Both the position numbers and the translations under genes were made by a program. DNA of 32,000 nucleotides. Origin: Candidatus Electrothrix sp. GW3-4. Its GTDB lineage: Bacteria; Desulfobacterota; Desulfobulbia; Desulfobulbales; Desulfobulbaceae. The stretch is from the NCBI RefSeq assembly GCF_037902255.1, contig NZ_CP147990.1:3810001-3842000 (forward strand), written 5' to 3'. This document shows positions 1-32,000 of the stretch, piece by piece. The notes beneath the pieces were generated by a model, which saw only the letters and a program-made list of their open reading frames with translations, was not told the DNA's origin and ran no database searches. The first letter of the stretch is position 1. Each line of letters starts with the position of its first letter.

Positions 1-2499
1 CTCTCCTCTCTCTGCCTCAGCAAGGAGTTGTTGCAGTGGATCAACGATATTCCTCTCCTGCAAGGAAGGAGCGGAGAGCTGTCCGGCCTCAGCATCCTGC
101 TTCCCGCTATTATGCCGACCAGCTGTTTCTCCAACCCATTTGCTCAACGCCAAAAAGAGATTATTCCGGTTAATCGGCTTAGCAATATGATCGTTCATAC
201 CGATCTGGAAGCATTTATCCCGCTCTTCGCTCACGGCATGGGCCGTCATGGCAAGGATGGGCAGATCTGTTTTTCCCAGGTCCTGACGAATCGCCTTTGT
301 TGCCTCATACCCATCCATAACCGGCATCTGAATATCCATGAGCACGGCATCAAAATCTCTGGCAGCCACAGCCTCAACCGCCTCTTTTCCATTACAGACC
401 GTTTCCACATGCAGGTTTGCCTTGGCAAGGATCTCCTGAGCCACCTGTTGGTTGATCATATTATCCTCAACCAGCAAAATACGCGCATAGCGGATGGCCG
501 TCATAGCTGCTGCGGTTTCACTTGTGCCACTGGTACCCTCGTTTTCTTTTTCCAGACCATTGAGGGCAAAACTCAGGGAGAAAGAAAAACTACTCCCGCG
601 TCCCACCTCACTCTCCACAGACAACTTGCCCCCCATGAGCGAGACCAGTCGTTTACAGATCGTGAGCCCGAGGCCCGTGCCCCCGTATTTCCTTGCCGTG
701 GAATTATCCGCCTGGGTAAAGGACTCAAAAAGAAGGGCTATTTTTTCCTGGGCAATCCCGATCCCGGTATCGCTGACAGTGAATTGGATAACTGCACGGT
801 CTAATCTATGCTGCACGACCTTGGCTTGAACAATAATCTCCCCCTCATCAGTAAATTTAATAGCATTACCAATGAGATTGGACAAGACCTGATACAGACG
901 CATGGGATCACCGATAACATGTTCCGGCAGATCCGAGGACAGATCAAGAATGAGTTGCAGATTCTTGCGCTGACTCTGCTCAGTGAACATCAACATCAAC
1001 TTATCAAACAGGCCAGACAGACCAAAATAGATCTTTTCAAGCGTGAGCATTCCGGCTTCAATCTTTGAAAAATCCAGGATATCATTAATTATCTCTAAAA
1101 GATTCTTGGAAGAAAAAAGAATCTTCTTCATATAATCAGACTGTTTATCGGTCAGCTCCGTTTCCAGGGCCAATTCAGAGAGATTGATAATACCGTTCAT
1201 CGGCGTCCTGATTTCATGGCTCATATTGGCCAGGAATTCAGACTTGGCAAGAGTGGCAGCATGGGCCTTATCCATAGCCTTGGTCAGCTCCCGATTCGAC
1301 TTTTCCAGCCGCTGGCGATAGGAAAGAAAAAGGGTTCGAACCTTATGAGAAAACAGCAGGGAGATACACAGGGCGCCGAGGAGGATAAAACAAAAAATGG
1401 CAAGAGAGATCCGTATCTTTTCGCGAAAGAGCTTTTTATGTTGTTCTTTAATGCGGTCGATTTGTTCAATCAGATCATCAAAGTAAAAGCCCCGGGCAAT
1501 AATCCAACTCCATTTTGGATAGAGTTTAAAATAGGACATCTTAGGACGGACTTCATCGCTTCCTGGTTTTTTATCCCGGTATTTGACAAAGACTTCACCA
1601 TGCTCTTTGAGACCGTTGAGAAATTTTTCCCGAAATTTTTCCCCTTCAGAGTCCTGATACTCATCACTGAGAAGGTTATTGATCGGATCCGGCTGATTAG
1701 GATTCACCAGCATGGTGGCGAATTTTTTGCCGCCCTTCATACTGCGGAGATCCAGGACGAACATATACTCGTTATCAGTTCGGTTGGCGTGCTGATTGAT
1801 GATGTTGGTGACATGCTGCTGGGCATCACGTTCAACTTCAACCAGATAATCACCTGCCCCGATATACCAGTCAAAGGGCTCAAAATGCTTTATATAGGCT
1901 ATTTTCTGAAAGAGTTTATCAGGGTCCTCTCCAGGCTTGGGCCAGAGATATTCATTGAATCCGCTACCGTGATGGCGGACAGTGGCAAACATACTGTTAA
2001 AGACCTGCAATCTGTTTTCATTGCTGTTATTATAAATACTCTTGCCCTCCTGGGTAGGATCAGGAGGCCAAAGCTTGGTGATACCTGACATGGAACGGAT
2101 AAAGAAATAATTCCGCCCGTTGTTAAAGGTTATTGGCCGAATCGCCTCAATGATCAACTCTTCCAAGGTGTCCTTATTCATTGTTGCTGCATTCTGCCGA
2201 TAGAGATGCATGGCAATGGAGTGGATCTGCTCCACCTGGTCCCGCAGGGTACGCCGCAGCATGGCATTGGTGGTCTTGTGCCGCATATCCATGCTGTTGA
2301 TAAAGTCAAGCACTGACTCACGAACACTGATCTTTTTATTCTTGATGTACTCCTCCTCCATCTGGAGGAGCTCCATCTTGAGATTAATTTCAGAATCCCA
2401 AAAGGTATGTGCCACAATTCCCAGCCACATCAGCAGAGCAACCAGGCTTGAATTGAGGATAATCAGTTTACCGATATTTTTTTCGCTGAATATTTTCAT
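1..2499 (-). CDS. Hybrid sensor histidine kinase / response regulator with a periplasmic Cache-like sensor domain (3' end runs off the window)
   Basis: Absent from the ORF track because the frame has no stop inside the window. Hand translation of the minus strand from the ATG (complement of 2497-2499) stays open to position 1 (833 codons). It contains an N-terminal TM segment, a Cache-like block (FNNGRNYFFIRS, KLWPPDP), a second TM (ISLAIFCFILLGALCISLL) and the H-box SHEIRTPMNGI (about 1190-1221). These are followed by the N-box NLIGNAIKFT, G-boxes DTGIGI and GGTGLGL, and a receiver domain (ILLVEDN, LMDIQMPVMDG, PILAMTAH at about 235-265). The plus-strand ORFs 28-804, 808-1068 and 1216-2088 are its antisense shadows. 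Confidence 0.85.
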   Translation of the reverse strand, partial: MKIFSEKNIGKLIILNSSLVALLMWLGIVAHTFWDSEINLKMELLQMEEEYIKNKKISVRESVLDFINSMDMRHKTTNAMLRRTLRDQVEQIHSIAMHLYRQNAATMNKDTLEELIIEAIRPITFNNGRNYFFIRSMSGITKLWPPDPTQEGKSIYNNSNENRLQVFNSMFATVRHHGSGFNEYLWPKPGEDPDKLFQKIAYIKHFEPFDWYIGAGDYLVEVERDAQQHVTNIINQHANRTDNEYMFVLDLRSMKGGKKFATMLVNPNQPDPINNLLSDEYQDSEGEKFREKFLNGLKEHGEVFVKYRDKKPGSDEVRPKMSYFKLYPKWSWIIARGFYFDDLIEQIDRIKEQHKKLFREKIRISLAIFCFILLGALCISLLFSHKVRTLFLSYRQRLEKSNRELTKAMDKAHAATLAKSEFLANMSHEIRTPMNGIINLSELALETELTDKQSDYMKKILFSSKNLLEIINDILDFSKIEAGMLTLEKIYFGLSGLFDKLMLMFTEQSQRKNLQLILDLSSDLPEHVIGDPMRLYQVLSNLIGNAIKFTDEGEIIVQAKVVQHRLDRAVIQFTVSDTGIGIAQEKIALLFESFTQADNSTARKYGGTGLGLTICKRLVSLMGGKLSVESEVGRGSSFSFSLSFALNGLEKENEGTSGTSETAAAMTAIRYARILLVEDNMINQQVAQEILAKANLHVETVCNGKEAVEAVAARDFDAVLMDIQMPVMDGYEATKAIRQDLGKTDLPILAMTAHAVSEERDKCFQIGMNDHIAKPINRNNLFLALSKWVGETAGRHNSGKQDAEAGQLSAPSLQERNIVDPLQQLLAEAERGE

Positions 2500-2746
2500 G
2501 GTAACGCAATCAAAAAATGATTATTGATCATACTTATATAGTTTTACACGCAGATATCAAACGAATACAAGAATAATCGTTCCATGGCCGCAGGAAGCCT
2601 TCTTCTTTTCCCCGAACGACTGAAGAGGCAAGATACTTTTTATAACATCCAGAGGGAGAGGGGCTGCTGCGATGCGTTCTTCTCTCCCTACACTTTTTTC
2701 GCATCAGGCCATCCCACCACCGAACATGAAATTATGAATAAACATT

Positions 2747-3544
2747 ATGAATGAACAAGAACTATTTACTTTACTGCAACGAGTGAAAAACGGAAGGATA
2801 AACCCGGAACAGGCCCTGAAAAAAATACGCCTGCCACCAGTGGAAGTCCTGGACTCTGCCCGGCTGGATCACCACCGGGTGCTGCGCACCGGCCTTCCTG
2901 AGGCTATTTTTGGTGAGAACAAAACCGTTGACCAGCTGATTGAAATCCTCCGGGCCATGCTTAAGCGCCCAACCGTGGTGCTGGCCACCCGTATTGAACC
3001 CGACAAGGCACATCAGGTCTGCGCCCAGGTTGCGGGCTTGCACTATCACAAAACCGCTCGCTTACTGGTAGGGAACAAAGGGGCTATCCCGGAAAACATC
3101 GGCAGAGGAACCGTGATGGTGGTGACAGCAGGGACCTCTGATCTGCCGGTTGCCGAGGAGGCACGGCTCTGTCTCACATATTTTGGCCATCCAGTGGACA
3201 CCCTGTATGATGCCGGGGTAGCGGGCATCCATCGCATCCTGGCCCACGGAGAACAACTTCAGCAGGCCTCTGCCCTGATCGTGGTGGCGGGCATGGAAGG
3301 GGCCCTGCCCTCGGTGGTGGCGGGCATGACCCCGGCACCAGTGATCGCCTGCCCCAGCTCTATTGGCTACGGTACCGGGGCAGGTGGTTTTTCCGCCCTG
3401 CTCGGCATGCTCAACAGCTGCGCTGCCGGGATGGCAGTGGTCAATATCGACAACGGATTCGGGGCTGCCTGTATGGCCGCTGCCATCAACAGAAAACAAT
3501 TCGATCCAGCGTCAGAAGAGCATTTTTTGCCTCCTGAAGAGTGA
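2747..3544 (+). CDS. larB: LarB-like nickel-pincer cofactor biosynthesis protein (PurE/AIR-carboxylase fold)
   Basis: 265-aa ORF with PurE-like blocks VMVVTAGTSDLPVAEEA, IVVAGMEGALPSVVAG and PVIACPSSIGYG, plus the roughly 110-aa N-terminal extension typical of LarB rather than PurE. Confidence 0.75.
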   Translation: MNEQELFTLLQRVKNGRINPEQALKKIRLPPVEVLDSARLDHHRVLRTGLPEAIFGENKTVDQLIEILRAMLKRPTVVLATRIEPDKAHQVCAQVAGLHYHKTARLLVGNKGAIPENIGRGTVMVVTAGTSDLPVAEEARLCLTYFGHPVDTLYDAGVAGIHRILAHGEQLQQASALIVVAGMEGALPSVVAGMTPAPVIACPSSIGYGTGAGGFSALLGMLNSCAAGMAVVNIDNGFGAACMAAAINRKQFDPASEEHFLPPEE

Positions 3545-3591
3545 AATTTCCACCGAAGACGGAGAAACCGAGAAAAAATCGCTCCCCGACG

Positions 3592-3620
3592 TTGCAAGAT
3601 ATCCCTCCCTGACGTATATT
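3592..3620 (+). promoter_or_regulatory. Candidate sigma70-type promoter for secDF (TTGCAA, 17-nt spacer, TATATT)
   Basis: TTGCAA at 3592-3597, a 17-nt spacer, and TATATT at 3615-3620, about 105 nt upstream of the secDF ATG. Sequence pattern only. Confidence 0.35.
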
Positions 3621-3726
3621 CCTGAATATTTTCTCGTCATCTCGTATCACAACTCGTACCAACAAGATAATTGAGCCGATTCGTTCATCCACGTTAAATA
3701 CTATTCGTTTACCTGGGAAAACATCC

Positions 3727-6294
3727 ATGAATACCAACCTGAAACTCAAGATCGGGCTACTTTTTACCCTCATCCTCTTTTCTGTCATGACCATTGTGCC
3801 CTCCTTTTACAAGGACTCGCCGGAATGGTGGAAAAAATACCTGGCACCGCAAGGGCTGAAACTCGGCCTGGACCTTCAAGGCGGGGTCCACATGGTTCTC
3901 CGGGTCGATCTGGATAAGGCGGTGACCAATAATCTTGATCTTGCTGCCCAGGAGCTGAAAAAGGGACTGGCCAAGAAAGACATCTCTGTTGTGCAGTTGG
4001 ACGCACCTGATCCTGCCCAGGTTATCTTTACCCTGCCCAATACCGGGGTGCTGGATCAAATCAATGATACCCTGAAAGAGGATTTTCCCGATCTGGACAT
4101 TGATGTGCAGTCCGAGGAGGGCAGCTTTCCCCGCATTACCCTGAGGTTGACTCAGGAGCAGGTGAATTTTGTTCGCGAGAACGCAGTGGATCAGTCCCTG
4201 GAGATTATCCGAAACCGGGTTGACCAGTTCGGTGTGGGCGAGCCGGTCATCGTCCGCCAGGGCGAAGCAGAGATTGTGGTCCAGCTGCCCGGCATTGAGG
4301 ATCATGAGCGGGCAAAAGAATTGATTAACAGCACTGCACAACTGGAGTTCAAACTGGTTGCCCAGCATAACGTGAATCTGCAAGAGCTGGTTAATCAAGC
4401 CAAGGCCGCAGGCCAATGGCAGGAGAGCGGCGGCGATGCAGAACAGCTTAAGAAACTTAATCTGGCCCTCCAGACCAGTCTGCCCAAGGGGACAGAAATT
4501 GCCTTTCAGCTTATCGAGGATAAGCAAAACCAAGAGGCGGGCAAGAAACCCATCCTGCTGGAGAGCCCGGTCCTCATGACCGGGGATATGGTCAAGGATG
4601 CCCGGGTCGGCTATGGCGGCACCTTTAACGAACCCCTGGTCAGCCTCCGTCTTACCGGTGACGGCAGTGATAAGTTTGCCGACATTACTGAGGCCAATGT
4701 CAACAGGCAGCTGGCCATTGTCCTGGACGGGGTAGTGCGCTCTGCTCCGGTTATCCGGGAACGGATCCTCGGCGGTTCAGCCCAGATCTCCGGGAGTTTT
4801 ACCCAGACCGAGGCCAGTGATCTGGCCATTGTCCTTCGGGTCGGTGCCTTGCCAGCCCCGGTTGAAACTATCCAGAACATGACGGTCGGCGCCAGCCTCG
4901 GGCATGACTCCATTATGAAAGGCCTGACCTCGGGCCTCTTTGGCGCCTTGATGGTCCTGGTCTTCATGGTGATCTACTATCGGCTCTCCGGGGTGATTGC
5001 TGATCTGGCCCTGGCCCTGAATATCCTCTTTCTCTTTGCTGGCCTGGCCATGCTCGGCGCCACCCTGACCCTGCCCGGTATTGCCGGTATCATTCTCTCC
5101 ATCGGCATGGCAGTGGATGCCAATGTCCTGATCTTTGAGCGCATGCGAGAGGAATTCGCCCTGGGCAAATCGGCCCGTTCCGGGGTGGATACCGGTTTTG
5201 AAAAGGCCTTCTGGTCCATTGTTGACTCCCAGGTGACTACCCTGATCACGGCCCTGGCCCTGTTTCTCTTTGGTACCGGTCCGATTAAGGGTTTTGCAGT
5301 CACCCTGTCCCTGGGCATTATCTTTAACCTCTTTGCCGTGTTGTTCTGCACCCGTTTGGTCTACGACTGGATCTTCAGTCGTCACAAAAAAATGCATGAA
5401 CTCAAATTCCTCCAGTTTGTCAAAAAGCCCAATTTCAATTTTATGGGGGTCAGAAAAATTGCCTTTACCGCCTCTGCGATCCTGGCCATCTTCGGGACAG
5501 TGGCCTTTGTTGAAATCCTGCTTGGTCAGGCCAACCTTGGGGTTGATTTCTCCGGCGGTTCACTGTTGCAGTATAAGGCAGACCAACCCTTTCAACTGGA
5601 TGCCATCCGCTCTGCCTTGAACAAGGGGAATTTCGGCTCAGTGGATCTCCAGCAGGTAACCGGAGAAAATCGCCTGATCGTCAAGGTGAAAAAGACCGAA
5701 GACACGGTGGGCCATCTGGGCGATGAGATTACAGCGGTGCTGGCCCAGCAGCAGGGTAATACCTTTGCCCTGGAGAGTCAGTCCGAGATCGGCTCCTCAG
5801 TCTCTGATGTCCTGCGGAATAAGGCCATTGAGGCCATTGCCATCTCCCTGCTCGGTGTGCTGCTCTACCTGGCCATTCGCTTTGATTTCAGCTTTGGCCT
5901 GGCAGCGGCAGCAGCCACCTTCCACGACGTGCTGGTGGTGCTGGGGATCTGCTGGTTGCTCAATGTAGAGGTCAACCTGCTCCTGGTCACAGCCCTGCTC
6001 ACCCTGGCTGGTTACTCTCTGAACGACTCGGTGGTTGTCTTTGACCGCATCCGGGAAAACCTGGGGCGCTTTCATGAGAAAGACTTTAATGAGATCATCA
6101 ACATCAGCATCAATGATGTCTTGGGCCGTTCCGTGGTGACCTCGCTGACCACCTCTCTGGTCCTGGTTGCCCTGTTCTTCTTCGGCGGTTCAGCAATCCA
6201 TGATTTTTCTTTTGCCCTGCTGATGGGTGTGCTTGTGGGTACCTATTCTTCAGTGTTTATTGCCAGCCCGCTGCTTTCGTTGAAAAAACGGTAA
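3727..6294 (+). CDS. secDF: Fused protein-export membrane protein SecDF
   Basis: 855-aa ORF with an N-terminal TM and a large periplasmic domain containing the SecD signature GLDLQGGVHMVL, followed by a TM bundle. A second half begins with the SecF-like signature LGVDFSGGSLLQY and a second TM bundle. The single polypeptide equals a SecD-SecF fusion. Confidence 0.9.
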   Translation: MNTNLKLKIGLLFTLILFSVMTIVPSFYKDSPEWWKKYLAPQGLKLGLDLQGGVHMVLRVDLDKAVTNNLDLAAQELKKGLAKKDISVVQLDAPDPAQVIFTLPNTGVLDQINDTLKEDFPDLDIDVQSEEGSFPRITLRLTQEQVNFVRENAVDQSLEIIRNRVDQFGVGEPVIVRQGEAEIVVQLPGIEDHERAKELINSTAQLEFKLVAQHNVNLQELVNQAKAAGQWQESGGDAEQLKKLNLALQTSLPKGTEIAFQLIEDKQNQEAGKKPILLESPVLMTGDMVKDARVGYGGTFNEPLVSLRLTGDGSDKFADITEANVNRQLAIVLDGVVRSAPVIRERILGGSAQISGSFTQTEASDLAIVLRVGALPAPVETIQNMTVGASLGHDSIMKGLTSGLFGALMVLVFMVIYYRLSGVIADLALALNILFLFAGLAMLGATLTLPGIAGIILSIGMAVDANVLIFERMREEFALGKSARSGVDTGFEKAFWSIVDSQVTTLITALALFLFGTGPIKGFAVTLSLGIIFNLFAVLFCTRLVYDWIFSRHKKMHELKFLQFVKKPNFNFMGVRKIAFTASAILAIFGTVAFVEILLGQANLGVDFSGGSLLQYKADQPFQLDAIRSALNKGNFGSVDLQQVTGENRLIVKVKKTEDTVGHLGDEITAVLAQQQGNTFALESQSEIGSSVSDVLRNKAIEAIAISLLGVLLYLAIRFDFSFGLAAAAATFHDVLVVLGICWLLNVEVNLLLVTALLTLAGYSLNDSVVVFDRIRENLGRFHEKDFNEIINISINDVLGRSVVTSLTTSLVLVALFFFGGSAIHDFSFALLMGVLVGTYSSVFIASPLLSLKKR

Positions 6295-6350
6295 GGAATT
6301 CGTTCAAAAACGAGATCCCCCTACGGGGGTCCGGCAGAAGAATTCAAAAA

Positions 6351-6386
6351 AACGGGATGTGCCGCGAGGCGCATCCCGTTTTGCAT
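6351..6386 (+). terminator. Rho-independent terminator after secDF (possibly bidirectional)
   Basis: 13-bp stem AACGGGATGTGCC / GGCGCATCCCGTT (one G-T wobble) with loop GCGA. An A-run lies upstream and TTTGCATTT downstream, 57 nt after the secDF stop. Confidence 0.7.
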
Positions 6387-6465
6387 TTCAGGGTTGGTTA
6401 TACTCAGGGTGTTACCCTGAGCTGATGGACACAGCCCCGTTGGGGCAAAAAAGCCCGAAGCCCGT

Positions 6466-6497
6466 TTTTCTGGTTTTCTGGTTTTCTGGTTTTCTGG
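6466..6497. repeat. Octanucleotide microsatellite (TTTTCTGG) x4
   Basis: Four perfect head-to-tail copies read directly from the sequence. They abut the REP-like palindrome at 6497. Confidence 0.9.
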
Positions 6498-6541
6498 TTC
6501 CCAAGCTCCAGCTTGGGAACATTGCCTTGAAGCTCTGCTTC
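6497..6541. repeat. REP-like two-hairpin element, copy 1
   Basis: GTTCCCAAGCT-CC-AGCTTGGGAAC (11-bp arms) followed by TGAAGCTCTGCTTC (GAAGC-N3-GCTTC hairpin). The reverse complement recurs at 13702-13751. Confidence 0.75.
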
Positions 6542-6546
6542 CCCGG

Positions 6547-7206
6547 TTATAAAAGAAAATCGTCGTCCATCGGGGCAACATAATGATATTCATCTGGCCC
6601 GCATTTCTTTGCCAGTTTGTTCACAACATTTTTGACAAAGCTTGGCTTATCATAAGGACCGGCCATATAAAAGGGCTTGCCGTTTTTGCCGAATTCAAAG
6701 GAACGAGGACAGGCAGCACTCTCGATATCGCCGAAGATCTTTTTTGCCTCCCGGTAGTCCTTATGCGGAGAGAAACCCAGGTTTGCAGCATATTCCCCCG
6801 CTTTTTCAATAAGTTTTCTGGCGCAGGTGGGATGTATTTTTTTAAGCTTCCCCTGCATGTTGACCTTTTCCAGGAAAGATGGGTAGTTTTCTTCGTTAAA
6901 TACTCTGACAAAGCAGTCTTTAATGCCAAGGCAATAGACATCAATGAGAAAAACGCCTGCCAGGATATCGCCATTGTTTGCTTTTCGGGTGATCATAACT
7001 GAGCCAATACCCACGTCGCTATCCTGGTCAAAGAGCGGTTCAGCTTCCCAGCACTCATAAACCGGGGCATTGAAGGCCTGCTGCATTGCCAGCTTACGGC
7101 TGAAAGCGGACATCAGGCCCTTTTGTTTCTGTGCTGTTTTACGGGCCTTGCTTTTCGCGGCCTGTTTTGCTTTTTTCTTTTGTAGTTTTTTCTGATTTAA
7201 TGCCAT
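6547..7206 (-). CDS. Hypothetical 219-aa protein with a lysine-rich N-terminal tail; last gene of the CHAT-STAND operon
   Basis: The ORF track gives 6547-7383, but its first 59 codons overlap the 3' end of the upstream gene and read as W/P/G-rich off-frame sequence. The ATG at 7206 gives MALNQKKLQKKKAKQAAKSKARKTAQKQKG followed by a globular-looking body. I see no convincing Shine-Dalgarno sequence, so the start is uncertain (alternatives are M32 and M40 of the 219-aa version). No family recognised. Confidence 0.6.
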   Translation of the reverse strand: MALNQKKLQKKKAKQAAKSKARKTAQKQKGLMSAFSRKLAMQQAFNAPVYECWEAEPLFDQDSDVGIGSVMITRKANNGDILAGVFLIDVYCLGIKDCFVRVFNEENYPSFLEKVNMQGKLKKIHPTCARKLIEKAGEYAANLGFSPHKDYREAKKIFGDIESAACPRSFEFGKNGKPFYMAGPYDKPSFVKNVVNKLAKKCGPDEYHYVAPMDDDFLL

Positions 7207-7258
7207 GTTGAGTTCTTTATGTTGAGATTGAAATATGCATCTCAGGATGCCTTCAGGA

Positions 7259-10200
7259 TTAGCCAGAGGTACTGGAATCCTCAGCATCCATAAGCTGTTT
7301 TGCCAGCCGGGCCCATCCCTGTAACCCACCTTCCAGGCCAAGTTGCCCGGCCAGCCTTTCCAAGGCTGCCAATGCCTGGGCAAGGTTCATCTTACTGGCC
7401 CATAGATAGACCTGCACCCAGCAGCCCAGGGCCTCCGGCACCTCTTCATTTTGGATGTGGATATGGCCCATATTGAACATGGTAGCGCATAACCCGGCAA
7501 CGTCACCGATTTCCCGCTGTATTGCCAGCGACTGTTTCAGATAGTCCAGCGCGGTCTCGTAATCGCCTCGGGCGTCATAGATCTGTGAGATATTATTGAG
7601 GGTGGTTCCTTCACCGGATTTGTCACCGATTTCCCGCCTAATTGCCAGCGACTGTTTCAGATAGTCCAGCGCGGTCTCGTAATCGCCTCGGGCGTCATAG
7701 ATCTGTGAGATATTATTGAGGGTGGTTCCTTCACCGGATTTGTCACCGATTTCCCGCTGTATTGCCAGCGACTGTTTCAGATAGTCCAGCGCGGTCTCGT
7801 AATCGCCTCGGGCGTGATACAGTGCTGAGATATTATTGAGGGTGGTTCCTTCACCGGATTTGTCACCGATTTCCCGCTGTATTGCCAGCGACTGTTTCAG
7901 ATAGTCCAGCGCGGTCTCGTAATCGCCTCGGGCTTTGAAAATCTGTGAGATATTATTGAGGGTGGTTCCTTCACCGGATTTGTCACCGATTTCCCGCCTA
8001 ATTGCCAGCGACTGTTTCAGATAGTCCAGCGCGGTCTCGTAATCGCCTCGGGCGTCATAGATCTGTGAGATATTATTGAGGGTGGTTCCTTCACCGGATT
8101 TGTCACCGATTTCCCGCCTAATTGCCAGCGACTGTTTCAGATAGTCCAGCGCGGTCTCGTAATCGCCTCGGGCTTTGAAAATCTGTGAGATATTATTGAG
8201 GGTGGTTCCTTCACCGGATTTGTCACCGATTTCCCGCCTAATTGCCAGCGACTGTTTCAGATAGTCCAGCGCCTCGGAGTAACTGCCGATATGCAGCAGC
8301 TGTTTACCGGTCTGGCCAAGGGCCTCGGCCCGTGTCTGCTCATCCTCAGATCGACAAATCGCAGGCAACCAATGTTCCAACAGGGCCTGGTATTGCCCAT
8401 CCCTACTCAACCAACCAACGATGTAATCCAGGGCCAAGCGGTCTGCCTCCTCCTGCCGCTCTGCCATTTGCAAGGCTTGATGACAGGTAATGATATGCTG
8501 TACACTTCGGTACTGCCCCTGCTCAAAAAGATAGATCAGGTAATCAGCCGCAAGGCTACGCAAAGGGGTGGCGGGCGGGCCAGCCTGTTGCGCCAGCAAC
8601 TCGCAGACCAGGGCCGGGCATTGATATTCCTCTGTCTGAAGCCGCGGATTCCAGCGCTGTTCCAACAGAGACAGGTCAAGTAATCGCTGCAAACATCCTT
8701 CCGGGTTCGGCAAATCCAGGCCCAATTTGACCAAACCCTCCAGGGGCACCGGCACCGGATAGACCGGCAGCCGTTCCAACAGGCCCTTCTCCTCTGGGCT
8801 CAGCCGAGTGATGATCTCCTCCAGGCACATATTGACCTGAATCTCTTCCCTGGCCCGCTCCAGGGCAAGAAACAGCTCTTCTTCCTCCCGAGCATTCATC
8901 TCCTTGATCGCAGCAGCAAAGAACTCCAATCCTCGCCCGTTGCCGTGCAGGACCTCATAGGCCCGACGCAAACGTTTTCGGTCCCCGTAAAAAGAAAAGG
9001 GGAGACGGAGTTGGCGGGCCATGGCAAGAAAATCACCGTAGTTTGTTTTCCCCAAGGACTGATGATCTGCCGCAGGCCAGTCCGGCAAACAATGGCGGGA
9101 GGTGAGCAGAAGGATCAAGCCCTTGCCAACAAATTTACGAGCAGCAGCCAACCAGCTCCGCACGCTTTCATTGCTGATCTCCAGACTGTCCCTCTCCTGA
9201 AGAGACTCCAGGTTATCAAGGACCAGGACCAGTGTATTGCCCGTGGCCCGAAGCAGCTCTTCCAGCAACATTTCCAGACGGTCCTGCTCGTTATCCAGAT
9301 TGGCTTCCAGGTCTTTATAGAAGTCCCGTGTCTCCTCTGGTCCCAGCAGTCGTCTGAGCAATCCTCTTACCCGAAAGGTAAATTTCTTCAGACGTTGCTC
9401 GGTCTCTTCCTCATCCAACCCAGCCTGAAAAACCAGCGAGGTAAAGCCCCGGCGCTCCAGATCCAGGGCCAGCTTACCAGCCAACGCGGTTTTGCCCTGG
9501 CCCCCCGGCCCGGTGAGCAGTAACTGGCCAGCGTGTTCCCGGAACAGCCTCCTCCTAATCCGGCGCAGCTCCGAACGCCGCCCGATAAAGAGCGGTGGCA
9601 GGGTGAGATCCCCCAGTCCCCGACTCAGCGGCACCTGCGGCGGCTTGGGGGCAAAGTTCCAGTCAATCAGGGGCCGGGCCGGGTCCTGAGTAAAGAGCAT
9701 GGGCAGGCACCACTGCCCTCGACTTAACTCCACAGCCCCACTCAGCTCGCTGTTATCCCGCAGGACGCCGCTTCCTTCCGATGATCCTGCTGCTTGCTGG
9801 ATAGCCTGCCGGGCCTCTTGCAGGGCCAGATCCACCCGCTCGCCCTGGGCCACGGCATCACAAAAGGCATGGGCCAGCAGGATACCGGCCAGGTCCTGCA
9901 ACGATTCCCGCATCCCAATGACCTGGGGAATCCCCTGCTGCGCCAAGCGACGAGCCAGGCCAGCAGTCAGCGACGTTGAGGCGGCCTTGCCGGACTCACA
10001 AGCCGAGAGGACCAGACATTCCACCGGGGCACCGATCAGGGCCGTTGCCAGCTCTTCCCCCTGCACCGCATGGCCCTGATCGATCTCATCCTCAAAAAGA
10101 AAGATACCAAAGGGCTCTTCGCCAGTATGAGGCTGGTGATAGAATTTGCCGTGCCCGGAAAGAAAGACAACATGCGGCCGAAAATTCCTCAGTAAGTCCT

Positions 10201-10756
10201 TAAAGGTGGAAAAACGGCCGTCATCAGGCATCTCCAGCTCTACCCGCCCCTCGGCAATCCGGGGCAGCAGGGCCTCCAGCACCCGTGCCTGCTCCTCTTC
10301 CACATCCAGGCGGCTGCGATGGGCATCCATATCATCGGGCAGGGCAGTGAAGAGCAGGACCCGCAAGGGGCCGGTCTCTAACGGTGCAGGTTCGGCCTGA
10401 TGCTCTTCTGGCACCGCAAGGGAACGGGACAGGGTAAAACGCGATTTCCTGCCCAGGAATCCCTGCTCCTGATGATAGAGGAGCTCCCAGGGCAGATATT
10501 GAATCTCGGCATCCCCGCTGCTGATCAAGATCGGCAGGACCTGATTGCCGAGCTTCCCCAGGGCCTCTTCCAGGCCCCCGTCCTGGTCCAGCACCTGCCA
10601 GAGATGCGCCCCAACTTGCTTCAGCGCCTCATCAGGAACGACATGATTTACGGCATAGGCCTGCTCCATGGCAGAGGCTTCACGCCGCAGGGCAGGATGC
10701 TGTTTCAGGAGATCAGCAGGCGGACAGAGGAGGAAGGACCTTTCGGCAACACGCAT
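7259..10756 (-). CDS. CHAT (caspase-like protease) - STAND/NACHT-type P-loop NTPase - TPR repeat fusion protein (NLR-like)
   Basis: 1165-aa ORF.
- CHAT: His-Cys dyad context VVFLSGHGKF (His202, nt 10151-10153) and CLVLSACESGKA (Cys253, nt 9998-10000).
- NTPase: Walker A LLTGPGGQGKTALAGKLA (Lys422, nt 9491-9493), Walker B LVLVLDNLES, and a GxP-like helical-arm motif LHGNGRGLEFF.
- C-terminus: seven 40-aa TPR units (consensus GDYETALDYLKQSLAIRREIGDKSGEGTTLNNISQIYDAR).
- A GGAGG RBS lies 6 nt upstream, inside the end of the preceding gene. Confidence 0.9.
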   Translation of the reverse strand: MRVAERSFLLCPPADLLKQHPALRREASAMEQAYAVNHVVPDEALKQVGAHLWQVLDQDGGLEEALGKLGNQVLPILISSGDAEIQYLPWELLYHQEQGFLGRKSRFTLSRSLAVPEEHQAEPAPLETGPLRVLLFTALPDDMDAHRSRLDVEEEQARVLEALLPRIAEGRVELEMPDDGRFSTFKDLLRNFRPHVVFLSGHGKFYHQPHTGEEPFGIFLFEDEIDQGHAVQGEELATALIGAPVECLVLSACESGKAASTSLTAGLARRLAQQGIPQVIGMRESLQDLAGILLAHAFCDAVAQGERVDLALQEARQAIQQAAGSSEGSGVLRDNSELSGAVELSRGQWCLPMLFTQDPARPLIDWNFAPKPPQVPLSRGLGDLTLPPLFIGRRSELRRIRRRLFREHAGQLLLTGPGGQGKTALAGKLALDLERRGFTSLVFQAGLDEEETEQRLKKFTFRVRGLLRRLLGPEETRDFYKDLEANLDNEQDRLEMLLEELLRATGNTLVLVLDNLESLQERDSLEISNESVRSWLAAARKFVGKGLILLLTSRHCLPDWPAADHQSLGKTNYGDFLAMARQLRLPFSFYGDRKRLRRAYEVLHGNGRGLEFFAAAIKEMNAREEEELFLALERAREEIQVNMCLEEIITRLSPEEKGLLERLPVYPVPVPLEGLVKLGLDLPNPEGCLQRLLDLSLLEQRWNPRLQTEEYQCPALVCELLAQQAGPPATPLRSLAADYLIYLFEQGQYRSVQHIITCHQALQMAERQEEADRLALDYIVGWLSRDGQYQALLEHWLPAICRSEDEQTRAEALGQTGKQLLHIGSYSEALDYLKQSLAIRREIGDKSGEGTTLNNISQIFKARGDYETALDYLKQSLAIRREIGDKSGEGTTLNNISQIYDARGDYETALDYLKQSLAIRREIGDKSGEGTTLNNISQIFKARGDYETALDYLKQSLAIQREIGDKSGEGTTLNNISALYHARGDYETALDYLKQSLAIQREIGDKSGEGTTLNNISQIYDARGDYETALDYLKQSLAIRREIGDKSGEGTTLNNISQIYDARGDYETALDYLKQSLAIQREIGDVAGLCATMFNMGHIHIQNEEVPEALGCWVQVYLWASKMNLAQALAALERLAGQLGLEGGLQGWARLAKQLMDAEDSSTSG
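7502..8270. repeat. Near-perfect 120-bp tandem repeat array (about 6.4 units) encoding the TPR sensor region
   Basis: The period of 120 is visible as alternate 60-nt lines repeating (7501/7621/7741 and so on). Units are identical except at two short cassettes: CTGTAT vs CCTAAT, and GCGTCATAGATCTGT vs GCGTGATACAGTGCT vs GCTTTGAAAATCTGT. Confidence 0.95.
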
Positions 10757-10758
10757 GA

Positions 10759-11013
10759 TTATTCCTCCGCTTCGACAGGGACAGGAGAAGGAAAGCTCCA
10801 GCCCTCTGTAGAGCTCTTCTCCTCCCCACCGCTACGAGTGATGGTATTATCGCGGATAATACGATATCTGTTCAGAGTAACTGTCCCGCTGGTACCGCAG
10901 TAGGGACATTGCACTCGAAGCCTGGGTTGCCCTTCCAGCTCAAGGGTCAATTCATAGATACGGTTGCAGTCCGAATTATAGCATCGTAAAGGCAGACGGC
11001 GAGTTTCTGACAT
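10759..11013 (-). CDS. Small zinc-ribbon protein (84 aa), translationally coupled to the CHAT-STAND gene
   Basis: Cys pairs CYNSDC and CPYC, about 25 residues apart, flank a beta-rich segment. The C-terminal tail is acidic and low-complexity (SGGEEKSSTEGWSFPSPVPVEAEE). The stop at 10759 lies 2 nt from the downstream ATG at 10756. A GAGGT RBS precedes the ATG. Confidence 0.7.
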   Translation of the reverse strand: MSETRRLPLRCYNSDCNRIYELTLELEGQPRLRVQCPYCGTSGTVTLNRYRIIRDNTITRSGGEEKSSTEGWSFPSPVPVEAEE

Positions 11014-11024
11014 GGCTCAATACC

Positions 11025-11492
11025 TCAATAATAGATGGAAAGAACGGCAGAGCAGATACCGATGAAGAGGAGAAGAGCAGACGGCAGAATCAACCGTCGC
11101 TTATGGCGGGCTGTTTTTTGAAAATAATCCCGGATCCCCAACGGGGCCTCATGGGCAAAGCTATCCTTCTCCATGATTCGCTCATCCACCTGCCAGGAAC
11201 GGGGCAGCAGAGCAAGTAGGGTCAGCACCAGGGCTGCCAGCCAGCAGAAAAAGGCGGCCGTGAGAAAAATGTTCATGGGAGCCATAGCCTTGGCCCCGGC
11301 AACCAGCTTGAGCACGGTGGCAAAGAGGCCGGGAATGGCCAGCTCCAGGGTGATGAGCCGCTCCGCCATCCGGTCCAATCGCTCGGACTGACCTGCCAGA
11401 TCCTCGGCGTACTTGCTGACCAGGACCTCTTCCACTGGGGTAACAGGATCCATATCCAGGATTTCTGCCTGTCTCAACTCTTCCGATGGCAT
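11025..11492 (-). CDS. Three-TM membrane protein (155 aa); first gene of the operon and a candidate membrane effector
   Basis: Strong RBS AAGGAGG upstream of the ATG at 11492. An acidic cytoplasmic N-terminus is followed by a hydrophobic hairpin (LITLELAIPGLFATVLKLVAG, MNIFLTAAFFCWLAALVLTLLALLP), a roughly 35-aa soluble linker and a terminal TM (LILPSALLLFIGICSAVLSIYY). An 11-nt gap separates it from the next gene. Confidence 0.7.
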   Translation of the reverse strand: MPSEELRQAEILDMDPVTPVEEVLVSKYAEDLAGQSERLDRMAERLITLELAIPGLFATVLKLVAGAKAMAPMNIFLTAAFFCWLAALVLTLLALLPRSWQVDERIMEKDSFAHEAPLGIRDYFQKTARHKRRLILPSALLLFIGICSAVLSIYY

Positions 11493-11707
11493 CGGCTTCC
11501 TCCTTACACTGGTTTTTCTATAGAATAGAAGCCTATATTACACTTCTTGTAAATTGCCAGCAACCCATAGAATGAGCTCTCTTTTTCCTGCTTACCAAAC
11601 AGAATACTTCCTCCAAAAACACCTATGCATTCTCCACAAGGACGTTTACAATACAGAATTACTAAAAACCAACATCATCCGGCAGATCAAAAACACACCA
11701 GAGCCCC

Positions 11708-12621
11708 ATGAAGATCCCCTACGGAGAAAGCAGCTTTAAAAAAATCAGAACTGGCGATTACCTGTACATCGACAAGACCGCCTACATCGCCCCCCTGGAG
11801 GAAGAAGGCTGCTTCAACATCCTGCTCCGCCCCCGCCGCTTCGGCAAAAGCCTCTTTCTCTCCACCCTCTGGCATTACTACGATGTCCACTATCAAGATC
11901 AATTTGGGTCCCTCTTTTCCGGGCTTGCCATCGGCGAAGCCCCTACCCCACTGCGCAACAGCTACCAGGTGCTCTTTATGGAGTTCAGTGGCATCCGCGA
12001 CAACAATACTGCAACAATCCTTGAGGATTTCCTCTTTGAAATCCGCAAACGACTCCGCATCTTCTAAGTAACAACACATTTATATTGTTGTTATTTGGAA
12101 ATTTGGTCCCGGGCGCAGGCCGGGGGGAGCGCTTTTTAGAGGATTACCAATACCCGCAAGAGGACATCAACCGCCTGGAAGCGGCAAGTGAACTCTCTCC
12201 TGCCTCCTTAATGAAGCTCTTTTTCGAAATAATCAGGGATCAAAAAATTTATCTGATGATCGACGAATACGATCATTTCGCCAATAGCCTGCTCGGCACC
12301 AGCCTGGAACGTTTTCAGGAGATCATCGGCAGGGGCGGCTTTGTCCGCAGCTTTTACGAGACCATAAAAACCGCGACAATGGAGGGCATTGTTGACCGCT
12401 TCTTCATCACCGGCGTCACCTCCATCACCCTGGACAGCCTGACCAGTGGCTTCAACATCGGCAATAATATTACCCACCACCAGGGATTCAATCAGGCCAT
12501 TGGCTTTACCCATGAGGAAGTCGCGACCACAATCCAGCCCCTGGTTACTGCCTGCGACCTTGAGCAGCCAGTTCCTGCCTGTAGGGCCGCTGAAAGACCT
12601 GTCCCAGATGTTCCGAGGTAA
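11708..12621 (+). pseudogene. Disrupted and truncated AAA-ATPase-like (PF09820-type, normally AAA-ATPase + PD-(D/E)XK_9) gene
   Basis: The N-terminus MKIPYGESSFKKIRTGDYLYIDKTAYI...LRPRRFGKSLFLSTL is the hallmark of this family. The frame ends at 12067 and homology resumes in another frame near 12130 (KIYLMIDEYDHFANSLL...FFITGVTSITLDSLTSGFNIG). Family-like sequence stops near 12546, and no C-terminal nuclease domain is present. Confidence 0.7.
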
Positions 12622-12866
12622 AGGCCAGTTTATAGGACTCGCCGGGCAGGGCCATAGAATCAAACTCGCCCAGAGGCAGGAGGGTTGAGAGGTCATTACT
12701 GCGATAGAGGGTGCGGACCTGCTCTATCAGGCGACGAAAGTATTGTTCACTTTACTCCAGGTCTTCTTCTGCATCTACAGCTTGTTTCGCCTTACTGAAC
12801 TCAAGGTCTTCATAATTAATATCATGCTCCCCATCGCCTGCTTGCGTGGCTATGCCCACTAAATCA

Positions 12867-13418
12867 TCAAAGGTAAGGCGGCTGTGACCTTGAACTACTG
12901 TTTTCCATACCTTTATCAGCATTAATTGTCAGAATATCAGTACCGTATTTCTCATGAATTACAGGCCATATTTCCTCAAGTCGATCGACAATAAAATCAC
13001 TGCTCACCTACCCCAATGTAAAAAACAAAAAAAGATCATCGTGTTCTGGCAGGAAGAAGCCGAAAGGAGTCAGTTTCTCTTTGACTCCCAAATCATGATC
13101 CTCGGCTTTAGTCAGAACGCGATTTCGTCCTCCTCGAGAGAAATTTCCTATATTCATTCGTGCTTTCGCATCAATCGATATTCGAACTTCTTTCGGATTA
13201 CTGTCCGCTTCTTCGTTGGCTTTATGAACCTGCTCGAATATCGCGTCAGTTTTTTGGCATGCTTCATATACCCCAAAAAGTAGTTGACACTTTTTGCAAG
13301 AACTGTGCCAAGCTATTAGCACAGGATAAGCCAAGCGCCTCCCCAACGGTTTGACTTTATGTGTATTGTAGCAGTTCTCTTGTTTGAGGTGAGATTCAAC
13401 CCATCCAGAAAGTGTCAA
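12867..13418 (-). pseudogene. ISAzo13-family (DDE_Tnp_ISAZ013-like) transposase remnant
   Basis: The motifs TDAIFEQVHKANEEAD, RISIDAKARMNIGNFSRGGRNRV, EDHD, KLTPFGFFLPEHDDLFLFFT, then (after an in-frame TAG at 13008-13010) SSDFIVDRLEEIWP and LTINADKGMENSSSRSQ match my memory of this transposase family. The N- and C-terminal portions are missing. No inverted terminal repeats identified. Confidence 0.6.
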
Positions 13419-13701
13419 CCGGCATATGAAACAAGCCAGTTTTTTCTATTTTTCTTGACTACTTTCTGCTTCCTGCGTCCCATCCCCTGCCGTTTTGCTC
13501 TCCTGCATGGCCCTTCCCTCCGCTCAGGGTGATCATTTTTTTTATAAATTTTATCAACGCATCAACCACGCATACTCTGTTTTCATAAAAAAGTAAAGAG
13601 AGAACTCTTGCAAAGTCAGCTTGTTGAAAAGAGAAGAAAAGGATATTCCAGACAGGTGGGGCCGTTTAATACGGATGCCGAAACGCTGTCTGGTCATCGA
13701 A

Positions 13702-13751
13702 GAAGCAGAGCTTCAGAAAAAAAAACAGTTCCCAAACCGGAGCTTGGGAAC
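13702..13751. repeat. REP-like two-hairpin element, copy 2 (inverted relative to copy 1)
   Basis: GAAGCAGAGCTTCA, then an A-rich spacer, then GTTCCCAAACCGGAGCTTGGGAAC. This is the reverse complement of the 6497-6541 element with a few substitutions. Confidence 0.7.
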
Positions 13752-13823
13752 CAGATCAATCAGATAAGCTATAGAGGGGTAGGTCCCTGTACCTGCCCAT
13801 TTATATACCGCACGGAACGTTCA

Positions 13824-13845
13824 GGGCGAACACAGGGGTTCGCCC
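13824..13845. repeat. GC-rich intergenic palindrome (GGGCGAAC-N6-GTTCGCCC)
   Basis: Perfect 8-bp inverted repeat in the 500-bp non-coding stretch between the transposase remnant and the Na/Pi symporter gene. I recall similar palindromes as dispersed repeats in other genomes, but I cannot verify that here. Confidence 0.5.
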
Positions 13846-13911
13846 CTACGACACAATCAAGAGGACAACTCTTATGATATTTTTTAAAAAGAGCAAAACA
13901 AAAGGCGTTTC

Positions 13912-15630
13912 CTACCGCCCATGCTCCTCATCCAACAGCTCTTTCATCTCCATAGCATGATCAAACTCCTTAATCTCTTCCTTCCTGAGCAGGAGGTCTT
14001 TCAGGGCAAAGACCTGGAGACGGCAGGACTGGCTGAACAGGCGGTTGGCCATAAGTAATGAAGAGATCTCCCGTTCATCAATATCCTTTGCAGCAGCCAA
14101 TTCCATAACCGTGCTGAGAAATTGAGCATCCTGCTGTTCAATATGAATCACCGTACGCAGCAGGATGCGGTATTGTTCCTGATGATCACCCATCATATCG
14201 AAAAAACTATTGATACTGTGATATAAGCCGATAAGACGACGCCGAAACAACCGGTACTGCCGGTTCAGATGCTTATTTTCTGAGCTGTCAAATTCCTCCA
14301 TATCATGACGGAGCCCTTTGACGTTCTTCATGGAATTCATGATATTGCGGGAGGCATAGATCATCCGCTCCAGGGCCTTAGCCTCTTCTTCCTCCAGCTT
14401 GGCGTTCAAGAGTTTAGCATAAAACTCAATAATCTCACCATGCAAGAGTTTGGCATTTTCATAAAAATCTCTCAGGGTATTTCGACGACCGAGATTTTTT
14501 TGAAAGGGCAGCGTATGGTCAAAGACCAGCTTATCGTCAATACCAAAGGTCTTGAGGGCGTAGAACTGACATTCCTCAAAGAGATGCAGGGTTTCTTTGC
14601 GCAGGGAAGAAGTGGCAGCATCCAGCACCTCTGTGGGCGTATTATTGAGATAGACGGTAAGCACCGCTTTTCGTTCAGGAAAAACCCGAAGAAGAACCCG
14701 GGACATGTAGCCGATGAACGGGAGAAAAATCACTGCTCCTATCAGATTGAACAGGGAATGAAAAAGCGCTAATCCCATGACGGCATTGGCTGAGGTATCA
14801 AAAAACAGCTCGACCACATGAGTTAAAGGACCCAAGCTGATAAAGGCAACAACCCCAGTCACCACATTGAAGAAAAGATGACTGGTCCCCACCCGTTTTT
14901 TTATAGGCATACCGCCGACAGCGCCGAGCAGTACCGTGACCGTGGTACCGATATTAGCTCCGATCACCATTGCCGCCGCAATCTCAAAGTTAATCAACCC
15001 GCTGTTAAGTCCGGTAAGAATGATGGCAATGGAAGCTGCACTGGCCTGCATGATAGCTGTCATGAGGATGCCAAAGAGCAAATAGAGCCAAATTCCATAA
15101 CCAGCAAGCGCCGTCAGGTCAACGTACTGGGTATAGGCCTCCACGCTGGTCTTCATATAATCAAGACCAAGCAGAAGAAAACCAAAACCGATCAGGAGTC
15201 GGCTGGCCTGATAAATTTTTGACGACGGATTAATGATGATGGCAATAAGGCCGGAACAGGCGATGAAGGGAAAGGCCATGCTTGAAATTTTGATTTTAAA
15301 ACCAAAGGCTGCCACAATCCATGCCGTCAGGGTCGTGCCGATATTCGCCCCCATCATCACGCCGATGCCGTTTTCCATAGTCATCACCCCGGCCCCGACA
15401 AAGGCCAATACCATGAGGGACACGGCAGAGCTGGACTGAAGGATTGCTGTGATGAGAGCACCACTCCCTATGGAGCGGAGACGACCATTAGTATAAAAAC
15501 GAATCATCTGGCGAAAGGCCTTGCCGGACATGATCCGGACAGAGTCCTCCAAAAGAAACATGCCGTAAAGAAAGATCGACAAGCCCGCTGCCAGTTTCCA
15601 AAAATCTATAGGGATATCCATAAAAAGCAC
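13912..15630 (-). CDS. Na+/phosphate symporter family protein with a C-terminal PhoU-like helical domain
   Basis: 572-aa ORF with duplicated Na_Pi_cotrans blocks (GALITAILQSSSAVSLMVLAFVGAG, GANIGTTLTAW; second copy MQASAASIAIILTG, GANIGTTVTVLLGA) and a soluble helical C-terminus. The start is GTG at 15630 or ATG at 15621. The stop is TAG. Confidence 0.85.
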   Translation of the reverse strand: MLFMDIPIDFWKLAAGLSIFLYGMFLLEDSVRIMSGKAFRQMIRFYTNGRLRSIGSGALITAILQSSSAVSLMVLAFVGAGVMTMENGIGVMMGANIGTTLTAWIVAAFGFKIKISSMAFPFIACSGLIAIIINPSSKIYQASRLLIGFGFLLLGLDYMKTSVEAYTQYVDLTALAGYGIWLYLLFGILMTAIMQASAASIAIILTGLNSGLINFEIAAAMVIGANIGTTVTVLLGAVGGMPIKKRVGTSHLFFNVVTGVVAFISLGPLTHVVELFFDTSANAVMGLALFHSLFNLIGAVIFLPFIGYMSRVLLRVFPERKAVLTVYLNNTPTEVLDAATSSLRKETLHLFEECQFYALKTFGIDDKLVFDHTLPFQKNLGRRNTLRDFYENAKLLHGEIIEFYAKLLNAKLEEEEAKALERMIYASRNIMNSMKNVKGLRHDMEEFDSSENKHLNRQYRLFRRRLIGLYHSINSFFDMMGDHQEQYRILLRTVIHIEQQDAQFLSTVMELAAAKDIDEREISSLLMANRLFSQSCRLQVFALKDLLLRKEEIKEFDHAMEMKELLDEEHGR

Positions 15631-15957
15631 ATATGTGTATTTTGTTTTTCCTTGTTATTCTTGTCATCAAGGTCTGCAAATAACACAGTCCCTTTTTTCA
15701 GCTTATAGAAAGCAACGTATTTATTCAAGCAGCATCAGGCGGGGGAAGCGGAATTGGTGTGTAGGAGTAAGGAGAAAGTCAGGGGAAATACGTTGCCGGA
15801 TCGACCACAGCCGTTATAATCCCATTTATATGAAAGGGTCGGGTAACTTGTTTACCTCGCCAACCAACTTCATCGTTTGTTGTCCCTCCCCAAGGGGAGG
15901 AATGGGGGATATAATGAAATCCAAAAATATCGATGAATCGACAGATCACAATAAAAC

Positions 15958-16584
15958 ATGATAGCTACCCTCTCTGGAATTCTTCAACATAAGGACCCGG
16001 CCTCAGTCATCCTTGACGTACAAGGCGTAGGCTACGAGGTGCAACTCTCCAGCCGAACCTATGACAAGCTGCCCCTGGCAGGGGAAAAGGCCTTTCTCCA
16101 TATCCATACCCATGTCCGGGAAGACGCTATTATTCTGTACGGCTTCACCGATAGGGACCAAAAAAGGCTCTTTCTCCTCCTCACCGGGGTCTCCGGGGTC
16201 GGCCCTAAGCTGGCCCTCGCCATCCTCTCCGGCATTGAGCCCGCCGAGCTCTGCAATGCCGTCAACCTCAAGGATCTGTCCCGCCTGACCGCCCTGTCCG
16301 GGGTGGGCAAGAAGACGGCCCAGCGGCTCTGCATGGAATTGGCCGACAAGGTGGGCGGCTTGGCCCTAGAACAAGCAGGTCCCCTCTCTGGTCAGGGAGG
16401 GACTGCGCCTCCCCGTAATGAGGGCTTTGCCCTACAGGATGCGGCCTCGGCCCTGGTCAATCTCGGTTATCCCCAGGAGACGGCCTGGCAAGCCCTGCGT
16501 TCAGTCCAACAGACCGACCCGGAAGGGGCTGCTGAGATGCAGGTGGATGAATTGATTCGCAACGCCCTGAGGAGTCTAGCATGA
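15958..16584 (+). CDS. ruvA: Holliday junction DNA helicase subunit RuvA
   Basis: The N-terminus [12 protein letters not shown]...[15 protein letters not shown]...[16 protein letters not shown] and the HhH region [18 protein letters not shown]...[12 protein letters not shown] are classic RuvA. It overlaps ruvB by 4 nt. Confidence 0.93.
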
Positions 16585-17630
16585 ATTTTGAAGAAGATCT
16601 CACCGGTAAGCGAATCGTTGAGGGGGAAAAGCAGATTGACGATGCCCTGCCGGATCTCAATCTGCGCCCACAACGGCTGGACGAGTACATCGGTCAGGAG
16701 CAGGTCAAGAACAGCCTCCAGGTCTTTATCCAGGCGGCCCGCCAGCGGGGCGAGGCCCTGGACCATGTCCTCTTTCACGGCTTTCCCGGCCTGGGCAAGA
16801 CCACCCTGGCCTATATCATTGCCAATGAGATGGGGGCAGGGATCAAGACGACCTCAGGCCCGGTAATTGAGCGCTCCGGGGATCTGGCCGCCATCCTCAC
16901 CAGCCTCCAGGCCGGGGACGTGCTCTTTATCGATGAGATCCATCGGCTCAACCATGCCGTGGAGGAGATCCTCTATCCAGCCATGGAGGATTACCAACTG
17001 GACCTGGTCATTGGCCAGGGGCCAGGGGCCCGCTCGGTCAAGATCGATCTGCCCCGCTTCACCCTGGTCGGAGCCACCACCCGCACCGGGCTGCTCACCC
17101 CGCCCCTTCGCGACCGCTTCGGGGTCCTCCTACGCCTGGAATTTTACAGCCCGGAAGAGCTGGTGACCATTGTTCAGCGCTCATCCGGGGTCCTTGGTAT
17201 TGAGATCGATGCGGCTGGTGCCTTGGAGCTGGGGCGTCGTTCCCGAGGAACGCCCAGGATCGCCAACCGCCTCCTCCGCCGGGTCCGGGATTTCTCCGAG
17301 GTCGGGGGGCATGCCGTGGTTACCGCCGAGGTGGCGGACAAGGCCCTGGATATGCTGGCCGTGGATCGCTTTGGCCTGGATGAGATGGACCGCCGCATCC
17401 TCCTCACCCTGATTGATAAGTTTCAGGGCGGTCCCATCGGGCTGGATACTCTGGCTACAGCGGTCTGCGAGGAAAAAACCACCCTGGAAGATGTCTACGA
17501 GCCTTTTCTCATCCAATCCGGCTTCCTGATGCGGACCCCACGGGGGCGGATGGCCACGGCAGCGGTGTATGAGCATTTTGAGAGAAAGGTGCCGGGCAGC
17601 TTTGCCCAGCAGGCGAACCTGTTCGAGTAA
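16581..17630 (+). CDS. ruvB: Holliday junction DNA helicase RuvB
   Basis: [16 protein letters not shown], Walker [12 protein letters not shown], Walker [29 protein letters not shown] and [15 protein letters not shown]. Confidence 0.95.
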
Positions 17631-17654
17631 CCAGTGCCAGCTGCCCTGTCCTGG

Positions 17655-18728
17655 TCAGACTATCTTCACATCCAGGATATCCACCAGGCTGCCATCATAC
17701 TCATTGAGCACCATCGTCTTCAGGGCGGCATAGTCATTGACCGTAATCGCCAGGCTGCTCACTGCCGAACCGGCGAATCTGGACAGCGTGTAGTCCCCAT
17801 TCCCGGTCACGGGCACCAGCAGGCCCTTGGCACCCTCGTCCTGCATAGCAATCAACCTGAAGGCAAGAAGATCATCCTGTAGATTATGCTCGACCTGGAC
17901 CCGGAGGTGCTCGTCCGCCGTGACGGTGCCACCCTTGATAGACACATAGGGTGTAGCCGCGCTGCCGGTGAGTATCCCGCTATTCATGGGCGGCCCGCTG
18001 CTGCTGATGGTGATACCCAGCGGCGTACGGAGCCTTTGACCGTAGCTGCCCGTGCGGATCGAGCCGTGTTCGGTATAGCGGGTGGTGATGGACACCGTAT
18101 ATTCGTTATTCCAGGGATTGGATTGGGCCGGGATATGGGGCACGATCAGCACTTCCCGCTCCGTGATATCAGCAAATTGGCTCTGCACCTCGCTACCGCT
18201 CTCGGTTCCGGCGAGCACGCAGCAGTTATCCGAATCTTCCTCATCAAAGCCAAGGTAATTACCGGTGAGCCGCAGGACGCCCTCTGGGTTGAGCACATTG
18301 TTCAGCCGGGTCTTGGTGTCTGTAGCGGCCTGGATTGCCGGGATATTTTCTGTCCAGGACTCACGGACCAGGTTTGCATTCGCCTGCAGCTCCCGGACAA
18401 GAGGACGCGAGGCCGAGACATTGAGCTTCAGGAGTTCCTCCATAGGCGGCAGCGACGCATCCGGGGTGGCCAATCGGGCATGAAAGGAGGGTCGGAAAGT
18501 GAGGGCATCTTCCAGGGTGACCTGCATGCCTTCGAGCAGCAGCTCCATGATTTCTCCCATCGCTGACTGGAGATGATTCTTGATCTATTCCACCGAAGAA
18601 CCGGGGTTCTTCAGGGCAACCCGGGCCGCCACCTCGTCATAGCCCGCTGTCCCCTGTGGGATAAAGCGGAGCCGGTAAGATACAGGTTTGGTCAGGGGAT
18701 TGAGCTCTACGCGATAGTGAATAGCCAT
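17655..18728 (-). pseudogene. HU-like DNA-binding N-domain + DUF4469-like protein, interrupted by an in-frame TAG (codon 48)
   Basis: The ATG at 18728 has a strong RBS (AAAGGAGG) and opens MAIHYRVELNPLTKPVSYRLRFIPQGTAGYDEVAARVALKNPGSSVE. A TAG follows at 18585-18587, and the same frame then continues as IKNHLQSAMGEIMELLLEGMQVTLEDALTFRPSF into the 301-aa ORF 17655-18560. This layout resembles the Bacteroidetes-type HU-related/DUF4469 family (family assignment from memory, moderate certainty). Confidence 0.6.
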
Positions 18729-18905
18729 GACGATGTCCTCCTTTGGGGGTAAGGTATTGATACATCCGGATATAAGTAGATTTTTCCAAAGTACGCGGCA
18801 GGGGACCTGCTGTCAACAAAAATATGGCAACTATGGAATATTTCGTTACTAGAGGCAGCGGGAAGGCACGGGAGCAAGATGGAACGCAGGTGAGGGAGAA
18901 AGTGG

Positions 18906-19038
18906 ATGCTCTAGCATGGAGTGATTCTACATGCTAGCATTGAGACCCTCTACATGCTAGCTTTGGGAGTCTCTCCATGCTTGCATTGAGACCCTCTACA
19001 TGCTGGCATTGAGATTTTCTACATGCTGGCATGGACTA
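18906..19038. repeat. Array of about six 21-25-bp direct repeats with a palindromic core (consensus CTACATGCTAGCATTGAGACCCT)
   Basis: Units occupy 18906-18926, 18927-18949, 18950-18974, 18975-18995, 18996-19018 and 19019-19038. The core is ATGCTAGCAT, a 10-bp perfect palindrome in unit 18927-18949 and degenerate in the other units (ATGCTGGCAT in 18996-19018 and 19019-19038). The array lies in the divergent intergenic region between the HU-like gene and the low-GC islet. Confidence 0.85.
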
Positions 19039-19216
19039 AAATCCCATCCCTGATCTGCATACTGAGTGTGTTGTTTTGTGGAGATTTCCCTGTTGACATG
19101 GGGAGTTCCGGTGTCTATGTTGGATGATTAAGTATCTCTGGAGATAACAGGAAATTGAGAATGAAAAATTTCCACTTATTAACACTGGTTGCTTATACAA
19201 CAAAGAGGATAAGTAA

Positions 19217-19873
19217 TTGGAATACCTGAAGCTACTTCTGGAATATATAAAAGTTCTAGTTTGGCCAATAGTTACCGTCGTTCTAGCTTTTACATTTAAA
19301 GATTCGTTAATGGAGTTATTGTCAAGGCTTCAGAAAGCTGACTTACCTGGTGATGTTTCTTTAGACTTTACGCAAAACTTGGAGGAAGCAAAGGAACTAT
19401 CTAGGAAGGTGGAAGAAACTCCTATGAGAGAGGAGCATAAAAACGTACCAACTATCCCTTTAACCGATGCAAACTCTCGTTTAATATCTGTTGGATTACA
19501 GCCTTCTCCTTCGGGATTAGATATGAACTACTACCGTGAACTTGCCAATCAAGATCCAAATTTAGCTTTGGCAGGTTTGAGAATGGAAGTTGATGTGTTG
19601 GCTAGGAACCTCGCTAAAGGATTTAATATAAATATCAAAAAAAATGATGGGGGCATGAGGATTCTTGACGTTTTATATCACAATGGCGCTATATATAAAG
19701 AACAAATGATGCTTGCTAAAAAGGTGCTATCCTTATGTAATGCCGCAATTCACGGAAAAAACGTATCAAAAGGGCAAGCATTAGATGTAATAGATCTAAC
19801 AGATGTTCTAAAAGGGGATTATATACGCTGGCTAAGCTGGGGGTTTCCTGATGGCTGGCAACCACCTGAATAA
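19217..19873 (+). CDS. Hypothetical membrane-anchored protein with a DUF4145-like C-terminal domain (low-GC gene)
   Basis: 218-aa ORF from a TTG start (RBS-like AGAGGA upstream). It has an N-terminal TM (VLVWPIVTVVLAFTF). The C-terminal helices LAGLRMEVDVLARNLAK ... LSLCNAAIHG resemble the R/E...N-A-x-H signature I associate with DUF4145. G+C is about one third in sampled lines. Confidence 0.55.
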   Translation: MEYLKLLLEYIKVLVWPIVTVVLAFTFKDSLMELLSRLQKADLPGDVSLDFTQNLEEAKELSRKVEETPMREEHKNVPTIPLTDANSRLISVGLQPSPSGLDMNYYRELANQDPNLALAGLRMEVDVLARNLAKGFNINIKKNDGGMRILDVLYHNGAIYKEQMMLAKKVLSLCNAAIHGKNVSKGQALDVIDLTDVLKGDYIRWLSWGFPDGWQPPE

Positions 19874-19993
19874 TATACGCATAACACTGAGGTTATAAGT
19901 TGGCAATGCATGGTTCTCTTTTGTTGCACTCAGGCAGACTTACATGGGTTTCATGCAGGAATTCAGCAAAATACAAAAAGTTAATCAATAACA

Positions 19994-20440
19994 ATGGCAA
20001 GTCGCAATCTGGATTATTTGAAAATCGAACCGTGGCATTTCTTTTCAAATGAAAAGGAAAAGACGAAGTTTAATTGGTTCGCATTTGAATTGGCATGCGA
20101 GATTGATCGCGCGGTACCTTTTGCAACCAAGAAGTATTTAGCTAGAAAAGGCTATACAAAACAACGATTCAACAAGTCATGTATAAACCTGGCAATGTTA
20201 CTGCAAGGAATAGTGCTGAAGAAATTGAGGGGTGAGATCCCGGAGATGGAAATAAATCACACCGAAGTAGAAAAGGCATTTCCGAGGCTAAATAACAAGA
20301 ACGTCAATAAGCTGCTAAACTACACAGGAAAGGCTTGGGAAAACCTGCTGGATATCTGTATTTCATGTCCTTCAGCATGCATTTCAAATAAAGACGAGTA
20401 TTGCGTGATGTTTGATGATGAGTCGTACTATAGCCTATGA
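19994..20440 (+). CDS. Hypothetical 148-aa protein with a C-terminal Cys cluster (low-GC gene)
   Basis: ATG-initiated ORF with the C-terminal cluster CISCPSACISNKDEYC. No family recognised. Its composition matches the preceding gene. Confidence 0.5.
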   Translation: MASRNLDYLKIEPWHFFSNEKEKTKFNWFAFELACEIDRAVPFATKKYLARKGYTKQRFNKSCINLAMLLQGIVLKKLRGEIPEMEINHTEVEKAFPRLNNKNVNKLLNYTGKAWENLLDICISCPSACISNKDEYCVMFDDESYYSL

Positions 20441-20586
20441 AAAGTTGCATCACAAAAAGATGCGCAGATCCGATTAAGCGAAGCGAAACCAGACAAGTTG
20501 AGTAATGCGTTGCCCGTTTTCGTTGTTCTGAAATGAATATTTCAAGAAAGATGAAGAAAGCACTAAGAAGATAACAGAAGGGCCCT

Positions 20587-21099
20587 ATGACAGATATAAT
20601 CAAAGCAGGCATACTCTCAGATACCCATCTGACCCGCCCGAACCGGGACTTCCTTGATGCTGCCCGCAAGTGCTTTGCCGACTGCCAGGTGATTATCCAC
20701 GCTGGCGATCTGACCGACATCTCGGTACTCGACGTCTTTTCTGATAAAACCGTGTACGCAGTCCACGGCAACTGTTGCGGCAGGGCCAGCCACACTACCC
20801 TACCCAGGGAGCGCAGCTTTCAATTAGGCAACTTCACCATCGGCCTGCTCCATGGGTACAACCTGGGGAGATACGCCGACATTATCGAAGCCGGGCTCTG
20901 GGATGTCTTCCCGGAGGCGGACTGCATCATCTACGGTCATACCCATGATCCGGTCTGTAAGCGAGTAGCAGGAAAGCTCATTATTAATCCAGGAGCCTTT
21001 CAGCTCAACAGCTGGTACAGTGCGCCTTGTCCCTATGCAATCCTGGAGGCAGGGAAGGAGCTCAAGGGAAAGATTTGCGAATATCGTCCCACATCATAA
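20587..21099 (+). CDS. YfcE/MJ0936-type metallophosphoesterase
   Basis: Motifs in the canonical order GILSDTHL, HAGDL, VHGNC and GHTHDP; 170 aa. Confidence 0.85.
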   Translation: MTDIIKAGILSDTHLTRPNRDFLDAARKCFADCQVIIHAGDLTDISVLDVFSDKTVYAVHGNCCGRASHTTLPRERSFQLGNFTIGLLHGYNLGRYADIIEAGLWDVFPEADCIIYGHTHDPVCKRVAGKLIINPGAFQLNSWYSAPCPYAILEAGKELKGKICEYRPTS

Positions 21100-21392
21100 A
21101 GTGCGACATTATCCCTATCTCAACCCTATCACCCAATAGAAAAGAAGGATTCTATGGAACCACAAAAAGTCATCATGGCTGGTAACAGCATACAAAAGTG
21201 GTGCAGACCTCACCAATCTCACTCCCCGTTCAACACCCACCTCCTTTTTGGGAGCTGACAACCGAATAAACGGTTCTGGTGGCTGCAGCAGGTCTTTTGC
21301 TGCCTATACAGCCAGTGCCTCCACTCGGAGTATCAAGGTCTATCCCCGGTTTTCGCATTACATAAACAACTCATAGGTTGGAGAAAATACGA

Positions 21393-22106
21393 ATGAAACC
21401 AAACAAGATAATGATGTTTGTCGCCCTGCTGGGCTCTATGGGCACTCTCTTTGCCCTTGCCGGACTGGTGGAAAATGGCACGCCAGAGGCTGTAGCGGAT
21501 GAGAAGCCGACGGAACAGCAGAACGCGCCTGCTCAAGATGCTCCGGCTGCTGCTTTTCCTGATTATGAGATCGGGTTATTCAGCCATAAGGCCCATATGA
21601 ACGACGTGGGACTGCAATGCAACGACTGCCATAACAAGATCTTTCAAATGTCAGCCACCAGCGCTAAGGCCAATGATGACTTCAATAAAATCTCCTTCGG
21701 GGAGGGAAAATACTGCGGTGCCTGTCATAACGGATCCGTGGCCTTTGGTGTTCAGGACGAAGCCCACTGTAGCCGCTGTCATGGTAATGACGTCAATCCC
21801 CCGGATACTATTCTCCTCGAAAAACCGCTCAAGGCAGTCCTTTTTGATCACGCCTTACATAATAAGGAACTCGGCCTTGCCTGCAATGAATGTCATATGA
21901 AGCTCTTTGCTATGAAAACGGGAATTACGGTCGAGCAAGCTGATTTCACTATGGAATCCATGTATAACGGCAAATACTGCGGCGCCTGCCATAACGGTAG
22001 CTTGGCTTTTGGTCTTAAGGGCAACTGCTCCAAATGTCATGCTGATACGCCGGAATACAGGCGTGCAACCTCTGGGACGGGAGAGAAGGGGGAGGCTAAG
22101 CAGTAG
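21393..22106 (+). CDS. Secreted hexaheme c-type cytochrome made of two tandem c7-type triheme modules
   Basis: Six CxxCH motifs (CNDCH, CGACH, CSRCH; CNECH, CGACH, CSKCH). Each module is preceded by FxHxxH (FSHKAHM, FDHALHN). Signal peptide MKPNKIMMFVALLGSMGTLFALAG. I prefer the ATG at 21393 (GGAG upstream) over the TTG at 21378 in the ORF track. Confidence 0.85.
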   Translation: MKPNKIMMFVALLGSMGTLFALAGLVENGTPEAVADEKPTEQQNAPAQDAPAAAFPDYEIGLFSHKAHMNDVGLQCNDCHNKIFQMSATSAKANDDFNKISFGEGKYCGACHNGSVAFGVQDEAHCSRCHGNDVNPPDTILLEKPLKAVLFDHALHNKELGLACNECHMKLFAMKTGITVEQADFTMESMYNGKYCGACHNGSLAFGLKGNCSKCHADTPEYRRATSGTGEKGEAKQ

Positions 22107-22130
22107 CACTGTGATTGGAGGATGATTTTT

Positions 22131-23150
22131 CTACCTTGCCTTGTCCTTATGCGGTGCTGAAGAGAGAGGAGGAACTGCGGGGGACGCTCCATGGGTTTTC
22201 TGTAAAGCGTACCTCCGCATTATAGAATAAACCTGTTCTTTCATAACCTTGTTGGCGAGAACCAGGCCTTCTTCGTTAAAATGGACAAAATCTCTAAATA
22301 AATTAGCGGGGTATTTCTTATACTCTTTTCCCCACAAAAAATTGCTATATTTTCTCTCCAGTTCAGGAAAAAAATCGGAAAACATTTTCTTATATTCTCC
22401 TTGAGCATAGTTGTTCTTTTGCTGGGCCGGTGCCGGGATATAATAAAAATCAATCCCCTTTTCCTGAAGAAGAGCGAGCAATTTCCCCAGATGAAAGACA
22501 GAGGAATTCGTCCCTCTTTGTTTCATCTTTCGGTAAACCTTTAGCAAAGAATACTTATTATATGTAAAGGCTGCGCTCTCCTGATCAAGCCCAGAGTACA
22601 TATCAGCGTTGGTATAACCGAGTATCTTTTTCTGCATCTGCAACTTATGCTTATATGAAAACAGCACCTTATAGGTAATCGTCTTTGCCATCATGGTCAG
22701 GTCATACTTGGCAAGAAAGACCTCATATATCTCCCTCCACTCTGTGAAAACCCGCAAGACGAAGTTCTCTGTAACCGCCTGATTCAGATCTCTATCAATA
22801 AAGGGAAGGCCTGTGAAGATGACAGCCTTTGGCGGGGGATTCCTTTCTAAAAATCTCTGGATAAGAAAGTATTGCCCTGTCATCTCTATGGCCTGATTTG
22901 TCGCAAGGACAGCAAATCTCGAGTCAGGATAATATTGCGACGAAAGCTGGAGGCCAACGCTATCCCCAATCAAGACATATCCGACATCATAGCGGGTTGT
23001 TTTCAGTTGCTGCACCAGCTGATCGACTTCATGGCTGGAGAACAACCCGCCAAACTTTTTCGCGACTCCATACTCACAGCAAACGATGAAGAGTAGAGCG
23101 AGAATAAAGGCAGAGGGAATTCTTTTAAAATTGAAAATAGATGAATTCAT
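22131..23150 (-). CDS. SGNH/GDSL-like partner protein of the MBOAT acyltransferase (AlgJ/DltD-like role)
   Basis: N-terminal TM anchor, block I LIGDSVG, and a late DFVHFN (D-x-x-H) motif. It overlaps the upstream MBOAT gene by 26 nt if it starts at 23150; alternative starts are 23156 and 23177. Confidence 0.6.
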   Translation of the reverse strand: MNSSIFNFKRIPSAFILALLFIVCCEYGVAKKFGGLFSSHEVDQLVQQLKTTRYDVGYVLIGDSVGLQLSSQYYPDSRFAVLATNQAIEMTGQYFLIQRFLERNPPPKAVIFTGLPFIDRDLNQAVTENFVLRVFTEWREIYEVFLAKYDLTMMAKTITYKVLFSYKHKLQMQKKILGYTNADMYSGLDQESAAFTYNKYSLLKVYRKMKQRGTNSSVFHLGKLLALLQEKGIDFYYIPAPAQQKNNYAQGEYKKMFSDFFPELERKYSNFLWGKEYKKYPANLFRDFVHFNEEGLVLANKVMKEQVYSIMRRYALQKTHGASPAVPPLSSAPHKDKAR

Positions 23151-24549
23151 GGGCATGGGTGACACCGAATATAACAACGAGATAAAAGGCTATACTGTAG
23201 ATAAGGGCACGGACAGGGATCGGCAGCCTGAAGATAACCAGTTGATCATCAAGGTAATAGCGAAGGGCCTGCATCAACAGGACTGGTGAGATATAAAAAA
23301 GTACTTTCTGGATAAGCAGCGTATTGCCAGCGAAATCCAGATGAAAATCTGTCAGCAGGGCATTAAAGATGACCAGCACCTGCTCAAAGCTGTTCGCCCG
23401 AAAAAAATACCAACTGATCACAATGAGGTGAAAGAAAAAAATCGTCTTCAGCAGGTTAAGAAACCACCCCCCTCTTCCCTGCTGCCCCCCTGTGCCTTTG
23501 TTATTCCCTGTGACAAGATGGTGCAATGCAAGCAAAACGGCATGAAAAAATCCCCAGGCAACAAAGGTCATCTTGGCACCGTGCCATAGCCCTCCGAGCA
23601 GCATGGTCAGAAAGAGATTACGAACGGTCTTTACCTGCCCCTTTCTGTTCCCTCCCAGGGGAATGTAGAGATAATCCCGTAACCAGGAGGACAGGCTGAT
23701 ATGCCATCGCCGCCAAAACTCCTGAGGATTTTTGGAGAAATAGGGGAGGTTAAAATTATCCATGATCTCGAAGCCAAGTATGGCCCCCAGCCCCTTGGCT
23801 ATCCAGGAATAACCGGCAAAATCACCGTAGATCTGAAAGGCAAAGGCATAACCTGTCAGGAGATAACAAAACCCTGTCTGCGGATCGCTGGCCGCAAAGA
23901 CCGGATTAACCAGACGGGCCAGGTTATCGGCCATAAAAATCTTCAGAAACAGGCCGCTGGCAATATAGTACAGGCCGATCTGGATCTTTTCCCAGGAGAC
24001 GCGTCGTGGAGAGAGAATCTGCGGCAGCAGGTGAGAGCTCCGTTCAATCGGGCCAGCAACCAGCTGCGGGAAAAAGGAGACATAGAGGGCATAATCCATG
24101 ATGTTCGAGGCAGGGGCAACTCTGCCTCGAAAGACATCAATGGTATAGCTCATAGACTGAAATGTATAGAAAGAGATCCCTACCGGCAGAATAATCTGCA
24201 AGGTCATCGGGTCGACATGAAAGCCAATACTGTTCAGCAGGAGTAGGGCGTTCTCCAGGAAAAAATTGGCATATTTAAAATAGCTGAGAATCCCCAGGTT
24301 CACAAAGACACTGAAGAGCAGGGTGCGTTTCCTTCGTTTCTCGTTTTCACTGGCATGGATCAACCTTGCTGCCGAGTAATCCACAACAACTGTCAGCAAA
24401 AGCAGGAGCAAAAAACGGTAATCCCAGCATCCGTAAAAAAAGCAGCTGGCAACCAAGAGCAGGCGATTTTGCCCTTTCTGCTTCAGTAGAAGGTAGCAGC
24501 AAAAGACAGAGATAAAGAAGAGAAAGAAGGTAAAACTATTAAAAATCAT
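23125..24549 (-). CDS. MBOAT-family membrane O-acyltransferase (AlgI/DltB-like)
   Basis: 474-aa polytopic protein with the conserved blocks FWRRWHISLSSWLRDYLYIPLGGNR and LLGGLWHGA. Confidence 0.88.
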   Translation of the reverse strand: MIFNSFTFFLFFISVFCCYLLLKQKGQNRLLLVASCFFYGCWDYRFLLLLLLTVVVDYSAARLIHASENEKRRKRTLLFSVFVNLGILSYFKYANFFLENALLLLNSIGFHVDPMTLQIILPVGISFYTFQSMSYTIDVFRGRVAPASNIMDYALYVSFFPQLVAGPIERSSHLLPQILSPRRVSWEKIQIGLYYIASGLFLKIFMADNLARLVNPVFAASDPQTGFCYLLTGYAFAFQIYGDFAGYSWIAKGLGAILGFEIMDNFNLPYFSKNPQEFWRRWHISLSSWLRDYLYIPLGGNRKGQVKTVRNLFLTMLLGGLWHGAKMTFVAWGFFHAVLLALHHLVTGNNKGTGGQQGRGGWFLNLLKTIFFFHLIVISWYFFRANSFEQVLVIFNALLTDFHLDFAGNTLLIQKVLFYISPVLLMQALRYYLDDQLVIFRLPIPVRALIYSIAFYLVVIFGVTHAHEFIYFQF

Positions 24550-24553
24550 AAGA

Positions 24554-24588
24554 CAAAAAAACAGCCATCAGCTTCAAAAGCTGATGGC
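24554..24588 (-). terminator. Rho-independent terminator after polA
   Basis: On the minus strand the stem GCCATCAGC / GCTGATGGC has a 7-nt loop and is followed by TGTTTTTTT. It lies about 90 nt after the polA stop and only 5 nt before the MBOAT ATG. Confidence 0.65.
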
Positions 24589-24680
24589 ATCGAACGGGGC
24601 AAAAATCGAGAAATTTCGTTTTGCCGGTTGAGCAGACGGCATGTTCATTTTCTCCGAATGAAGAGCAGGGTGAGCTGAAC

Positions 24681-27431
24681 TTACTCCCCCTTATCCAAAC
24701 TCGGCCCAACCTCGGTATTGACCTTGAGCGGCACATCAAGGGCCATCACCGATTCCATTGTCATCTTCACCATAGCTGAAACAGAATCCAACTCATCTTC
24801 CGGTACCTCCAGGACCAGCTCATCATGAATCTGCAAGAGCAACCGGGCCTGGGCCTGCTGGCTCCGCAGTTCCTCATGCACCTTAATCATAGCCAGCTTG
24901 ATAATGTCTGAGGCCGTCCCCTGGATCGGGGTATTGATAGCCATCCGCTCAGCAAACTGGCGCCGATTACGATTAGAGGCATTGATCTCCGGCAGCTGCC
25001 TGCGCCTGCCCAGCAAGGTAGTGACATAACCGTCCACCCGAGCTTGCTCCATAATATCATCCATAAACTGCTGAATCCCCGGATAATGGACAAAATAACG
25101 GTCAATAAAGGTCTGGGCCTCCTTGCGGGAGATGCCCAACTGCTCTGACAAGCCAAAGGCAGACATACCGTAGACAATACCGAAGTTGATACTCTTGGCC
25201 ACCCGCCGCATCTCGCCGGTGATCAGGGGCAAGGAGACCTGAAAGATCTCTGCTGCGGTCTGGTTATGAATATCCTGCTCGCCTCGAAAGGCCTCCAACA
25301 AGGCCTGATCCTGGCTGTAATGAGCCATGACCCGCAGGTCAATCTGTGAGTAGTCGGCTGACAGCAGCAGGCTCCCCGGCTGGGCAATAAAGGCGGAACG
25401 AATCCGACGCCCTTCCTCGGTACGAATAGGGATATTTTGCAAATTCGGGTTACTGGAACTGAGACGCCCCGTAGCTGTTCCCCATTGGTTAAACGAGGAG
25501 TGGACCCGACCGGTCACCGGGCTGATATGAGTCTGCAATTTATCCACATAGGTAGATTTAAGCTTGGCCAGGTTGCGGAAACGAAGAATCCGAGCAGGTA
25601 GCTCATGCTTATGGGAGAGCTTTTCCAGCACCTTGACGTCAGTGGAATAGCCGGTCTTGGTCTTGCGCCCCTTGGGCAGATCAAGCTCCTCAAAGAGCAC
25701 CTCTGCCAGCTGCTGCGAGGAGTTGATATTAAAGGCATGGCCAGCCAGGCCATAGATCTCCTCTTCCAATGCAGCCAGCCGCCCAGCGAACTCCTCGGTC
25801 AGACCTTGCAGCACGCCCTTATCCAGCAGGATCCCGGTCTCCTCCATAGCAGCCAGCACCGGGATCAAGGGCCCTTCGACCTCAGCAAAAAGGGTCCACA
25901 GCTCCTGTCGTTCCAGCTCAGCCCGCTGCTCCGCAAAGAGCCGTAGGCTACCGTAGACGTCCTCGCAGCTATAGTCCTTGGCCTTATCCGGGGGAACCCG
26001 ACAAAAGGCGTCCGGGGCCTTATCCCCCCCCACCACCTCGCTAAACGGGGTGAGTTTCAGATCAAGCTCCTGACAGAGATCATCCAGCTTATAAGATCGC
26101 CGACCGGGATCAAGGAGCCAGGCTCCGAGCATGGTATCATAAAGCGGGCCCGCTAAGCGGATTCCGCCGTTCTGGGGAGCAGCCAGGATGGCGTAATCGT
26201 ACTTGAGATTATGACCGATCTTGGCAAGGGCTGGATCGGTGAGCAGGGGACCGAGGAGATCCACGATATCCTGCACAGTCAGCTGATCTGGCAGAAGCTC
26301 ACCCTCACTGTCCCGATGCCCGCAGGCCAGATACCAGGCCTGTTTGGTCTCCGTACAGAGGGACACCCCGACGAGTTCTGCCTCCAGGGGATCAAGGGAG
26401 GTGGTTTCCGTATCCACCACCAGCTGCCCAGCCCCTTGCGGCCGCTCCCCGAGCTGCTCGCTAAGTTGTTCTACAAGCTGTTCCAGCTCCTCCCGCTGCC
26501 GAATCAAGATAAATCCCCCTGTTGTCACCTTGGCGGCGGGCACATCAGACTTGAGCAGGGTGAAGAACTCCAACTCAGTGAGCAGCTCCCGTAGGGCCTC
26601 TGGATCAGGTCCCCCCACCTGATAGGCCTGGAGATCCGCCTCAACCTCGGCCTTCTCCTGGAGGCGTACCAGATCGCGGGAGAGAAAGGCATCTGCCTTA
26701 TGGGCGATAAGACGTTCTTTCATCTTGGATTTTTTCAGGCCATCGACCTGCGCATAGAGCCCTTCCAGGGTCTGGTATTCCGCGAGCAGTTTCTGGGCCG
26801 TCTTGGGCCCCACCCCAGGAACACCGGAGATATTATCTGCCGAATCCCCGGTGAGGGAGAGATAATCAAGGAGCTGAGTCGGACGAAGGCCATATTTCTC
26901 CTCCACCGCAGCCACATCCATGAGCCGATCATTCATGGGATCCCACATGCTGATATCCTCTGAGACCAGCTGCAAGAGGTCCTTATCCCCAGAGACAATC
27001 ACCACCTTACAGCCCTGTTCAACGAGCAAACGCGCTGCCGAGGCGATCAGGTCATCGGCCTCCAGCTCATCCGCCGACATACTGAGCAGGTTATAGGCGC
27101 TCACCATCTTGTGAATATAGGGAATCTGGGGCACCAAGTCCTCGGGCATGGGTGGACGATTGGCCTTATAATCGGCCGAGATTGCATGGCGGAAGACCGG
27201 GCCCTTGGTATCAAAGGCCACGGCCAGGTATGCTGGCTCTTTTTCGCGCAGAATGCGGCGCAGGATGGTGGTAAAGCCATAGACCGCATGGGTGGGAAGC
27301 CCACTGCTGTTGGTCAGGGGTCTGATGGCATGAAAGGCCCGATAGATATAGGCGCTGCCATCAATCAGGTAAACTTCTTTCTTTTTCGGGGGAGCTGGAA
27401 ACAGCTCTGTCTGGTGACGCTGTTGGGTCAT
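24681..27431 (-). CDS. polA: DNA polymerase I
   Basis: 916 aa. It has a 5'-3' exonuclease N-terminus (LIDGSAYIYRAFHA, GVPGVGPKTAQKLL) and a 3'-5' exonuclease region (VVDTETTSL). The polymerase motifs are DYSQIDLRVMAH, RRVAKSINFGIVYG and LQIHDELVLE. Confidence 0.97.
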   Translation of the reverse strand: MTQQRHQTELFPAPPKKKEVYLIDGSAYIYRAFHAIRPLTNSSGLPTHAVYGFTTILRRILREKEPAYLAVAFDTKGPVFRHAISADYKANRPPMPEDLVPQIPYIHKMVSAYNLLSMSADELEADDLIASAARLLVEQGCKVVIVSGDKDLLQLVSEDISMWDPMNDRLMDVAAVEEKYGLRPTQLLDYLSLTGDSADNISGVPGVGPKTAQKLLAEYQTLEGLYAQVDGLKKSKMKERLIAHKADAFLSRDLVRLQEKAEVEADLQAYQVGGPDPEALRELLTELEFFTLLKSDVPAAKVTTGGFILIRQREELEQLVEQLSEQLGERPQGAGQLVVDTETTSLDPLEAELVGVSLCTETKQAWYLACGHRDSEGELLPDQLTVQDIVDLLGPLLTDPALAKIGHNLKYDYAILAAPQNGGIRLAGPLYDTMLGAWLLDPGRRSYKLDDLCQELDLKLTPFSEVVGGDKAPDAFCRVPPDKAKDYSCEDVYGSLRLFAEQRAELERQELWTLFAEVEGPLIPVLAAMEETGILLDKGVLQGLTEEFAGRLAALEEEIYGLAGHAFNINSSQQLAEVLFEELDLPKGRKTKTGYSTDVKVLEKLSHKHELPARILRFRNLAKLKSTYVDKLQTHISPVTGRVHSSFNQWGTATGRLSSSNPNLQNIPIRTEEGRRIRSAFIAQPGSLLLSADYSQIDLRVMAHYSQDQALLEAFRGEQDIHNQTAAEIFQVSLPLITGEMRRVAKSINFGIVYGMSAFGLSEQLGISRKEAQTFIDRYFVHYPGIQQFMDDIMEQARVDGYVTTLLGRRRQLPEINASNRNRRQFAERMAINTPIQGTASDIIKLAMIKVHEELRSQQAQARLLLQIHDELVLEVPEDELDSVSAMVKMTMESVMALDVPLKVNTEVGPSLDKGE

Positions 27432-27457
27432 AAGGACAAACCGGAATAACGTTTCAT

Positions 27458-28069
27458 TTAATGTTCCATCTCGGCCTGGGCCTTCTCCATCAGGCTCAAC
27501 AGATGCTCTGGCTCAAGCCCGATAAAGTATTTATATCTTTTCGCTGGATAGAGGTGGTGCATAATCCTGCCATCAGGAAAGACCGCAAAGGTCCTGGGTA
27601 CATATCTGCCGTCAAACTGATATTGCGCACTGAGCTTCGGTTGCTGGCGGGTATTCACCCGAATCATGACAAAGGGGGCCGAGGCCTCAACAACGTCCTT
27701 GTCCTGCAAAACACCCTTGTAACGCTTACAGGCAGAGCAGGTCTCGGAATAAAAGATCACCAGGGCAGGCTTGCCCTCTCTCTTGGCCTGGGCCAGCCCT
27801 TCCTTATACCCTTTCCAGGCGATCTCCTCTCTTCCAAAATAGATGCCGGTCATTGCCGAACAATCGCGTCCTAAGGGCAACGAGATCAACCCGAAAAAAA
27901 CAAGCAAAAACGAGGCAATGATGTATCGGTGACTCCCGCCCCCCTGCCCTCTTCCTTCCCGTTGTTCTGTACTTCGATAAAACTGCTTCAATTCTTCTTC
28001 CTCTTCATCATATTTTTTCCTCATCAAGCGACACTTCTCTTCCCTCGCAAGAGAGAAAGCACTACTCAT
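27458..28069 (-). CDS. Membrane-anchored thioredoxin-fold protein (CxxC)
   Basis: A TM anchor (YIIASFLLVFFGLISL) is followed by a thioredoxin-like domain with KPALVIFYSETCSACKRY. The start is uncertain: the ORF-track start at 28126 overlaps cysE by 65 nt, so I prefer the ATG at 28069 or 28024. Confidence 0.65.
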   Translation of the reverse strand: MSSAFSLAREEKCRLMRKKYDEEEEELKQFYRSTEQREGRGQGGGSHRYIIASFLLVFFGLISLPLGRDCSAMTGIYFGREEIAWKGYKEGLAQAKREGKPALVIFYSETCSACKRYKGVLQDKDVVEASAPFVMIRVNTRQQPKLSAQYQFDGRYVPRTFAVFPDGRIMHHLYPAKRYKYFIGLEPEHLLSLMEKAQAEMEH

Positions 28070-29039
28070 TTTTGCCAATATAGACCAGCTCGGGCTGTTT
28101 GAGCAGGACCTTGGTGTCCGGGCCAATGCTCTTGGTCAGCCAGACATTGCCGCCCACGATGGAACGGGCCCCGACCACCGTATCGCCACCCAGGATGGTG
28201 GCATTGGCATAGACGATCACATCATCCTCAATGGTGGGATGCCGTTTGGTATCGCGCAACTTCCTGCCTGCCCCTCTGGGCAGGGACAGGGCCCCCAGGG
28301 TCACCCCCTGATAGAGGCGCACCCGATCACCGATCACACAGGTCTCCCCCACCACCACCCCTGCTCCATGATCGATAAAAAAGGACTCCCCGATAGCTGC
28401 ACCGGGGTGGATGTCAATAGCGGTCCGATGATAGGCATATTCGCTGAGCATCCTCGGCAGGACAGGGATACCCAGACTAAACAGGGCATGGGCCAGGCGA
28501 TAGACAAACACGGCAAAGAAGCCGGGATAGCTGAAAATCACCTCATCGACATTACGGGCCGCCGGATCCCCTTCCAGGGTCGCCTCAATATCCGACTCCA
28601 AGGCCTCACGGATTTTGGGCAAGGCCCTGATAACCCGGCCAGCCTGCTCATGGCTGCGGGCATTGCAGTTGGAACAGGGCTGATTATGGCGAAAGCAGTC
28701 ATGACGAATAGCCGAGTTCAGCTGTCGGCTCAAATTCCGGTAAAAGATGGTCAGATTATGGCCTAGATGATATTCCAGACTGGAGGGATTGAGCATGGTG
28801 GAGCTGAAATAACCAGGAAAGAGGATCCGTTGGGCCTGGAGGACCAGGTCCACCACCTCTTTCTTGGAGGGGATGGCCACCGGTTCAATATGGCTGGACC
28901 ATTTTCTCGAGGTAAAGCCCTCAGTCAGCTGCTGGACAATGGAAGGAATATAATCAGCCGCCAAACTGGAAGGCGGAACATGCTCTTCACAGCCGCAGGA
29001 ATCCTGTTCTTTGAAAGACATTGTATTGCTCCCTGGCAC
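28062..29039 (-). CDS. cysE: Serine O-acetyltransferase (long form)
   Basis: A SATase N-terminal helical domain is followed by left-handed beta-helix hexapeptide repeats (IHPGAAIGESFFIDHGAGVVVGETCVIGDRVRLYQGVTLG ... RHPTIEDDVIVYANATILGG). The stop is TAG. Confidence 0.85.
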   Translation of the reverse strand: MPGSNTMSFKEQDSCGCEEHVPPSSLAADYIPSIVQQLTEGFTSRKWSSHIEPVAIPSKKEVVDLVLQAQRILFPGYFSSTMLNPSSLEYHLGHNLTIFYRNLSRQLNSAIRHDCFRHNQPCSNCNARSHEQAGRVIRALPKIREALESDIEATLEGDPAARNVDEVIFSYPGFFAVFVYRLAHALFSLGIPVLPRMLSEYAYHRTAIDIHPGAAIGESFFIDHGAGVVVGETCVIGDRVRLYQGVTLGALSLPRGAGRKLRDTKRHPTIEDDVIVYANATILGGDTVVGARSIVGGNVWLTKSIGPDTKVLLKQPELVYIGKNE

Positions 29040-29096
29040 GAAGTCAACCGGTAAGAAAAACGATTAAAAGAAAGAGAAAAAGCGACCCCAGTGGCC

Positions 29097-30116
29097 TTAT
29101 CCGCCATAACCGTCAGGATTTCTGGACTGCCAACGCCAAGTATCAGTACACATCGTATCCAGATCTCGTTCCGCCTGCCAGCCCAGCTCCTGGGCGGCAA
29201 GGGAGGGGTCGGCATAACATTGGGCAATATCACCGTGACGACGGGGGGTAATGGTATAGGGGACCTTTTTGCCGGAGGCCTTTTCAAAGGCCCTGATCAT
29301 CTCCAACACAGAGTAGCCCTGACCGGTCCCTAAATTATAGGTGACGACGCCTGGATTTTCCACCAGTTTCTCCAGGGCGCAGAGATGGCCCTTGGCCAGA
29401 TCAACCACATGGATATAATCACGCACCCCGGTTCCATCAGGGGTGGGATAATCATCACCAAAGACCGAAAGTTGCTCCAACCTCCCCACAGCTACCTGGG
29501 AGATATAGGGCATCAGGTTATTGGGAATATCGTTGGGGTCTTCGCCGATCTCCCCGCTTTCATGGGCTCCGACTGGATTGAAATAGCGCAGGAGGCTGAT
29601 ATTCCATTCCTCATCTGCGATATACAGGTCCCGGAGGATATCTTCAATCATGGCCTTGGTGCGGCCATAGGGGTTGGTGCAGGCGAGCAGGGGAAAATCC
29701 TCGGTGATGGGCACCGAGGCCGGGTCGCCGTACACGGTGGCGGAAGAGCTGAAGACCATATTCTTGATCCCGTGCCGCTCCATGCATTGGCAGAGATTGA
29801 TGGTGCCAGTGAGGTTATTCTGGTAGTAAAGCAGGGGCTTGGCCACAGACTCGCCCACCGCCTTGAGGCCAGCAAAATGGATGACCGCCGCGGCATCGCT
29901 GCTCTGACGAAAGACGGTGTCCAGGGCAGCGGCATCAAGGAGGTCAACCTGAAAAAAATCAACCGTCTTGCCAGTGAGTTTTTCCACCCGCCGTAAGCCT
30001 TCCCGGCTCGCGTTGCAGAGATTATCAATCACGGTGACCTCATGGCCGCTTTCCAGTAACTCTAGGCAGGTATGACTGCCGATATAGCCGGCTCCGCCGG
30101 TAACAAGAATATGCAT
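29097..30116 (-). CDS. galE: UDP-glucose 4-epimerase
   Basis: [15 protein letters not shown] Rossmann start (I prefer the ATG at 30116 over the track start at 30143), SSSATVYG, the YGRTK catalytic motif and [15 protein letters not shown]. Confidence 0.92.
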
Positions 30117-30404
30117 GCATTGCTCCACAAATTTTCCGCCCATCGTTACAACGATGGGCGATGGTCAATCGTCCCTTGGGGACGAGGTATCCCTGCTGGA
30201 CATTCGCTAACAGCCCGGTGCGTTATCATCGGGCAAGACTGCTCTACGTCGAACTCAGACATTTATAGGCTCTTCGGCTCCGGGGAGAGGAAGAACCTAG
30301 GGTTGGGTATGGTTGAACCTATCGCGGAACAGGAAAAAGGTATCCCGAGGTATGGTTCGAGCTCTCCTGGGGGATGTTTTTTCCGTTCGCGGGAGAGGCT
30401 CTTC

Positions 30405-30902
30405 CTAACGTTTGAACGAGTTAATAACGTGATTCACCCAGTGGGCTTTTTCCTCGCAATCTTCCAGACTGGGACCGATCATACCAGAAAGCTTCTTCAT
30501 GTCATCGACCTGTTCAGCACTGGATGTCGACATATTCAACTCCATGAACTGTTGCTCGAATGCCACTCGAAGCTCGGCAGCAGTCTTCACAGATTGTAGA
30601 TACTCCTCATAGGCTGCCACATATGCTCGCGTCGGAACCGAGAGATAGTGCGCATTATCCGCACGAAAGCGGGCAAAATGCTCCACTGCGTCTCCCAGCT
30701 TATTATCTACGCTACAAAAATTATCATACGCATCTGCATTGCGCTTTTTCCGAAGAAAACCAAAGAGTGAATAGGGCTCCTGGGGTGTTTTTTGGGTAAT
30801 TCTCTGGAACTCCGCAATCAACGATTCGCTCTCCTGGACAATCTGATCCAGCTCAGAATGTATCTTGCTCAGCTGCGGCCTCCCCAACTGACTATCATTC
30901 AT
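30405..30902 (-). CDS. Hypothetical all-helical protein (165 aa)
   Basis: ATG at 30902 with a strong RBS (AAGGAGAAGAT-ATG). No family recognised. The stop is TAG. Confidence 0.55.
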   Translation of the reverse strand: MNDSQLGRPQLSKIHSELDQIVQESESLIAEFQRITQKTPQEPYSLFGFLRKKRNADAYDNFCSVDNKLGDAVEHFARFRADNAHYLSVPTRAYVAAYEEYLQSVKTAAELRVAFEQQFMELNMSTSSAEQVDDMKKLSGMIGPSLEDCEEKAHWVNHVINSFKR

Positions 30903-31216
30903 ATCTTCTCCTTAAGCTTCCTTGCTCCTTCCTCGTCCCCACAACCGCGCATAACGCATACAGATGTATAACAGAGATTTCCAGCGACTTCAAACGAAAC
31001 AACAACAGCGGGCATACGCCCTGGAACACAGCATCAGGCTGAACCACGGCCCTTTCTTTCCCCTGATCTGCTTTCCCTGCCTGCAATCCCCTTGCTATTT
31101 CCGAGGTCATACGATAACATCACGGCTTATATCAGCTCCGCCCTTGCAAACAGCGGCGGCCATGTTCCCATATAAACTGAAAATCAATATCAACACAAAG
31201 CATATCTGTTTTCTTC

Positions 31217-31498
31217 ATGAGCGAAAAGATACCACAGCAGACACTCGATGGCTGCAAACCAGAGATTCACTACCCCTGTGTCTGGCAGTACAAGGTTATT
31301 GGCATGGAACGCCAAGCAATACAGGCCGCCCTTTCCGAAGAACTGGGAGACGCCCCCTATTCCCTGTCCGAATCCCGCACCTCACGGAAGGGGAAGTATA
31401 TCAGCCTCAACCTGGAGCTGACCGTACATAATGAGGAACAAAGGCTCCACCTGTACAGTTCCCTGACCGCCCATCCCTCGATCAAGCTGGTCCTATGA
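31217..31498 (+). CDS. DUF493 (YbeD-like) family protein
   Basis: 93 aa with the family hallmark YPCVWQYKVIG and an ACT-like size. Confidence 0.75.
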   Translation: MSEKIPQQTLDGCKPEIHYPCVWQYKVIGMERQAIQAALSEELGDAPYSLSESRTSRKGKYISLNLELTVHNEEQRLHLYSSLTAHPSIKLVL

Positions 31499-32000
31499 AC
31501 CCGGCGGTCCACAATGCCCTTGAAGAGGCCTCGCCAGCCCTTGATGCCAAGATTATCCCGGTCATGCGGGAGGCCATTACCACGGTACAGATGGTCCTCT
31601 TTCAGCGCCTCAAGGAAAATATCTCCCAGCGCTCCGGGCAGTACTCGGAAGAAGAGACGATTCGCTTGGCTGGAGCCCTTGTCAATAATCTCTACGGCAG
31701 CGAGGCGACTGATTCCCAGGTCAACCGCTTTGCCCGCAGCCATCGGGAGCTCATTGAAAAGGAGTTGCGCGGACTCAGCTCCCGGCTCCCGGAATTGATC
31801 CCCCACATCACGGACAGCCTGCGCATGCAGACCCTCTGCGATAACCATGAAGGGATTCACTCCATCCCCTGCCTCTTGCTGGCCAGGGAGCTGGGCCTCT
31901 TGGACGAAGAACGGGAACTCCCCCTGCCCTCCACCTTTATGCTCTCGGTCCGCAAGCTCGGGGCAGCAACCGGCCTGGTCAAACCCATGCAAATGCGTCC
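31495..32000 (+). CDS. Hypothetical protein (5' part; runs off the right edge)
   Basis: Absent from the ORF track because it has no in-window stop. Its ATG at 31495 overlaps the DUF493 stop (ATGA). Hand translation gives MNPAVHNALEEASPALDAKIIPVMREAITTVQMVLFQRLKENISQRSG... and stays open to position 32000. The opposite-strand ORF 31357-31992 looks like its shadow. Confidence 0.55.
   Translation, partial: MNPAVHNALEEASPALDAKIIPVMREAITTVQMVLFQRLKENISQRSGQYSEEETIRLAGALVNNLYGSEATDSQVNRFARSHRELIEKELRGLSSRLPELIPHITDSLRMQTLCDNHEGIHSIPCLLLARELGLLDEERELPLPSTFMLSVRKLGAATGLVKPMQMR

Follow-up and report, generated by a model that had tools for sequence, protein, structure and literature searches.

Genes at the Locus and the Small Proteins g1 and g2

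The window analyzed, corresponding to 32,000 nucleotides of the Candidatus Electrothrix sp. GW3-4 genome, includes four ORFs across positions 6547-11492, all on the minus strand and separated by gaps of 11, 2, and 52 nt, as an earlier note on this DNA had described. In the order of their orientation, these are g1 (11025..11492), encoding a three-helix membrane protein of 155 residues; g2 (10759..11013), encoding a zinc-ribbon protein of 84 residues; g3 (7259..10756), encoding a protein of 1165 residues that joins a CHAT protease, a STAND NTPase, and TPR units; and g4 (6547..7206), encoding a Lys-tailed protein of 219 residues as counted from its ATG. With gaps of only 11 and 2 nt, g1-g2 and g2-g3 are tightly coupled, and the ribosome-binding site of g3 does indeed fall inside the upstream gene, as a GGAGGA sequence is found within the 3' end of g2, right ahead of the g3 ATG.

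The three membrane-spanning segments previously assigned to g1 were recovered by hydropathy and in an AF2 model (pLDDT 82.5), which is all-helical. TM helices lie at residues ~46-65, 75-96, and 132-155, with the modeled helices covering residues 19-65, 75-95, and 120-154, while the N-terminal helix is acidic and predicted to be cytoplasmic. TM1 is the best-conserved part of the protein, containing a LELAIPG...KL motif with near-invariant polar residues E50 and K62, together with a Pro-Gly pair. A profile search of 1.84 billion proteins returned 234 representatives of the g1 family, nearly all of which are stand-alone proteins of ~150 residues. At the same time, g1 matched no Pfam, NCBIfam, or PADLOC family, with Pfam yielding only noise (E up to 10), and the g1 model gave no significant structural neighbor, the best being NINJ1 (E 0.9). 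Assignment of g1 as a Pycsar PycTM effector (PF18967) was rejected (E 2.1; 9.2 bits vs. a cut-off of 27.2), with no cyclase being present. Likewise, neither g1 nor g2 could be considered a gasdermin, given that no match was obtained for g1, g2, or g4 and that g1 is an all-helical membrane protein.

In g2, the predicted zinc ribbon was confirmed as a four-Cys element of the form Cx4C...CxxC (C10/C15...C34/C37), with a variable linker and a proline-rich, hydrophobic C-terminal tail that reads WSFPSPVPV here and l.LPdvLPT in the family consensus. The strict tail pattern was found in 36 of 67 sequences, with the Pro of the 'LP' pair being at least 90% conserved. Pfam returned only weak zinc-ribbon matches, and no Pfam, NCBIfam, or PADLOC model matched g2 meaningfully. 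A profile built from ORFs lying between g1 and g3 matched 66 of 79 related loci.

Domain Composition of g3

The proposal that g3 is a CHAT, STAND, and TPR fusion was borne out by Pfam, with CHAT, AAA_16, and TPR_12 all being recognized. The CHAT (caspase-like) domain, spanning residues 48-323 (9788..10615, minus strand), matched PF12770 with an E value of 1e-36 (127.4 bits vs. a cut-off of 24). Its dyad motifs, SGH202G and SAC253ESG, place the catalytic His codon at 10151-10153 and the Cys codon at 9998-10000 (minus strand). In alignments of 14 and of 52 g3 homologues, H202, C253, and the Walker A residue K422 are invariant, and in a profile alignment the GHG and AC of g3 align with those of the solved CHAT protein 8tl0, a SAVED-CHAT filament that was also matched by Foldseek (E 2.4e-8). 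Neither the dyad nor the P-loop is thus misaligned or degenerate, findings that uphold the earlier description of an intact caspase-type His/Cys dyad. As such, g3 is predicted from its sequence to be a CHAT-family cysteine protease with an intact dyad. More than 332 homologues of g3 were found, sharing 43-85% identity over the first 790 residues. In NCBIfam, HetF was matched weakly (E 1.2e-8), far under the cut-off of that model.

The STAND NTPase module, comprising P-loop, helical, and winged-helix domains, occupies residues ~385-790 (8387..9604, minus strand). The best Pfam NTPase model was AAA_16, matching residues 390-523 (44.8 bits vs. a cut-off of 32.6), whereas g3 remained below the gathering score of Pfam NACHT (PF05729; 19.7 vs. 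26.7 bits). GPGGQGK422T (Walker A; K422 at 9491-9493), LVLD514NLE517 (Walker B; D514/E517 at 9206-9217), and the TSR554 sensor motif (9095-9097), all read from the minus strand, are invariant or nearly so among homologues. When the AF2 model of the module (pLDDT 85.3; pTM 0.76) was searched with Foldseek, matches were obtained to 6mfv (an archaeal STAND-TPR protein), Apaf-1, CED-4, the ZAR1/NRC resistosomes, and MalT, with E values of 1e-8 to 1e-6 and a probability of 1.00 over ~400-450 columns. The Walker A/B motifs and the STAND helical arm described earlier are accordingly intact, and the modeled module is best assigned as a predicted STAND NTPase of the Apaf-1/CED-4/NB-ARC-like type, structurally closest to Apaf-1/CED-4 and the plant NLRs. 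Pfam identified no DNA-binding output domain in g3.

At the C-terminal side, TPR_12 matched g3 in six stretches, and the seven TPR units counted previously were found as seven near-identical 40-residue units together with a divergent cap (7379..8359, minus strand). At the DNA level, TRF described a tandem repeat at 7502-8272 with a period of 120 bp, 6.4 copies, and 95% matches. Similar arrays are present in 51 of 82 g3 genes, comprising 2.5-12.4 copies with identities of up to 98%. Such rapid change in copy number fits an evolving sensor. Differences among the units gather at unit positions 12-16 and 35, and units so nearly identical could instead serve as a scaffold rather than as a specific sensor.

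Conservation of the Trio and the Boundary of the Cassette

A total of 79 genome loci of g3 homologues were surveyed, along with eight more reached via g1 homologues. In most related loci, the g1 profile matched the gene directly upstream of g3 and on the same strand. Where 1 kb or more of upstream DNA was available (71 g3 loci), both g1 and g2 accompanied g3 in the order g1-g2-g3 in 60, g2 alone was present in four, and neither gene lay beside g3 in seven. The same order was seen in each of the eight loci found independently through g1 homologues. No further neighbor was conserved, with the best cluster appearing in seven of 79 loci and 138 Pfam families being spread over 116 flanking genes. 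This reciprocal linkage identifies g1 and g2 as dedicated partners of g3; the earlier view of both as uncharacterized small partners thus holds, in that no family model matched either protein, yet both are linked to g3.

The same is not true of g4, such that the earlier designation of the region as a four-gene operon is only partly correct: the four ORFs and the gaps between them are real, and the order g1-g2-g3 is conserved, but 'four-gene' overstates that conservation because g4 is not part of the unit. A g4 profile matched none of 87 CHAT-STAND loci (the 79 and the eight reached via g1), and no CHAT gene adjoined g4 homologues in 12 loci. Nor is the g4 protein an orphan, as had been thought, since at least 87 homologues were found; PADLOC-DB v2 offered no meaningful match. 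Orthologues sharing 82% identity are flanked by a class-II aminoacyl-tRNA synthetase gene and by secDF, in surroundings devoid of CHAT genes, and distant homologues in Verrucomicrobia, Lamprobacter, and others have unrelated neighbors.

The boundary itself was located by blastn. Comparison of the window with three cassette-less Electrothrix loci (L005, L006, and L007) aligned only 121-7236, at 83% identity. With Ca. Electrothrix aarhusensis (83% identity), synteny takes in secDF and g4 and ends in the 52-nt g3-g4 spacer, 22 nt past the g3 stop codon, defining a junction at 7237..7258. The g4-secDF site of Ca. E. aarhusensis, like that of three metagenome contigs, lacks the cassette and has the aminoacyl-tRNA synthetase gene upstream instead. 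On the far side of the cassette in the window lie a frameshifted PF09820 gene and a fragment of an ISAzo13-type transposase. Given the synteny break and the mobile-element debris nearby, the cassette is accessory and acquired, with an insertion-like arrangement, while g4 is, as judged from these sequence comparisons, a resident gene beside secDF and not a cassette component. A four-gene system in which the CHAT protease partners with or cleaves g4 is therefore hardly tenable: g4 is co-directional with g3, 52 nt downstream, and a scan predicted no terminator between the two, so read-through transcription is possible in this strain, but the presence of g4 at the same secDF-adjacent position in cassette-less relatives, the synteny break in the spacer, the unrelated settings of its distant homologues, and the absence of profile matches refute a conserved g4-g3 association.

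The cassette is scattered over at least five phyla, with hosts mostly belonging to Chloroflexota, Beggiatoa/Thiothrix relatives, Chlorobiaceae, Competibacteraceae, SAR324, and Desulfobacterota, that is, mostly filamentous or aggregate-forming lineages. A similar bias has been published for NLR-like and caspase systems (PMC7159879; 10.1101/2020.01.06.895854). Some assemblies contain two loci (L018/L024, L021/L028, and L057/L068). Elsewhere, neighbors include integrases, IS110 transposases, HsdM, and Uma2, and in one Electrothrix-related locus the cassette is flanked by HSP70-vWA genes on one side and by a gene faintly matching DO-GTPase2 on the other, both being component types of published conflict systems. 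Because the flanking genes are largely housekeeping, no clear defense-island signal emerges. A search of 2.9 million viral contigs yielded no relative, a result counted as neutral.

Related Systems and Predicted Function

In PADLOC-DB v2, g3 matched only the generic TPR model and, weakly, SAVED_CHAT (E 1e-6), PDC-S39/S73, mad8, and IetA, with no Avs or NLR-like match and nothing meaningful for g1 or g2. The locus thus matches no named defense system of that database at a meaningful score, in agreement with the earlier note. Among described systems, it most nearly resembles the EACC1-caspase and Bell-NLR gene pairs. EACC1-caspase, or 'System 4,' is a two-gene, membrane-associated conflict system enriched in multicellular prokaryotes (Kaur, Burroughs, Iyer and Aravind, eLife 2020; PMC7159879), in which, as here, a small membrane protein is encoded 5' of a caspase-first protein that continues with variable modules, among them STAND NTPases and superstructure-forming repeats. 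EACC1, however, has a single glycine-rich conserved TM helix and is mainly actinobacterial (PMC7159879), whereas g1 spans the membrane with three TM helices, carries an AIPG/K motif, and is spread among Chloroflexota, Proteobacteria, Chlorobiaceae, and Desulfobacterota; moreover, a zinc-ribbon gene, g2, is conserved between the two genes. Identification of g1 as EACC1 was rejected on the basis of its three helices and the lack of a Pfam match, although the Pfam copy used may hold no EACC1 model. In Bell-NLR pairs, the gene immediately upstream of an NB-ARC/TPR NLR, and collinear with it, specifies a small helical protein with a putative role in death execution (10.1101/2020.01.06.895854). There, the Bell domain is soluble and comprises ~100 residues, whereas g1 is an integral three-TM protein. 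In the present cassette, moreover, no paired amyloid (BASS) motif is evident, protease and NLR form a single fused protein, and g2 is an additional partner. Between the tail of g2 (l.LPdvLPT) and the N-terminus of g3 (PFxIxPPADLL), there is only a vague hydrophobic-Pro-acidic likeness. CHAT-NLR-TPR 'all-in-one' (CHAT-NOD-TPR) NLRs with highly self-similar repeats have been cataloged in multicellular bacteria (10.1101/2020.01.06.895854; PMC7159879; see also Koonin and Aravind, 2002, as cited in Dyrka et al., 2020), where CHAT is a frequent N-terminal NLR domain and TPR repeats are internally well conserved (10.1101/2020.01.06.895854).

Further parallels are more distant. The NTPase fold of g3 resembles that of the Apaf-1/CED-4 apoptosome and plant NLR resistosomes, in which a repeat sensor drives NTP-dependent oligomerization and caspase activation; g3, for its part, has its caspase-like domain fused where a CARD adaptor would be, carries TPR units and not WD40/LRR repeats, and shares only 14-16% sequence identity. 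As in gasdermin/caspase systems, type III-E Craspase (TPR-CHAT/Csx29-Csx30), and SAVED-CHAT, a CHAT or caspase-like protease with an intact dyad is encoded here beside small proteins that are its likely substrates. Yet, gasdermin, CRISPR/gRAMP, SAVED, and cyclase genes are all missing from the cassette and its surroundings, and g3 activation presumably proceeds via the STAND module, unlike in those systems. A bacterial gasdermin system was rejected since no gasdermin gene adjoins the protease, as was Craspase, given that no CRISPR-associated gene appears in the window or among the conserved neighbors and that the domain order is CHAT-NTPase-TPR rather than TPR-CHAT. With Avs/bNACHT, g3 shares the plan of a single large protein in which an effector comes first, a STAND NTPase occupies the center, and TPR-like repeats form the C-terminal part (some bacterial STANDs carry caspase-like N-termini, according to a 2026 survey), but differs in having near-identical repeats instead of a bespoke sensor, two small partners, and a sub-cut-off NACHT score.

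Taken together, positions 7259-11492 most likely represent a self-contained, horizontally acquired g1-g2-g3 cassette serving as an NLR-like conflict module that acts through abortive infection or programmed cell death, a plausible reading favored with some confidence on the basis of analogy and the patchy, insertion-like distribution. Here, g1 would reside in the inner membrane, and g3 would act as an 'all-in-one apoptosome,' joining a TPR array that evolves quickly to a caspase-like CHAT domain and a STAND NTPase of the Apaf-1/CED-4 type. The TPR array would bind a trigger, the NTPase would oligomerize, and the clustered CHAT domains would turn active and cleave a partner, by analogy to Apaf-1, Avs, plant NLRs, and protease-based bacterial immunity. 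In characterized protease-based systems, adjacent small proteins are the substrates (gasdermins, Csx30, CalpT). The favored, albeit tentative, version has g2 as a substrate or latch and g1 as a putative membrane-disrupting executioner, freed or activated by cleavage, that would kill the affected filament cell. Less likely, g1 and g2 would tether or sense at the membrane, with the CHAT protease itself killing.

A reading along these last lines, as proposed for EACC1-caspase, has g1, together with g2, sensing envelope damage or injection and activating or positioning g3, whose CHAT domain kills by cleaving cellular proteins, with the TPR array being a scaffold or substrate-binding platform. The gene order of 'System 4' (PMC7159879), the conservation of g1 TM1 (E50, K62, and Pro-Gly) beyond the needs of a simple anchor, and the scaffold-like near-identity of the TPR units speak for this possibility. 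It is, however, somewhat unlikely, as sensing and switching normally fall to the STAND NTPase itself when it carries a repeat array, g1 topology is not EACC1-like, and small neighbors are substrates in the characterized protease systems named above.

It is more doubtful still that g3 serves filamentous bacteria as a regulatory or developmental protease switch unrelated to immunity, whether HetF-like in controlling division, filament breakage, or differentiation, or a MalT/AfsR-type signaling NTPase. Such a role would suit the mostly filamentous hosts, the weak HetF match, the structural likeness to MalT, and the many housekeeping genes in the flanks. Yet, absence of the cassette from the syntenic site of a congeneric species, adjacent mobile-element debris, multiple copies in some genomes, scatter across phyla, and a hypervariable repeat array are traits of accessory conflict genes and not of a core developmental regulator, and g3 offers no DNA-binding output. 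A kin or allorecognition device like fungal HET NLRs, in which the TPR repeats would recognize polymorphic non-self proteins after contact or fusion and so trigger death, is very improbable: high internal repeat conservation with few variable positions is indeed seen in HET-E/D-type NLRs, and the idea has been raised for multicellular bacteria, but these bacteria are not known to mix their cytoplasm, and the analysis turned up no polymorphic partner locus.

Returning to the conflict module, with the CHAT-NLR-TPR architecture having already been cataloged, the novelty of the Electrothrix cassette is confined to its conserved g1 and g2 partners. With these, the trio looks like an undescribed cell-suicide or immunity module.

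Gene layout and the predicted protease-NTPase fusion

Examination of the minus strand confirmed the four open reading frames described in the earlier note, namely, those encoding a 155-aa protein with three transmembrane helices (g1; 11025-11492), an 84-aa zinc-ribbon protein (g2; 10759-11013), an 1165-aa CHAT-STAND-TPR protein (g3; 7259-10756) and, counted from its ATG, a 219-aa Lys-tailed protein (g4; 6547-7206). The intergenic gaps were indeed 11, 2 and 52 nt, respectively, and a GGAGGA sequence was found within the 3' end of g2, immediately before the start of g3. Upstream of g1 and divergent from the cassette comprising g1, g2 and g3, a plus-strand PF09820 ('AAA-ATPase_like') gene (11708-12621) is broken up into ORFs of 119 and 178 aa and is probably a frameshifted pseudogene. 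On the same far side of the cassette, a minus-strand fragment of an ISAzo13-type DDE transposase (13008-13418; PF07592, profile positions 68-152 of 308) represents mobile-element debris. A scan for promoters and terminators was uninformative, returning counts no higher than shuffled expectation. Elsewhere in the window, a GC trough of 0.385 was seen at 19001-20000, as compared to about 0.5-0.6 in the surroundings.

When g3 was considered against Pfam, residues 48-323 were assigned to CHAT (127 bits; cut-off 24), residues 390-523 to AAA_16 (44.8 bits; cut-off 32.6) and six stretches to TPR_12, in agreement with the architecture previously read from the sequence; NACHT scored under its own Pfam cut-off. 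Alignment of 52 homologues (45-85% identity) revealed H202, C253, the P-loop G418-T423 (including K422), D514, E517 and T552-S553-R554 to be invariant in the family, while the GHG and AC motifs of the family profile align with the solved CHAT protein 8tl0. As such, the His/Cys dyad and P-loop are intact, as had been claimed. An AlphaFold2 model of residues 1-790 (pLDDT 85.3, pTM 0.76) returned as top PDB matches the archaeal STAND-TPR protein 6mfv, the SAVED-CHAT filament 8tl0, Apaf-1, CED-4, plant NLR resistosomes and MalT (probability 1.00 each, E 1e-8 to 1e-6). Together, the Pfam domains, invariant motifs and structural matches show that g3 joins a caspase-like protease, with nothing in between, to a STAND module of the Apaf-1/CED-4 type.

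The seven TPR units counted earlier were recovered as almost identical 40-aa repeats, followed by one divergent cap. The underlying DNA is a 120-bp tandem repeat (7502-8272; 6.4 copies, 95% identity), and comparable arrays of 2.5-12.4 copies, with no more than 98% identity between copies, are present in 51 of 82 related g3 genes. Among 18 proteins (140 units, from the window at 7379-8359 and from loci L013-L091 of other genomes), differences between units of the same protein concentrate at unit positions 12-16, corresponding to the end of helix A, and at position 35, recalling the hypervariable sites of fungal NLR repeats. Strongly self-similar TPR and WD repeats are already known from fungal and bacterial NLRs (Dyrka et al., 2020; bioRxiv 10.1101/2020.01.06.895854).

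Small partner proteins and distribution of the cassette

To collect g3 loci, one genome per species was scanned with an alignment of the CHAT-NTPase region, yielding 79 loci (of some 120 or more genome hits); where this alignment succeeded, a scan of genome contigs with the single g3 protein as query gave no match. In most of the 79 loci, the g1 profile matched a same-strand ORF directly upstream of g3. A concatenated g1 and g2 query recovered g1 relatives only, and the ORFs separating g1 from g3 were taken as the g2 relatives. These proved to be g2-related zinc ribbons, and the profile built from them matched 66 of the 79 loci. Where at least 1 kb was available upstream of g3 (71 loci), both g1 and g2 were present in 60, g2 alone in 4 and neither in 7. 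Working in reverse, five independently looked-up g1 homologues led to eight loci, with the g1-g2-g3 order being seen in each. All-against-all clustering of the flanks found no fourth conserved gene, the largest cluster being the Uma2 family in 7 loci. The nearest flanking genes represent 138 Pfam families, mostly housekeeping with a few integrases, IS110 transposases, HsdM and Uma2, and in a Pfam-based defence-island test of these genes mobile elements and restriction were only weakly represented. Such gene neighbourhoods mark g1 and g2 as dedicated, obligate small partners of g3.

Variants of the arrangement were also noted. In three loci, L045, L056 and L084 (two Chlorobiaceae and one Thermodesulfobacteriota), g1 is found downstream of g3 rather than upstream, as is g2. 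An Anaerolineales locus (L034, 2267-10489) contains a single g1-g2 pair followed by two full-length tandem g3 paralogues of 1326 and 1171 aa. In a metagenome contig (L099, 1116-3684), two overlapping ORFs make up g3, owing either to a frameshift or to misassembly. The disruption of g3 that an opposite-strand gene call suggested in L098 was rejected, as six-frame translation shows no disruption.

Hosts of the 79 loci include Chloroflexota (about 32), Chlorobiaceae (9), Chromatiales (6), Competibacteraceae (5), Beggiatoaceae, Thiothrix, Thioploca, Thiomargarita and other Thiotrichales (about 10), other Gammaproteobacteria or unclassified proteobacteria (about 10), SAR324 (3) and Desulfobacterota (4), to which the cable-bacterium host of the window belongs. 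Some assemblies contain two loci. No viral relatives were detected in 2.9 million viral contigs, nor was a match found in PHROGs. In an Electrothrix-related assembly (GCA_024449855.1; L092, 372-18248), a cassette with a 1427-aa g3 is flanked on one side by a pair of HSP70 genes, of which one is fused to vWA, and on the other by a gene with a faint DO-GTPase2 match. HSP70-vWA and DO-GTPase2 are component types of conflict systems (Kaur et al., 2020; PMC7159879), and this neighbourhood is possibly a cluster of such systems.

Within 1.84 billion proteins, the g1 family has 234 representatives, which with few exceptions stand alone and measure about 150 aa. An AlphaFold2 model of g1 (pLDDT 82.5) predicts a long helix at residues 19-65, the second half of which is TM1; TM2 (75-95) and TM3 (120-154) follow, separated by a cytoplasmic loop. 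TM1 is the best-conserved stretch, with the motif L-E-L-A-I-P-G...K-L. No significant sequence-family or PDB structural match to g1 was obtained. Assignment as PycTM was rejected, given that the precomputed database Pfam flag was not reproduced (E 2.1) and that the profile search stayed within the small stand-alone family. In the g2 proteins, a four-Cys ribbon and a variable linker precede a C-terminal tail that is conserved, with the consensus l.LPdvLPT, and reads WSFPSPVPV in the window. The conserved N-terminal strand of g3 (PFxIxPPADLL; 10700-10756) and the g2 tail (10759-10800), in the window and in the same regions of L013-L091, loosely have in common a hydrophobic-Pro-acidic-hydrophobic pattern, which may reflect chance or mimicry.

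g4 as a resident neighbour

The g4 product is 100% identical to WGN25_16850 of the cable bacterium Candidatus Electrothrix sp. GW3-4 and has at least 87 homologues; it is therefore not the orphan it had been taken to be. Members of this family, about 215 aa long, rich in Lys along their N-terminal tail and globular towards the C terminus, are found in Electrothrix, other Desulfobacterota-like metagenome contigs, Verrucomicrobia, Lamprobacter and Methyloprofundus; g4 had no match in Pfam, PDB, PADLOC, NCBIfam or PHROG. Orthologues 82% identical to g4, in Ca. Electrothrix aarhusensis and on three metagenome contigs, have a class-II aminoacyl-tRNA synthetase gene on one side and a convergent secDF on the other, with no CHAT gene nearby. 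In Electrothrix, secDF is a fixed neighbour of g4; the neighbours of more distant homologues (Verrucomicrobia, Lamprobacter and others) are unrelated. In the window, the intergenic region between g4 and secDF contains a perfect 8-bp tandem repeat, TTTTCTGG (4.2 copies; 6466-6499), near hairpin and T-run sequences resembling a bidirectional terminator.

Comparison of the window with those Electrothrix contigs by blastn revealed 83% identity over 121-7236, the match stopping 22 nt past the g3 stop and 30 nt ahead of the g4 start, and a g4 profile found no match in the 79 genome loci or in eight further cassette loci. The g4 neighbourhoods, the synteny break and the profile result together show g4 and its short leader to be ancestral at this site, with g1-g3 lying beyond an insertion or rearrangement junction. 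The proposal that g4 is a fourth operon member was thus not upheld, and on checking across genomes, co-occurrence and order are conserved for g1-g2-g3 but not for g4. Since the consensus scan predicted no terminator between g3 and g4, co-transcription of the two is possible in GW3-4. The g4 gene should be omitted from any construct of the cassette.

Relation to described systems and proposed function

The CHAT-NOD-TPR 'all-in-one' architecture and its link to multicellular bacteria have already been published (Kaur et al., 2020, PMC7159879; Dyrka et al., 2020, bioRxiv 10.1101/2020.01.06.895854). Among operon types already described, the EACC1-caspase pair ('System 4' of Kaur et al.) and the Bell/NLR pairs of Dyrka et al. 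come closest. However, EACC1 has one transmembrane helix whereas g1 has three, g1 is not Bell-like, and a zinc-ribbon partner is absent from descriptions of either pair. The supplement of Kaur et al. makes no mention of Chloroherpeton, Teredinibacter, Marichromatium, Thioploca or EACC1; the first three genera carry g3 homologues. PADLOC-DB v2 holds no model for the trio and no named system of this composition was found in the literature, in keeping with the earlier failure to recognize one.

The protease and NTPase of this three-gene cassette are intact, its position is like that of an insertion, and its distribution across phyla is patchy. By analogy with Apaf-1, plant NLRs, Avs and protease-based bacterial immunity, a trigger would bind to the TPR array, the STAND module would then oligomerize and the CHAT domains would become active. 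In the favoured, albeit tentative, reading, g2, serving as latch or substrate, would be cleaved, and g1 released as a membrane-damaging executioner. It is less likely that g1 and g2 anchor the system or sense at the membrane, with the CHAT protease itself killing. A developmental or regulatory role for the cassette is improbable, and its being an allorecognition device highly so.

Carrying the favoured cleavage of g2 and release of g1 further, g1 would found a new bacterial family of membrane 'executioners' restrained by g2, with a self-contained, apoptosome-like CHAT-Apaf-1-like NLR cleaving g2 (or g1) in or close to the Pro-rich hydrophobic motif conserved in the C-terminal tail. The cassette would then be a complete three-gene sensor-caspase-executioner pathway by which filamentous multicellular bacteria, including cable bacteria, sacrifice infected or damaged cells. 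Taken as a whole, this account is unlikely.

Caspase-NLR fusions of multicellular bacteria have long been considered as candidates for the origin, in prokaryotes, of apoptosis and innate immunity and, to our knowledge, almost none has a defined output. Here, three genes form a compact unit that has clear limits, recurs widely and includes two dedicated small partners. As g1 and g2 are obvious candidates for substrate and executioner, the target and death route of a bacterial caspase-NLR become directly testable. In cable bacteria, the sacrifice of a single cell would sever the conducting filament, making the balance of costs and benefits of such a system especially interesting.

Follow-up and report, generated by a model that had tools for sequence, protein, structure and literature searches.

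A nearly identical tandem TPR array forms the putative recombining sensor arm of an NLR-like CHAT–STAND protein in Candidatus Electrothrix sp. GW3-4

The window analysed here, a 32,000-nucleotide stretch of the Candidatus Electrothrix sp. GW3-4 genome, carries an operon of three genes encoding, in this order, a weakly PycTM-like membrane protein, a zinc-ribbon protein and a large CHAT–STAND–TPR protein (Table 1). The large protein has 328 relatives at E ≤ 1e-10. Its CHAT domain contains a predicted catalytic dyad, His202 (FLSGHG) and Cys253 (LSACES), both invariant in an alignment of eight sequences (A1, the query plus seven relatives), and the sequence has the CHAT fold with the His-Cys dyad of clan CD caspase-like proteases. 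In the same alignment, the Walker A (GPGGQGKT, aa 416–423) and Walker B (DNLE, aa 514–517) motifs of the NTPase were also invariant; this domain scored 19.7 against the NACHT profile (cut-off 26.7) and was likewise below the cut-off of NPHP3_N. The C-terminal part is matched by TPR_12 (aa ~804–1120, 255 bits).

Table 1. Features of the three-gene operon and of the TPR array, in window positions
Feature	Position	Strand	Basis
Operon gene 1: 155-aa membrane protein, three long helices, weakly PycTM-like	11025..11492	-	Alignment A2; AlphaFold2
Operon gene 2: 84-aa zinc-ribbon protein, CxxxxC...CPxC	10759..11013	-	Alignment A4
Operon gene 3: 1165-aa CHAT / STAND NTPase / TPR (NLR-like) protein	7259..10756	-	ORF translation; Pfam
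CHAT caspase-like protease domain, aa 48-323	9788..10615	-	Pfam PF12770, E 1e-36, 127 bits (cut-off 24)
STAND-type P-loop NTPase, aa 390-554	9095..9589	-	Pfam AAA_16, 44.8 bits (cut-off 32.6)
Whole TPR solenoid	7268..8347	-	N-cap unit 8228-8347, six near-identical units, C-terminal cap 7268-7507
TPR array of high internal conservation	7502..8272	-	Tandem Repeats Finder; pairwise unit comparison
Cassette A, codons 15-18 (helix A, canonical TPR 9-12)	7574..8185	-	Pfam TPR_1/TPR_2 register
Cassette A per unit	8174-8185, 8054-8065, 7934-7945, 7814-7825, 7694-7705, 7574-7585	-	
Cassette B, codons 36-37 (near C-terminal end of helix B)	7517..8122	-	AlphaFold2 helix B limits
Cassette B per unit	8117-8122, 7997-8002, 7877-7882, 7757-7762, 7637-7642, 7517-7522	-	

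With its effector domain at the N-terminus, a STAND NTPase in the middle and C-terminal superstructure-forming repeats, the protein has the tripartite NLR-like layout. The first-pass annotation of this DNA had placed the TPR array in a STAND protein, and Pfam agrees, finding CHAT, an AAA_16-type NTPase and TPR_12 in one ORF. From established knowledge of STAND and NLR proteins it follows that the TPR repeats would be the sensor arm. No specific model of PADLOC 2.0 matched the protein, the hits being a generic TPR model and weak partial ones (SAVED_CHAT, 1e-6 over 60 aa; PDC-S39 and PDC-S73, E>1e-4). No specific NCBIfam family matched it either, and the plasmid and phage collections returned only distant CHAT matches of ~30% identity.

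The two small upstream genes recur in relatives. Among 82 sequences (the window, L001–L003 and 78 GTDB loci), a homologue of the membrane protein is present in 62 and a same-strand homologue of the zinc-ribbon protein in 65; in 45 of the 66 loci whose flank was long enough, the large gene has both of them upstream on its own strand, and in 55 it has at least one. The membrane protein, all-helical in its AlphaFold2 model, is a candidate membrane effector. Weak matches to Pfam PycTM (PF18967) were found in 7 of 33 members of its family (best E 0.009), the window protein having none, and a precomputed PF18967 match exists for 3 of its 120 database relatives. Nothing significant came from a fold search with this protein (best NINJ1, E 0.5), and neither operon partner had a gasdermin match in Pfam. 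The zinc-ribbon proteins share four invariant Cys (alignment A4) and a conserved C-terminal (L/F)P-x-hydrophobic-hydrophobic-P-T motif, and in the window the stop codon of their gene is 2 nt ahead of the start of the CHAT gene.

The operon sits in a slot adjoining a Na/Pi-transporter–RuvA–RuvB block, and the genes flanking the slot are of the housekeeping type. In three sister Electrothrix genomes, other cargo of a conflict type is found there, either an RHS/Tc-toxin gene or a RiPP cluster. The GC profile did not mark the operon as foreign, and a promoter and terminator scan gave signals at or below the shuffle expectation.

The tandem array itself was delimited by Tandem Repeats Finder, which reported a period of 120, 6.4 copies, 95% matches and 0 indels. 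It comprises six full units of 120 bp (40 aa), flanked on one side by the final 45 nt of the N-cap unit, which match the repeat base for base, and on the other by 6 nt from the start of the C-terminal cap. In coding orientation, the full units are six times 40 codons (aa 844–1083, window 8227..7508, minus strand), and the cap that follows, GDxAGLCATxFNMGHIH...NLAQ...LGLxGGL, is conserved among relatives. No second copy of the 120-bp unit was found elsewhere in the 32-kb window. The first reading of the sequence had described the units as identical base for base save at two spots, which is confirmed: 12 of the 120 columns vary, and the remaining 108 are the same in all six units. Pairs of units differ at 0–12 of 120 nt (90–100% nucleotide identity), always inside two blocks.

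Block 1 (unit nt 43–54, codons 15–18) reads CAG ATC TAT GAC (QIYD), CAG ATT TTC AAA (QIFK) or GCA CTG TAT CAC (ALYH), and block 2 (unit nt 108–110, codons 36–37) reads ATT AGG (I-R) or ATA CAG (I-Q). These sequences had been given correctly before, save that block 1 had been counted as five codons; it has four, the fifth (Ala) being invariant. Each block includes a linked synonymous Ile change, ATC/ATT in codons 15–18 and ATT/ATA in codons 36–37. In protein order, the words of cassette A are QIFK, QIYD, QIFK, ALYH, QIYD and QIYD, those of cassette B are IR, IR, IQ, IQ, IR and IQ, and all four combinations FK-R, FK-Q, YD-R and YD-Q are present. When 12 columns were placed at random 1,000,000 times, they never fell into two blocks that together spanned no more than 15 nt. 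Over the 34 codons of the scaffold (~26 synonymous sites per unit, six units) there is not one synonymous difference. Spanning 240 aa, the six units exceed the >85% identity over at least 100 aa by which fungal-type repeats are recognised.

In the AlphaFold2 model, where pLDDT is >90 across the array, helix A covers unit positions 3–19 and helix B positions 23–40. Alignment to Pfam TPR_1 and TPR_2 set the register (unit position = canonical TPR position + 6), by which unit positions 8, 15 and 18 are canonical TPR positions 2, 9 and 12. Helix A is described as facing the inside (PMC6525239). Of the canonical TPR positions, 2, 5, 6, 9, 12 and 13 touch the peptide, and hypervariability on the concave face is a property of 2, 5, 9, 12, 13, 33 and 34 (PMC1261162). 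The register and the model therefore support a location of the variable helix-A residues (15 and 18 and, family-wide, 8) at predicted groove-facing, concave positions. The invariant Asn12 is the TPR position-6 Asn, which contacts the peptide backbone, while positions 16 and 17 belong to the core and undergo conservative changes only (I/L, Y/F). Across 58 proteins, within-array variability was highest at unit positions 18, 37, 15 and 8. Position 37, which lies in helix B, may point inward by a helical-wheel argument; its mutual information with position 4 of the following unit was 0.358 (shuffle mean 0.276, sd 0.023; ~3.5 sd), and with positions 8, 15 and 18 of that unit 1–2 sd above the shuffle mean. 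The earlier suggestion that the variable residues map to the ligand-binding surface is supported for those in helix A.

Near-identical neighbouring units (≥85% identity) occur in 43 of 121 proteins (the query and 120 relatives from several phyla), and at least two adjacent units are ≥90% identical at the nucleotide level in 27 of 78 related genes, 52 of which are complete. Ordinary divergent TPRs throughout the orthologues, which would have spoken against concerted evolution, were thus not what was found. In L001 and L002, at 51–58% identity to the query, the array is frozen down to its nucleotides, each time on lineage-specific codons of its own. Because near-identical arrays have arisen independently, each with its own scaffold codons, ongoing homogenisation is required and not one accident. 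Repeat-number polymorphism, which had been proposed as a check, is seen among the relatives: between alleles with 98–100% identical N-termini, the length differences are whole multiples of 40 aa, and recombinant units occur in these alleles. L028 and P0055 (N-termini 99.9% identical) have 9 and 5 units in different order, L007 and P0020 (100% identical) 11 and 3, L022 two units where P0067 has one recombinant unit, and L047 and P0034 are also apart by an exact multiple of 40 aa; the number of units across alleles with identical N-termini ranges from 1 to 11. Paralogues also occur within one genome, that of Thiosymbion, where L013 and L025 are 98% identical. Concerted evolution between units as the process that keeps the scaffold identical is supported by these comparisons, and so is the earlier attribution of the pattern to recent unequal recombination or gene conversion, for which the four cassette combinations, the lineage-specific frozen scaffolds and the alleles differing by whole 40-aa units all speak.

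Closer to the window, comparison was limited to a single close homologue, from Ca. Electrothrix sp. AUS4 (85% aa identity), whose 1.9-kb contig stops ~50 aa before the TPRs. The contig index had no entry identical to the window protein, a scan of GTDB for the locus returned no Electrothrix locus, and metagenome scans gave no match to 39 nt of the unit chosen for their invariance and no relative of the N-terminal protein sequence.

We consider it likely that the array is the sensor arm of an NLR-like, CHAT-effector STAND protein, whose groove is remodelled by recombination between units while the scaffold is homogenised. A neutral alternative is that the array is young and that old unit types were recently duplicated by slippage or unequal crossing-over, the words being under ordinary purifying selection. 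Two observations are in its favour. The arrays of relatives form a continuous range from divergent to identical, and the helix-A words recur across phyla (ISQIYD in 65 proteins, ISQIFK in 45, ISALYH in 12, MATTAH in 8) with strong coupling of Y17 to D18 and of F17 to K18, as would be the case for old conserved unit types. As far as the sequences go, the variation is indeed a small set of co-varying words common to several phyla, not free hypervariability, which argues for maintained unit types over open-ended diversifying selection against fast-evolving targets. Neutral expansion is nonetheless unlikely, since near-identical arrays have arisen in many lineages independently, as described above, and near-identical alleles differ in the order and content of their units besides the number. 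Moreover, the 5–9 nt differences between word types are packed in 12 nt beside 108 invariant columns, which is not what uniform mutation after duplication would leave.

The groove might, alternatively, hold a constant self partner and not variable non-self. In an autoinhibitory or scaffolding role, it would bind the zinc-ribbon protein by its conserved C-terminal motif, or else the membrane protein by its N-terminal tail, and the number of units would tune geometry or oligomer size. The conservation of the three-gene operon and of the shared zinc-ribbon tail would suit such a partner, as would the extended peptides bound by LGN-type TPRs and a vocabulary limited enough for a conserved ligand. 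A constant ligand, however, leaves unexplained why the number (1–11) and order of units vary behind identical N-termini, and we regard this reading as improbable. Equally doubtful is a further proposal, in which the TPR units would read an extended protein ligand module by module, in a combinatorial way. Recombination would re-order their words, and the order and number of units would spell the specificity, in the manner of TALE or PPR proteins but with peptides as the target. The three genes would then be a module for death or defence in bacteria of filamentous and multicellular habit. The words of such a reader would be QIYD, QIFK, ALYH, MATTAH/Y and others, together with residue 37, a vocabulary shared from Chloroflexota to Proteobacteria.

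Arrays of this kind break or collapse in short-read assemblies, so unit counts in public MAGs are untrustworthy, and the warning in the first-pass annotation that the array is an assembly hazard was a fair one: at least 13 public contigs stop inside the TPR region. The difference between L007 and P0020 could be mimicked by short-read collapse, and likewise some other unit counts from public assemblies. Exact 120-bp repeats assemble poorly, many contigs of relatives end within the TPRs, and some allele pairs look as collapse would make them, all of which would be expected if the array in the window were itself mis-assembled, collapsed or expanded, its unit order not being real. This explanation was rejected as very unlikely, given the intact frame, the proper N- and C-caps and the aperiodic order of the variants. 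The RuvB protein of the window, moreover, is recorded (100% identity) on a 4.64-Mb contig, and long near-identical arrays exist on large contigs in relatives (10 units in L002 on 6.56 Mb, 9 in the complete genome of L028, and 11 in L007 on 391 kb). Targeted hypermutation, DGR-like or other, as the writer of both cassettes was also rejected and is barely conceivable, since, although DGRs are described as diversifying putative conflict-system sensors in multicellular bacteria (PMC10907252), the window has no template repeat, its scanned ORFs have no reverse-transcriptase domain, the substitutions are not adenine-specific (C/G, T/C and G/C among them), and discrete words recurring across phyla are unlike random mutagenesis.

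Returning to the sensor arm remodelled by recombination, the six 40-residue units would form an LGN-type superhelix with helix A lining the inner groove. Unequal crossing-over and gene conversion between the units would homogenise the scaffold, including its synonymous sites, and the same recombination would change the number of units and re-sort their types (YD, FK or ALYH, with residue 37 either R or Q), so that the binding groove would be remodelled at a far higher rate than that at which other parts of the gene evolve. By analogy with STAND and NLR biology, binding of a ligand in the groove would release autoinhibition, allow NTP-dependent oligomerisation and activate the CHAT protease. 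More speculatively, the protease could act on the co-transcribed membrane and zinc-ribbon proteins, with membrane damage or cell suicide as the outcome, as in protease–gasdermin systems. The finding in the sequence is real; an immune-type function of the protein is something we infer by this analogy. The three-gene module could be a caspase-driven cell-death or defence system, and it is widespread and unnamed. Cable bacteria and large sulfur bacteria carry it, as do Chloroflexota, Chlorobiaceae and SAR324, and culturable hosts include Teredinibacter turnerae (P0073), Marichromatium gracile (P0044) and Chloroherpeton thalassium (P0079).

The closest known structure is that of LGN (GPSM2) and its relatives Pins and AGS3, which came first both by sequence (E 1e-44) and by fold (E 5e-16, with a target-normalised TM of up to 0.73), the matched structures being complexes of the TPRs with peptides. 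These proteins share the 40-residue period and a helix A that lines an inner groove for extended peptides (NuMA, Inscuteable, Frmpd4), and in the alignment the Asn of the 'LGN' motif corresponds to variable unit position 15 and the conserved Asn that precedes it to the invariant Asn12. LGN, however, is a eukaryotic scaffold of eight divergent repeats, without NTPase, protease or concerted evolution. TALE repeats are near DNA-identical tandem units with few variable residues and a small vocabulary, and recombination drives their number and order. The likeness is one of analogy only, as the TALE fold differs, the ligand is DNA, and a code of one unit for one ligand feature is without support here.

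Other known systems resemble the operon in its gene content. In bacterial gasdermin operons, CHAT or caspase-like proteases are fused to TPR, LRR, WD40 or NACHT modules, and the logic proposed is that the protease couples ligand recognition directly to effector cleavage (Johnson et al., bioRxiv 10.1101/2021.06.07.447441). The present operon similarly sets a caspase-like protease with a repeat and NTPase sensor beside a small, putatively membrane-active protein; it differs in having no gasdermin match, a helical and weakly PycTM-like membrane protein, and an intervening zinc-ribbon gene. In 'System 4' of the EACC1-caspase type, enriched in multicellular prokaryotes, a small membrane protein is encoded 5′ and a caspase-superfamily peptidase with variable C-terminal modules (STAND NTPases, repeats) 3′ (Kaur et al. 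2020, PMC7159879). The order of a small membrane-protein gene 5′ of an N-terminal caspase-superfamily protein with STAND and repeats is the same here, whereas EACC1 has a single conserved TM helix in place of three long helices and the zinc-ribbon gene is extra. EACC1 was absent from the Pfam matches of the 33 membrane-protein members at E ≤ 1, in a Pfam copy that may not contain the EACC1 model. In the Avs families and bNACHT proteins, a TPR-like sensor binds one foreign protein, upon which oligomerisation activates the N-terminal effector (PMC13581612). A STAND NTPase with a TPR-like sensor and an N-terminal effector is common to Avs and the present protein, but the sensors of Avs, being of large size and irregular build, recognise their targets by shape complementarity and are not arrays of identical units; the PADLOC models of Avs and bNACHT did not match the protein, and CHAT is absent from the main text of that survey (PMC13581612).

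The nearest parallel in evolutionary regime is offered by the NLRs. Among bacterial NLRs, which are enriched in filamentous or multicellular bacteria, there are TPR and WD arrays of 80–90% internal identity; CHAT is one of the effector domains, and the same fast diversification has been suggested (Dyrka et al. 2020, bioRxiv 10.1101/2020.01.06.895854). An account of the family described here (CHAT, AAA_16 NTPase and 40-aa TPRs with two upstream genes), or of its allele-level evidence, was not found in the literature consulted. In fungal NLRs, TPR, ANK and WD repeats are >85% identical and alleles differ in repeat number, for which shuffling and concerted evolution were proposed, examples from Podospora anserina being the nwd/hnwd genes and, for the NB-ARC–TPR type, Pa_2_10340 (Paoletti 2007; Dyrka 2014 PMC4986451). 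The present family has the same architecture of effector, NOD and repeats, the same >85% repeat identity and the same differences in repeat number between alleles, while its gene is bacterial, its effector is CHAT, its repeat has 40 residues and not 42, and its variable sites draw on a small vocabulary recurring across phyla, in contrast to the open hypervariability of the fungal repeats. Repeat shuffling for receptor specificity is well documented in fungal NLRs and had only been suggested for bacterial NLR-like proteins; where the bacterial survey left it as a possibility, this locus and its relatives add sequence evidence, at the level of alleles, of a fungal-type regime in bacteria.

Tandem Repeats Finder returned a single strong array in the window, with a period of 120 bp, 6.4 copies, 95% matches, and no indels, lying within an ORF of 1165 codons (see table below). 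Over the six full units, only 12 of the 120 nucleotide columns vary, and these are confined to two blocks. Codons 15–18 read CAG ATC TAT GAC (QIYD) in units 2, 5, and 6, CAG ATT TTC AAA (QIFK) in units 1 and 3, and GCA CTG TAT CAC (ALYH) in unit 4; codons 36–37 read ATT AGG (IR) in units 1, 2, and 5 and ATA CAG (IQ) in units 3, 4, and 6. None of 1,000,000 random placements matched the clustering of the 12 variable columns, and not one synonymous difference was found in the 34 scaffold codons of all six units. The first-pass annotation had described the units correctly, as both the repeat search and the unit-by-unit comparison agree, except that in its five-codon block four codons are variable and the fifth, Ala, is invariant; a linked synonymous Ile change accompanies each block. 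Position 37 is R in some FK units of this array and Q in others, and so too in its YD units, which implies exchange between the cassettes.

Features of the CHAT gene, its operon, and the surrounding window
Feature	Window position	Residues	Strand	Remarks
CHAT ORF	7259..10756		minus	1165 codons
CHAT domain		48–323		Pfam, 127 bits
AAA_16-type STAND NTPase		390–554		Pfam, 44.8 bits
TPR_12 array				Pfam, 255 bits
Tandem array	7502..8272			Tandem Repeats Finder
N-cap unit		804–843	minus	Last 45 nt already repeat-like
Six full 40-codon units	8227..7508	844–1083	minus	Cut in coding register
Divergent C-terminal cap	7268–7507		minus	After the array
Zinc-ribbon protein, 84 aa	10759..11013		minus	Stop codon 2 nt ahead of CHAT start
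Membrane protein, 155 aa	11025..11492		minus	Upstream of zinc-ribbon and CHAT genes
Downstream ORF	6547–7383		minus	Lys-rich N-terminus
Microsatellite	6466–6499			Perfect (TTTTCTGG) x 4.2, between SecDF (end 6294) and the gene downstream of CHAT
Operon to Na/Pi cotransporter	11493–13911			Short ORFs
AAA-ATPase_like (PF09820) fragment	12085–12621			Truncated
DUF4469 gene	17655–18560		minus	Flanks the intergenic repeat
Intergenic tandem repeat	18911–19032			23-bp unit (46-bp super-unit), ~4.7 copies, ~80% identity
Pfam-matchless ORF	19217–19873			Flanks the intergenic repeat
Cytochrome c7/c3-type protein, 242 aa	21378–22106			Multihaem

When the N-terminal 600 residues of the query were aligned with those of seven relatives drawn from several phyla, no variation was seen at the caspase-type His202 (FLSGHG) and Cys253 (LSACES) or in Walker A (GPGGQGKT) and Walker B (DNLE); NACHT and NPHP3_N scored below the Pfam cut-offs on the NTPase region. 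Judging from the conserved CHAT dyad and Walker motifs, the protein is an NLR-like tripartite STAND protein, the effector of which is probably an active protease. The divergent C-terminal cap carries the motif GDxAGLCATxFNMGHIHxQN...W...Y...NLAQxLxAL..LA..LGLxGGLxxW, kept across phyla despite differing unit number; instead of a decayed repeat, it may represent a module with a function, such as capping or autoinhibition. The host belongs to the cable bacteria: the RuvB of the window is 97% identical to those of Ca. Electrothrix communis, E. aestuarii, and sp. Rat3, and for the CHAT protein, the closest homologue, at 85% identity, is an incomplete sequence from Ca. Electrothrix sp. AUS4.

With the non-repeat N-terminal 803 residues as query, 328 relatives were found at E<=1e-10, and a GTDB scan gave 79 genomic loci. 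The proteins range from ~850 to 1400 aa and come from Chloroflexota, Gammaproteobacteria (Chromatiaceae, Thiotrichaceae/Beggiatoa-like, Competibacteraceae, and Thiosymbion), Chlorobiaceae, SAR324, and Desulfobacteraceae. Adjacent 40-residue units were at least 85% identical in 43 of the 121 proteins examined (the query and 120 relatives), and among 78 related genes (52 complete), 27 had at least two adjacent units, and 13 at least three, that were at least 90% identical in nucleotides. In the two relatives compared unit by unit (58% and 51% N-terminal identity), synonymous sites are likewise frozen, on scaffold codons peculiar to each relative, so that homogenization is lineage-specific and ongoing. 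Within arrays of 58 proteins, position 18 was polymorphic in 100%, 37 in 97%, 15 in 91%, and 8 in 84%; among these most polymorphic positions are ones that vary in the window, together with canonical position 2 (unit position 8).

Alleles whose N-terminal ~760 residues are 98–100% identical differ in length by exact multiples of 40 aa. The locus L007 (Ardenticatenaceae) has 11 units against 3 in the protein P0020, L047 has 4 against 1 in P0034, and L028 (Thiohalocapsa PB-PSB1, complete genome) has 9 against 5 in the metagenomic P0055, with different word order and content. In the pair L022 and P0067 (2 and 1 units), the single unit joins helix A of unit 1 to position 37 of unit 2, exactly as one unequal crossover is expected to yield. 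Some of these patterns could also result from the collapse of repeats in short-read assembly, but not the one between L028 and P0055, because their units differ in content. Recent unequal recombination or gene conversion, as proposed earlier, is thus supported by the lineage-specific frozen scaffolds, the whole-unit allele differences, and the recombinant unit; ordinary divergent TPRs in orthologues, the outcome that the first-pass annotation had named as counting against it, are not what appears. The contigs of L008, L009, L014, L016, L024, L029, L034, L036, L038, L039, L041, L081, and L004 break off within the gene at ~aa 820–930, where the TPR units start, as would be expected if repeats this similar interrupt assembly from short reads, and unit counts in such public MAG assemblies are unreliable. 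One Ca. Thiosymbion ectosymbiont genome holds two paralogous whole systems on two scaffolds (L013 and L025), with N-terminal regions 97.9% identical and C-terminal parts 188 aa apart.

The six-residue helix-A words were counted over 640 units of 137 proteins. ISQIYD was present in 99 units (65 proteins), ISQIFK in 66 (45 proteins), MATTAH in 19 (8 proteins), and ISALYH in 14 (12 proteins). As they recur throughout the family, the three words of the window are family-wide unit types. Mutual information within the unit was highest for the position pairs 15/18 and 17/18, and the coupling Tyr17-Asp18 and Phe17-Lys18 had a phylogeny-uncorrected odds ratio of ~108. Word order differs between relatives. 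Sequence comparison thus favors shuffling of a limited module set over unconstrained hypervariability. A rival reading of the array, in which old unit types expanded recently and neutrally, was also considered.

In the AlphaFold2 model, the array has pLDDT >90, with helix A at unit positions 3–19 and helix B at 23–40. The nearest solved proteins are the 40-residue TPRs of LGN/Pins (sequence E 1e-44, fold E 5e-16), in the crystals of which extended peptides occupy the inner groove; a high-identity 42-residue TPR of P. anserina (PDB 4Y6C/4Y6W) was also among the matches. In the LGN/Pins structures, the superhelix has helix A on its inner side and helix B on its outer side (PMC6525239). According to the Pfam TPR_1 and TPR_2 alignments, adding 6 to a canonical TPR position gives the unit position. 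Variability in TPRs is greatest at positions 2, 5, 9, 12, 13, 33, and 34, all on the concave face (Magliery and Regan, PMC1261162), and positions 2, 5, 6, 9, 12, and 13 contact peptide in HOP co-crystals, position 6 being frequently an Asn that touches the ligand backbone (PMC1261162). In this register, the invariant Asn12 of the unit is canonical position 6, unit positions 15 (Q/A) and 18 (D/K/H) are canonical 9 and 12, with radical changes predicted to face the groove, and positions 16 (I/L) and 17 (Y/F) are canonical 10 and 11, with conservative changes in the core. The earlier suggestion that the variable residues lie on the ligand-binding surface is therefore supported for helix A. Position 37 (R/Q) is canonical 31, one turn before the extended helix B ends, and on a helical wheel it would share a side with the buried positions 26, 30, 33, and 40 and so may point inward.

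Two small genes immediately precede the CHAT gene on its strand, and homologues of both are also upstream at the loci L001 and L002. Over the window, L001–L003, and 78 GTDB loci, 62 of 82 have a membrane-protein homologue and 65 of 82 a zinc-ribbon homologue; under a stricter count, limited to loci with enough flank, 45 of 66 have the pair upstream and 55 of 66 have one or both. The membrane protein had no match in a Pfam search; a weak match to PycTM (Pycsar membrane effector) was seen in 7 of 33 relatives, and three database relatives carry a precomputed PycTM hit. Its model has three long helices, with NINJ1 as the best, non-significant fold match (E 0.5). The zinc-ribbon proteins conserve four Cys, all invariant, and a C-terminal (L/F)P-x-hydrophobic-hydrophobic-P-T motif; a constant self ligand in the groove, such as this tail, was also considered. 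The end of the CHAT gene falls within the mechanically called downstream ORF, the true start of which is likely at MALNQKKLQKKKAKQ...; the encoded protein had no match in Pfam, PADLOC, or NCBIfam, and the ORF is not kept downstream of L001 and L002.

The remaining genes of the window are housekeeping (SecDF, Na/Pi cotransporter, RuvAB, PolA, and cytochrome c7). E. communis, E. aestuarii, and Rat3 all retain the Na/Pi-transporter-RuvA-RuvB block, and the slot past the transporter is variable: E. communis has a radical-SAM/PqqD peptide (RiPP) cluster with a C25 peptidase there, whereas E. aestuarii and Rat3 each have a giant SpvB/TcdB/RHS toxin gene. As no CHAT-protein orthologue from these three was among the best 120 of 328 matches listed, and as the slot cargo differs, the operon is accessory cargo. 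This location fits a conflict or defence role, short of proof; PADLOC, NCBIfam, and the plasmid and phage collections gave no specific match for the system. Between the operon and the cotransporter there are just short ORFs without Pfam matches and the truncated AAA-ATPase_like fragment. Rat3 has both a full-length 563-aa AAA-ATPase_like + PDDEXK_9 gene (L087 17998–19689) and, on the downstream side of RuvB, an Eco29kI R-M system, and in comparison with L083, L085, and L087 the slot looks like a hotspot for accessory/conflict genes. Elsewhere in the window, the 23-bp unit of the intergenic repeat includes the near-palindrome ACATGCTAGCAT, and the multihaem cytochrome, unrelated to the array, is of possible interest for cable-bacterium electron transport.

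The CHAT-STAND-TPR architecture is intact with a homogenized repeat-arm scaffold, and between otherwise identical alleles the residues facing the groove differ, as do the number and order of the units. An assembly artefact behind the array is poorly supported, as the reading frame and caps are intact, the contig spans 4.6 Mb (a 100%-identical RuvB is on record on a 4.64-Mb contig), and complete genomes hold similar arrays. DGR-type mutagenesis of the variable codons is also poorly supported, as the window has no template repeat, the ORFs scanned include no reverse transcriptase, and the substitutions are not adenine-specific. Knowledge of STAND/NLR proteins (e.g., PMC13581612) suggests that ligand binding to the repeat arm would relieve autoinhibition, the NTPase would drive oligomerization, and the N-terminal protease would be switched on by proximity. 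By analogy with CHAT-gasdermin operons, it might, speculatively, cleave the co-encoded membrane protein and/or zinc-ribbon protein, leading to membrane damage.

Fungal NLRs show high internal repeat conservation, repeat-number polymorphism, and variable sites on the concave TPR face (PMC4986451), and bacterial NLRs include TPR and WD arrays with 80–90% internal identity, for which the same regime was suggested (Dyrka et al. 2020). The array therefore belongs to an already known type and would not surprise a specialist. The operon is alike in logic to the EACC1-caspase 'System 4' (Kaur et al.) and to gasdermin-protease operons, but it lacks, or may lack, their defining features. To these known systems, our analysis adds allele-level evidence in bacteria, a word vocabulary common to the family, and a conserved, apparently unnamed three-gene module. 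The family offers a tractable means of probing bacterial receptors with shuffled repeats as well as death modules driven by caspases.
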